Source of the DNA: Haliotis rufescens
Taxonomy: Eukaryota
Assembly: GCF_023055435.1 (NCBI RefSeq)
Contig: NW_025964372.1
Span: 7,688,001 to 7,752,000 of the forward strand
DNA: 64,000 nt
Direction: 5' to 3'
Shown here: piece after piece, positions 1 to 64,000 of the stretch
Numbering within the stretch: the stretch's first letter is position 1
How the letters are laid out: every line of letters begins with the position of its first letter
Made by a program: the position numbers and the translations under genes
The notes under the pieces: generated by a model
Seen by the model: the letters and a program-made list of their open reading frames with translations, nothing else
The model's database searches: none
Told to the model about the DNA's origin: nothing

Positions 1-322
1 AGCTAACATCACATGAAGACATATATATATATATATATATACGAAAAAATCAGATGAACCATACTCTCAGTCTGGACAGTGTAGACATTCTTCCACCTGC
101 TCTCTAATATTCAAAATAGTCACATAGCGAATATATTTAAATATATCATGTAAGTTAAAACCCATCGATGACAAGGAAGCTCTGAGATAGGACAAATTGC
201 AGATAGAAAATATCATTTTGTACATAAAAGAAATATCATCAAAATGACGACTCTTAGAAATGGACAATAAAATTGTAAGTATTACCAAAACCTAAATAAA
301 AACATGGTGTGGAAAGTCAGCG

Positions 323-362
323 TCATTGAGACTTTCTGGCCGTCATCTTCCTCTGTCGACTC
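323..362 (-). CDS. DOLPP1: DOLPP1 exon 8 (stop-containing)
   Basis: tgtttcag|G AGT CGA CAG AGG AAG ATG ACG GCC AGA AAG TCT CAA TGA. Confidence 0.88.
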
Positions 363-3300
363 CTGAAACAGACACAGGTCAGATGAGGAGGAGGGGGAGA
401 GGAGGGTTCACTTGCATCCCATGCATGTCACAACACATATATACGAGGCCAGCCAATGGAATTAAAGCGCCAATTCCTGAGTTGTAGATGTCTACTGATG
501 GAAATGAGTAAGGGAACACTTCGTCTTAGACACAGTGGGTTTCCTGCCTTTGCCTACCACATACGCGTGGGAAACAATCCACACAAACACATCTCAACAT
601 TTGATTCTGACGTGTTGAATTTGAATGAGCTCTATTGACAGTAAAGCTTATTTCCCTATATGTTTCATTGTTCCCTTATTTGTTTCCATCAGTATATATT
701 CCCCAAACCCAACCTCATCACAATACTGACACATCCAACCTCATCACAATACTGACACATACAACCCCATCACAATGCTGACACACCCAACCCCATCACA
801 ATGCTGACACACCCAACCCCATCACAATGCTGACACACCCAACCTCATCCCAATGCTGACACACCCAACCTCATCACAATGCTGACACACCCAACCCCAT
901 CACAATGCTGACACATCCAACCCCATCACAATGCTGACACACCCAACCTCATCACAATACAGACACACCCAACCCCATCACAATGCTGACACATCCAACC
1001 TCATCACAATGCTGACACACCCAACCCCATCACAATGCTGACACAGCCAACCCCATCACAATGCTGACACAGCCAACCCTATCACAATGCTGACACACCC
1101 AACCCCATCACAATGCTGACACAGCCAACCCTATCACAATGCTGACACACCCAACCCCATCACAATGCTGACACATCCAACCTCATCACAATGCTGACAC
1201 ACCCAACCCCATCACAATGTTGACACACCCAACCCCAAGATGATGTACATATGTTCATCTTATGTTGTACAGCAATACATTATTAATTTATGTAAAAAAT
1301 CAGAGATCTGAGATTTTATTTATTTAGACTAGTTTATGCATCTATGTTTTGACTTTGATAAATTTATGGGACCAGGGTGCAACCTGGTTTTGTCTGGTGC
1401 AACTGGGTTTTCATGTCAACATGCACCTGGTGCTAGTTAAATCAAGTTCCTTAAATCGAGCCCTGATATGTCTTGTCACTTCCAAACAACCCAAATTAGC
1501 AGTTGAATTTCAGGTATGGACACACTTTGAAGAAAAAGACTGTGATGTCCATGGATGCCTAGTGAACGTCTTGTCTGCTGAGTGACTCTCCTAGGTCTCC
1601 CCGAAGTACACAAGATGAAAACTAAAATTATGGTACTCAGAATTAGTCAAAAAGATCTTACAGAGGTAATTGAGTACTTCTTTATCATAGGCTTCTCATA
1701 CAGCAAGTTGTAAATCAGCCTCAACTACAGCCACTAGTCTGAAGCACGAGTCTACTAAAACTCTGTTGTTAGCCATAATAACAACAGTATATACACTAAA
1801 TTCTACACTAAATTCTACTTAAACCGTTGCTATGGCTAGTCGTCTCTAAAGTTTTGGGGACTTGTAAAATAACACCTATCCAGCCTCCTCTTCCTGCCTA
1901 GTTTTGCCATTTATACAACCTCTCTTGTGTTAGATCTATTTAACAGTTTGTGAAACTTGACTATTCTGCACCACAAGAGACCTATGATGCCAGTATGTTT
2001 CTCTCGATCTCGCTCCTATAATAAATGCCACTGTAAACACTGAGAATATGTCTGTTGAATAAGTGAAATAGTGTGGTGTGGTGTGGTGGGGTGGGGGTAG
2101 GTTGTCCATTCAAAAAATCTCAATAATTCTGAGGGTGTCCCCTCTGGATCCGCCACTACTTTTAATACTTGATTACACTTCTGTCAGAGGCTGTGTGAAT
2201 ATAATTGCATGCTTCCCTAAACTACTATCTGGACATTGTAACACTACTTTCCTTATTCCTTATATTATGCCTCACTACGTGACACAGCAACTTAAATGGT
2301 TTGTAAACGACAAAAACATTCACCTTCTAACAACAACCTTAATTGGGTCCAGCACTGGGTCTGATTCATTCCAGTCAGTGAACTTGTTCATAGTTTAGTA
2401 ACAGTTCTTAATATATACCAAGCAAAACAAGTTAAAGAACACCCACAATTGGAAGGCTGTGTGTTGCAATACCCACCAGCCATGACAGATTAACTATAAA
2501 ACAAATTGGTTGTTCTGTAACTTCTTTCGTGTAGCATACATGGAATATTGTTGACTGCAGCATTAAACAACTTCCACTCACTCACTCTTTGGGGTAAACG
2601 TCTGAGACCTGCATCACTTCGGGCTTTCCACCCACATTAAACTGACATGCCTGGATATAACTGGAATACTGTTCAAAGTGGCGTGAAACCAAACTCACTC
2701 ACTCCTTGGGTTTAGTCAACTTTGCTTATGACAGCCTGTATGTGAGGAGTCAACATTACCATGATTACTGATGCAGAACGACCACATGGCTGACACTAAG
2801 GCTTGGCATTGACAGTGATCTTACCTTGCTTCTGTCCTGGATGACGTGTACTCGAACCACATCACATGGGGAATAAGTGTTGAATCTCGTAACATTAACA
2901 GCTCGCCTAAAGGGCTGAAACAAAACATTCAGATATGCAAACAGCATGCTGGTAATCAGTAGTGTCAAGTGTGCTTTACAAACATCAAACTGTTGTAGCA
3001 ATTGTTACTAAATATCAACATGAAAAATACCTTTAGATTATGGGTATCTGGATAAAAAACCTATCCAATGAGTTAAGTTCACAATCATAATGTAATACTG
3101 CGATAACTCTGAAATGACTTACCAAGCTGTTATAAGGGAGATAACTCTGAAATGACTTATCAAGTTGCTATAAGGGAGATAACTCTGAAATGACTTACCA
3201 AGTTGCCATAAGGGAAATGACTGTGATTGACTTACCAATCTGCTACAAGGAGGAGATAACTGTGAAATGACTAACCAATCTGCGATAAGGAGGAGATAAC

Positions 3301-6300
3301 TGTGAAATGACTTACCAAGCTGCTATAAGGGGGAACAACGGAGTGACTACAAACTGCACCACACCAAAATATAGTGTTCCTAGAATGATCCCAGCCACAG
3401 CACCCCAGAACACTTGGCCCAGTGAATGGTATCCCAGATAAACCCTGAAAGACAAACACAGACAGTTATAACCATGGTAAACACAGACAGTTATAACCAT
3501 CATAAACACGGACAGTTATAACCATGGTAAACACAGACAGTTAACCATGGTAAACACAGACAGTTATAACCATGGTAAACACAGACAGTTATAACCATGG
3601 TAAACACAGACAGCTATAACCATGGTAAACACAGACAGTTATAACCATGGTAAACACAGGCAGTTATAACCATGGTAAACACAGGCAGTTATAACCATGG
3701 TAAACACAGGCAGTTATAACCATGGTAAACACAGACAGAAATTACCTGTCAGTAAAGTCACAACAAAAAGATTTGTTTTAGTCAAGTCCCTAAAACTAAA
3801 AGCATGTATGAACCCTATATTGTGTCAGTACATAAATAGTGGCTGTCAGCGTCAGCTGTGTTACACATCTCCCGTCAGTGTCTCCATACTCATTAATCAT
3901 TTTGATGTATATTTCAAGTCAGTGACAGCTGCCGAGACCATGCCATGTGATCCACTTCAACGTGTGGACACAGTTGTCCACTGGCAGGTCACACATGTGT
4001 GTTTCACCTCCACACATGTACTGATCAAGAATATTTGGGGGGATATTATTTGTGCAGTGAAGACTTGAGTTGGTGTACATGTGGACAATACACAAACATA
4101 TGTTGCAAGTAGAGTACTTTTTGAGAAAGAAGTTGTTGTGTTGAGATATAACAATTTCTGTTGCTTAACGCCGCACTCAGAAATATTCCAGCTGTAAGAT
4201 GGCAGTAAATAATTGAGTCTGGGCCACACAATCCCATGATTGACATCATGAGCATCGATCCACGCATTGGGATACAATGACATGAATTAAACAAGTCAGC
4301 GAGCCTGACCATCTGATTCCGTAAGTCACTTTTTATGCCTCATAGTCGCCTGTTACAGCAAGCATGTGTTGCTGGAGACCTATTGTCTACCCAGATGTTC
4401 ACGGGTCTATAGCCACTGTAGACAATCTGATTAACAAACAACTCCTCCTTCTAGACCTGCTCTCACCTGCTGTACGACACTAAAGCTGCTACCACGAAGC
4501 CACCAAAGCTGGTTGCATATTTCCATAGATCATCTAACCAGGTATAATTTTTGTACACTCTGAAAAAGAAATAATGATTCATAAATCTTTGCTAAAACAT
4601 ACAAAAGATACATTGGGTGGAAATACTATACAGTGGTTGTATTTTCTAATACACCATAATTATTTTTATCTATTTTAGTCAGATTATTGCTTGTATGCTT
4701 GTTAATTAAGCTTGCTTGGATATTGGCATGTTGTAAGAAATAATTCTCCCTTCTGTGGAATTGCATCAATTGCAGTGAAGTCAGTCAATTATGTGTGAAG
4801 TGAGGTGAAATTTTGGCGTATGTGGGTGTGTGGACGTTTTTTGTTTTAACTGTTCTAGTTATTTGGATAATTTTATGCTTAATTTTGATATTTGGGACTC
4901 CCAAGTGAGCTCGAGACAACCAGGAATTCAACACATACAAGTGTGACACACCGACATTCGAGTGTAACTGCTTTTTAAATGATGATCCAATATGTGTTTT
5001 GTTTTCCTGGCAGTTTCCGGATAGTGAGTGAGTTTGGACTGACATCCATTTAGAACAGTATTTCAGTTATATCACGGCATGTCAGATGTTCATCTGACTC
5101 CTAAATGTTTACCAGTTTAGAGAAACCCACAAAACCAAGGACATCTTCAGAGTGAGCCAGGAATCGAACCCACAGTCAGAGGTCGGCATGCCAAGGGGAT
5201 GCAACTCTGCACACTGACTTACAGAGCTTAGACAACACTCAAAACAGACGTCTGATGGTAGTATTCATTCTCAATGGACCACTTCAATAGGACCATAAAA
5301 CAGCGGTACATAACTGGCACTAAGGGACGGAATAATATCTTGCGACATCTGGTACAAATAAATGCATTTTTTCTGTCTCATACTCCAGTAGGGGTAGAAC
5401 ACATTTATTTTAATCACTTTTTTACAGATGACATTTTTCATTCATAGTAAAATATGAAATACTTCTTACCTGATAAATAGGAAAAATGTAAGATACATAG
5501 AAAAGAACCACATGAACTGCGAATGACTTGATGGCATTCCATATTCTGAGAAAACATTTTTTCTATCTGAAAAAGAATGAAATTAGAATAAGAATCAGAA
5601 CACATCTGTGCCAATGAGTGAGTGAGTGAGTGAAAGTTGTTTACTCTCTTAATCTCCAAATTAAGGCCTTAAAATGATTTAATCTGGACCAGGCAGAGTA
5701 GTGTAGTTTGAAATTAACAATCCACACTGTAGAGGAGGCATAATAACACACAGTTGGCTAGATTACCATGGAGTTCTGTACCATTCTATTCTAAGAAACT
5801 GGAATCTGATTGGTCCAGTCCTGCTGACACTCACCTCTGATTGGTCTGTATTCTCTTATGATGTGTTTTAGTACCCAGTTGATTGCCTCATTAACCAACA
5901 TACCCAGGAAGAAGGAAATCTTAAACAAAGAGGGGATCACAATTCTGACAAAATCGTCATAGAAAATGCATATTGTGCACAATGCATCATTTACGGTGCT
6001 TTTTAACATTTTGAAACTACCATAAAATGCCAATAAACCAAGTTGTACTCAAAAGAAACATATATACCACAATGGGCAGGTATTTTCAATAATTTTAGTT
6101 AATTTATTCATTCATTACTGACTGGTTTGTTTGTTATTGTTTTCATAAATCCCAAGTGATTGTACTCACGGTGTGCAAATCTCTTCTGAAGATGATGAGT
6201 GTGACAAAGGCCACCAGAATGAATATTGGCAGTAGACTGAGCCATGCCAAGCCGTACCCAATAATATCACCTGCAGAATGATAAATACCACATTAATTAT

Positions 6301-6815
6301 CATTGCAATATTCACATAGGTCTATACTTCAGTTCTATCACAGTTTGCATGATTTAACTGATCAGTACCAAAAGATATAATTACAAATTTAAAATAGACC
6401 TACTTTTTACTTTCTAATTTACGTTTTTAGAAAAAAGTCTTTGTACGAAATATTTTTTAAATTTCATACAAAATCTAATTGGAGATTTACTATATTTCTA
6501 AAAATACCTAAACAACTAGCACCATATAAGAACGCATTATACTTATTATATTATCCATGGCGAGCAGAATGTGTCTAACGAAAATAGGTGACACGTCATT
6601 TGATTCGATAACATTTTCGAGAGCATACGAGGCACCGGTCCGGAGCATGCATATGGTTTGATTTAAGGTCTATGCATGAAATATTTTAAAATTAGTGTTT
6701 AAAGTGACCTACCCTTGACATATTCCACGTGAGTTAAACTGATCGCTTTCCATTGAAGGGGCGTGTCCGCTTCTTGTCCCGGGATAGTATTCGATTCACT
6801 GCTTGCACTCGCCAT
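323..6815 (-). CDS. DOLPP1: Dolichyldiphosphatase 1 (PAP2-family), 8 coding exons: complement(join(323..362,2825..2914,3316..3444,4467..4559,5470..5566,5835..5919,6170..6270,6713..6815)), 245 aa
   Basis: The spliced translation [10 protein letters not shown]...[14 protein letters not shown]...[30 protein letters not shown]...[17 protein letters not shown]...[14 protein letters not shown]...[16 protein letters not shown]...[14 protein letters not shown]...[13 protein letters not shown] contains the PAP2 motifs KxxxxxxRP, PSxH and SRxxxxxH and matches my recollection of DOLPP1. All introns are GT-AG and the phases sum to 738 nt. Confidence 0.96.
706..1237. repeat. 26-bp minisatellite (ACACCCAACCCCATCACAATGCTGAC), ~20 copies, DOLPP1 last intron
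   Basis: Period of 26 read directly from the sequence. Confidence 0.95.
2825..2914 (-). CDS. DOLPP1: DOLPP1 exon 7
   Basis: [30 protein letters not shown]; tttcag acceptor, gtaaga donor. Confidence 0.93.
3102..3333. repeat. ~38-40-bp minisatellite built from the DOLPP1 exon 6 / intron junction, 6 copies
   Basis: Unit GATAACTSTGAAATGACTTACCAAGYTGYTATAAGGGA; the last copy overlaps the real exon end and donor. Confidence 0.9.
3316..3444 (-). CDS. DOLPP1: DOLPP1 exon 6
   Basis: [42 protein letters not shown]; tttcag / gtaagt. Confidence 0.94.
3454..3738. repeat. 25-bp minisatellite (AAACACAGACAGTTATAACCATGGT), ~11 copies, abutting the exon 6 acceptor
   Basis: Direct inspection. Confidence 0.95.
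4155..4408 (-). mobile_element. SINE-like family B (GACCCGTGAAG... head, (CAAA)n tail)
   Basis: Aligns by eye to copies at 16228, 30485, 37138, 38454, 40340, 41793, 52858, 53906, 54628, 56583 and 57836. Confidence 0.85.
4467..4559 (-). CDS. DOLPP1: DOLPP1 exon 5
   Basis: [31 protein letters not shown]; tttcag / gtgaga. Confidence 0.92.
5022..5240 (-). mobile_element. SINE family C (B-box GGTTCGATTCC, (CACT)n tail)
   Basis: Related to 7745-8005(-), 10465-10740(+), 45163-45426(+) and a partial copy at 2600-2705(+). Confidence 0.7.
5470..5566 (-). CDS. DOLPP1: DOLPP1 exon 4
   Basis: [33 protein letters not shown]; tttcag / gtaaga. Confidence 0.95.
5835..5919 (-). CDS. DOLPP1: DOLPP1 exon 3
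   Basis: [28 protein letters not shown]; tttaag / gtgagt. Confidence 0.94.
6170..6270 (-). CDS. DOLPP1: DOLPP1 exon 2
   Basis: [34 protein letters not shown]; ctgcag / gtgagt. Confidence 0.95.
6713..6815 (-). CDS. DOLPP1: DOLPP1 exon 1 (ATG at 6815)
   Basis: [34 protein letters not shown]; donor gtaggt. Confidence 0.92.
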
Positions 6816-6930
6816 AGTTGATCAGGGACTGCGCATGCACGGGGATATCCCATTAGTGTTTCCGCTGAATATGGAAGCCTCCGATTGGCCGAGTTGTGTG
6901 GGGATTCCCCAGACGGAATCCCGACGCAAA
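6816..6930. promoter_or_regulatory. Bidirectional promoter between DOLPP1 and QTRT1
   Basis: 115 bp between divergent ATGs and CpG-rich. NRF1-like TGCGCATGCA (6830-6839), CCAAT box as ATTGG (6884-6888), kappaB-like GGGATATCCC (6842-6851) and GGGGATTCCCC (6900-6910), YY1-like AAAATGGCG overlapping the QTRT1 ATG. Confidence 0.85.
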
Positions 6931-7152
6931 ATGGCGACCAAATCGCATGCCTTGTCGTTGCAGGTTATTGCAAAATGTTCAACAACAAAAGCTCGGACAT
7001 GTAAAATGACTCTTCCACACGCAGTTGTTGATACGCCCGTGTTTATGCCAGTGGGAACTCAGGGAACGCTGAAAGGACTTGTCCCGGAACAATTAGCAGA
7101 ACTAGATTGTAAAATAATGTTAGGCAACACATATCATTTAGGAAATCGTCCA
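6931..7152 (+). CDS. QTRT1: QTRT1 exon 1
   Basis: [10 protein letters not shown]...[15 protein letters not shown]...[11 protein letters not shown]|gtgagt. Confidence 0.93.
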
Positions 7153-10100
7153 GTGAGTAAACATATGATTCAAGTCCCTTGATAAATTGTACCCATCGAC
7201 AAGTAGCGTGGCGTTAAATCTATTCATTGTACATATATTTAACATCAAACCGGTAAAAACTTGGTCAAATGATAGAAATATAAGAATAGATAAATTAGGA
7301 TAGAAGTGATTCGACCCGTGGCATTTGATTGCCAATTTAAGAAATTTGTATTTACGTTTGCGTTTCCATATTTCGAAATAAACCCTAGGTCCTCCCAATA
7401 ACGGACTAATGTTTCCTGAACGATGCCACTGATTTCATATTGGTAACAATATTTTTCTGTGTGTGTGTGTTAATGATTAAATAATCAGTCTCTTAAGTTA
7501 TTATTATTATTGACATAATTATTTATAAGAATTGACTTGAATATGCTTTTGTGTTTATGGAGCTATAAACGTAAAACAATTTGGCAATGCACCATTCATA
7601 AATGCAAAATATATTGAAGTCAGTTCTTAAATATCCACGTAGAAATCATGATATATAAATAACCATCTGTAGATTTGGCAGTCAAGTTGACAACCTGTTA
7701 TCACACCTGGTACTACATAAAACACGGATATGAAGTCAGTGAGGGTGAGTGAATGAGTTGAGTGCAACGCTGCTTTGAACAGTATTCCAGTTATATTATC
7801 GCGTGTCAGCATAATGTGGGAGCAAAGCCCAAACTGATGCTGGTCTTAGACATTTGCCACTTTGGTGAAACCCACGAGCACGGGTATGGTGCTGACAAAC
7901 CTAGAAACATGATCCAGGCGAACCAGGATTCAAATCACAGGTTTCAGGCATGCCAAAGGAACGCAACTCTGCACATTGAATTGCAGCGCCAATGTTAGAC
8001 AACTCGCTCACACATGCCCCCAAGGTCAAGAGACACATGTGAAAATCCTAGCTGCGGTTACCCACATCCAGTTATCATTTGATATCTGTTTTCCTTCTGA
8101 AGGCTACGGACCATCCTGTTAGAAAGAACTGCCAGCTTTAAATCCTACAGCCCACTTCTACCATGACTGCTTCTCTGATTCACTATAGGGGCGGTTGGGT
8201 AGCCTAGTGGTTAAAGCGTTCGCTCGTCACACCGAAGACCCAGGTTCGACATGGGTACAATGTGTGAAGCCCATTTCTGGTGTCCCCCGCCGTGATATTG
8301 CTGGAATATTGCTAAAAGCAGCGTAAAACCATACTCACTCACTCACTCACTCACTATAAATCATAAGATGTTATATAAATCTACATACCAATCTGTACTT
8401 TAATCGCTTATCTCCAAATATGTACAATTTTCTTCATATTGAAATGTAGCTGTGAAATCCAGGATCGAAAACAAAAGCTTGTACAGGTTTTGTTGTATTC
8501 AGTACAATGATGTGTGTTTCATTAGTGTTTTGTTTACAGGGTCCAGAGCTTCTGGAAAAAGCTGGGGGACTCCACAAGTTCATGAACTGGGACCGGGCAC
8601 TTTTGACTGTATGTATATAAGATGTGATAAACACACTTTCATATCTAATTCCTAAATCCCCAAGTCTGATTGGGTTTTAACTTCTAATCTTTTAATTATT
8701 CTTTACATTTACTGACACGAATATATGCCATAAAGAAGAACTCAGTCCTACATGGATCCGAGTCCCAGCTGAGTCTGCCATATATCCTTGTCCTACAATG
8801 GATCCGGGTCCCAGCTGAGTCTGCCATATATCATTGTCCTACAATGGATCCGGGTCCCAGCTGAGTCTGCCATGGATGTTAGTCCCAGCTGAGTCTGCCA
8901 TGGATGTCAGTCCCAGCTGAGTCTGTCATGGATCCGAGTCCCAGCTGAGTCTGCCATGGATGTTAGTCCCAGCTGAGTCTGCCATGGATCCGAGTCCCAG
9001 CTGAGTCTGCCATGGATGTTAGTCCCAGCTGAGTCTGCCATTGATCCGAGTCCCAGCTGAGTCTGCCGTGGATCCGAGTCCCAGCTGAGTCTGCCATTGA
9101 TCCGAGTCCCAGCTGAGTCTGCCATGGATCCGAGTCCCAGCTGAGTCTGCCATGGATCCGAGTCCCAGATAAGTCTGCCACGTGTTGTATGTGATGTTAT
9201 TGGTTTGCAGGACAGTGGGGGCTTCCAGATGGTCTCGTTACTGAAACTTGCAGAGATAACAGAAGAAGGGGTTAAATTCCAGTCTCCACATGATGGATCC
9301 GAGATGCTCCTCACACCTGAGAAGTCTATAGAAATACAGAACTCAATTGGTGAGTGGATATTGTGTTATGCCACAATCAGCAACATTCCAGCTATATTAT
9401 GTCAGCCTGTACATAAGGCCGTAGTGAACTAATTGCTAGATTATCATCCCCGCCTGACTCACAACTAACTGCTGAAGGTCGGGGGTTTGATCCATGGCTG
9501 CATCAAACGAAAAGATGTTAAAAAAATGGTATTTGTTGTTACCCCGCCTGGCGCTTGGCATTAAGGGGCCAAACAAGGACTGGTCGGCTTGGAGACAGTA
9601 CACTGTGTCTTAGTGGAGTATCCATGTTAAACTGTGGCATGGTATCTCGGTGGGCTAGCACTATAAAATTGGCATTAGTCCTGACTAGTACAAGCAGCCA
9701 TACAAACATGCATGGACATCGCTATATAAGTGCAATAATCTTGGACGCGACGTTAATCCCTATTTAACCTCAACTCACGGCAGTGGGGTGCTGGGGACCT
9801 AACCCGTGGTCCCCAGGGGCAGAATTCAGTTGGTACAAGTTACAGCTCTGAGAAGTCTTCCAGACATGAAGTGCATCGTTTCTGGAACCTCACCCAGAAA
9901 CCTTTAGATATCTCCAGGGAAGTTTTGTATTTGCTGATGTTTGTTGGTTGTTCATGCCTCACGATGTTGTTGCAGGGGCTGACATCATCATGCAACTTGA
10001 CGATGTTGTTCACAGCACAACAACAGGGCCTCGTCTAGAGGAGGCAATGTACAGGTGAGTCTTACTCTAACAGTTAGAGGATGCCAGACACCTGTGTGCC

Positions 10101-13100
10101 ACTGTGGCACTGAAAAGTCTTGAAGATACACTCACTCCTGTTTAAGGCCACTGTGTCCTGGCAGATCAGGTTATGTTTTAATTCATTCTTGAACTGTTTT
10201 TTCTGGTGCATCTTGACTTTTCTTACAGCTGTAATTGTGAATTACAGAACAATCCGCTGGCTTGACCGCTGTTTGAAGGCGCACCAACGCCCACACGACC
10301 AGAACATTTTCCCAATCGTGCAGGGAGGACTGGACCGGAACCTTAGGATCAAGTGCGCTAAAGGTGGGACCCAAACACATTGTTGAGTGACTGTTAGCGA
10401 GAAGTCGTTCTGCCACATCTGACCCCTATTGATGATGACTTCCCATGAGATGGCCCACGTACAAAGGGGGGCACAGGTGGCCCAGTTGTCTCAGGTGCCG
10501 CAATTCGCTGTGCAGAGTTATGTCCCTTGGGCACGGTTGAAATCTATGATCAGGGGTTTGAATCCCGATTTGCCCCGATTATGTTTCTAGTTTGTCAGCA
10601 CCATATCCGTGCTCTTGGGTTTCAGCAAAATGGTAAACGTCTTATACGGTCATCACTTGGGGCTTTCATCCCACATTAAGCTAAAATGTTGTGATATAAC
10701 TGGAATACTGTTTAAAGCAAGGTTAAACCAAATCACCCATGTATAGGCTCTTTCCCATTGATTTTACAATAACCATTAGAAGTGGCCTTTATTTACTTAA
10801 TATAACAGGGGCGGTCGGGTAGCCTAGTGGTTAAAGCGTTCGCTTGTCACGCCGAAGAATCGGGTTCGATTCCAGACATTGGTACAATGTGTGAAGCCCA
10901 TTTCTGGTGTCCCCCGCCATGATATTGCTGGAATATTGCTAAAAGCAGCATAAAACCATACTCACTCACTCACTCTTAATATAACCAGTGTTTCATTTTG
11001 ATAAACATATAAGTTATAAGAAAGCAGCAGTGCCTGGCATAAGCAGTTGAACAAAAATCAGAGTCTACATATTTTAACAGTCTGTGACAGTTCCTGTAAA
11101 TATGATTACCGTATTCGACGTATTTGCTAATATATTGGCTAGTGAACAATTCCAATTCCTTCCGATTGATCAATGTACACAAGACTTATTTATTCGTGTA
11201 TAGTACACACTCGTGTGTTATATGCACCCTTAATTATGGGCAATTAAATTCTTGAAAAATATATCTGTCGTGTATAATACATACAGACTTTTTTTTGTAT
11301 CATTTCAGGCTGTCAGCATAAACCACGAAATTTACAATCTTTCAACTCTGTTGTTTTTCACCAAAATGTTATTCTAAAAAGAGCCCCCTATTTCTAATTT
11401 TGAGAGCGCCCTGGGCGCTTATTATGTCGAATACGGTATATCATAAATGGTCATAACAAAGACTTTTCATTGATAACTGTATCAACTCTAGCCTTCATCA
11501 AGTCATAACAAACATAGTCAGTTAATCGTAACTTGGGTAATGAATCTATCGTCATGTGAGTTGTTAACAGAAAAATCCAACCTGATCTGGAACATGGCTG
11601 CCAAGGCGACTATTTGAAAATGTCATTTTTGGACTTTGCTCTGCCATTTCTGCATGTATCATTCTAAAATTTGATGTGCAGCAAGTATGTGGTTTTGGAA
11701 TAACATGTACTATGTATTTTTTAATATTTTGATTTTTGATCCATCTATGACCTTTGACTTTCACCTACCCTCATTTTACTTGTGTTTATTTCAACACCTC
11801 CTGAAATTACCAGGACTGTGAGCATTGATGAAGCTGAAACTTTGCATGAATATTCTTAGCAATATTAATCATCTTGATCTGATGCTAAACATTGACTGAT
11901 GAAGCTGAAATTTGAAATCTGGATCTGAATTCATGTGAGTGGCTTTAGAGACGCCATTACTAGGAAAATGCAACTTCAGTTAAGGTGAAAAGATAGGGAT
12001 AATGTGTCGAGCAGGATGCTTTGGCAAATGGCTGATTCTTCCTTATGAACATGACTTTAACTGTGCATTTATTAATCAGATCTATAGAGGTTGGAATACA
12101 CTAAAACTCTCTATGTTATCTCAGAGTTGACCAAACGTGATGTTCCTGGCTTTGCAATCGGTGGTTTGAGTGGCGGAGAGGAAAAGACTCACTTCTGGAA
12201 AATGGTGGATGTGTCTACAGACTATTTGCCTGACAACAAACCCAGATACCTTATGGGAGTCGGGTAGGTTTGCAATAGGTTGGGAGTTTGGGAAAGGAGA
12301 AAATAAATTACAGTGGAAATCTTTTGTCATTTAACAGAAAAATTCATAATGTCATTTGTTGTGAAAAATGACTGTGAAGTTGTTGACAGTAGCTGCAACT
12401 TCTTACTTTAGGAACAGGACAAGGACCCTTCAGGATTTCCAATCTGCTCATTTTCTAGGATATTGACTGATTGTCAATCAAAATTTGAAGACTTTTCTAT
12501 ATTTGATGATGATATATAGAAGAATGCCACATCAAAAGTTGATAATATCCAGAAATTTTCCTAATTCCATTTGTCTCTAGCAAATTCACTGCCCCTTGAT
12601 TTACATGCTTTACTTGGAACTCTGCTGTGCCGTCAGTCATGATATCTCCTAGTCTTTATAGACGGAGTGAAACCCAGCTAGTCCCCTGCAGAAATCACTC
12701 CTGCCATTATTCCTGAAATATCGCTGCCATTACTTGACTTCAGGTTTGCTGAGGACCTGGTTGTGTGTTCGGCGCTGGGCTGCGACATGTTCGACTGTGT
12801 ATTTCCCACAAGAACCGCCGTAAGTCTGTTCATCAGCTTCATACAATGTTTCAGGTGTGTCAGATGTTTTGGTTGATCATGTAAAATTATGTCTTCCAAT
12901 ATTTAAAAAATGACTTTCACCCAAATGGTAAGTTTTGCAAGATAAAATAAAAAAAACTTATTTAATGTGTCAAGTCAGTATTGAGGTTTGTGATAGTGCC
13001 CATGAGATACAATGAAATCTTAATTCCAAATCCAAGGACCACTGTAAATATACTGAAACACATTGAAAGACATGATCAACAAAAAAACGAAAAATATGCT

Positions 13101-16100
13101 TTTGTGCATTAAATGAGATAAGAACCTGTAGGATGAAATTGTTGTTTTAGATTATCATATACCCAGAACAACTTACTTATATTTTTGTGGCCATATTGCC
13201 AAATATTACAAAAAGTCGAATATGCGTTTTCAAATTGGCTCAGAATACAACAAGGTATCTTTAGTTGAGGGCAGATGTAGTGCTGATATGGCTATGGATC
13301 ATAAAGTGACCAAGCACCAAGTCTAGCTAGAATGATTGAAAAATGCAGATGTTTGTTTTGGAGACATTTCTGATTATAAGCAAGTGTGAAATCCAAGATG
13401 GCTGTGTTTGTGCTTGATTAGAATAGATCCCCTCAACTTATGCTTGTTGTACAGGGTGGCTAAATGGGTACAGCCTTCTTTCCCCTACAGTTCATTTCAT
13501 CTACAGTCAGTTTAACTGTGGCAAGGTGGGGTGACTCAACAACACTCAGTGATCTCATCCCTCAGATGATAGGTCCAAACTCCATAATACTAGAGAAAAA
13601 AAACTTAATACAGTTAAAACTTCAAATAAAGCTGAACAATTTTAAATATCCTGCTCAGGAGTAGTTTAGTAGTAAATAAAGGCTACCCTTTCTCTGAGTA
13701 GTCTCTCATAATGTTTTAGAACATTATAACCTCGGATCATGCCGAACACATGGCTTACTAATAACAAGAAAGATATGTATTTACACTTATTGGAGTTCAA
13801 AGCATCTTTCCTTTGAGTAAACATATTTCTGAAAGATACTGCTAAATCAATTAATTATCAGGAGATGTGTTTTTGGTATTAGTGTTTTACTTACATGCTT
13901 TTAGTTAAACTTGAATTGTTTGATAGACATTTCTTAGAAGTTGATGGATTACAAAGTAGACTAGTTTATATACAACTTCTTCATTATAGAAATAAACGAC
14001 TTGTGGTAGTTGTTTATCATACAATAAAACACTACAGTGTAGTTTTATTGTACGATAAACAACGACCACAACTTGTTTATTTCTTATGTGAGATTGCAAC
14101 ATATTGTACAGTCTATTTATGGATGTCAAAATGTGCAAGCTTTGAAAACATTTACCCATATTTAAATAAGGATGACTCCCTGAAAACAATCTGACCTTGG
14201 CAAGTCCATTTTATGTAAAGGGGGGTTAAGTTTGGTATTCACACCATTTTCACGTTGATGACCTGCACCTTTTCTTCCAATACCTATTGTCAAATCTCTC
14301 CACTTTTGGGTATGATCGTTCGGCCATTATGTTCATCTGCGTTGCCCAGCTACATCTATGGGGAACAACTCACTAGACACGACCCTCTCAAAAATAACGT
14401 CGTCCGATATATGACGTCATCAAGTTGCGAGCACATGTTCAAATCTCCAGAAATGACGTCATGATTGAACAATGTTTTATCATGCAATAAACCAAGCTTC
14501 GTTCTCCATTGTTCTTTGCGATTTATTGCATAGCTATTTTAGATGATACCGTAAAAGCAGTGTTTTGGTATAGATCTATAAACCCTTGTCAGCTTGGTTG
14601 AACTGTTGAACAGCTCAATGTTTTTTTTCAGAAATATATTGATATTATATAGTGCTTGTTCATCTGCAGCCGGAGTACAGAGCTATTACAAAACATAGGT
14701 TTTAACTTACCTGATGCTTCACAGTGCTATAGGTGTAGCGTCAGGTAAGTATAAAAATCATTGCATTTAATCAGAAATTTTCTTTTTGCTGAAATGTTAG
14801 ATGTTATAAATGTTATAAGTCAATGGCAAAAGTCAAATAAACAGATATGGTGGATGCAGTAAAATTTTGAAGTTAAATCAGTACTTTTAAAAAATTGGGC
14901 ATAGCTTTCGCGCACCCAGCTGGGTCTGGGAGCAATACAGCCATAAACTTCACCCCCCCACCCCCCAGACACTAGGACAACTGTCACAAGTGTGCAATGT
15001 CTGACCCTTTCCCCATGTTGAGAAAATCTTACCTTGTACTTACTTACCTATTGTTGAAAAAAACCCAAATCAACGTTGCAAAGATAAGACATTAATACAA
15101 CATATATCCCCGTGTTATGGGTTTTTTCGGATGCTTAAGAAACAATTCATAGTTTTCTCTCTAATCACATGAACAACTGTAAAACATCTCATTCACTTAT
15201 AGGCTAAAAGACAACTTTATCTTAAAAACCCCAACGTTATAGTGCAAGTACTCGAGATAGGAAATGTATGATGTCCAAAAACCTATGATCCGATGATAAT
15301 AGTATTGTGTCATGAATAATAATAAAAGCTCTGATCAAAAACAGGACAATACGCGATGGTTGTCTGTAAATCATGATAATAATTTTCGGAGTATTTTTTA
15401 AAAATCTTTGATTATATTTTTACGTGGAAGATGATTTTTTCCGAGGACTACTGGTTTAAAAAACATGAAATGTCCACGTTTCCGCGGAGATTTCACATCC
15501 CTGATATAATGGATATATTCATCTTGGTAGACTGAGATGGTAATGTGGCTGTTAACCTTCTAGCACCTCACAGGCAGCTTGGCTTGTATACTCCCAAGGG
15601 AGCTGAGAATGAAAGTCAAGTGCTCACTGATCCATTGACCTGGGTAATAATAGTGTAGCGCTATGAGCATCCACTTGGTGAATGAAAATTGAATTATATA
15701 TGCACGTATTGTTGTTGTTCTTCTTGTTGTTATGACTCTCTCTTATACTTCTTTTTCTAATCCTACAAGGGCTGGTTTTTGAAGTTGTCAGCTTATTACC
15801 CCTCAAATCACTGGTGCAAAGCTTTTTTTGATAATACTGTACATGGACCCAACTGTAGACGATAATGGGCGCCCCAGCTAAATCTATAGGGTGGTCAGGT
15901 TCAGTGACTTGGTCCATTGTGGGTCTCCCTGACAGCATGGGGTGTTGGGTCCTGAAATACATTAGAAATTGGCGTGACAGAATTGGTAAAACCAAAGTAA
16001 CTATTGAACATTTCTCTTACAGAGGTTTGGCACGGCCTTGACACCCGATGGACAATTGAATCTGAAAAATAACACATTTGCTCGTGACTTCCGCCCTATA

Positions 16101-19100
16101 GACTCGCATTGTCCCTGTTCCACATGCAAGACGTACACCCGGGCCTACCTCAACACTGTAGTTACCACGGAGACGGTGGCCTGTCAGCTCCTGACTGTAC
16201 ACAATGTAGCCTACCAGGTACGTAACTAGATCCAGGTTAGAATGGGTCTTCAGCTACACATGCTTGTCGTGAGAGGCGACTATGCTTGTCGTAAGAGGTA
16301 ACTCACAGGATTGACTTGGTTGATGCATGATATCATATCCTAATTGCGTAGGTCCATGATCAAGATATCAATCACTGGGGTGTCTGGTCCAGACTCAACT
16401 ATTTACAAACCACTGTCATATAGCTGGAATATTGCTGAAGGCGGCGTTAAATAACAAACAAACAAACAAACAAACAAACAAAATAGATTGGTGCAGCCTC
16501 AGCAGGACATCAGTCAATTCATATGATTCAGGGGTCACACTGATGCTGGCTGTGTAGAGTTGTCTCCCTTTGATGCTAGGATTAACAAATTGTGGATTCA
16601 GAGCACAGATTTCCCCTGATAATAATCCTTCATCTTATCAGCACCATACCAGTGTGCATGGGTTTCATCATCTTCCCGAGGCAAGAGAGTTAACTGACTA
16701 TAAAAGTCCAGTTTCCACCCTTGCCGAACTAGGCTGGAATTACTGGGCTCGATCGTAGCGCCACCAGTGGCTATTACCAGTTATCTCTCTTCTAAGCCTC
16801 TCCTATGGACCAATCAGATTACACCTCTCGTATCACTTGCGTTTGCTTCCCACAAAATGGTGGCGCCCGGTCAAGACGATCTGATTGATAATCAAGATCT
16901 ATATTGGGATAAAACGGGTTTTACATTGCGAAATGCATCAAATCACGTGAGTACCTTGATTAAAAACATGAAAAGATTTGGACGAGTTGGCGGTGCACAT
17001 GCTTTGCAAATCCTGCAATCGACTGAAATCTGCACGAAAGTTTACGAACTGGATTTCGATTCCGGTGTGCGATTTTGATTGGACTATGCATAGACTCGTT
17101 AGTCCAGCCAAAATGTAACTCCATAATACCAGCCTAGTTCGGCAAGGGTGGAAACTGGACTTTTATAGTCAGTTAACTCCCTTGCCTCGGGAAGATGGGG
17201 TTTCATCAAAGTGGTAAATGTCTATGACCTGCATAATTTTGGGCTTTCACAGCTGAAGCCGAGATACCATGCTTTGAAATACTGTTGAGCATGACAAACT
17301 TATTCATCATAGCAAAGGCGTATATGTGGATACTCTCCGTCAGTACAACAAACATAAATGGAAATTATCAAAAATCATAATTTCTGAAAAAATTGGTTCA
17401 GTAGATTTTCTTGAAATTGTGATTAAAACCCAGGACATTTACGGAAGACTTCATTAAATATTTCAATGTAACCCAAAATATCATGATATTCGCAAGTGAA
17501 AATCTTGAAATATATTTCATACGATACGAATTCACATGAACTTTAAACATAGATAGTTCTTTCATCTGACCAAAGCATCTAAGGACTTTCTTAATCCTCC
17601 GCTTCACAAATTGATGCATAAATAGGACATAATTTACAATTTCGTTGACTGCGTGTTCACCATCTTGGTTTTAAAGTTGGCGCCACGACATATGACTGGC
17701 TATTAGGGCTGGGACAGGTAACTCGGGTCGGGTGGGTCCTGTGTAGGACCTGGGTACCCACAGGACTACCTGGACCCGTGGTTAGTCACATGATATATTG
17801 TTTAGTGACAAAAACTCACAAAAGCTCAGTGGTTACACTACAAGTTGCTAATGTTCGCATTTCTCTCTGACGACCACACATTCCTTTTGTGCCACATGCA
17901 CTTGTATATGTTTGAGTAACGATAAAGCTTCAGTCAACTTCAGTGTACGCATGATCTGAATGTTTGATACATGTGTCTAAAGAATTTTGGCCAGGGCTAC
18001 GGTAAAACAATTCCCAATCAGACATTTTGTTCCCAACTCTTGAGCCCTGTAGTGGGTACCAGGGTAGGGTCGGGTAATAGAGGGTCAGGTACCTGGGTAG
18101 GGTCGGATAATAGGGGGTCAGGTACCAGGGTAGGGTCGGGTAATAGGGGGTCGGGTACCCAGGTAGTAAATGTTTAGCGCGCCACAGCCAGCCATGAACC
18201 CCTGCTTCACTTCAGTGAAGACAATCAGAGCAGACTGCTTATCCTATCTTAACGTCTATCTAAACTATCCTAAACGTCTTTGATCATAGGTAGTAAAGCC
18301 CTAAGACCTAAGAAAAGTCATCTTGATAACAAACGATGAGGTATGATAGGGCCTAGCAATTGCAAGTTATAAATAACAGAAATCAATGAAATATTTTGAC
18401 AGCCTTCTGTGTTCCTGCAGGTGTGAGATCAGGGCCGTAATTTAAAGCCAAATAATGTATCACATATTACTGTCTTATTTGTGTGTCTTAGGAAAACCCT
18501 ATATCAAAAGCTGTTTCTTATGGCCAGCCTTGATTAAGTCATCCAGCCGTACAAAATATATTTAGCATATTTAGAGGTGAGAAGTGACAATGATAAAACA
18601 GTGTCTGATGTCATTCAAGAAAAGCCAATATTGTTAATGTGTGTGGAAAAAAGAAATTACAGAAGACATTGCCTCTCTACCTGATTTTGTAATTAATAGC
18701 ATGTGAATGTGTGACCAAGTATTAATGCTAGAAACGGCTGTATTCCCGTGTGTTCACCATGTCCTAAAGCTGACACACGCAAGTTTTCCTCACCATCCCG
18801 ACTATCAATAAAACTTGTGTAGTAGGCTGACCCGACATGAGTTATACTTGCACTTCTTCTAACACTGATACATTTATATGACAGGTCTACATGTTGTGTA
18901 CTAAATTTGACACAGATAGTTCTCCGTGAACTCTATGTATTTCTGTTACATGTCTTTGACCATGTACATATTGTTTCCACATCACGTTGATATTTCTTCC
19001 AGCTGATGTTAATGAAAGGGATCCGAGAAAGCATCATAGAAGATAAATTTCCAGAATTCATCAAGGAGTTTTTTCGCCAGTACTTCCCCAAGGGAGACTA

Positions 19101-19152
19101 CCCTGCATGGACAGTGGAGGCACTGGCCAAAGTAAATGTCAGCTTATCTTGA
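6931..19152 (+). CDS. QTRT1: Queuine tRNA-ribosyltransferase catalytic subunit 1 (eukaryotic TGT), 9 coding exons: join(6931..7152,8540..8608,9211..9349,9976..10054,10248..10363,12125..12263,12744..12819,16023..16217,19003..19152), 394 aa
   Basis: TGT motifs [28 protein letters not shown] (catalytic Asp), [44 protein letters not shown] and the Zn site CxCxxC...HN. All junctions are GT-AG and total 1185 nt in frame. Confidence 0.97.
7745..8005 (-). mobile_element. SINE family C copy
   Basis: Similar to 5022-5240; GAGT tail and shared 3' stem. Confidence 0.7.
8187..8355 (+). mobile_element. tRNA-derived SINE family A
   Basis: A-box TAGCCTAGTGG, B-box GGTTCGA, tRNA-Asp-like head, (CACT)n tail; further copies at 10808, 35945(-) and 50562(-). 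Confidence 0.9.
8540..8608 (+). CDS. QTRT1: QTRT1 exon 2
   Basis: [23 protein letters not shown]. Confidence 0.95.
8745..9180. repeat. 28-bp minisatellite (CCATGGATCCGAGTCCCAGCTGAGTCTG), ending 30 bp before QTRT1 exon 3
   Basis: Period of 28 read directly. Confidence 0.95.
9211..9349 (+). CDS. QTRT1: QTRT1 exon 3
   Basis: [46 protein letters not shown]. Confidence 0.96.
9470..9778 (+). mobile_element. SINE family D (V-domain-like body)
   Basis: AAAATGGTAyTTGTTGTTACCC.GCCT.GCG...AGGACTGG..GGCT.GGAG.CAGTA...GCTAGCACTATAAAA; related copies at 35535-35810(-) and 61340-61615(+). The V-SINE label is from memory. Confidence 0.7.
9976..10054 (+). CDS. QTRT1: QTRT1 exon 4
   Basis: [27 protein letters not shown]. 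Confidence 0.96.
10248..10363 (+). CDS. QTRT1: QTRT1 exon 5
   Basis: [38 protein letters not shown]. Confidence 0.94.
10465..10740 (+). mobile_element. SINE family C copy
   Basis: Aligns to 45163-45426. Confidence 0.7.
10808..10975 (+). mobile_element. tRNA-derived SINE family A copy
   Basis: Near-identical to 8187-8355. Confidence 0.9.
11109..11436. mobile_element. pogo/Tc1-mariner-type MITE
   Basis: TIR CCGTATTCGAC / GTCGAATACGG flanked by TA on both sides. Confidence 0.65.
12125..12263 (+). CDS. QTRT1: QTRT1 exon 6
   Basis: [47 protein letters not shown]. Confidence 0.96.
12744..12819 (+). CDS. QTRT1: QTRT1 exon 7
   Basis: [25 protein letters not shown]. Confidence 0.96.
16023..16217 (+). 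CDS. QTRT1: QTRT1 exon 8 (zinc-binding region)
   Basis: [15 protein letters not shown]...[19 protein letters not shown]...[10 protein letters not shown]. Confidence 0.96.
16228..16482 (+). mobile_element. SINE-like family B copy
   Basis: Family B body and (CAAA)n tail, immediately after QTRT1 exon 8. Confidence 0.85.
16669..17197. mobile_element. Non-autonomous DNA transposon (MULE-like MITE), 529 bp
   Basis: ~70-bp TIRs (CATCTTCCCGAGGCAAG...GAACTAGGCTGG) and a perfect 9-bp TSD GGGTTTCAT (16660-16668, 17198-17206). Confidence 0.88.
17704..18190. mobile_element. Degenerate hAT-like MITE with internal G-rich 30-bp repeats (18055-18165)
   Basis: TAGGGCTGGGAC start, GCCACAGCC end, GGGTACC/GGGTCGGG subterminal motifs; no clear TSD. 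Confidence 0.45.
19003..19152 (+). CDS. QTRT1: QTRT1 exon 9 (stop-containing)
   Basis: [49 protein letters not shown]. Confidence 0.95.
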   Translation: MMLMKGIRESIIEDKFPEFIKEFFRQYFPKGDYPAWTVEALAKVNVSLS

Positions 19153-20100
19153 CCAGAAGTTGTGTATCTCGTATCCAGTTATAAATATATATATGTGAAC
19201 CAACTTACTTGTTTGTGTTGTCTGTCAGAAGAGGTTTTTACCATAAAACAAGATGGGTCGATCATTTCATAGTATTTATTCAACAAAGGTAAAACCTGAC
19301 AATACTGTGCAGTTGCAAAAACCTCCTAGTTACAGGGTTGATGTACACCAAGCACTTTCCAATAATGTAATCATTCATGGTTTACACTGACTCTAAGCCA
19401 CAAAGATTATGAAAGGTGTTCTGAGTGTATATTTTAAAACTAGCTCTTCATATATAAAAATAGAAGCCAAAACCTTAGAATTTACATGTCGAAAATAAAT
19501 GATTGCATAAGCATGATGTATGCAGTATATAAAAAGATTAAGCATAAACCAGATGCAGATAAGACATGAGCAGAGTATTATCATAATTTTCAGACATGAC
19601 ATATATGTATTGCCAAAACACTGCAATAGAGATGTAAATATATGAAACATTTCCTGTAGAAGATATACAAAAATGGCTTGGGACCTTTGGCACTTGTTTG
19701 TAGATATGTGACAGTGGTATCAAGGCAGTGCTGCTCTACTATAGGACACATTCCCATCCTTTTACTGGTCACTTGACTGTGTTTCAACTGTGATGGAATG
19801 GTTCACAAGATGACTGGGGACTCCTTTAGGTGTTGAATGACAAGAGTTGAAACTCATGATTCACATGCTACAGAAGACCAACTACTCATGGGACACAAGT
19901 GATTAAGATTTTCTTTGAGAGTTAGAAATATATGGCCACATTTACAAATAACACACTTCACTTCTGATAATTCTGAATGTTGAAAATTAATTAGGTTCAT
20001 GAAATTATATATATCAGGCAACTATTAAACTATATCAACGGTTGCAATCAACTATTAAAGTGGAATGTTTACACAAAACATTGTGAATAATTTATTTTAA

Positions 20101-20106
20101 AATAAA
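20101..20106 (+). terminator. Candidate QTRT1 polyadenylation signal (an alternative AATAAA lies at 19494)
   Basis: AATAAA ~950 bp after the stop codon, followed by GT/T-rich sequence. Confidence 0.35.
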
Positions 20107-20554
20107 TGGGTGTTTTTGAAATGTCATTCACACACTGTATTTGGAGAGGTGATATTTGCTATTTGTAACCTCTGCCATGAATTGAAAACATCCATCAATG
20201 TATATACAAATAGTACATTTACTTTTTTGGTTAAAAATTTCTTTTACCAAAAGAAACAGATAATAAGTATGAAAACTTCAATAGTTTAATACCTTTCTAC
20301 ATCATTTGTGATTTACATTTACTTTTATTTGCTATTTACCACAGGGAATTGGGATTTGAAGAATTTTAACTGAAATGTATTTTAATGAGACTTTTGAAAC
20401 TTTTTTTTGGTTTCAACTAAATATATAAGGGTGTATTTACAGTGATACAAGATGCTACACAAAAATCATTAACAACACAATAAGTACCTTGAGGTACTGA
20501 TGTACTGTCACCGCCATGAAGTTTAACGTTTGCCTTCACCAAGATCTCAGATAC

Positions 20555-23500
20555 CCCTGAGGCTCAGGTGTGTTGCCAACACCATGATGTTAAACAGATA
20601 GCCTTAAGGCACTGGTGTGTTGCCAACACCATGATGTTTAACAGATACCCTTGAGGCACGGGTGTGTTGCCAACACCATGATGTTAAACAGATAGCCTTA
20701 AGGCACTGGTGTGTTGCCAACACCATGATGTTAAACAGATAGCCTTGAGGCACTGGTGTGTTGCCAACACCATGATGTTTAACAGATAGCCTTGAGGCAC
20801 GGGTGTTGCCAACACCATGATGTTTAACAGATACCCTTGAAGGCACGGGTGTTGCCAACACCATGATGTTTAACAGATAGCCTTGAGGCACTGGTGTGTT
20901 GCCAACACCATGATGTTTAACAGATACCCTTGAGGCACGGGTGTGTTGCCAACACCATGATGTTTTACTTATACCCTCGAGGCTCAGGTGTGTTGCCAAC
21001 ACCATGATGTTAAACAGATAGCCTTGAGGCACTGGTGTGTTGCCAACACCATGATGTTAAACAGATAGCCTTGAGGCACTGGTGTGTTGCCAACACCATG
21101 ATGTGTTACTTATACCCTCGAGGCACTGGTGTGTTGCCAACACCATGATGTTAAACAGATAGCCTTGAGGCACTGGTGTGTTGCCAACACCATGATGTTT
21201 AACAGATAGCCTTGAGGCACGGGTGTTGCCGCCAACACCATGATGTTTAACAGATAGCCTTGAGGCACGGGTGTTGCCGCCAACACCATGATGTTAAACA
21301 GATAGCCTTGAGGCACGGGTGTGTTGCCAACACCATGATGTTAAACAGATAGCCTTGAGGCACTGGTGTGTTGCCAACACCATGATGTTAAACAGATAGC
21401 CTTGAGGCACAGGTGTTGCCGCCAACACCATGATGTTAAACAGATAGCCTTGAGGCACGGGTGTGTTGCCAACACCATGATGTTAAACAGATAGCCTTGA
21501 GGCTCTGGTGTGTTGCCAACACCATGATGTTAAACAGATAGCCTTGAGGCACTGGTGTGTTGCCAACACCATGATGTTTAACAGATAGCCTTGAGGCACG
21601 GGTGTGTTGCCAACACCATGATGTTTAACAGATAGCCTTGAGGCACGGGTGTGTTGCCAACACCATGATGTTTAACAGATAGCCTTGAGGCACGGGTGTG
21701 TTGCCAACACCATGATGTTTTACTTATACCCTTGAGGCTCTGGTGGTGTGCCAACACCATGATGTTTAACAGATAGCCTTGAGGCACTGGTGTGTTGCCA
21801 ACACCATGATGTTTAACAGATAGCCTTGAGGCACGGGTGTGTTGCCAACACCATGATGTTAAACAGATAGCCTTGAGGCACGGGTGTTGCCAACACCATG
21901 ATGTTTTACTTATACCCTTGAGGCACTGGTGTGTTGCCAACACCATGATGTTTAACAGATAGCCTTGAGGCACGGGTGTTGCCGCCAACACCATGATGTT
22001 TAACAGATACCCTTGAGGCATGGGTGTGTTGCCAACACCATGATGTTTTACTTATACCTTTGAGGCACTGGTGTGTTGCCAACACCATGATGTTTAACAG
22101 ATACCCTCGAGGCACTGGTGTGTTGCCAACACCATGATGTTTAACAGATAGTCTTGAGGCACTGGTGTGTTGCCAACACCATGATGTTTAACAGATAGCC
22201 TTGAGGCTCTGGTGTGTTGCCAACACCATGATGTCAAACAGATAGCCTTGAGGCTCTGGTGTGTTGCCAACACCATGATGTTAAACAGATACCCTTGAGG
22301 CACGGGTGTGTTGCCAACACCATGATGTTTTACTTATACCCTTGAGGCACTGGTGTGTTGCCAACACCATGATGTTTAACAGATACCCTTGAGGCACGGG
22401 TGTGTTGCCAACACCATGATGTTTAACAGATAGCCTTGAGGCACGGGTGTGTTGCCAACACCATGATGTTTAACAGATAGCCTTGAGGCACTGGTGTGTT
22501 GCCAACACCATGATGTTTAACAGATACCCTTGAGGCACGGGTGTGTTGCCAACACCATGATGTTTTACTTATACCTTTGAGGCACTGGTGTGTTGCCAAC
22601 ACCATGATGTTAAACAGATAGCCTTGAGGCACTGGTGTGTTGCCAACACCATGATGTTTAACAGATACCCTCGAGGCACTGGTGTGTTGCCAACACCATG
22701 ATGTTAAACTGATACCCTCGAGGCACTAGTGTGTTGCCAACACCATGATGTTTTACTTATATCCTCGAGGCACTGGTGTGTTGCCAACACCATGATGTTT
22801 AACAGATAGCCTTGAGGCACTGGTGTTGCCAACACCATGATGTTTAACAGATAGCCTTGAGGCACTGGTGTGTTGCCAACACCATGATGTTAAACAGATA
22901 GCCTTGAGGCACTGGTGTGTTGCCAACACCATGATGTTAAACAGATACCCTTGAGGCACTGGTGTGTTGCCAACACCATGATGTTTAACAGATAGCCTTG
23001 AGGCACTGGTGTGTTGCCAACACCATGATGTTTAACAGATACCCTCGAGGCACTGGTGTGTTGCCAACACCATGATGTTTAACAGATACCCTTGAGGCAC
23101 TGGTGTGTTGCCAACACCATGATGTTAAACAGATACCCTTGAGGCACTGGTGTGTTGCCAACACCATGATGTTTTACTTATACCCTTGAGGCACTGGTGT
23201 GTTGCCAACACCATGATGTTAAACAGATAGCCTTGAGGCACTGGTGTGTTGCCAACACCATGATGTTAAACAGATAGCCTTGAGGCACTGGTGTGTTGCC
23301 AACACCATGATGTTAAACAGATAGCCTTGAGGCACTGGTGTGTTGCCAACACCATGATGTTAAACAGATAGCCTTGAGGCACTGGTGTGTTGCCAACACC
23401 ATGATGTTTAACAGATAGCCTTGAGGCACGGGTGTTGCCAACACCATGATGTTTAACAGATACCCTTGAGGCACGGGTGTGTTGCCAACACCATGATGTT

Positions 23501-24700
23501 AAACAGATAGCCTTGAGGCACTGGTGTGTTGCCAACACCATGATGTTAAACAGATAGCCTTGAGGCACTGGTGTGTTGCCAACACCATGATGTTAAACAG
23601 ATAGCCTTGAGGCACTGGTGTGTTGCCAACCCCATGATGTTAAACAGATAGCCTTGAGGCACTGGTGTGTTGCCAACACCATGATGTTTAACAGATAGCC
23701 TTGAGGCACGGGTGTTGCCAACACCATGATGTTTAACAGATACCCTTGAGGCACGGGTGTGTTGCCAACACCATGATGTTTTACTTATACCCTTGAGGCA
23801 CTGGTGTGTTGCCAACACCATGATGTTTAACAGATAGCCTTGAGGCACGGGTGTTGCCGCCAACACCATGATGTGTTACTTATACCTTTGAGGCACGGGT
23901 GTGTTGCCAACACCATGATGTTTAACAGATAGCCTTGAGGCACTGGTGTGTTGCCAACACCATGATGTTAAACAGATAGCCTTGAGGCTCTGGTGTGTTG
24001 CCAACACCATGATGTTTAACAGATAGCCTTGAGGCACTGGTGTGTTGCCAACACCATGATGTTAAACAGATAGCCTTGAGGCACTGGTGTGTTGCCAACA
24101 CCATGATGTTAAACAGATAGCCTTGAGGCACTGGTGTGTTGCCAACACCATGATGTTAAACAGATAGCCTTGAGGCACGGGTGTGTTGCCAACACCATGA
24201 TATTAAACAGATAGCCTTGAGGCACGGGTGTGTTGCCAACACCATGATGTTTTACTTATACATTGAGGCTCTGGTGGTGTGCCAACACCATGATGTTAAA
24301 CAGATAGCCTTGAGGCACTGGTGGTGTGCCAACACCATGATGTTTAACAGATAGCCTTGAGGCTCTGGTGGTGTGCCAACACCATGATGTTTAACAGATA
24401 GCCTTGAGGCACTGGTGGTGTGCCAACACCATGATGTTTAACAGATAGCCTTGAGGCTCTGGTGGTGTGCCAACACCATGATGTTTAACAGATACCCTTG
24501 AGGCTCTGGTGGTGTGCGAACACCATGATGTTTAACAGATACCCTTGAGGCTCTGGTGGTGTGCCAACACCATGATGTTTAACAGATACCCTTGAGGCTC
24601 TGGTGGTGTGCCAACACCATGATGTTTAACAGATACCCTCGAGGCACTGGTGGTGTGCCAACACCATGATGTTTAACAGATACCCTTGAGGCTCTAGTGG
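20555..24700. repeat. 47-bp satellite array (CCTTGAGGCACTGGTGTGTTGCCAACACCATGATGTTTAACAGATAG), ~88 copies, 4.1 kb
   Basis: Period of 47 with 45/48-bp variants. Confidence 0.97.
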
Positions 24701-25597
24701 TTTGGCAAGTCCAGCACTATCTCAGCTATAATGACGTAGCCAGCAGTGTGGAACCTTGAACAGACAAACCATGATGAAGAGCTGTGGTCTGCCAGCCAAG
24801 TACAAGCCACACACAGCAGCCATTATTGTCATCAGGAACACATTGTTGTCACACCTTGAGCATGGGAACGAGGTACCAGTTTACTCATGAAGGTGATTGT
24901 GAGCATCTTGGCCTCCAGTAGTGTTTGATACTACTGATGCGAGGGACATGGACAGTGGTACAGATGACACACAGGCCTTGTCTCTGGTTATCTACTTTCG
25001 TGGAACGATAGATGAAATTTTGCTATCAGATATCGGAATCAAATATGCACAGAAAAGGCCAACTGTAATAATGGGTAGATGGCTATTTCAGAAGGCCACA
25101 CAATGACCCATGAGGCACTGATATTAAATAAATCTAAGGAATGTTCAGCCATGAGATAAACGATACATTATATATGTCATTTAGTGTAAACAATAATAAG
25201 ATCAATATTAATGTGTTGTCAAAATTTGAAATGAAAAATTAAGAATGAAATAATAAAATTTCAAATGAAGTAAACATGAAAGTTACCAATTTAGAAATTT
25301 GGAACGGCCAGACAGCAGACAGACCAACTCCCTAACACTCCAATGTCTGACGTGACTGCACCGGAAGTGTTCTCCCTGAAGGCCCCCCTGACTGCCTGCC
25401 TCCATCCATTCTTCATCAGTTCTCCATCCAATACATCGCCTGGGGCAATATTTCAACCATAATACGACGACCTGCATTGAGTGGGTTCACGCCCGGGATC
25501 AGGTCAGGTGCAGGCAAATTGCAGCTGGCAGTGTGTGTCAATCCATGCTTATGGGGTATGAATCCACACTAGAGCAGCCAGGCAACAGCAAAGTTGG

Positions 25598-25652
25598 TCT
25601 TCCTTGGGCTCACCATCCAAGTACTATCCAAACTTAAAGCTGCTTCATTTTG
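25598..25652 (-). mobile_element. Possible 5S rRNA-derived SINE (SINE3) remnant
   Basis: The minus strand reads AAATGAAGCAGC...GGATAGTACTTGGATGGTGAGCC, resembling 5S box A / box C; too degenerate to be a 5S gene. Confidence 0.4.
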
Positions 25653-26384
25653 TGTGTAAAGCTTACAGCATTGCTGTCAATACCACCTGATCCATTTTCA
25701 AATTTAGAAATTATGTTGACATTATCTTAAATCCAAATGGGCTAAATTTGTTCCTTCCACCCAGTGTAGCCTGGCGCTGAGGGAAGTACTTATCACCTCT
25801 ACACTACCACCTGCTCAGTGTGCTTCAGTGTGAGGCTGAGCTCAACTGGTTCTACATTAAACACTTTACTTGTTTCTGTAACATTAAGTCTGAAGAGGCA
25901 TGATGAAGAGACAAAATCACTGATGGTACATTTACGCATTTGTGTGACCAAACTCATTAACCAAAAATAGTGCATGGACGGGTAAGGTTAGAATGATTAT
26001 TAAACTTGCACAAATTGTCCAGTCTAAATAGTGTACATGATGATTACTTGCTAGAACCTAGGGGTATATCATCAGAGGTTTTACTGATGACAGACAACAC
26101 ACATGGTGTGATGACTGGTGGATGTTCAACTGAGCTGATGTACTGATGGTAATGTAGAAGTGAGGATCCAATCGGGGGGATGGACAAACTGATGAATGAA
26201 TGGATGACACAGGTTTTGGAAGAAGAACTGAGACATTTATGTCTCATAGCAGTCAGTGCCTCACAGATGAATAGACTGCTGAAACAAAAACAAACCCAAA
26301 CGTTACAACATGGGTCATCCTACAGATGACAGCCTAACCACATCAGCTTGTCAACATGGTTCAACCACTTCAGACTACAGAATT

Positions 26385-27725
26385 ACCAGTGCCTCAAGAC
26401 AGATGGAAGCACCATGATGTTGATATTGTCCTGACCAGTGCCTCAAGACAGACGGAAGCACCATGATGCTGATATTGTCCGACCAGTGCCTCCAGACAGA
26501 CGGAAGCACTATGATGTTGATATTGTCCTGACCAGTGCCTCAAGACAGACGGAAGCACCATGATGGTGATATTGTCCTGACCAGTACCTCAAGACAGACG
26601 GAAGCACCATGATGTTGATGTTGTCCAGACCAGCGCCTCCAGACAGACGGAAGCACAATGATATTGATATTGTCCTGACCAGTGCCTCAAGACAGACGGA
26701 AGCACCATGATGTTGATATTGTCCTGACTAGTGCCTTAAGACAGACGGAAGCACCATGATGTTGATATTGTCCTGACTAGTGCCTTAAGACAGACGGAAG
26801 CATTATGATGTTGATATTGTCCTGACCAGAACCTCAAGACAGACGGAAGCACCATGATGTTGATATTGTCCTGACTAGTGCCTCAAGACAGACGGAAGCA
26901 CCATGATGGTGATATTGTCCTGACCAGTACCTCAAGACAGACGGAAGCACCATGATGTTGATGTTGTCCTGACCAGCGCCTCCAGACAGACGGAAGCACA
27001 ATGATGTTGATATTGTCCTGACCAGCGCCTCCAGACAGACGGAAGCACCATGATGTTGATATTGTCCTGACCAGTGCCTCAAGACAGACGGAAGCACCAT
27101 GATGTTGATATTGTCCTGACTAGTGCCTTAAGACAGACGGAAGCACCATGATGGTGATATTGTCCTGACCAGTACCTCAAGACAGACGGAAGCACCATGA
27201 TGGTGATATTGTCCTGACCAGTACCTCAAGAGAGACGGAAGCACCATGATGTTGATATTGTCCTGACCAGCGCCTCCAGACAGACTGAAGCACCATGATG
27301 TTGATATTGTCCTGACTAGTGCCTCAAGACAGCTGGAAGCACCATAATGTTGATATTGTCCTGACTAGCGCCTCAAGACAGACGGAAGCACCATGATGTT
27401 GATATTGTCTTGACTAGTGCCTCAAGACAGACGGAAGCACTATGATGTTGATATTGTCCTGACCAGCGCCTCAATACAGATGGAAGCACCATGATGTTGA
27501 TATTGTCCTGACCAGTGCCTCAAGACAGACGGAAGCACCATGATGTTGATATTGTCCTGACCAGTGCCTCAATACAGACGGAAGCACCATGATGTTAATA
27601 TTGTCCTGACCAGCGCCTCAATACAGACGGAAGCACCATGATGGTGATATTATCCTGACCAGCGCTTCAATACAGAAGGAAGCACCATGATGTTGATATT
27701 GTCCTGACTAGTGCCTCAATATAGA
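26385..27725. repeat. 49-bp minisatellite (GACCAGTGCCTCAAGACAGACGGAAGCACCATGATGTTGATATTGTCCT), ~27 copies
   Basis: Period of 49 read directly. Confidence 0.97.
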
Positions 27726-28815
27726 CAGATGACATTGTATGTACTTATATTGCGCGAAAATCCTTCTCACATACTTTCATCAATTAGAAAACTGCCAGTA
27801 CGAATGTCATATACATATTCAGGTAATTATGAATTACTTTCCAATCCCAGTTCCTTGTATAATTTATAACATATGTAGCTTGATTGAACATTTCATGGCC
27901 TTAGTTATGACAGCTGATTTAAATAATTTCACATTATTATAACATTTACAGCACTCAAAATTCTTCATTGATTTATATTGCATGAATTCCAGTGAAGGAA
28001 GCTGATGTTATCTCCTCCCTAACTGACTGATTCTGTGAACACTCTCGTTCCTGTATCATTGCTTCATATTATAAAGTGTGTCACTTGTGCCCCATTGAAA
28101 TCCTTCAGGCATATGTTAACACATTTGTATCGTTTGAAAAAGGCCCTCATACTAAATAACTTTCACTTGTCAATATTGGATACACATTCCCGAGGTGTTT
28201 GCAGCATGGTGTCTTGCTGGATGCTGTCCAATGACCGCCTCTGTTGTGTATGTTCCTATATACTCAAAGCAGCCTTATGTACGACTCAGTGTTTAGGGGG
28301 GGTTCGTGAGTTAAAACAGCATACTGTACTTTGTATATTGTTTCCAATTCCTAAACATCTTAGTAAAACATATCATAAAACATCACAAGTATCAGTATCA
28401 GTTTAGATAGCCTCAAAAAGCAAGGCAAAATGTCATAAAAATATAACCAAATCTGAAGATTGAATACCTCAAAAAAGGCTAAAATATCATAATTGTCAAA
28501 TAAAACAGCATACAAATTTTACATTTATCAAATTCACTGCTTCACTTATAATTGTATTAAAAGATATCTTACCCTTTACGTTGATCTATACGTTGCTCGT
28601 AATTTTTTCCTGAGAAATTAGCTACCCCTTGTAACATTTAACCCCAAATTTTGTCAGGTAGCATTAAATATCATTTCAACTTTGAAGACCTAAACAGACA
28701 CACTTTAACTGGAAAATGTTGCCAAATGTTATATGTGAAATATTAGTACACCTAAACTGCCAAAAGAACTAAAGTAGTATTTTCGAAATACTTGTGTTGT
28801 GTCTTCATAAGTTGT

Positions 28816-29042
28816 CTAGCAATCATCTGTGGCGCCCCTTCTCTTGCGTTTCCTGATGTGAGGAAGGTAGGGCAGTGCGGCGGGGCTCGGTGACCTCATG
28901 TCATCTGCTGCGTAGTCCTGGGCCATGAGGCGAGGTGTGAGGAGGCGTGGAGATCTCCTCGGGATCTGTGGCAGGTTGAGAGCAGGAACCTCAGACAGGT
29001 TGAGGCGTGGCATGGTGGTAGAGTCTGTGCTGTCGGATCCCC
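28816..29042 (-). CDS. Uncharacterised gene, coding exon 4
   Basis: caacag|GG GGA TCC...MPRLNLSEVPALNLPQIPRRSPRL...DDC*. Confidence 0.82.
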
Positions 29043-31671
29043 CTGTTGCAATAAGGGCAGGTTAGGATCAGTGTTAAAATGCTAGTTTTTTATACCGAAA
29101 ACTTAAATGTATGTATACACCGTCATGTCCATATGGGTAAAATTGGGTTCAGCTTCTTAGACACTTTGCATGGTTTGAGTAGATTTGTTTCAATTAATCC
29201 TCCAACTTTCTGCATCTTGAGCTCATGTTAAGGGTAAACTGATGCCATTGTTCCTACAGTGACTGTGCTTTCTTCTTAAGAAATTCCACACCTGACCAAG
29301 AGGTCATTCTGTCTGACCACCCAATCCAGTAATGTCACCTCATACAACAAACATCGGTTACTTGCAACCAGTTCTAACCAGGACTCCCCACATGTTCTGA
29401 AGTCTATGCATCCCAAAAATTGCCATTTCCAAGTACAAAGCTACCACTAAACTTACCAATGGGGAAAATCTCCTCTGAGCTGACGTCTGAGAGTGGGTCC
29501 TCCATGCCCTCCCCGGGGGAGCGAGCAAATGGGGTGTAGATCCTCTGTCCGTGGATTGCTAGATGCGGGGCATCTGGGGAGTGATGGCTGCTTACAGACT
29601 CCCCTTGGGGGCTGACTCTCTCATTCCCACCTACAACAGCCATAGATGGACTCACTCATAGGTCAAGCATGCAAGCAGCTTTGGGAATGTCAGACTTAAC
29701 AGGGTTTAATGGCACATTTGATTTGCAAGATGACACTTACATATTGTTTTCAAGCGTTTACACATTCAAAGTTTTGCTTTGCTTGCTTGTAATAAAGCCG
29801 GTGGTATTTACTCGGATTGTCAACAGAGTTGTCATGGAAGGTGAGACATGTTAGGCACAGTCAGAAACATTACAGTTAAACATGTGACAGTCAGAAACAT
29901 TACAGTTAAACATGTGACAGTCAGAAACATTACAGTCAAACATGTGACAGTCAGAAACATTAGTCAAACATGTGACAGTCAGAAACATTACAGTTAAACA
30001 TGTGCCAGTCAGAAACATTACAGTCAAACATGTGACAGTCAGAAACATTACAGTCAAACATGTGACAGTCAGAAACATTACAGTTAAACATGTGACAGTC
30101 AGAAACATTACAGTCAAACATGTGACAGTCAGAAACATTACAGTCAAACATGTGACAGTCAGAAACATTACACTTAAACATGTGACAGTCAGAAACATTA
30201 CAGTCAAACATGTGACAGTCAGAAACATTACAGTCAAACATGTGACAGTCAGAAACATTACAGTTAAACATGTGACAGTCAGAAACATTACAGTCAAACA
30301 AGTCACAGTCAGACACATCAGTCAAACATGTGACAGTCAGAAACATCAATGTCAAACATGTGAGTCAGAAACATCACAGTCAAACATGTGACAGTCAGAA
30401 ACATCACAGTAACATCACAGTCAAATATGTCCTAGTCAGAAACATCATAGTCAAACGTGTCACGGTCAGAAATGTCCCAGTCAGACAATATTTCAGCTAT
30501 ATGAAGGCGATCTATAAATAGTCAAGTCTGGACCAAGCAATCCAGTGATTGACATCAAAAGCATTGATCTACACAATTGTGATATAATTACATGCATCAA
30601 CCAAGTCAATGGGCCTGACCATACGACCCTGTTAGTCTCTTACAACATGCATGGGTTGCTGAAGACCAGTTCTGCTGGTAAGCTTCATCACACCAAACAA
30701 CTCACAGTGTGTCAAGCGAGACATCTGCTGCCTCCGGAGCAGACGAACGTGTCTTCGTGACAGCCCATCGTTGATGCCTGGCAGAGTCAGGTCCAGCTGG
30801 GAGTTGGTTGGTCGTCTGACCAGCATGTCCTTAGGCATCTGTGTGTTGTCAGTGTAAGGCACTGGTTCCCGGCGCCGTAGGGGCTGTGGCAGGTAGTTTC
30901 CGCAGTGCACTGATGGGTTGTGGTGAGAACCTGCGACCAACAACATTATTCTTGCAACAACAGCATGACGAGACACACACCAGAGGCAGCCTTATCATGT
31001 TCAGTATGCACCAATAACTATTATAATCAAAATACCAATAAATATACTGTAGGGCTAGAGAACCCCGTACACCAAGAGAGACAATTTCTCAAATGATATG
31101 TCACAAGTCATGTTTGCGAAAGTTTGAGAACTTCATAACTGTAACAGATGTAAACCCCTTTACCTCTTAACTGTGCTGCAATACCTGTTGGTAATTTGGT
31201 ACTTTAAGTATTTAGTATGATGATTTGAAATATAATTGCATTACTTACTTACTGTTGGGGATTTAACATGCGCTTTCCGACATAATGTGTATTTCGCACA
31301 CAGATAAAACTGCATTGACAAGCTATATTAAAGTAGTCAGTCTACATGTATCATGACTTCAGTCAGAAACAGTTGCCTCTTGTCCGATGCCTGGTTTAAG
31401 TAAACACAAAACTCAGCTTATAGCAGCTTATATTTTAGCACTGACATCTACTGACAAAAGTGCTATTAACAGTGCTATGATGATAATATGTCTCACCTGT
31501 AGCTGGTCTGACACGCCGTCCTAGGTTGTTCTGTCCCTGCACAGTCGCCACCAGGGGGATGTTGAGAATCTGGGGGAGACACATACGACGAGGGTCCCTG
31601 GCTTCAGGGTCATAGATTGGGCTTGAGCAGCTTGGGGGCCGAAGTGGGGGTAGCCTTATTTTCCTACCCAT
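28816..31671 (-). CDS. Uncharacterised Pro/Arg/Ser-rich protein, 266 aa: complement(join(28816..29042,29457..29630,30706..30930,31497..31671))
   Basis: Four GC-rich open segments are joined by three phase-1 GT-AG introns into one 801-nt ORF (MGRKIRLPPLRPP...LPHIRKRKRRGATDDC*). The ATG has AAAATGG context, 5 nt after an acceptor at 31677. Confidence 0.85.
29457..29630 (-). CDS. Uncharacterised gene, coding exon 3
   Basis: ttgtag / gtaagt; GNERVSPQGES...SSEEIFPI. Confidence 0.82.
29858..30485. repeat. 30-bp minisatellite (dimer of two related 15-mers CAGTCAGAAACATTA / CAGTCAAACATGTGA), ~20 copies
   Basis: Direct inspection; intronic. Confidence 0.95.
30706..30930 (-). CDS. Uncharacterised gene, coding exon 2
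   Basis: tcgcag / gtgagt; SHHNPSVHCGNYLPQP...QQMSRLTH. Confidence 0.83.
31241..31302 (-). mobile_element. Severely 5'-truncated retroposon: 3' tail related to the LINE at 48751
   Basis: TTACTTACTTA..TTGG.GATTTAAC.TGCGCTTTCCGAC...TCGCACAC matches 48754-48813. Confidence 0.7.
31497..31671 (-). CDS. Uncharacterised gene, coding exon 1
   Basis: ttccag|CTAAA ATG...; donor gtgaga. Confidence 0.82.
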
Positions 31672-31759
31672 TTTAGCTGGAACACATTAACATATCACTT
31701 GCAGATGAATAGCCTGGTGAAAGACAGGTGATCTGCCCTGTTGTGAAGACCCGGACTTG

Positions 31760-34185
31760 TACCATATATAACAGAAAAGACTGGACCCTATGATACATGT
31801 TGGATGTTATGGTACATAGTATGAACTGGACCCTATGCTTCACAGCACTAGCTGGATCCAATGGTACACGGAATATGAAGAACCCCATGGTACATGTTGG
31901 ATGTTATGGTACAAATTATAGGCTGGACCCTATGCTTCACAGTACTGGCTGGATCCAATGGTACACGGAATATGAAGAACCCCATGGTACATGTTGGATG
32001 TTATGGTACAAATTATAGGCTGGACCCTATGCTTCACAGTACTGGCTGGATCCAATGGTACACGGAATATGAAGAACCCCATGGTACATGTTGGATGTTA
32101 TGGTACAAATTATAGGCTGGACCCTATGCTTCACAGTACTGGCTGGATCCAATGGTACACGGAATATGAAGAACCCCATGGTACATGTTGGATGTTATGG
32201 TACAAATTATAGGCTGGACCCTATGCTTCACAGTACTGGCTGGATCCAATGGTACACGGAATATGAAGAACCCCATGGTACATGTTGGATGTTATGGTAC
32301 AAATTATAGGCTGGACCCTATGCTTCACAGTACTGGCTGGATCCAATAGAACATGGAACATGAAGAACCCCATGGTACATGTTGGATGTTATGGTACACA
32401 GTATAGGCTGGACCCTATGCTTCACAGTACTGGCTGGATCCAATGGTACATGGAATATGAAGAACCCCATGGTACATGTTGGATGTTACGGTACACAGTG
32501 TAGGCTGGATCCAATGGTACATGGAATACGAAGAACCACGTGGTACATGTTGGATGTTATGGTACACAGTATAGGCTGGACCCTATGCCTCACAATACTG
32601 AATGGATCCAATGGTACATGGAACATGAAGAACTTTCTGGTACATGTTAAATGTTATGGTACATAGTATGAACTGGACCCTATGCTTCACAGTACTGGCT
32701 GGATCCAATGGTACATGGAACATGAAGAACCTTATGGTACATGTTGAATGTTATGGTACAAATTATAGGCTGGACCCTATGCTTCACAGTACTGGCTGGA
32801 TCCAATGGTACATGGAACATGAAGAACCTTATGGTACATGTTGAATGTTATGGTACAAATTATAGGCTGGACCCTATGCTTCACAGTACTGGCTGGATCC
32901 AATGGTACATGGAACATGAAGAACATGTTGGATGTTATGGTACACAGTATAGGCTGGACCCTATGCCTCACAGTACTGGCTGGATCCAATGGAACATGGA
33001 ACATGAAGAACCTTATGGTACATGTTGGATGTTATGGTACACAGTATAGGCTGGATCCAATGGTACATGGAATATGAAGAACCTTATGGTACATGTTGGA
33101 TGTTGGTACACAGTATAGGCTGGACCCCATGCCTCACAGTACTGGCTGGATCCAATGGTACTTGGAACATGAAGAACTTTCTGGTACATGTTGGATGTTA
33201 TGGTACACAGTATAAACTTGACCCTATGCTTCACAGTACTGGCTGGATCCAAAGGTACACGGAATATGAAGAACTTTCTGGTAGATGTTGGATGTTATGG
33301 AACACAGTATAGGCTGGACCCAATACCTCACAGTACTGGATGGATCCAGTGGTACATGGAACATGAAGAACCTTATGGTACATGTTGGATGTTATGGTAC
33401 ACAGTATAGGCTGGATCCAATGGTACATGGAATATGAAGAAATTTCTGGTACATGTTGGATGTTATGGTACAAAGTACTGGCTGGATCCAATGGTACATG
33501 GAACATGAAGAACTGTCTGGTACATGTTGGATGTTATGGTACAAAGTACTGGCTGGATCCAATGGTACATGGAACATGAAGAACCTTATGGTACATGTTG
33601 GATGTTATGGTACACAGTATAGGCTGGACCCCATGCCTCACAGTACTGGCTGGATCCAATGGTACATGGAATATGAAGAAATTTCTGGTACATGTTGGAT
33701 GTTATGGTACAAAGTACTGGCTTGATCCAATGGTACATGGAACATGAAGAGCTTTCTGGTACATGTTGGATGTTATGGTACACATAATAGGCTGGACCCT
33801 ATGCTTCACGGTACTAGCTGGATCCAATGGAACATGGAACATGAAGAACCTTATGGTACATGTTGGATGTTGGTACACAGTATAGGCTGGACCCCATGCC
33901 TCACAGTACTGGCTGGATCCAATGGTACATGGAATATGAAGATATTTCTGGTACATGTTGGATGTTATGGTACAAAGTACTGGCTGGATCCAATGGTACA
34001 TGGAACATGAAGAACTGTCTGGTACATGTTGGATGTTATGGTACAAAGTACTGGCTGGATCCAATGGTACATGGAACATGAAGAACTGTCTGGTACATGT
34101 TGGATGTTATGGTACACAGTATAAACTGGACCCCATGCCTCACAGTACTGCCGGATTCAATGGTACATGGAACATGAAGAACAGT
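31760..34185. repeat. 97-bp compound minisatellite with shorter deletion variants, 2.4 kb
   Basis: Identical ORFs recur at 97-bp offsets (31894, 31991, 32088). Confidence 0.96.
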
Positions 34186-34971
34186 TAAATATACATAAAT
34201 CGTGTGGACCCTTGTATGCTATCAGGACAAAGAGATCCTACAGGACACATTGGTCAATAGAAAATATGGTATGTGTATTTGTGTACAGCTACGAGTTTCT
34301 TTGGCTTAACAGAAAAATAGTCACTAAACCTTTTCCCTGGATTTGCCTGCATTGACAGCATCTGAGTACTATATATCTAGTAGTACTTTCTACCCTCAGT
34401 AAGATGCTGTCAACCAACCACAGTCTCTGTTGCTTACTCTGCCGCTGTTTGTAAGCTACAAGCATACAGGACGATTAAGCCACACACTTGTCGAGGTGTT
34501 GGCTTACGTAATTATGCTGACAAATCAGTAACGAAACAATTAGATCTATGACGGCAATGTTAAAACACAGAGATCAGTGTAAGACAGAATAGTCCAACTG
34601 CTGTGTACCCCACCTATCTGTACGGAAAAAGTCAGCGGTCAGCGGTCATGAATATTTGGCATGAATATTTTTGGAATTGAAAACTAAGCACACAATTTCA
34701 TAAAAACGTCCCGCAAATATCCATGATCCCTAACTTTGTGAATTCAGTTAACAGTATGAAACATTAGGTTAATCCCAATTCACATTCCCGTCTTTGAACT
34801 CGCGAATCCTGTGAATAAGACCCGGGATGAGCTCGAGTCCGCAGCCAAGTTGGATGTCAGTAGCGTTGCCTAGAGCCCCGTATCCTTATATCACCTATAA
34901 TTTGGTTTCTACAGTCTGACAAGCCTACACTGAAAGACTGCAAGCTTACGACGCGGCCTCAATGTACTTAC

Positions 34972-35125
34972 ATACGGTTTTGCGATTTTTTCCGCCAGAT
35001 TAAGTAACTATCTTGGGAAGTAATCACAAACAGTGTCTCCGTGTCGCCATTTGCATGATTATGACGTCATTATTCTGTGACGTCACTGACATGTGTATAC
35101 TCACGAACATGACGTTTTACGCAAG
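34972..35125 (-). promoter_or_regulatory. Promoter and probable non-coding first exon of the uncharacterised gene
   Basis: Two TGACGTCA CREs (35062, 35078), YY1-like AAATGGCG, GTAAGTA donor at 34971, CpG-rich. Confidence 0.7.
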
Positions 35126-35534
35126 TTTGAGACCAAGCTGCGAGGCCTTCTCCTACTCAGTTACATGCGGCCAGCAGCTTGCATAGTACTAACACATGAA
35201 TCAAAATGGTTATTAGATAGCAATGACAGTCACTTTTGTTAACTACTCAATTCCAACACTATATATATATAATCACAGGATCAACAAATTACTGTAGTTG
35301 GCGGTGTAGCCTAGCTAGGTCAGCCAGTACGTAAGAGGCAAACAAATCATTTTCTTTCTCTTTGACTGATACTATTGAAAAAAAATCAAGTTCATTGAAA
35401 TATTCATTTATTAATATACTTCTATTTATCGTTTACCTGTTTAAAGATAAAAGATCACGTGCAGTGCCTTCAATTGGTACACTTTGAAGAGATTTTAGCT
35501 TAGTTTTTCTAATTGGTACAACTACTGATAAGGT

Positions 35535-35810
35535 GAAATGGGGTTTAACGCCGCGTTCAAGATAATTTCACTTATATAGCGACGTGCATGCTCGTGCGTG
35601 TATGTGGCTACTTATACTATCCCGGACTAATGCCGATTTTATAGTGCTAGCCCACTGAGTTACCATGCTGTAGTTTAAATTTGCATACCCCACTTGGACA
35701 CAGTATACTGAGTCCGACCTTACCAGTCATTGTTTTATCCCCTGAAATATCAAGCGCCAGCCAGGGTAACAACAAGTACTATATTTTAACTATGGTACGA
35801 CGAGTTCCGC
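35535..35810 (-). mobile_element. SINE family D copy
   Basis: Reverse complement of the 9470-9778 body. Confidence 0.7.
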
Positions 35811-35944
35811 TCTCCGGGGAGACGCACTGTGAACTACACTGACAAAGGATGACATCTGATAAAAATAACTATCCTTCTTAACAATTGAATTGTCATCAGA
35901 GAGATTAAAATGTTTAATTTGAATCGTATAAATAACATATCAGG

Positions 35945-36076
35945 AGTGAGTGAATATGGTTTAGCGGCGGGGGACACCAGAAATGGGCTTTACACATTGT
36001 ACACAATTGGGGAATCGAACCAGGGCCTTCGGCCTGACGAGAGAACGCTTTAACCACTAGGCTACCCTACCGCCCC
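35945..36076 (-). mobile_element. tRNA-derived SINE family A copy (internally deleted)
   Basis: Reverse complement of the 8187 element; B-box GGTTCGATTCC. Confidence 0.88.
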
Positions 36077-36960
36077 AAATCGCCAGGAACACATGGAATT
36101 TTGAAGCAATATTTGATGTATACTATTGCCCCATTATTTTCTGTCTACCACAAACTGCTTAATATACTGCTTAATAGGTATAGTACACGACGAGTGGCTC
36201 CTGGAAATGATTAAAACCGGTGAACAAAAAGGTGACTTGACCCGAGTATATGATGAGCCATGTCGTTATTAGGCTGCCGTTGTTAAATGTTTACCTCTGT
36301 ACCTGGAGATTAATCATTTGTTATCAGAAATACAAGGTGTATTCGACATGGCAATTTTGTCTTTCATAACATTGTTGTATTATATTCTTAAATTGAATAT
36401 CTTAAAACCAATAAAATGAAGTTATAGTGTACTATCATAGATTTCCATTACGCCTTGGCGTTGTTAAAAGGAAAATTTATTTCAGTTATACAAAGCGATC
36501 TTAGTGCTAAGTGATCTTAAATCCAAGACTTACGACAGTCGTTGTGCTAAGGTTGTTTTGTACAACGCTACCCAGGGCATAAAGTCGCGTGTCATTCTTG
36601 TTAATTGAGAAACGCATTTTTGTTTCAGGGACATCGCAGTTAAACAAAGCGGAAAGCTACCGCCGAATCTTTTTGTTTTGTATCTAAATGACCTTGAAGC
36701 ATATTTGGAACAAAAATGCGAAGAGGTATTAAGGTGTTCGGGAGGATTATTTTATTTGGAATTTGTAGGAAGATCATAGTTTTGTCGTAGCAGGTGATAC
36801 TATTATTATTTCATATAACGCTCGGAATGTTTTCAATGAATATTGTATTTATTTTGGAAATTACCTATTAATATAGATACAGGTAAGGTTGTAAAATGAG
36901 GATCGGGTGATGTGTTTGGCATAGATGATGTTGCTATGAAGTAGTAGAGGAGTACACACA

Positions 36961-37063
36961 CCAGGGTGCCGTCGTACAAGACAACGCTGCGACTGTCGTA
37001 AGTCTATGTTAAGGTATGGGAGTAACGATCACATTAAGATCGCTTTGAACAACAGAACCCTGG
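36961..37063. mobile_element. ~100-bp MITE (CCAGGG...CCCTGG ends); inverted relative at 36482-36576
   Basis: Short TIRs and reverse-complement similarity between the two segments. Confidence 0.5.
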
Positions 37064-37137
37064 GCTTGATGACTTAACGTGCTGGGAATGTCCTGGCAGC
37101 CATGACGTCATTAGCTGCTAAAGCAAAAAATAAGCCA

Positions 37138-37405
37138 TGTTTTGTTTGTTTGTTGTTAACATTGTTTTCAGCAATATTACAGCTATATGACGGCGGTCTG
37201 TAAATAATCTAGTCTGGACCAGACAATCCAGTGATTGACATCATGGGCATCGATAAACGCAATTGGGATACGATGACATATATCTACCAAGTCGGAGAGC
37301 TTGACCACCCGATCCCGTTAGTCGCCTTTTACGACAAGCATAGTCGCCTTTTACGGCAAACATGGGTTGCTGAAGACCTATTGTACCCCGGATCTTCAAG
37401 GGTCG
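37138..37405 (-). mobile_element. SINE-like family B, full-length copy
   Basis: Complete from the GACCC head to the (CAAA)n tail. Confidence 0.88.
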
Positions 37406-38374
37406 AAAAGCCATGTATATACTTTACATAGGAACAAGAACGTTGGACAAGATTAACCGGTTATTGTTATTTGACCAAACGATAGCACCAATATTAAGTT
37501 ATGGTTCCGAAATATGGGTATTTTGTAAATTAGATATGATAGAAAGGATACACACAGATGTTTTTAAACTAGAGTTAAAAAGATTACACCTCATAATATA
37601 CTGTACGGGAGTTGGGAAGAATTTCAATTACTGGTATAATTTAACAGAGACTTTTGATGTATTGGTAAACACTAATTAATAATAAACCAGCAGAATTGTG
37701 TACTGTTATGTATAGTATTATATTATCAGGTTCAAGTAAATATGAACATACCTATCTGCAATTTGTTTAGGTTTAAGCTCTGTGTGGACTCAACTGTTTG
37801 TACAAAATAATCATATTTATTAAAGCTGTTGTCAAACAGCGTATCTTGGATCCAGCGAGTCACACATGGACAAGTTTGGTAGAGACTTCTCATGGGGCAG
37901 TGTTTTAAAGATTATTTAAACATGAAATAAAATTAGAAAGGTCTTTGTATCTCATTCCTATTATTAGGATGAAATCCGCTAGCAACAGATTACCAATAGA
38001 GATTTGGCGATGAGAAAATATATCACGTGAAGATAGACTTTGTAATCATTGTAACATAAATATATTAAGCAGACAATACCACTAATTATCAATTTGTCCC
38101 TTTTGGTAATCTACGTAAAGATATATCCACAAAAAAATACTTACAAGGCAAAATGCAATCGAACTAGATCAATTATTAATTACTAATAATCTGCCAGAAT
38201 TAAGACGACTGGTATGTTTGGTAAAGAAATGTTGAATTAAACAATTTCATTATGAATGTAAAGTGGACTTGAATTTTCTTAAAACCCGCGCACGTCTGTC
38301 TAATGTGTGCTACATCATGTAATTCTGCCTATAGTCCTTCATTATCTCATTGTGATGACCTTGGATATTATCGT

Positions 38375-38375
38375 C

Positions 38376-38410
<35 letters not shown>

Positions 38411-38417
38411 GCTGCTG
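38375..38417. repeat. (TTG)n/(CTG)n microsatellite
   Basis: Direct inspection. Confidence 0.9.
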
Positions 38418-38453
38418 ATCATTGCTTCCTAACGGTTAATACTTGTAGCTGAC

Positions 38454-38712
38454 ACCCGTGAAGATCTGGGTTAGAATAGGTCTTCAGCAACCCATGCTCG
38501 CCGTAAGAGGCGACTATGCTTGTAAGAGACGACTAACGAGGTCGGGTTGTCATGTTCGCTGACTTGGTTGATGCATGTCATCGTATCCCTATTGCGCGAA
38601 TCGATGCTCATGATGCCAATCACTGGATTATCTGGTTCAGACTCGATTATTTACAGACCGCCGTCATATAGCTGGAATATTGCGGAGTGCGGCGTAAAAC
38701 AACAAACAAATA
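38454..38712 (+). mobile_element. SINE-like family B, full-length copy
   Basis: ACCCGTGAAGATC head to CAAA tail. Confidence 0.88.
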
Positions 38713-38746
38713 AACTTGTAGCTGAAGAGGTTTCCACAACCATGGT

Positions 38747-39061
38747 GGCCTACCTCCCTGAGATAGACACCTTAACAGTGTATAACACGTCGTTCAATGC
38801 ACAACACAAGGCCTACCTCCCTGAGATAGACACCTTAACAGTATATAACACGTCGTTCAATGCACAACACAAGGCCTACCTCCCTGAGATAGACACCTTA
38901 ACAGTATATAACACGTCGTTCAATGCACAACACAAGGCCTACCTCCCTGAGATAGACACCTTAACAGTTTATAACACGTCGTTCAATGCACAACACAAGG
39001 CATACCTCCCTGAGATAGACACCTTAACAGTATATAAAACGTCGTTCAATGCACAACACAA
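38747..39061. repeat. 63-bp minisatellite, 5 copies
   Basis: Produces a 21-aa repeat in a spurious ORF. Confidence 0.95.
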
Positions 39062-39743
39062 CCCCTGCCTTCATGCTGCCGTGACATTAATACTAATATA
39101 GTTTGATTTACATTTAATACATTAAAGCCAGACACGTTGATCAAACATGGATTTGTTACATTGTGTTTCCTATTTCACATTTCTGTCTACTGGGGCGTGT
39201 CTCTGGTAAGCTAACCGCTAAGGCACACGTAGAGATATTGGTTGGGGCAGAAACTACACAAACACAACTTTCCGATGGAACACTTGTACATATATTGTAA
39301 AGGTGTAGCAACAGAAGTTTGAATATCGCAAATATAATTGTACCGGTAAAATTGCTATCGATAGTTACTGGTTTGTTGCAGAATGAAGAAAACACCGTCA
39401 AATGCATTGTTACAAGATAAGAAAAAATCTTGAAGCAATAATCTTTGTCGAATGAAAATAATGAAGTGGTAGAGTGTTTGAAGGGTCATGTTTGGTTTTC
39501 TTATCTGGCCTACAGTTGGTCACATTGTCCAGTGAGGTTTCACTCAGTGACCATGCAACCATTTCAACAAACGTAATACCACACTTTACGGACGTAGTCT
39601 TACCGAGCACAGACGAGCAGTAACAGGCTCTACAGTAGGCCAACATGACATTATTATATTTCACTTGTATTTGAATGTAAGCCTTCTAAACGGTTCAGCT
39701 AAGATGTCTTGTGACAAATGTGATTTTCGGAATTTTTACGATA

Positions 39744-39903
39744 TACTTACCAACGGAATTGCGCTTTTTTCCTTCAGAATCGTGATTATCTCTGGAATAA
39801 AGTTCGCACTACGTCTTCTTATCGCGATTAGAGTGTTTATGACGTCATTATTCTGTGACGTCATGAAAACGCGTGTCCTCCTATATATGACGTAGTACGC
39901 GAG
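39744..39903 (-). promoter_or_regulatory. Second (paralogous) dual-CRE promoter and first-exon module
   Basis: 27-bp identity with 35059-35085 and a GTAAGTA donor at the same spacing. Confidence 0.65.
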
Positions 39904-40339
39904 TTATGTGACAGACTTGTAGTCACCTCTGGAACCAGTGTGTGTGTGTGTGCCGTATGCAGGCTGTTGAATACAGTTGACAAAATAGACAAGAAGAAGC
40001 ATTTTTTAAAATTAAAAAACAAAAAGGCTTGGGTTGCTTTTATTTTATTATTGTATGGTATGTATAGCATCCTTACAATCACCGTGTCAATAAGATATGT
40101 GTCATCCCGGTGCAATGCTCTCATAACCCAGAATAAATTCACGCCAAATAAACAAACCAACTAGGAGAGCAATAACATGATAAAACTGTGTTACTCTTCA
40201 TGTAAGTTCCGTGAATAACACTGGCTGACGTGATATAAGAAAAAAAGGGTTTGTATTATTGAGAAGGGATAAAATCAATTAAATGGACAAGCATATGAAA
40301 ACGGACACCTTGACATCTGAGAACAGGCACTTGACGTTG

Positions 40340-40532
40340 TGCTTGCTGTAAGAGGGGACTAACGGGATTGGGTGGTCAGGCTGGCTGACTTGGTTGATGC
40401 ATATCCAAATTGCGAAGATCGATGCTCATGATGTTAATCACTGGATTGTCTGGTCCAGACTCGATTTATTTTAAACCGCCGTCATATAGCTGGGATATTG
40501 ATGTGAGGCGTTAAACAACAAACAAACAAACA
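40340..40532 (+). mobile_element. SINE-like family B, 5'-truncated
   Basis: Family B body and tail. Confidence 0.85.
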
Positions 40533-41792
40533 ATACAAATCTAATTCGACAAATTCAAAACTGTAATAAAAATGTATGGCCTTAAGCACGTATGATACCA
40601 GATTATTTGAAATGTGCCCGCAAATGTAGGTTTTTTTAACATATATACCCCGTTTTTCCTTAAAATTGTGAAATAACTGAGCGGATGGTTAACGCCGCCT
40701 AAACTATAACTTTATTTTTTCTAACGGCTGATTCTGTGGTAGGTGTAGCCAAAGTGTGGTCGGTGATACACGACCCCAGCTACCAGGGGGTTGGTTGATA
40801 GACACTTAGGGGATATTAACGCCAAGCTACACATATAAATCAATTAATACAAACAAACGTTTTTTAATCGTTATTTATCATGCTTTCCTTCAACGTTTGT
40901 TGTTAATTTCTTCTCGACAACGAGAACAATTAACTGGTTAACAACTGGTTCTTAATGTTCCATCGTTCTTCCTCACGGAATTCAATGGGATATTGGCCCC
41001 TCACTGTCCCCTAAGAGACGCCCCAACGGCGGTGGAAACATTGTGTGACTGTCACCGCGCCCGTGTCATGGATCGTTGTTCGTTGATACTGCTATCAACC
41101 GTTCTGTAATGAGTGTGAGTGAGTGAGTTGGGTTTAACGCCGCTTTTAATAGTATTCCAGTTATATCGCGTGCCCCCGTTCTGTAATGAGGAAAGTTGAA
41201 TACACACATAAAGATATATATACATAATTATCCTAACTGACGTGGATATATAACCGACATACTGATAAAGATCCTACTCAACTCTTGACATAGAATCATT
41301 TTCTTGTATCAAGATGAAATATCCCTATCAAACAGGAAGTAGTATATATCCCAGTGTACTTTCAGACAAAATAGATTAAAATCCTACTCTGACAAGAACA
41401 TAAAACAATTATACATGAAGTGTCGTTGAATGTATCAACATGGCCCGTGTTCTAGTCCCCTTCTGAACATATTATGTATGCTTTGGGTTCAAGTGGTGGC
41501 ATTAATTACTTTATGTTCCAAACACAACTACATGTAGTATTTGTACATGCTTACAGAACTGTATCGTAAAGTGTTCAAATATATACCTGGTACATATATA
41601 CCTGTAGCAGTTATTCAGTAAGCTTTAAAATTAGTGAAAACGATGACAGAGGTAAATGACGTGTTTTTATTTCCGGAGACGTATTACATTATTGTTCAAT
41701 GATCACACCTCGCGAGGCCACGCAGTGTATTTCTGTACAGCGGTACTTGAATGACATGGGGATATGTATACTGCTTGGGTGACTTCCTTGTG

Positions 41793-42047
41793 GTTTGTTT
41801 GTTTGTTTGTTTGTTTGTTGTACCCACACTCAGCAATTGTCAAGCTATATGACGGCGGTCTGTAGCCAGACAATCCAATGATTGACATCATGAGCATCGA
41901 TCTACGCAAATGGGATACGAAGACATGCATCAACTAAGTCAGCGAGTCTGACCACCCGATCCCGTTAGTCGCCTCTAACGACAAGCATATCGCCTTTCAC
42001 GACAAGCATGGGTTGCTGAAGACCTATTCTAACCTGGATCTTCACGT
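41793..42047 (-). mobile_element. SINE-like family B copy
   Basis: Family B body and tail. Confidence 0.87.
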
Positions 42048-42721
42048 CTCCTATCTCTTGTAAACGATTACAGGGGTAAATTACATGTTTCTGTTTACGG
42101 AGACGTATTACATTATTTTGCAATAATCACACCTTGCTACATCACGCAGTGTATTTTTATACGACTTTACTTTAACATCTTCCGCCTGTAGGACATGCCG
42201 ACATGCATACAGCACGAGTGACATGACTGCCTTGTAGTCATATAGCAGGTCAACAACGAGAACCTACACAGTGGTCTATTTCGGCGGATTACAGCTGATT
42301 AGCTATCTATCGTGCATTTTGTTATTCTGCCAAGTAGGATTGTTTCCCAGGCATGTGTCACGTTGTCCAGATGAAGACTAGTGTCACACCGATGCATCGC
42401 TTGTGTCACCGGGGGATTGCCTAAAAGTCGGGCCGGGCCGGGCCAAAGTTGTATTGGCTAATTACTCCATTATCGGCAACCATACCTACATATCATTGAT
42501 GCAACACACACATGACATTAATGAACAATCATCAACCAAGAACGTGCACCATAATTAAGTGATTCGGACTAAATCACTTGAAAACCAGAAAGTGGAGCTG
42601 TGTGTAAGCGTCGCTGATCTAGGTAACATGTAAAAGGGCAATCGTTAAACGAAATAGGATTTGAAACGTATCAATACTTCTAGCTATCGTGATGCAAATT
42701 TCCATCTGTCGGCATAGCGTT

Positions 42722-43453
42722 TACATTATAGGACAGTACTGTATCTAAGTAAATACCACTTAATAATGTCACTGTTCATCGTATTTAAAGCAGACACGTT
42801 GGTTAAAGTAGACCTCTTCTCCCCATACTCTCAACAGTCTCACAAGTGTTCGGTCCGACTTGGCCCGGGCTGTCAAAATCAACTTTAAACACACACATGT
42901 ATCAGCTATAGAGTAGTATTATATCTACCTATATACCACTTTATAATGTCACAGTACATCGCATTGAAATACAACTGATCCGTTAAAGTCAAACACTTTT
43001 ACTGTATTTTCTTAAGAAAATCTTTGTCAGAAGTGTTCGTTCCGACTTGGCCCGGGCTGTCAAAATCAACTAAACCTAACAGATGTAACATCAAATGGTT
43101 TCACATCTATCAACTAGTATTATATCTACCTATATATCACTTTGTAGTGTCACAGATCACGGTATTTAAAGAAAACAAGGTGCTCAAAGTGAAGCCCTTT
43201 TCCCTCTCCATTCTCAACATAGTCTCCATCAAAAGTGTTTGGCTTGTGTTTGGTCCGACTTGGTCCGGGCTGTCAAAATCAACTTTACACACAGAGATGT
43301 ATCATCAAATGTGTTTACATCTATAGATTAGCATTATTTCTGCCTTTATACTACTTTATAATGTCTCAGATAGCGGTATTTAAAGAGAGTAAGGAGCTCA
43401 AAGTGAAGCCCTTTTCCCTCTACATTCTGAACATAGACTCTATCAGAAGTGTA
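42722..43453. repeat. ~190-215-bp tandem repeat, left block (diverged copies)
   Basis: Unit contains TCCGACTTGGCCCGGGCTGTCAAAATCAAC. Confidence 0.9.
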
Positions 43454-43575
43454 TGACTCAATTCTCATATTGTTTCCACATCATTAAAATACACTTGTTT
43501 TAAAATAAACTTGTTATAATGTGCCTTCTCTGTATGGTGAACGTACTTATGTGTCTTGCACTTATTGCGCATATA

Positions 43576-45047
43576 AACTGACGTCCAAAAGAAACTTTAC
43601 CAGAGTTTGAAATCACTCTTGCTCAAAAACAACAAATCATACATGCATGAAGTAAAGTGTATTGAGAAGATCAATATATCAACATAATCAACACTGAAAA
43701 TGACAATCATACCGCGACCGAGAATGACGTAAGAGCCCTCCAAAGTTTGGTGTGGTACAAAACTCGAGCTTTCAGAATCATGGACAATAGGAAGAGTACA
43801 TAAACAATCGCTCACGTTCAAAAACAAGTCATTAGTAGCGTGTGTGACCACCAAATGCCTCAATACACGCAAAAACTCTTCGACGCACAGAAAAAGTCAG
43901 TCGTCTGATGAGGTCACGTGGGATTTGACGCCATTCTTCTTGGAGGGCCAAGATCAGTTCTTGTCGGTTGGCTGGAGAGTGTGGTCGTTGTCGAACACGA
44001 CGATCCATCAAGTCCCTGAGGTGTTCTATGGGGGACATGTCGGGTGAGCGTGCAGGCCACGGCAGGACGTTGACGTTTTTGGCTGCGAGGAAGTTAGTGA
44101 CAATTTTGGCTGTATGGGCTCTAGCGTTGTCATGCTGATAAATGACACCACGTGGCTGCTATTTCATTATCCATGTAACGCTGAGCTGTCAAGTTTCCGT
44201 CAACGATGACCAGCGGTGTCCTCACCATATGGTACGACCTCCTGCACGCAACACGCCGCCGTTCGTTCACCCCTTCGGCGGTAATTACGTTGTCTTCCAT
44301 CAGCCCTAAACATACAGAATCGACTTTCGTCAGTGAAGACAACCCTCTGCCAGTCACGTCGTTGCCAACGTCGTACAGTCCGGGCCCATCTCAATCGCAG
44401 ACGACGATGTTGCGCTGTCAATAGCTGTCCTCTGTATGGTCTAAAAGCCCTGATTATATGAGCCCTGAGTCTCCTGGCCACTGTCTGTCGACTAACCCTG
44501 TGACCTAAGGCATTTGTCGCCGATGACGTCACTGTCAGGAAGCGATTTCGGAGGTGCAAGGTACGCAAGTACCGGTCATCATGGAGCGTGGTCACCCTTG
44601 GTCTGCCTGTTCTTGGCCTGTCAGATGTCCGCCCTGTCTGTCTGTAACGTTGCATCAAGTTGGTAACGGCAACACAGGAGCAACCGAAGGTTCGTGCAAT
44701 ATGGTCGTGGGTGGCTCCCATCTGTACCATACCCAAGGCTCGTTCACGTTGTTCGACTGTGAGTCGTGGCATTTCTTTTGTGTGTTTTTTATCACTGTGG
44801 ATGTCTGACTTGCCGTTGCTATCGTTTTATACCCTTACCCGCACGTTCATTTGCAGTTGTCCGTGGTGCACGTGTTTTTCACTTTTTCGCGTGTTATCTC
44901 GCAAACATGTAACAGACGATTAACATTTTCTGCATACACTATTGTTGTACTTATGTTATGTGTTTTAGATAGACTTCATCGAAAAAAATGTATGCTTTGT
45001 CTGAAATTTATATTTTCAGTTGGTAAAGTTTCTTTTGCACGTCAGTT
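43576..45047 (-). mobile_element. Tc1-family transposon, 1472 bp, disrupted transposase (44772 to ~43832)
   Basis: 27-bp TIR AACTGACGTsCAAAAGAAACTTTACCA with TA TSD. Paired-like HTH, GRPRVTT, VFTDES, QHDNA and SPDMSPIEH motifs; a deletion/frameshift lies near 44230. Confidence 0.93.
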
Positions 45048-45162
45048 TATTTTGTAGTTTATGATAGTGTAATATTGCTACTGTTTCTTCATGGAATGTT
45101 ACGCAATACTTATCTCATCTTCAACATCTTTGTTGTATGATAGTTTGTTACAGTTCTGTACG

Positions 45163-45426
45163 GGGGCACGGTTGGCCAAAGTCGCCTTATACGCTGCAAT
45201 TCGCTATGCAGAGTGGTGTCCCTTGGGCACGCCAGAAACCTATGACAGTGTGTTCGAATCCCTGTTCGCCCCGATTATGTTGTCAGCACTCTACCCGTGC
45301 TCATGGGTTTCATGGGTCTAATACCTGCATCACTTCGGGCTTTCCTCCCACATCAAGCTGATACGCCGTGATATAACTGGAATTATAATATTCAAAGCGG
45401 CGTTAAACCCATCTCACTCACTCACT
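45163..45426 (+). mobile_element. SINE family C copy
   Basis: GTTCGAATCC B-box, GGCTTTCCTCCCAC, shared tail, (CACT)n. Confidence 0.75.
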
Positions 45427-46129
45427 TCTCTTGTGTACGGTTCCGTTTGGTTAGCTGGGTTTGTGTTGTGATTACCTCCGGCTTAAATTTAAAGTATGTG
45501 AATGTATCATGCAACCGAATTATTTTTCAGGAGAATAATTGCAAACTAAGGGCCAACATGTTGAATTGCAATGTATCCAGAAGCAAAGAACTTATACGGG
45601 TGTGTAATCTCTGCAGGAAGTTAAAACAGCTGTCAATACAATAAACCATGCAGAACCATTAACCGCCGGATGAAACGGTATGAATCATATTTTACATACA
45701 GTGAACTACTTGAAACTGTGCTCAAATCTGCACAGCAAGCACTATACATGTGATTGTGAAGACAACTTATTACAAATCTCTTATATCAAACCTGTTGTTT
45801 TACATGTGTTGTTTATTGAACAAAGTCATGCTTCATAGAAGCCTGGTATTTAATCGTGTTGAACAATAATTTGCAATAGCAGTGTGAAGGGAGAACGACT
45901 GATCGCGCGTTACATGCTTGACCTTAATTCCTCCCCGGAACCATTCTCGCTGGCGGCCTGAATAACATACGATACATTGCAAAGGTAGTGCGCAAAAGAG
46001 TTTTTTGGGTAAGGGAGATAATTACTCACTCTCAGTGATACAGCTTGAATAAGATACGATGTACAGCATTGCAAGGTCACGCGTGATTAAGCTGTATACT
46101 GCGCATACAGCTAAAGGAGATAATCGCTC

Positions 46130-46330
46130 AATGCGCAATAGGTCGATTTGTTAGTAAATTTATTGAACCTAATAAAGTCGATATATTTAATTTAATATCA
46201 TAGATACAAATATGAAATTTTGGAGTCCGATAGTCACATGTTGTCGTTGTACAAAGGCAGTGAAAATTGTTCATTGTCACGTCACATAAGGCCACAAGGG
46301 TACGCTGACCGCCCTTGGCAGCAATCACGC
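46130..46330 (-). mobile_element. Tc1 3'-end fragment
   Basis: Similar to 62590-62780; encodes VIAAKGG. Confidence 0.7.
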
Positions 46331-46332
46331 TC

Positions 46333-46535
46333 AATCACCAGCTGTCAATATACAAAACAGAATAATACATCAAGATGACAGTTTTCATATAAAGATTAAG
46401 TATTTCTAAGCAACTTAAAGATACATATATCTAGATATTGTACACATCTTTAAGTTGCTTAGAAATTCTTAATCGTTACATTGAAACTGCCATCTTGATG
46501 TATTATAATGTATTGTATATTGACAGCTTGTGATT
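46333..46535. repeat. ~200-bp inverted repeat (foldback)
   Basis: Arms AGCTGTCAATATACAA..CATCAAGATG..TTTCTAAGCAACTTAAAGAT and their reverse complements. Confidence 0.9.
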
Positions 46536-46963
46536 AATTGTTACCAGATGGCTGCAGCTGGGGTAGCAGACGACACACTTTCCAACAATGGGGAACAGGG
46601 TAAAAATATGAGTAGGCTGGTTATCATCGAGCATCGAGTTGCAGTTTGTACTCCAAGCTTGCAACACCTCTCCAGCCTTCCAAGCCTTCCAAGCCAGCAC
46701 AGCTTCGCCTGATAGTCAGCCCAAGGAGAACCCCACGGTAATTATAAACTCACACTTCCAACCTTTATCCCAATCACTACTCCACACAAATACCCAAGCC
46801 ACGTTCAAAACCTTCATCCTCAAAACAAACATCCTCTCTCTCTCTCTCTCAATAAACCTAAACACCCCACTTAAAGCAACAAAACACTTAAATCTAACAG
46901 CATCTCGGCTTGGACACTCGCCCTGTGCTGACGTGTCCTTCCAAATCGCAAACCCACGCTACG

Positions 46964-47654
46964 ATGAGAGACCTCGCCAAGTCACTCCCGAGAGAGCTAG
47001 TTGCCACCCTGGAGCCCCTGCTGGCTTACCGGGTTGGCGACTACTCTCTCAAGACGTCATACAAGTCGAAGACCTCAACCCTCTCCATCTCCTTTGACCT
47101 AGGTCAGAGGAAGAGGCCTCCGGGCATGGGAGGAAGAAGAGAAAGAGGAGAGACATCCCCTCACCTGAACCTTCCCCCCGACCACCCACCGCCACCAGAC
47201 TCACAGACCACGGAGCCCGCCCTAAACGACTCCAGCGTCCAAGACCATCGAACCAGAGCCCCCAACCCTCTGCGAAAGTCAGACCCAGACCACCCCGGTC
47301 GAGGTCCCCCCTAGGGTAAAGAGCTTCAGAGACGTCTTAGTGGAAAAATCAGATATCCTTATCAACCACTGTAAGACTCACCCGGACCTCCATGCTGCGC
47401 TCATCTCCACCCCCAAGGAGCAGCTCTACGCCATGCTAGGAGTCCATCTCGCCATGGTTCACAAGCGGTCGGGTCAGGCGTACGATATCACAAGCTTCAC
47501 GGACTTGTACCATTTCTTCCAAAGCAATGGCGTACCAACCTCCGACCACTTCATCGCAAATACCGCCGCCCTCCTTGCCAAGAGTCTCTATCAGAATCCC
47601 GACCCCCAGGAAGAGAAGTTGACCAAGAGACTCCTTCAAAGACGCCGCAGCTAG
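46964..47654 (+). pseudogene. Intronless orphan ORF (~230 aa if one frameshift near 47225 is repaired), probably mobile-element cargo or ORF1-like
   Basis: GC-rich island with overlapping open frames: MRDLAKSLPRELVATLEPLL... and ...CESQTQTTPVEVPPRVKSFRDVLVEKSDIL...LLQRRRS*. Confidence 0.5.
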
Positions 47655-47685
47655 ACTTCTAGCCATCACGCTTGCCAGCCACGAC

Positions 47686-48477
47686 GGTCCGGGCTGTCAA
47701 AATCAACTTTAAACACACAAATGTATCATCAAATGTGTTTACATCTATAGACTAGTATTATATCTACCTATATACCACTTTATAATGTCACAGTACATCG
47801 TATTTAAAGAAAACAAGGTGCTCAAAGTGAAGCCCTTTTCCCTCTACACTCTCAACATAGTCTCTATCAGAAGTATTTGGCTTGTGTTGGGTCCGACTTG
47901 GTCCGGGCTTTCAAAGTCAACTTTAAACACACAAATGTACCATCAAATGTGATTACATCTATAGACAAGTATTATGTCTACCTATATACCACTTTGTAGT
48001 GTCACAGATGACGGTATTTAAAGAAAACAAGGTGCTCAAAGTGAAGCCCTTTTCCCTCTACACTCTCAACATAGTCTCTATCAGAAGTGTTTGGCTTGTG
48101 TTGGGTCCGACTTGGCCCGGGCTGTCAAAATCAACTTAAACATCACATATGTAACATCAAATGTGATTACATCTATAGACAAGTATTATGTCTACCGATA
48201 TACCACTTTGCAGTGTCACAGATCACGGTTATTTAAAGAAAACAAGGTGCTCAAAGTGAAGCCCTTTTCCCTCTACATTCTCAACATAGTCTCTATCAGA
48301 AGTGTTTGGCTTGTGTTGGGTCCGACTTGGCCCGGGCTGTCAAAATCAACTTAAACATCACAGTTGTAACATCAAATGTGATTACATCTATAGACAAGTA
48401 TTATGTCTACCTAAATACCACTCTATAGTGTCTCAGATCGCGGTATTTAGAGAAAACAAGGAGCTCAAAGTGAAGCA
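47686..48477. repeat. ~214-bp tandem repeat, right block (~3.7 copies)
   Basis: Period of 214-215 (47892, 48106, 48321); same unit as 42722-43453. Confidence 0.93.
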
Positions 48478-48750
48478 TCTGTGTGTAATCGGTTTAATTG
48501 TACGGTATACATTGTAGACAGACAGACAATAACTTATTAGTGTCTCACTTCTGTACATACATACAACAGCTTTGTACAAATAAACACTGATAGAATGTAC
48601 AGAACCATTCAATAGAATTATGAGAGACTATTAACAGAATATCCCACTGCTAAGTATATGATAAATTGTTAAATTAACATTAGATAAGGTTGAGAATTAA
48701 TTGTGTTTTTTTTCAATACATCTTAGACTGGTTAGTCGTCTGCTCAATGA

Positions 48751-50330
48751 TACTTACTTACTTATATTGGAGATTTAACGTGCGCTTTCCGACTGCAAGC
48801 GTATGTCGCACACGGGCCCGGCCAGGCCATTTAATGTGTTTCCGAAAAGGGGAAAAGTGAGTTTGTGCAACCCAAGAGGGGGGCTTTAGGGGTTGCTTAT
48901 ATAGTAATTTTGAAATTTTGAGATTTGGAATGAATGCCAAGAGTGGGTGGAGGACGAACTAAGGGAGCCGTGTGTGTTGGGTGGTTGTTAGATTAGGTAG
49001 TTTTGGTTTTAATATTTTACTTGGGGTTTAAATGCGACTAATTAGTCCTGTTTTAATTAGGTATATGCCTAAGGCTTTGAATTTTTCTAAATTATTTTGT
49101 GGGTTTAGGATTGATTCTAGTCTAAGTGCGGTTTTAAGATTTAGGGTAGTCTGTAGTGTTGTTCGGTGTGTTTGGTTGTGTGTGCAGTGAATGAGTACGT
49201 GTTCTGGTGTTTCTTGTTGTTTGCAATGTGGGCAGTTTCCTGTTGTGTGTAGATTAGCTATTTTACGGTGATTATTTAGTTTGGTGTGGCCTGTTTGTAG
49301 TTTAGTAATAATTCTGTCGATTTTTTTGGATGGGTGTAGTATTTTTGGTTTACCTAGGTTTTTTTTAGTTTTTTCCTGATTGGCTATTTGAGTTTTGGTA
49401 TATATTTTGCCATTTTTTGTTGATTTTTTGTTTCGTGACACTTTTGATTTCTGATTTTGAGCTGGGTAAGTTTATTTCTGGGAGTTTAAGGGATAATTTT
49501 GCTGCTTTATCTGCGTTTTCATTTCCAAAGATTCCAACGTGGGCGGGGATCCAAATGAACTCTATTTGTTTACCTGCCTTAGTTAAGTTGTTTGAGCTTT
49601 TGAGTATTTGATTTATTAGTTTGGGGCGGTGTTTAATGTTTTTATTTTTGAGGGCTTGTAGTCCACTGAGGGAGTCGGTTAGGATGAGGATTTTTTGGTG
49701 TTTTTTTAGGTTGCTGATTGTGTAGTGCTGAGGCCATGCCCATGAGTTCGGCCGTGAATATGGATTGGTTGTTTGGGAGTCGGTAAGATTGGGTGTTTTT
49801 GGTTGGTTGAGCGATGTGGACTACGAAACCTGTGTGTTTTGAGATCGGATCTGAGGAACCGTCTGTGTATATGTGACACCAATTTGGCTAATTTTCGTGT
49901 ATGTATGCTAGTGTGGTGGTTTTAGCGATGTTAGGATCGGTCTGTTTATTTAGTGTATCGGCTAGTGTTGTGTCTATTTTTGATATTTTAAGTTTTGGAC
50001 TGAAGATATTGGATGATTTATTGTTTTGTTTAAGATTATTTATTTTGTGTTCATTTAGGTAATTGGTTATTCTTAGGGAAATTGGAGCAAGTAGTGGATT
50101 TTTCCGGGTTAGGGCTTGGTGTCTAGGGCTAATATTGGTTATTAAGTTTTCGATAAGAGAGTTTGATTGGGACGCGGCCCAGAAGTTTAGGGTAAGTTGT
50201 TCCCTACGTAGTTTAAGTGGCATTTCTCCTGTTAAGGCCTGGGGTGAGGTGGAGGAGGTGCCATGTTGAGTTCCTGATACTGGATTGAGTCTAGTTTTTT
50301 AATGAGAGAGTTGTTTAGGGTGTCGTAAAT
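48751..50330 (-). mobile_element. 5'-truncated non-LTR retrotransposon of the I/Nimb/Ingi group (RNase H + CCHC), frameshifted
   Basis: MPLKLRR, HIYTDGS, AELM, LTDSLS, WIPAHVGIFGNENADKAAK, KLQTGH, CPHCKQQETPEHVLIHC; 3' stem-loop and (TAAG)n tail. Confidence 0.9.
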
Positions 50331-50561
50331 GGCACGAGGACTCACGGTATGTAGTCATAATTATGAGTTTATTACATTGTTGAAGATGCATTTTGATTCA
50401 AACTCAATTAAATAAGCAAAACTATACGTTTGTGGACATTTGCAATCTGCCTAGATATGCACGTTTCGTTTTATTATTCTGCAATCCACTTTTAGTATTA
50501 CCCGCTGGCCCGGCCCGGCCCGACTTTTCTTGGCCTGACTTTTAGGCAATCCCGTCACCGG

Positions 50562-50651
50562 GTGAGTGAGTATGGTTCTACGTCGCTGTTAGCAATACTC
50601 CAGCAATATCACGGCGGGGGACACCAAAATGGGCTTCACGCATTGTACCCA
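50562..50651 (-). mobile_element. SINE family A, 3' half
   Basis: Reverse complement of 8255-8345. Confidence 0.85.
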
Positions 50652-51032
50652 GTATAAGTAGTTCTCTGGCAGGATAACGTAGACACGCAACACGTTGTAA
50701 ATACAGATGAGTGAGAGAGTTGGCTGGGTTTTTCTCAGTTATAATACCGTCAGCCGAGGTAGGGGGAATTTCTTCCAAGTGATACACAGAGATAATCTGG
50801 GTACAAACCGGCGGGTTCTGGAAAGACAAAGGGACGCAACTCTTTACAGCGAAATGCGGTTCTTCAGATGACTGGGCAGTCCACGCTACCTGTATTCATG
50901 AATAAAACGACGTAATTTTAGGCAATACTTTTATACACATATTTTACTATTAAGTCATTGAGTATTTGGTCTTACTTTTCGAACCTGCACATAATCCTAC
51001 TTGTCATGTCTCCATGTTAGAATGAGCAGATC

Positions 51033-51494
51033 CATCTTCCCGAGGCAAGGGAGTTAACTGACTGTAAAAGAACAGTTTCCACCCTGGCCGAACTAGGCTG
51101 GAATTTCTTGGCTCGATCTTAGCGCCACCAGTGGCTATCATAAGTTGTTACCCTCCTATTAACCAATCAGATTCCATCTCTCATGTCACTTGCATTTGCT
51201 TCAAACAAACATGGCGGTGCCCAGTCAAGACGATCTGATCGATGATCAAGATATAAATAGTAATAAAACATACCTTAACCTCGCAAAGTGCATCTAATCG
51301 CGTGAGCACCTTGATTAAAAACTTTAAAATATTTAGAAAATATCTTTTGACGCTCAGTTGACAGTACACATCTTATGCAAATCTTGCAGTCGACCGAAAT
51401 CTGCACGTTGAAATCCATGTTGTTTACGATCCGGATCTCGATTTCGTTCCGCGAATTTGATTGGACTATGCATAGACTCGGAGTCCAGCCAAAA
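51033..51494. mobile_element. Second copy of the 16669 MULE-like element, lacking the right TIR
   Basis: Colinear with 16669-17113. Confidence 0.85.
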
Positions 51495-52362
51495 ACTAAG
51501 GGCGGAAACTTATCTCTGGATGAGATCTGATTGGTTCACGTGATCATGATAAAATACTTTATCATACCTCCATGTCAGAATAATGAGATCTGATTGCTTG
51601 ACGTGATCTTGATAAAATAATATGTATCACGACATGGGGGAAAATAAATTTCTGAGGCGGCGAGTAAACCCCCTATACCCCACCACGAAGAAGACAGGCA
51701 GAACGTGGATTTCTGAGCAGGAGACTAAATCCCCAATACCCCGCTTTGAAGCAGAAAGCCTCACGCTTTTTCCGAGTTAATGAAAGTCAAGTGACAAAGC
51801 ACACGTTAACCTCATGCCCATTGCTATCGCAACCACGCACGCACGGAAAAGTGTATAGCTGCACGTGCATGACGAAGTGTTGTAATACAATACTTCGTGA
51901 AACCATTGTCCGTGAATGATTTTAAACCTAGAATTTGTTGTGAATTTTTTTTCATATGGAAATGCATGTTTCTCATATGCGCAAACACGAATCTGTCATA
52001 AGAGAAGATTAACCCTAAACTGAAAAAAACTCATTATCAAAGGTGACATTTTGGCGGAATGTATTTGCAGATGCAATAATCACTCCAAGGTTTCTGTCAT
52101 CTCAGAAACACTGTTGATCCCAGTTCAGTATGACCTAATCAACGTTCCATAAGGCGTTCTACCAACATCAACTGAACTAGACCGTGCTTGATCGCATGTC
52201 CGTGCAGCATACCTTATCTCTGAAATATACAACAATGTCACTTGACGTCAGGATAAATCACTTTATGAGGCTGTTGCATGCGAGAAACATTACCCTGTAA
52301 ACAATGCACTCTGACCCCAACTGAAATCCTACCACCAAAGCCAACCTACTCAGTAAAGCGAC

Positions 52363-52579
52363 TTTCAACAGTGATGCTACGGGTTCACACTATTTCAACA
52401 GTGATGCTACGGGTTCACACTATTTCAACAGTGATGCTACGTGTTCACACTATTTCAACAGTGATGCTACGGGTTCACACTATTTCAACAGTGATGCTAC
52501 GGGTTCACACTATTTCAACAGTGATGCTACGGGTTCACACTATTTCAACAGTGATGCTACGGGTTCACACTATTTCAAC
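52363..52579. repeat. 30-bp minisatellite, 7 copies
   Basis: TTTCAACAGTGATGCTACGGGTTCACACTA. Confidence 0.96.
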
Positions 52580-52857
52580 GGGTGTTCGTCAAAGTAATTT
52601 TCATACATTTTGTTGTAAATTCATTTGCACGCTAGTGCAAAATACCCTGGCAATGACATATATGTATATATGAATGTGATGTTTACACTGCAGTAAGACC
52701 TTTCAGTGTTATGTTTGTTTGTTGTTTAACGCCTGTTCATTGTGTCTGGGCAATACAAACCAGTGATTGATAATATGAACAACGCTCCATGCCTTCGCGG
52801 TAAACTGACATTCAATCAACCAAGTCACCAAGCCTAACCATCCATCCCATTTAGGCT

Positions 52858-53097
52858 TCGTGAAGATCAGGGTTAGAATGGATCTTCAGCAACCCATACT
52901 TGCCGTAAGAGGCGGCTAACGGGATCGGGTGGTCAGGCTCACTGATTCGGTTGATGCATGTCATCGTATCCCATTTGCGTAGATCGATGCTATTAATCAC
53001 TGGAATATCTGGTCCAGACTCGATTATTTACACTTCGCCGTCATATAGCTGGAATATTGCTGAGTGCGGCGTTAAACAACAATCAAACAAACAAATC
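52858..53097 (+). mobile_element. SINE-like family B copy (adjacent inverted relic at 52712-52855)
   Basis: Family B body and tail. Confidence 0.86.
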
Positions 53098-53905
53098 AAG
53101 CCTGACAATCCATTCCATTTACGTTCCACAAAGTGATCGCAGCGCTACCACGAGCGTTAAGGAGTGGTATAGATGATGGGGTGACGGGGGCACCCCACCT
53201 GGTCCAGCCCCTGGAAATGCTTCCATGAAGGTCTTAAGTTATGAGAAAGTAATCGAAGTAACGAGAAAACCATAATTACTCACTCACTTTACAATTACAC
53301 AGATTAGTGAGCCACGTGATAGTGTATCACCAGATAGATCCATGCATGGACGTGGAGAACGAGACACGCTCGCTTCCGGTCTGCAGCTGGGTGAGCAGAC
53401 GACTGATTTCTCGGGAAATCCAACACATGCGGTAAACACGAGACACTGCCGACAGCTAAACAATGTCTAAGTATTTTACACACATATTCTATGGCCCAGT
53501 GTGTTATAAATATTACGTTACGAAAAAATATGTAATTAATTCGGTGATATGCATTGCACAGCATGTTAAGGCTTGACAAATATTCTGTGATTTCGATCAC
53601 TCGCAACCTGGACAACTGGTAGGGCATATGACGTGTTGATTTACATGAGCCTCACCCATGGTGGGCGTGTGACGTGAGTTTACCCTCGCGCTGCAGTCAA
53701 ACATGACTTGAGTAATATAAGCGTCGGGACAGAACAGAAACAAGTGAAAATCTTCATTCCTTATATAATACACTGAAACCTCAGTTGAAGGTCAGTACTT
53801 CATGAAGATATACTACTCAACATTTGCTAAGGGCCATTGCCAACTTTCGTCAAAGGTGTGGTTCTTAGTAACTGTTGAGTAGAATGTGTGAAACCAACTT
53901 CTATA

Positions 53906-54137
53906 TGTTTGTTTGTTTGCTTTTTGTTTAACGCCCCACTCAGCAATATTCCAGCTATATGACGGCGGTAGGCATCATGAGCATTGATATAGGCAATTGG
54001 GATCGATGACATGCATCTACAAAGTCAGCGAGCCTGACCACCCGATCTCGTTAGTCGCCTCTTACGATAAGCATAGCCGCCTTTTACGGCAAGCATGGGT
54101 TGCTGAAGACCTTTTCTCTACACGGATCTTCACTGGG
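53906..54137 (-). mobile_element. SINE-like family B copy
   Basis: Family B with an internal deletion. Confidence 0.85.
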
Positions 54138-54627
54138 ATAAAACAATTTAAAAGAGATGTATACGAAGCGTGACATACATGAATAACGGTGTTATGTGTA
54201 GCTGCTAAAAAAAGAGTTACTGAACAATTTACATGCTGTGAAATGTGCAGTTATGTGCAGGCTGCGACATTTGGTGCAGCTGTTTGACAGGTGAGCTGCA
54301 CAGAAAGTGACATCGGATGATATACGCCAGGATGTCAGTCTGCCTTGATATACAGTGAGTAGGCCCTGATTATCATCGTTATTGCCAGCAGCAGCAGTGT
54401 GATTTATAAACACTGATATTGTTTTAATGTTTAAATATTGATACAGAGTTGTCCTTTGCTACAGTCTTGCGGGGAAGCCTAGTGGTAAAGTGTTCGTTGA
54501 TCAAGCCGCAGTTCACACATAGGTACAAATAGCGAAACCCATTTCTAGTGACCTTCACATTAATATGGCTTAAGTACAGACTGTTCAGTTCCGTTGCGTT
54601 TTTAAGTTTTGGCTGCACTAAGAAGTT

Positions 54628-54832
54628 TTCTAGCTATATGACGGCTTTCTGTAAATAATCGAGTCTGGACCAGACAATTCAGTGGTTTGACATCATGAAC
54701 ATCGATCCACGCAATTGGGATACGATGACATGCATCAACCAAGTCAGCGAGCCTGACCACCCGATCCCGTTAGTCGCCTCTTACGACAAGCAAAGTCGTA
54801 TTTTACGACAAGCATGGGTTGCTGAAGACCTA
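54628..54832 (-). mobile_element. SINE-like family B copy
   Basis: Family B body. Confidence 0.85.
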
Positions 54833-54836
54833 TATA

Positions 54837-55850
54837 TCAGTAGTGCGCAATGCCGCCACGATTTGTCAAACATTCTTTCACTTGACGAGGCATACTGCGT
54901 ATGAGTCTCCCTGTGGCAACTTGAGGGTGTCCGCCCCACTCCTTTTGCATCGCCTGGCCAAGGTCAGCCAACGTGGTCGGCGGCCTATGACGTTGACACA
55001 CGCATCGTCCTATCATGTCCCAGACATGTTTAACGGGGAAAAGGTCTTGGCTCATTGCTGGCCATGACATTCTATGGACGTTGTGCTGCTGGAGGTGAGC
55101 GTTGGCGATTCGTGCACAGTGAGGACAGGCGTTGTCGTGCTGAAAGGACGAAACCTCGACAAACACGCCTTGCAAACGGGACAACAAAGGATATTAGTAT
55201 GTTGTCCTGATAGTCCAATGACCCTTCTTACACAATATGGAGTTGGAGTCGCATAGTCATAGTGATGCCGCCCCACACCACATCCGATGAACCACCAAAT
55301 ATGTCAAGAAGTCTCAGGGTGACATTGACTTGACGTTCATGTCGACGTAGCTAGCCACGGCCGCTCCTGTCGAGGAAGTGAATCGAGACTCATCTGAAAT
55401 CATGACACAGGACCAGCGACGATTACCCCCGTCTCGACGTTGTGTACGCCATTAACGTCTGTTGGCGTTATGACGATTTGTAAGGGGCGGCACAACACGT
55501 GGCCGTCGAGCATGGAGTTGAGCTGCATGTCGACGATTTCTAATCGTCTGACCCGTAACTCGTAATCCACGTTTGCAGCAATTTAATTCGCCGTTTGAGC
55601 TCGATATCGTAGAGCCTGGCTTCGGATCAATTGATCCTGTAGTCTTGTTGACCTGGGACGCCCTAGAACTGGGCAAACATTTTGTGTCTGTGTACTTGTT
55701 CCATAGTCTGCTAATCACAAACTGAAACATTGAACGTAGTGGCCACTGCACGCTGCCTTTGTGAGGTCCCAGCGCGCCAGTGTGCCTTTGACGCCGTCCT
55801 TGTTCACACACAACAATGAATGGAACCAGGTAAACCACAGCTGTGTGATA
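54837..55850 (-). mobile_element. Degenerate Tc1-like transposase relic
   Basis: QTIRNR-HAAQLHARRP, ISDESRF, VWGGI, FQHDNACPH, WPAMSQDL-PVKHVWD; multiple frameshifts, TIRs not found. Confidence 0.85.
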
Positions 55851-55983
55851 AGCAGAATCAATAAGATTGACAGAAATATTGGTCCACAGAGATTAATCGA
55901 CCTTCCTCTAAAGTGTCTAAATCAGGAATGACACCCAACGCACGACTCAGATGTGTGTTGGTTTTACACACATAAACGTTATA

Positions 55984-56158
55984 CAGTAAACTACGGTTAT
56001 AACGAACACGCTTATAACGAACTGACGGATATAACGAACTTACCTTTTAGTCCCGACTATTTGCTGTAGTTATGCTGTATATATGCTTATAACGAACTAC
56101 GGTTATAACGAACTAAATATGGTAGTCCCTTTAAGTTCGTTATAACCATAGTTTACTG
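55984..56158. mobile_element. Tigger/pogo-type MITE, 175 bp
   Basis: TIR CAGTAAACTACGGTTATAACGAAC, TA TSD, internal TATAACGAA repeats; second copy at 61989. Confidence 0.9.
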
Positions 56159-56582
56159 TACATACATAAAACGTTCATGCATAGGATGTTTGTCGTCAAC
56201 ACTTATCTTTGATCTAACACTTGGTGTTAAGATTTATAGTTCATGATCCCCTACATTCTTGGAATAGTATATAATATAGATCTAATAGAATAGGCACCTT
56301 GTCGATTATGTTTAGCCAGATGACATGCTGTTTGAAACTCATTTAGTCCATGAATGAATATTCCATTGCGACTGATTAAAGAAAACGATTCAAGTTTATT
56401 CTTCAGTGCTGTGTGAAAAATACATATGTATAAGGTCGGTTTACAATCAAGGCTGGATGACTGGCATAACATTCCTTCCCAAATTATCGATTTTGTTCTC
56501 AGGGAGCTTTGCATACGCCACGTCGCAGTTGCGGGAAATCATGTATGTATGTGCCTGCGTGTGTGTTTGTATGTGTGGGTAT

Positions 56583-56785
56583 TGCTTGTCGTAAGAGGCG
56601 ACTAACGGGATCGGGTGGTCAGGTTCGCTGACTTGGTTGATGCATGTCATTGTACCCAAATTGCGTGGATCGATGCTCATGATATCAATCATTGGATTGT
56701 CTAGTCCAGACTCGATTGTTTACAGACCGCCGTCATATAGCTGGAATATTGCTGAGTGCGGCGTAAAACAACAAACAAACAAACA
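56583..56785 (+). mobile_element. SINE-like family B, 5'-truncated
   Basis: Family B body and tail. Confidence 0.87.
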
Positions 56786-57835
56786 ATCTCTCGTCTAGCG
56801 AAAGGATGTTTCTTCAATGAGTTGATGCAATCTCTCTGTTTGTTTAACCTGTGGCCAAACCAACATAATGCCCACATTTCATGTCCGGATAGATACTATC
56901 CCTTTTGCTAGATCCGAGATCCTACACAGAGACAGATAAGTTTAATGGATATCAGAAGGAAATCCTGAAAATAAAACAATGAACCAAACAATACATGCAA
57001 ACAGGATATTTACAAAGTTCTATTTTTATTTCCTTTGTGTCAGTTTCAAGGATGAAATAAAGCTACTAGAATTTGTTCTTGACTAAGACAGTGTTATCCC
57101 AAATACAAATTGTGTTACATAAGGATGAAGAAGACATCGGTGATTTTCAACTCGCCAACTTTCTTGAAGACTTGTTTTAATTTAAGATGCTCAGAAGGCA
57201 TCCATATGTAACATTTTTCTATGTTAAATGAAATCAGTATCTCTACATATATTTAATCAACTGGCACAGTGTCTACAGTCATTTAACTTGTCCTTGTGAT
57301 TTGTTCACGAGCCCATTTGGCCATTTGTCGCATTGCCGCGCTTTGAATTATATAATTCAATATTTTTCCAATGGGCGACAATGCGACAACGCGACATATT
57401 TTGACCTTTAAAAAATGTCGCATTGCCGTGCTGTCGTGCTGTCGTGCTGTCGCGCTTTGGTTAATTTGGACACATTTTACTTGTTTTTGTAAGGGTGACA
57501 ATACAACCGGGCGAAAATGTCCCTCATGGGATTCCATACAGTACTGTGTGTGGAAAGTTGGTGTGATGCATAAATTGGTGTCGCACATGCATATATTTGC
57601 ACTGACAAATCTTTGTAAAGAATATCCTTATTCTTTCTTCACAAAAAAGTTCTTACTTGAATGATGACCAGTTTTAATACACTATCGATCAGATGCCGGT
57701 ATGTTTATGCTCTGTGGGCATTTGTTTCTCATACTCCTTTCTGTTACTGATGTTTGTCTGTCAAAAGAAACAACCAAATACATGCCTGGATTTCTGCGTC
57801 AATGGAATTAACAAGCTTCGGGAGACAAGCGTTAC

Positions 57836-58098
57836 ATTTGTTTGTTTGTTTGTTGTTTATCGCAGCACTTAGCAATATTCCACCTACATGGCGGCGGTCT
57901 GTAAATAATCGAGTCTGGACCAAACGATCCAGTGACATCAAGAGCATCGATCCACGCAATTGGGACACGATGACATACATCAATCAAGTCAGCGAGCCTT
58001 ACCACCCGATCCCGTTTGTCGCCTCTTACGACAAGCATAGTTGCTTTTTACGGCAAGCAGGGGCTGCTGAAGACCTATACTCCGGATCTTCACGGGTT
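57836..58098 (-). mobile_element. SINE-like family B, full-length
   Basis: Family B head to tail. Confidence 0.87.
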
Positions 58099-58179
58099 AA
58101 CGGAATCAATGACTTCATGAATTTGTCAAATCTTAGAAGGGGGTGCATTGAGAGCCGATGCAGTAATCCCGCCCATGTA

Positions 58180-58770
58180 AACGTCGCGACGTTTCCTAGC
58201 AACCACCGTATACATTAAAAATTAATTACTTGGTCCATGTTTCCAGTGTTTACCGCAGTTGTTGACAAACAAACCCCGCCCGCTGAGACAGCAACCACCC
58301 CAATAACAAGGCCTACTGCTTCCTGAATTCTCAAGTACAACCCTATTAATATATTAATAATCCTAAACATCAATGATCAAAACAATCCTCCTATCGGTCA
58401 CTACGAAGGTCGCCTTTGCTCTGCCCAGTGGTCAAACAGGACGATTGTTTCGCAAGAAACGGCCGGTATTGATTGATTCGCTGAGCCGAAATTGACGCTG
58501 TGACGTCACGGCACACAGGTAAATCTACTTCCAGGTGTATAGGCCATAAGCTGCTGATTGTCACAGGTGATATTGCCCCCAATAAGCTTCATATCAAGGT
58601 AAGTCAGTTAGATAATTACACGATCTCATTTGTCTAAAACTCGAGCTACAGGTTTAAACAACGTAACGGGCAAGAAGACAACACAATTTAATCTTTGTAG
58701 GTCAGCCCGAGTTGGAGCGCATTTCAGCTTATCTAGCGGCTGTGTACTTGGGAGGAACGCACAGGTAATA
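58180..58770 (+). promoter_or_regulatory. Probable promoter and 5' non-coding exons of a plus-strand gene continuing beyond the window
   Basis: X-box GTTTCCTAGCAAC (58191-58203), CRE TGACGTCA (58501-58508), strong donor AAG|GTAAGT (58599), 64-nt exon 58701-58764 (ttgtag / CAG|gtaata), further acceptor TTTTTTCAG at 61660. Confidence 0.55.
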
Positions 58771-59764
58771 TCAGTCTTTTGACTACATATTTGACAGAAA
58801 CTGTCATAATGTTTTCAAATGTAATGATTTGGCAAAGCAGGTGATCGTGTTCTCGTATTAACACTGATTTTGTGCAAACTTGACATTTAGGACCATAGAA
58901 GTGTGTCAACATTTCTCTGTACTTTTTTTAACAAGCTGTGGCCATTGTGGCAGTCCCTTGCGGATAGAAAAGTTGTGCTGCGTAGTTAGCTTTGTGGGAC
59001 CATAGAGATTGTGATCATGGTGATTATGTTTGAGGAACACAATTGACTGCACACGCAGTTCACAGCAAGCGAACTACTGCCTCGGTCTTTTAAATAACTC
59101 GATAAATACCCTTTACTGTTCACGCATGTAACGTTGTATATTTACTCAAGAAGTACATGTTCTTAACCCGATCGTATTACTCTGCATATAATCAAATATG
59201 CATTGTTTGAATGTTTGTGACATTTTTCAACATTGTAGTCTGCTAAAATAATGCAAGAATTGACGGCCGGGGTGTTTTGAAAGTTGATAATGGCGACCAC
59301 AGCCCGGGTGAACATGTTATCTCGCGGCTATCTCTACCCGTTACGTCGATGCGGTAAATATGCCTTAGACGCCCAGATCACACCCGGGACAAATGGAGGT
59401 ATGGACGGTGATAGGACACAATCGATCCCAGCTCTCTGCCACACGTCTGGATATGGACTCGTACTTCTAGTTGCCCCGGCCCGTTATTGAACGACACGGA
59501 ATTCCCTGCAGGGAGTTTCTTTGACCATCTTGACAGATTCTTTGACACCAAAGTACAATATTCGATAGGTACAAGCTCATAATGATGTCAATAACAATAC
59601 TGGCGGCCCAGACTGTCATAATGTAGGTTTACATTTCACATCTTTTATCTAAGGGGATGAACATTTTTTCTTTGGCTGTTTAGAAATATGAACTGGCTAA
59701 GTGTTTCTGGTTGTTGAGTGTGTAGACACAAGGGTTATTTTCACCAAGCGTAGATTAAGTGTTG

Positions 59765-60742
59765 ATGGTTATGCTCAGTGTTTGACGAGGTACGTTGAAT
59801 GGTGTCATATTGCAGATATGTTTGATGAGGTACAATGAGTTGTATCATATTGTAGTTATGCTCAGTGTTTGACGAGGTACGTTGAATGGTGTCATATTGC
59901 AGATATGTTTGATGAGGTACACTGAGTTGTGTCATATTGCAGATATGTTTGATGAGGTACAATGAGTTGTATCATATTGTAGTTATGCTCAGTGTTTGAC
60001 GAGGTACGTTGAATGGTGTCATATTGCAGATATGTTTGATGAGGTACACTGAGTTGTGTCATATTGCAGATATGTTTGATGAGGTACAATGAGTTGTATC
60101 ATATTGTAGTTATGCTCAGTGTTTGACGAGGTACGTTGAATGGTGTCATATTGCAGATATGTTTGATGAGGTACAATGAGTTGTATCATATTGTAGTTAT
60201 GCTCATTGTTTGACGAGGTACGTTGAATGGTGTCATATTGCAGATATGTTTGATGAGGTACAATGAGTTGTATCATATTGTAGTTATGCTCAGTGTTTGA
60301 CGAGGTACGTTGAATGGTGTCATATTGCAGATATGTTTGATGAGGTACACTGAGTTGTGTCATATTGCAGATATGTTTGATGAGGTACAATGAGTTGTAT
60401 CATATTGTAGTTATGCTCAATGTTTGACGAGGTACGAGTTGTATCATATTGCATAAGTGCTCAATGTTTGACGAGGCACAGTGAGTTGTATCATATTGCA
60501 GCTATGCTCAATGTTTGACGAGGTACGAGTTGTATCATATTGTAGCTATGCTCAATGTTTGACGAGGTACGAGTTGTATCATAGTGTAGTTATGCTCAAT
60601 GTTTGACGAGGCACAGTGAGTTGTATCATATTGTAGTTATGCTCAATGTTTGACGAGGTACGAGTTGTATCATATTGCATATGTGCTCAATGTTTGACGA
60701 GGCACAGTGAGTTGTATCATATTGTAGCTATGCTCAATGTTT
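59765..60742. repeat. Higher-order minisatellite of 47-bp and 40-bp related monomers (87- and 127-bp periods)
   Basis: TTTGACGAGG recurs at offsets 87, 127, 127, 87, 87, 127. Confidence 0.93.
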
Positions 60743-60942
60743 GTTGCACGGAAACTCTCACATGCAACACATCGCGATGCGTATCCGTTTCGCAAGGTTT
60801 CTTAACGAAACTCTTCCTCGTGTCAAATATCTGGTTTTGTTGGTTAAGCTGAATATGGAGCTAATATCGATACAAACTCCCAGCCCGCAACCCGCACATA
60901 CATCTGCTTCACATGTTCCAGATACCAATACACACATTTACC

Positions 60943-61341
60943 GTCAAGCATCATATATGAACCAGTTCGCATACTCCTGTGTGACAATGGTTCTCAATAC
61001 CAAGACCTGTCAAGCATCATGTATGAACCAGTTCGCATATTCCTGTGTGACAATGGCTCTCAATACCAAGACCTGTCAAGCATTATGTATGAACCAGTTC
61101 GCATACTCCTGTGTGACAATGGTTCTCAATACCAAGACCTGTCAAGCATCATGTATGAACCAGTTCGCATACTCCTGTGTGACAATGGTTCTCAATACCA
61201 AGACCTGTCAAGTGTTATGTATGAACCAGTTCGCATACTCCTGTGTGACAATGGTTCTCAATACCAAGACCTGTCAAGTGTTATGTATGAACCAGTTCGC
61301 ATACTCCCGTGTGACAATGGTTCTCAATACCAAGATCTGTC
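60943..61341. repeat. 66-bp minisatellite, 6 copies
   Basis: 22-aa repeat in spurious ORFs. Confidence 0.95.
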
Positions 61342-61615
61342 TAGAGCGACCACCCGTAGAGCTGGAAGGTCCGGGGTTCGATCCCCGGTCGCGTCATAAC
61401 AAAATAATTTAAAAGATGGTACTTGTTGTTACCCTGCCTAGCGATCGTCATTAAGGATTAAAACAAGGACTAGGCGGCTAGGAGTCAGTATACTGTGTCT
61501 GAGTGGGGTATTCATGTTACCTGCATGGTATATCAGGTAACTCAACTGCGGCATGGTATCTCAGTGGGCTGGCACTGAAGAAATCGGCATTAGTCCAGAC
61601 TAGCACTATTTTAAA
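61340..61615 (+). mobile_element. SINE family D copy with tRNA-like head
   Basis: GGTTCGATCCCC B-box; body matches 9470-9700. Confidence 0.75.
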
Positions 61616-61988
61616 AAACCTAAAAAACTTTTAGGTCAAGCGGTGGTCGTGTTTTTTCAGGTGAATAACTCTAAAAGCACACGGAAACGTCTCGTCTTAA
61701 CCTGTAGGGCACATCTTTCCCCATTGTCACCTTTACCCTCGTGTTTCCTGAATCGGGAACTTCTTTCACCCGGAAACCCGCAAGGAACTCACCACAGTTT
61801 AAACACCGTGCGTATTGTCCTCCATACCTTCATAAACAGTAACGACTGATTAGGATGTAAATCTTTTCAACGAGGGAGGAATGCAGTTATACATAGAACA
61901 TGTTGTTAGATCCTTTCCTGTCACACAACGGTTGTATTGTTAAAATGTATTATACTTATTCGAAAACTTTGATTAAAATAAAATAAAA

Positions 61989-62163
61989 CAGCAAACTACG
62001 GTTATAACGAACACGCTTATAACGAACTAACGGATATAACGAACTAACTTTTTAGTCCCGACCATATGCTGTAGTTATGCTGTATATATGCTTATAACGA
62101 ATTACCATTATAACGAACTAAAATTAGTAGTCCCTTTGAGTTCGTTATAACCGTAGTTTACTG
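61989..62163. mobile_element. Tigger/pogo-type MITE, second copy
   Basis: Near-identical to 55984-56158. Confidence 0.9.
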
Positions 62164-62572
62164 TAATATTTCTTTCGAAATGGAATTAAATAATTTAAAT
62201 ATGCCTTCAATTTTCAAGTGTTTAGATATTTCACAAGGATTTTTGCTCAATTATTAAAGGAATAAAACGAAGCCATATTTGAAACACACACACAAGACTA
62301 AGCATCTTGTAAATTAAACCTTATATCGGTTATAGTCAAGGTATAAAACGACTGAAATTTTCACTTAGGCAATTTACAAAACGCTTACATATTTCATTCA
62401 TTTTAGGAAGCCTTTTTAAACTTATATATATGTTCTAGTCAATCTGTCAAATTAAATACAGGTTTTTCAGTCGATTTGTAAAATGATCTTAATATTTTTA
62501 AATTGCCTAAGTGATTCACCTTTGAAACACATTGACTGAAACATGTGTACGTATATATACCTAGAACCAATA

Positions 62573-63255
62573 CACTCTTCAAAAAAAGAAACGCAGAGGT
62601 AGATTTTGAGTAAATTTATTGTACCTTATAAAATCGCTATATTTAATTTAATATCATAGATACAAAGATACAATTTTAGAGCTCGATAGTCACATGTTGT
62701 CGTTGTACAAAAGCATTGAAAACTGTTCGTTATCATGTCACATAAGGCCACGTGTGACCGCCCCGGGCAGCAATCACGGCTCTGCATCTCCTCGGCACTG
62801 ACTGGATAAGTGTACGAATTCCGTTCTGCGGAATTCTGCGCCATTCTGCTTGTAACGCCTTGGTCAGTTGTGGGAGTGACTGCGGACTGTCTTCCATCTC
62901 GCCGGTGAAGAAGAAATCGTGATTCATCGCTAAACTACACTCATCTCAAGTTTCTCAAATACCAAGGCTGTAAGGTATGGCACGAACGTTAACGCAAGCG
63001 TCGCTGTCGATGGATCTGCTGCAAAAGAGGGACGATAACTGGTCTTCTGGGTCGGATTCCAGCCTCGCAAAGATGGTTCCTGACAGGGTGCTCCGATATC
63101 CTCCTTAAACCAAGGATGCGTACTGCAGTCTCCGTAGCTGTGGCATTGCGATGACGTAGGTGGAACAGACGAATGTAGCGACTTTTACCGGATTTTTTAT
63201 GTAGTCAGGTTCAATGAACTACATACTACCTGTGCGTTTCGTTTTTGGAAGAGTG
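62573..63255 (-). mobile_element. Internally deleted Tc1 element, 683 bp
   Basis: TIR CACTCTTCmAAAAmGAAACGCAsAGGTAG with TA TSD; remnants ALQAEWRRIPQ...RRCRAVIAARGGHT. Confidence 0.9.
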
Positions 63256-63554
63256 TATGTCTCAACCCATGGTATATTTGCGTGGTTGTCAGCCTGAGGG
63301 GCGTCCACCGCGTACCCGGATACACACGCGCGTGCTGCACCAACCGGAAAGGTCATTGTGACCTAGACATTGAGAAAGGGCCTACCTTTATCTAACATCG
63401 CTGTCATCGGGTGTGCCCTCACGCCCAGACAAGATTCTTATTAATAACTGTCGAGCAGGAAAAATAATATCGTATTCGGTTTATGTCAAGTAGTGAAATT
63501 TTTTTTGAGAAACATGACACACAAGTGCTAGTCATATATTTATACAAACAGAAC

Positions 63555-64000
63555 TCATGGGGCGAGGGTGTTCATGTGTAAACCATGGGACGAGTGTGTT
63601 GATGTGTAAACCATGGGACGAGGGTGTTGATGTGTAAACCATGGGACGAGTGTGTTGGTGTGTAAACCATGGGACGAGGGTGTTGGTTTGTAAACCATGG
63701 GACGAGGATGTTCATGTGTAAACCATGGGGCGAGGGTGTTCATGTGTAAACCATGGGACGAGGGTGTTGATGTGTAAACCATGGGACGAGGGTGTTGGTG
63801 TGTAAACCATGGGACGAGGGTGTTGGTGTGTAAACCATGGGACGAGGGTGTTGGTGTGTAAACCATAGGACGAGGGTGATGGTGTGTAAACCATGGGACG
63901 AGGGTGTTGGTGTGTAAACCATGGGACGAGGGTGTTGATGTGTAAACCATGGGACGAGGGTGATGGTGTGTAAACCATGGGACGAGGGTGTTGGTGTGTA
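63555..64000. repeat. 28-bp minisatellite (TGTAAACCATGGGACGAGGGTGTTGGTG), runs off the window end
   Basis: Period of 28 read directly. Confidence 0.96.

Follow-up and report, generated by a model that had tools for sequence, protein, structure and literature searches.

An old 8.1-kb TIR transposon copy in Haliotis rufescens with a probably native 214-bp array and probably later passengers

The segment 42405..50561 (8.1 kb) of the window, i.e. the whole 64-kb stretch of Haliotis rufescens DNA analysed here, is a genuine copy of a cut-and-paste transposon with terminal inverted repeats (TIRs). Its insertion at this site is old, and its parts did not spread together. It is probably a transposase-less element with a backbone of about 2.3 kb and an array of its own; a truncated LINE and 4.2 kb of stacked repeats would have been added only once it was in place. 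In its loaded form it is likely to exist as one copy or nearly so, and to be inert.

Table 1. Features of the element and its passengers (window coordinates)
Feature	Position	Strand	Remarks
Left TSD, GTCACCGG	42405..42412		the right TSD is its sole other occurrence in the window, both strands
Left TIR, 33 bp, GGG start	42413..42445	+	entered from unique flank by run contigs
Left backbone arm, high-copy repeat	42446..42720		depth hundreds x; paralogous contigs 6-9% different, one enters the array
214-bp array, left half, ~3.6 units	42721..43458	+	two outer units 64-81% alike to the rest
4.2-kb stacked-repeat block interrupting the array	43459..47685		17-23 nt of the unit missing at the break
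Decayed Tc1 (DD34E), 30-bp TIRs (29/30), transposase over three frames	43573..45050	-	Pfam HTH_Tnp_Tc3_2 and DDE_3
SINE-like repeat, (CTCA)n tail, very high copy	45160..45426	+	78-81% to two other window copies
Unclassified mid-copy repeat	45427..46139		40-500x single-copy depth at 45660; no match elsewhere in the window
Second Tc1, 3' fragment	46140..46332	-	85% to the terminal part of a Tc1 remnant (window 62597-62778); reads VIAAKGG
Foldback, 203 bp, 90-nt arms	46333..46535		arms 89% complementary
Low-copy piece with broken gene	46611..47685	+	ATG 46964, stop 47652-47654; three frameshifts, internal deletion
214-bp array, right half, 3.7 units	47686..48476	+	units 86-94% alike
Backbone segment between array and LINE	48477..48753		59-420x single-copy depth at 48587
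5'-truncated RNase H LINE, (AAGT)n tail at 48754	48754..50330	-	5' limit approximate
Right backbone arm	50331..50505		between LINE and TIR; left limit approximate; no match elsewhere in the window
Right TIR, 48 bp (33 matching bases and 15 extra)	50506..50553	-	
Right TSD, GTCACCGG	50554..50561		the other window copy; SINE tail directly after

Boundaries of the element

TIRs starting with GG and an intact 8-bp target site duplication (TSD) had been reported in a first-pass annotation made from the sequence alone, and both lie where that annotation placed them. An 8-bp TSD at a fixed place has a chance probability of 7e-6 to 2e-5. The first 17 bp of the TIRs form a perfect inverted repeat, after which the right TIR carries 15 extra bases and then 16 more that match, so that all 33 bases of the left end are paired, in two blocks. 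A perfect TIR block of 23 bp is expected 6e-5 times per 64 kb. The TIRs carry three GGGCC motifs and AAAAGTC repeats. No second TIR copy with up to 4 mismatches was found in the window, besides one AT-rich chance match. The 31 matches of the 17-bp TIR among metagenome contigs are also chance matches, as none (0/31) extends into either end of the element (at most 9 of the next 20 bases agree), and the 22-bp TIR pattern had no match among viral contigs.

Age of the insertion

The filled junction of flank, TSD and TIR was present in five of seven sequencing runs under three organism labels (X1, X3 and X10, label A; X13, label C; X15, label D). Contigs of the left flank pass through the TSD into 15-30 letters on the TIR side in these runs, and none reaches 31 letters on both sides, a minimum set by the comparison method. 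The flanks of the runs that share the junction are 1.2-3.4% diverged; X13 has 13 differences in 379 positions to the window flank, of which three lie no more than 23 nt from the TSD, and a single G is missing at its junction. Because the junction recurs in independent runs, chance and assembly artefact are ruled out as the origin of the boundaries, and as runs under three organism labels share it, on flanks whose divergence reaches 3.4%, the insertion is old.

This bears directly on the proposal of the first-pass annotation that the whole assembly moved recently, as a multi-copy Pack-type unit spreading satellite DNA and an orphan gene. A recent transposition should appear as a private or polymorphic insertion with an empty site in relatives, whereas five of the seven runs are filled and no empty allele was seen among the seven. 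Since their contigs stop at 42414, runs X2 and X12 are ambiguous between filled and empty and may carry an empty allele, which, like the intact TSD and TIRs, would suit a recent move. However, an empty allele with the right flank of the window would part after 42413, while these contigs reach 42414, the endpoint expected from the one-G deletion seen in X13. An empty-site joint was also missing from a comparison of the whole stretch with the runs, but this was dominated by SINEs and its absence among the joints listed (15 of 2471, with 40 of 713 letter rows and 32 of about 432,000 pieces) is uninformative. The recent part of the proposal is thus largely refuted, and as a whole it is very improbable, also in view of the depth of its supposed gene cargo (below).

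Depth and divergence of the parts

Depth is expressed here as summed contig depth relative to the single-copy flank, and is not a copy number; the comparison of the interior left out organism labels B, C and D. The first 89 nt are found at 400-1070x, the arm at 164-960x, the 214-bp array at 1700-6500x, the Tc1 at 930-5400x and the LINE at 140-1640x, while the piece with the broken gene reaches only 1.5-7x, even with diverged contigs counted. With arms at hundreds, array and Tc1 at thousands and this piece at a few times single-copy depth, the parts did not spread together. In X1 and X2, near-identical contigs of the gene piece have the depth of a single copy (37-50, against 33-50 for the flank), and in X3 and X10 they have about 1.6-2 times that of the flank; there is no sign of many loaded copies, and a second one is possible. 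The latter values, and the 1.5-7x with diverged contigs, could be taken in favour of a multi-copy Pack unit, but they lie two orders of magnitude below those of the arms.

Among the paralogous contigs listed, the longest differ from the window by 6-9% in the backbone, 6.5-7.9% in the Tc1 and 6.7-10.3% in the LINE; longest contigs lean to divergent copies. The contrast of pristine ends with decayed passengers, drawn in the first-pass annotation, therefore stands for the ends, where all 41 paired bases of TIR and TSD are identical, but not for the inner arms, which are as diverged from their paralogues as the passengers are. Together with paralogue distances indicating an age of 3-5% per lineage for passengers and arms, this terminal identity (P 0.015-0.08) favours a move after loading, in which the element acquired its load elsewhere and reached this site in one 8-kb transposition before the lineages behind A, C and D parted, with its TSD reset, its TIRs working and little multiplication. 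An X3 contig that spans the junction between spacer and SINE with 16 differences in 169 positions also suits such a history, as it places this internal junction at a second locus. On the other side, the distances are biased to divergent copies, and the probability of 41/41 identical bases depends strongly on age: it is 0.27 at the minimum of 1.6% divergence per lineage, 0.08 at 3% and 0.035 at 4%, while that of an unchanged TSD alone is 0.5-0.8. A second loaded copy was not seen, and one ancient transposition of the whole loaded unit appears rather unlikely, though it deserves to be kept in mind.

Backbone, array and the 4.2-kb block

The passengers named in the first-pass annotation, i.e. array, Tc1, SINE, Tc1 fragment, foldback and RNase H LINE, were all recovered at their places (Table 1). 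The array is split as described there, but it is probably native to the 2.3-kb backbone rather than satellite cargo. This is favoured by a paralogous contig that continues from the arm into the array and by the ratio of array to arm depth (7, 7, 10 and 18), which compares with 7-8 units in this copy. Array units and the right TIR have CCGACTT/CTTGGCC/GGCCCGG in common; the likeness is significant in three of five unit windows only, and a local alignment of TIR and unit was not significant (411 of 2000 shuffles). A two-motif test (0/5000) was chosen post hoc and carries no weight here.

The 4.2-kb block has no inverted ends of its own and no TSD of at least 5 nt. Two joints, 43286-47731 and 43331-47761, skip the block, but they may arise from the likeness of the units and are not counted as proof. 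The stretches 43459-43572 and 45051-45150 may belong to the same unclassified repeat as 45427..46139. The SINE-like repeat had no Rfam match at gathering score, nor had any other part of the window, and the TSD search around it found only a 7-nt overlap. In the LINE, which carries two frameshifts and one in-frame stop, no TSD of at least 7 nt was found. Tc1 elements duplicate TA on insertion, and the Tc1 transposase in the block is broken; it is rejected on both counts as the mover of the element.

A block without ends or TSD that resembles bulk repeat-rich DNA could also be host DNA, caught between two neighbouring family members that had each broken within the array and were then mobilised by their outer ends. 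Such a composite origin, or macro-transposition, would agree with the low likeness (64-81%) between the two outer left units and the remaining ones. It would however require two precise truncations, and the phase of the two array halves agrees to within 17-23 nt of the 214-nt unit (chance roughly 0.1-0.2), with inner units of both halves 82-91% alike; we regard it as highly doubtful. In the favoured history of loading after insertion, a transposase supplied in trans would have placed the backbone at this site before the split of the lineages that labels A, C and D represent. The tandem array would have broken and the break been filled with foreign DNA at a cost of 17-23 nt, either by nested insertion followed by deletion or by gap filling through template switch, and the Tc1, SINE and LINE pieces would have decayed together with the element.

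The broken gene and its family

The ORF described as an orphan represents the final frame of a longer gene, which has three frameshifts and an internal deletion. It is neither intact nor an orphan, having relatives in named databases: it is a member of a dispersed, abalone-restricted Pro-rich family (10 Haliotis records). Members of the family have been given misleading names by gene annotation. None of seven members examined has a Pfam match, viral contigs held no relatives of P0013, and a search of 50%-representative proteins returned P0001 and two spurious repeat proteins. The ESM Atlas gave nothing usable for the family; its AlphaFold models have pLDDT of 51 and 57, and with these low-pLDDT models Foldseek found no match at E 0.001 in PDB and BFVD. 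The dispersal of the family over many contigs of H. rufescens could point to a Pack-type unit as its carrier, but the copy carried here is broken and its depth of 1.5-7x compares with hundreds for the arms. Hence the element does not appear to disperse it; the broken gene is a passenger, and its family likely spreads by other means.

Affiliation of the transposon

The element has no transposase of its own, as the first-pass annotation had noted: 11 ORFs within it were scanned and neither a DDE_Tnp_IS1595 domain nor a MULE transposase was found. Merlin had been read from the ends, which do fit the published description of Merlin/IS1016, with TIRs of 24-462 bp starting 5'-GG and TSDs of 8 or 9 bp (PMC8101967); here the TIRs are 33-48 bp and start with GGG, and the TSD, from this one site only, is 8 bp. 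Internal tandem repeats are a further likeness to non-autonomous Merlin elements, a group with families recorded for Aplysia and Crassostrea (PMC8101967), whereas a DDE_Tnp_IS1595 transposase is neither inside the element nor linked to its ends. The ends do not single out Merlin, however, since MULEs also give 8-bp TSDs and short subterminal repeats. Their TSDs are 8-11 bp (PMC6446971) and their TIRs mostly exceed 100 bp, with a range of 14-500 bp (PMC5225508, PMC6446971), so that TIRs of 33-48 bp are inside the MULE range but not typical of it. Animal MULE/type-2 Foldback elements, exemplified by Aedes Muta1 and the Pack-like elements derived from it (PMC5225508, PMC6446971), resemble the element in the 8-bp TSD they allow, in short repeated motifs inside the TIR and in non-autonomous copies with mixed interiors; they differ in TIR length and in that no MULE transposase is linked here. 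Among molluscs, MULEs were present in every genome surveyed, whereas Merlin is rare except in cephalopods (PMC10294476). The Repbase rule calls for an alignment of the first 11 bases to a classified element (1 mismatch) and an equal TSD length (PMC4455052).

The 8-bp TSD would suit hAT as well. The ends of hAT elements usually start with CA or TA, and those found here start with GGG. The presumed transposase acting in trans was possibly Merlin, less probably a MULE enzyme, and a hAT enzyme is unlikely; Merlin is a lead only, as MULE fits too.

Comparison with known elements and significance

The element resembles the single-copy animal Pack-TIRs of Tan et al. 2021 (PMC8277862) in having TIRs and a TSD, foreign DNA inside, a small loss at the break and apparently one or few copies. 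For most of those the reported origin is the filling of a gap that arose once the element had inserted, and the median loss is 4.6% of the element (PMC8277862). They differ in their filler, which here is stacked transposon debris and a broken gene of a multi-copy family instead of traced unique host sequence. Pack-TIRs and Pack-MULEs carry non-TE host sequence traceable to a donor locus between their ends; the interior here is mostly TE debris, with an ORF piece from a dispersed family. The terms "mollusc" and "Merlin" are absent from the main text of PMC8277862. The non-autonomous mollusc elements pearl/CvA and DTC84 and the central repeats of oyster Helitrons/Helentrons (PMC5139131, PMC8268682) likewise hold short satellite-like arrays (about six monomers) in a mobile backbone, which spread with it and serve as sites of further insertion, but the carrier here has TIRs and an 8-bp TSD rather than rolling-circle ends, and a unit of 214 bp. 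No description of the high-copy abalone repeat family was found in the literature searched (Repbase and subscription journals lay outside the search).

On the favoured reading this is an ordinary but tidy case of an abundant non-autonomous transposon, with a tandem array as part of its backbone, turning into a sink for later insertions, and it points to a high-copy abalone repeat family and to an abalone-restricted, dispersed ORF family. It is unlikely that the abalone TIR family is a multi-copy Pack transposon, with hops of the loaded 8-kb unit as one route by which the Pro-rich gene family and the 214-bp unit spread. Loaded copies at several sites would matter more, given the rarity of multi-copy Pack-TIRs among animals (PMC8277862), and the family would then stand as a molluscan equivalent of Pack-MULEs, possibly with Merlin as its driver.

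Structure of the element

The 8.1-kb element described in the first-pass annotation is real, and all of the passengers listed there are present within it; the observation was thus confirmed, while its interpretation, as a recently moved Merlin-like Pack-type unit, was borne out only in part. Both copies of the TSD, GTCACCGG, are intact and have no others in the window (n = 2), and 33 of 33 left-end bases are paired at the right end, as two blocks around 15 extra bases. The chance probability of the TSD at a fixed place is 7e-6 to 2e-5, and that of the 23-bp perfect inverted block is 6e-5. A search of the window for inverted repeats of 14 bp bounded by duplications of 8 or 9 bp gave three rows, namely the element and two rows of a single MITE (529 bp), which has long TIRs beginning CATCTTCCCGAGGC and a perfect 9-bp TSD, GGGTTTCAT. 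A relative 77% alike to this MITE lies 470 bp to the right of the element. The element itself directly abuts the (GTGA)n tail of a SINE fragment in reverse orientation, and this fragment matches window 8252-8342 at 92%.

Features of the element and the window. Relative depth is summed contig depth over that of the single-copy flank at 42128, and gives orders of magnitude only, not copy number.
Feature	Position	Relative depth
Element with both TSDs	42405-50561	
Left TSD	42405-42412	
First 89 bases of element		400-1070x
Left single position	42741	164-960x
214-bp array		1700-6500x
Block of stacked repeats	43459-47685	
Tc1 in block		930-5400x
Spacer/SINE junction	45090-45259	
Unclassified repeat	45427-46139	
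ORF piece	46611-47685	1.5-7x
Gene within ORF piece	46964-47654	
Right single position	48587	59-420x
LINE	48754 to ~50330	140-1640x
Right TSD	50554-50561	
Reversed SINE fragment	50562-50651	
MITE	16669-17197	
MITE relative	51033-51494	
Minisatellite, 47 bp, 88 copies	20548-24699	
Minisatellite, 49 bp, 27 copies	26385-27726	
Arrays of 97, 87/127, 66 and 28 bp units	31785-34182 and 59768-64000	
Tc1 transposase remnants, minus strand	54837-55145 and 62751-63186	

Once the block (4,227 bp) and the LINE are taken out, a backbone of about 2.3 kb remains, in the order TIR, 275-bp arm, 7-8 units of 214 bp, 277-bp segment, arm and TIR. The array halves are in phase save for 17-23 bases missing at the break. 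In the block, where neither inverted ends nor a duplication of its own was found, a spacer and a Tc1 are followed by a SINE-like and then an unclassified repeat, the 3' end of another Tc1, a foldback and, last, the ORF piece. The first Tc1 is DD34E (counted from translation) and spread over three frames. The start of the ORF piece is marked by a contig of X2, one of the public sequencing runs, which shares the foldback and 75 more bases and diverges at 46610. The unclassified repeat has two GGAGATAAT motifs close to its right end, and two runs contain a paralogue bounded at 45729.

This anatomy suggests that the backbone was inserted by a transposase in trans, duplicating 8 bases; the array break may later have been filled by the block, through nested insertion with deletion or template-switch gap filling, and the LINE would have inserted next to the array. 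Such filling in place agrees with the route for single-copy Pack-TIRs described by Tan et al. (PMC8277862), where capture comes after insertion, without need of transposition.

Abundance of the parts

Near-identical ORF contigs occur at flank-like depth in X1 (50 and 37) and X2 (38; flanks 33-50), at 45 and 41 in X3 (flanks 6-26) and at 24 in X10 (flanks 11-14). Since these depths are near that of the flanks, against hundreds for the ends, the loaded form can account for only a few of the hundreds of ends, although it may have a second copy. The spacer/SINE junction is crossed by an X3 contig with 16 differences in 169 (~9.5%), and part of the block is therefore present at another locus.

Age of the insertion

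Of the 24 public runs listed, 18 contain part of the window, and seven were compared, all as contigs. In X1, X3 and X10 (organism label A, three studies) a contig runs from unique flank across the TSD and 15, 28 and 27 bases, respectively, into the TIR; the X1 contig has 5 differences from the window in 404. Contigs of X13 (label C) and X15 (label D) each contain flank, TSD and 16 TIR bases, followed by 14 and 12 more letters; over 379 positions the former has 12 letters that differ from the window and a single gap (3.4%), and the latter differs by 5 letters. All junction contigs fall below the alignment tool's criterion of 31 letters on each side; judging from how such contigs are built, those running into a high-copy repeat would end within about 30 letters. 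Unique flank followed by at least 15 exact TIR bases is not chance. The X2 contig stops at 42414, the position to which X12 (label B) also aligned, with four further letters of X12 unseen. If the site were empty and followed by the right flank of the window, divergence would begin after 42413; the one-G deletion found in X13 would make it begin after 42414. The left junction is thus filled in five of seven runs, ambiguous in two (X2, X12) and shown empty in none. While the window's own source may be one of the label-A runs, the label C and D runs are not. Because the filled junction is found under labels A, C and D on diverged flanks, the insertion is old, exceeding ~1.7% divergence per lineage, and the proposed recent move is not upheld.

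One move of an already loaded element is a rather unlikely alternative, for which the strongest argument is that 41 of 41 terminal bases are identical; it too would have to precede the divergence of labels A, C and D. Only these 41 paired bases are perfect, and the probability of all being intact is 0.27 at 1.6% per lineage, 0.08 at 3% and 0.035 at 4%. The contrast drawn between pristine ends and decayed passengers is weaker than claimed, as the backbone is as diverged (6.0-9.0%, three pieces) as the Tc1 (6.5-7.9%, three) and the LINE (6.7-10.3%, four) in the longest paralogous contigs, which are biased to divergent copies.

The ORF family

The supposed orphan ORF is the 142-aa final frame of a broken gene that lacks ~75 residues and has three frame changes relative to XP_048244105.1. 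Over its first 52 residues, the gene product shares 85-89% identity with seven proteins of Haliotis rufescens, and all true protein relatives found are from Haliotis, which makes an abalone the likely host. The family comprises nine distinct H. rufescens records (P0001-P0003, P0006-P0010 and P0012-P0013, ten identifiers because two are variants from a single contig) plus one of H. cracherodii. The contigs that hold these records differ in length, and members have been given misleading names, 'formin-like' and 'extensin-like' among them. The layout is a conserved N-terminal domain (52 aa), a Pro-rich linker, a basic patch (GHGRKKRKRR) and a 110-aa C-terminal domain, with no match in Pfam, Atlas clusters or fold searches. 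The dispersal of the family suggests a mobile-element ORF. In P0001 and P0003 the C-terminal half is fused to ankyrin repeats, which reflects either a genuine chimera or a faulty gene model.

Relationship to known superfamilies

The element works like Merlin- and MULE-type elements but is assigned to neither, because it has no transposase. Many MULE ends begin with G, and hAT ends usually begin CA or TA. The GG ends, 8-bp TSD and internal repeats do fit Merlin, as described in PMC8101967, but MULEs fit too: according to PMC5225508, PMC6446971 and PMC10294476, they make TSDs of 8-11 bp, possess subterminal repeats and TIRs ranging from 14 to 500 bp, and are more frequent than Merlin in molluscs. 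No published description of this abalone TIR family was found, though Repbase, subscription journals and most supplements may contain one.

The 214-bp array

The array is probably a native part of the backbone. The array-to-arm depth ratio is 7, 7, 10 and 18, compared with 7-8 units in the element, and a paralogous contig has 33 bases of the arm followed by array. Of the seven plus-strand occurrences of the heptamer CCGACTT in the window, six fall in array units and one in the right TIR. While local alignment of the TIR with an array unit gave no significant similarity, their common 7-mers exceed shuffles in three of five unit windows (2, 17 and 18 of 1000 shuffles), which does not hold for the other two. 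Several minisatellites are also present in the window, of which the 47- and 49-bp units are related.

Internal tandem units are known to be spread by Merlin families (PMC8101967) and by mollusc MITE and Helentron elements (PMC5139131 and PMC8268682). The idea that the element disperses satellite DNA holds to this extent: as the array probably belongs to the backbone, the TIR family likely spreads the 214-bp unit as its own interior, and not as cargo.
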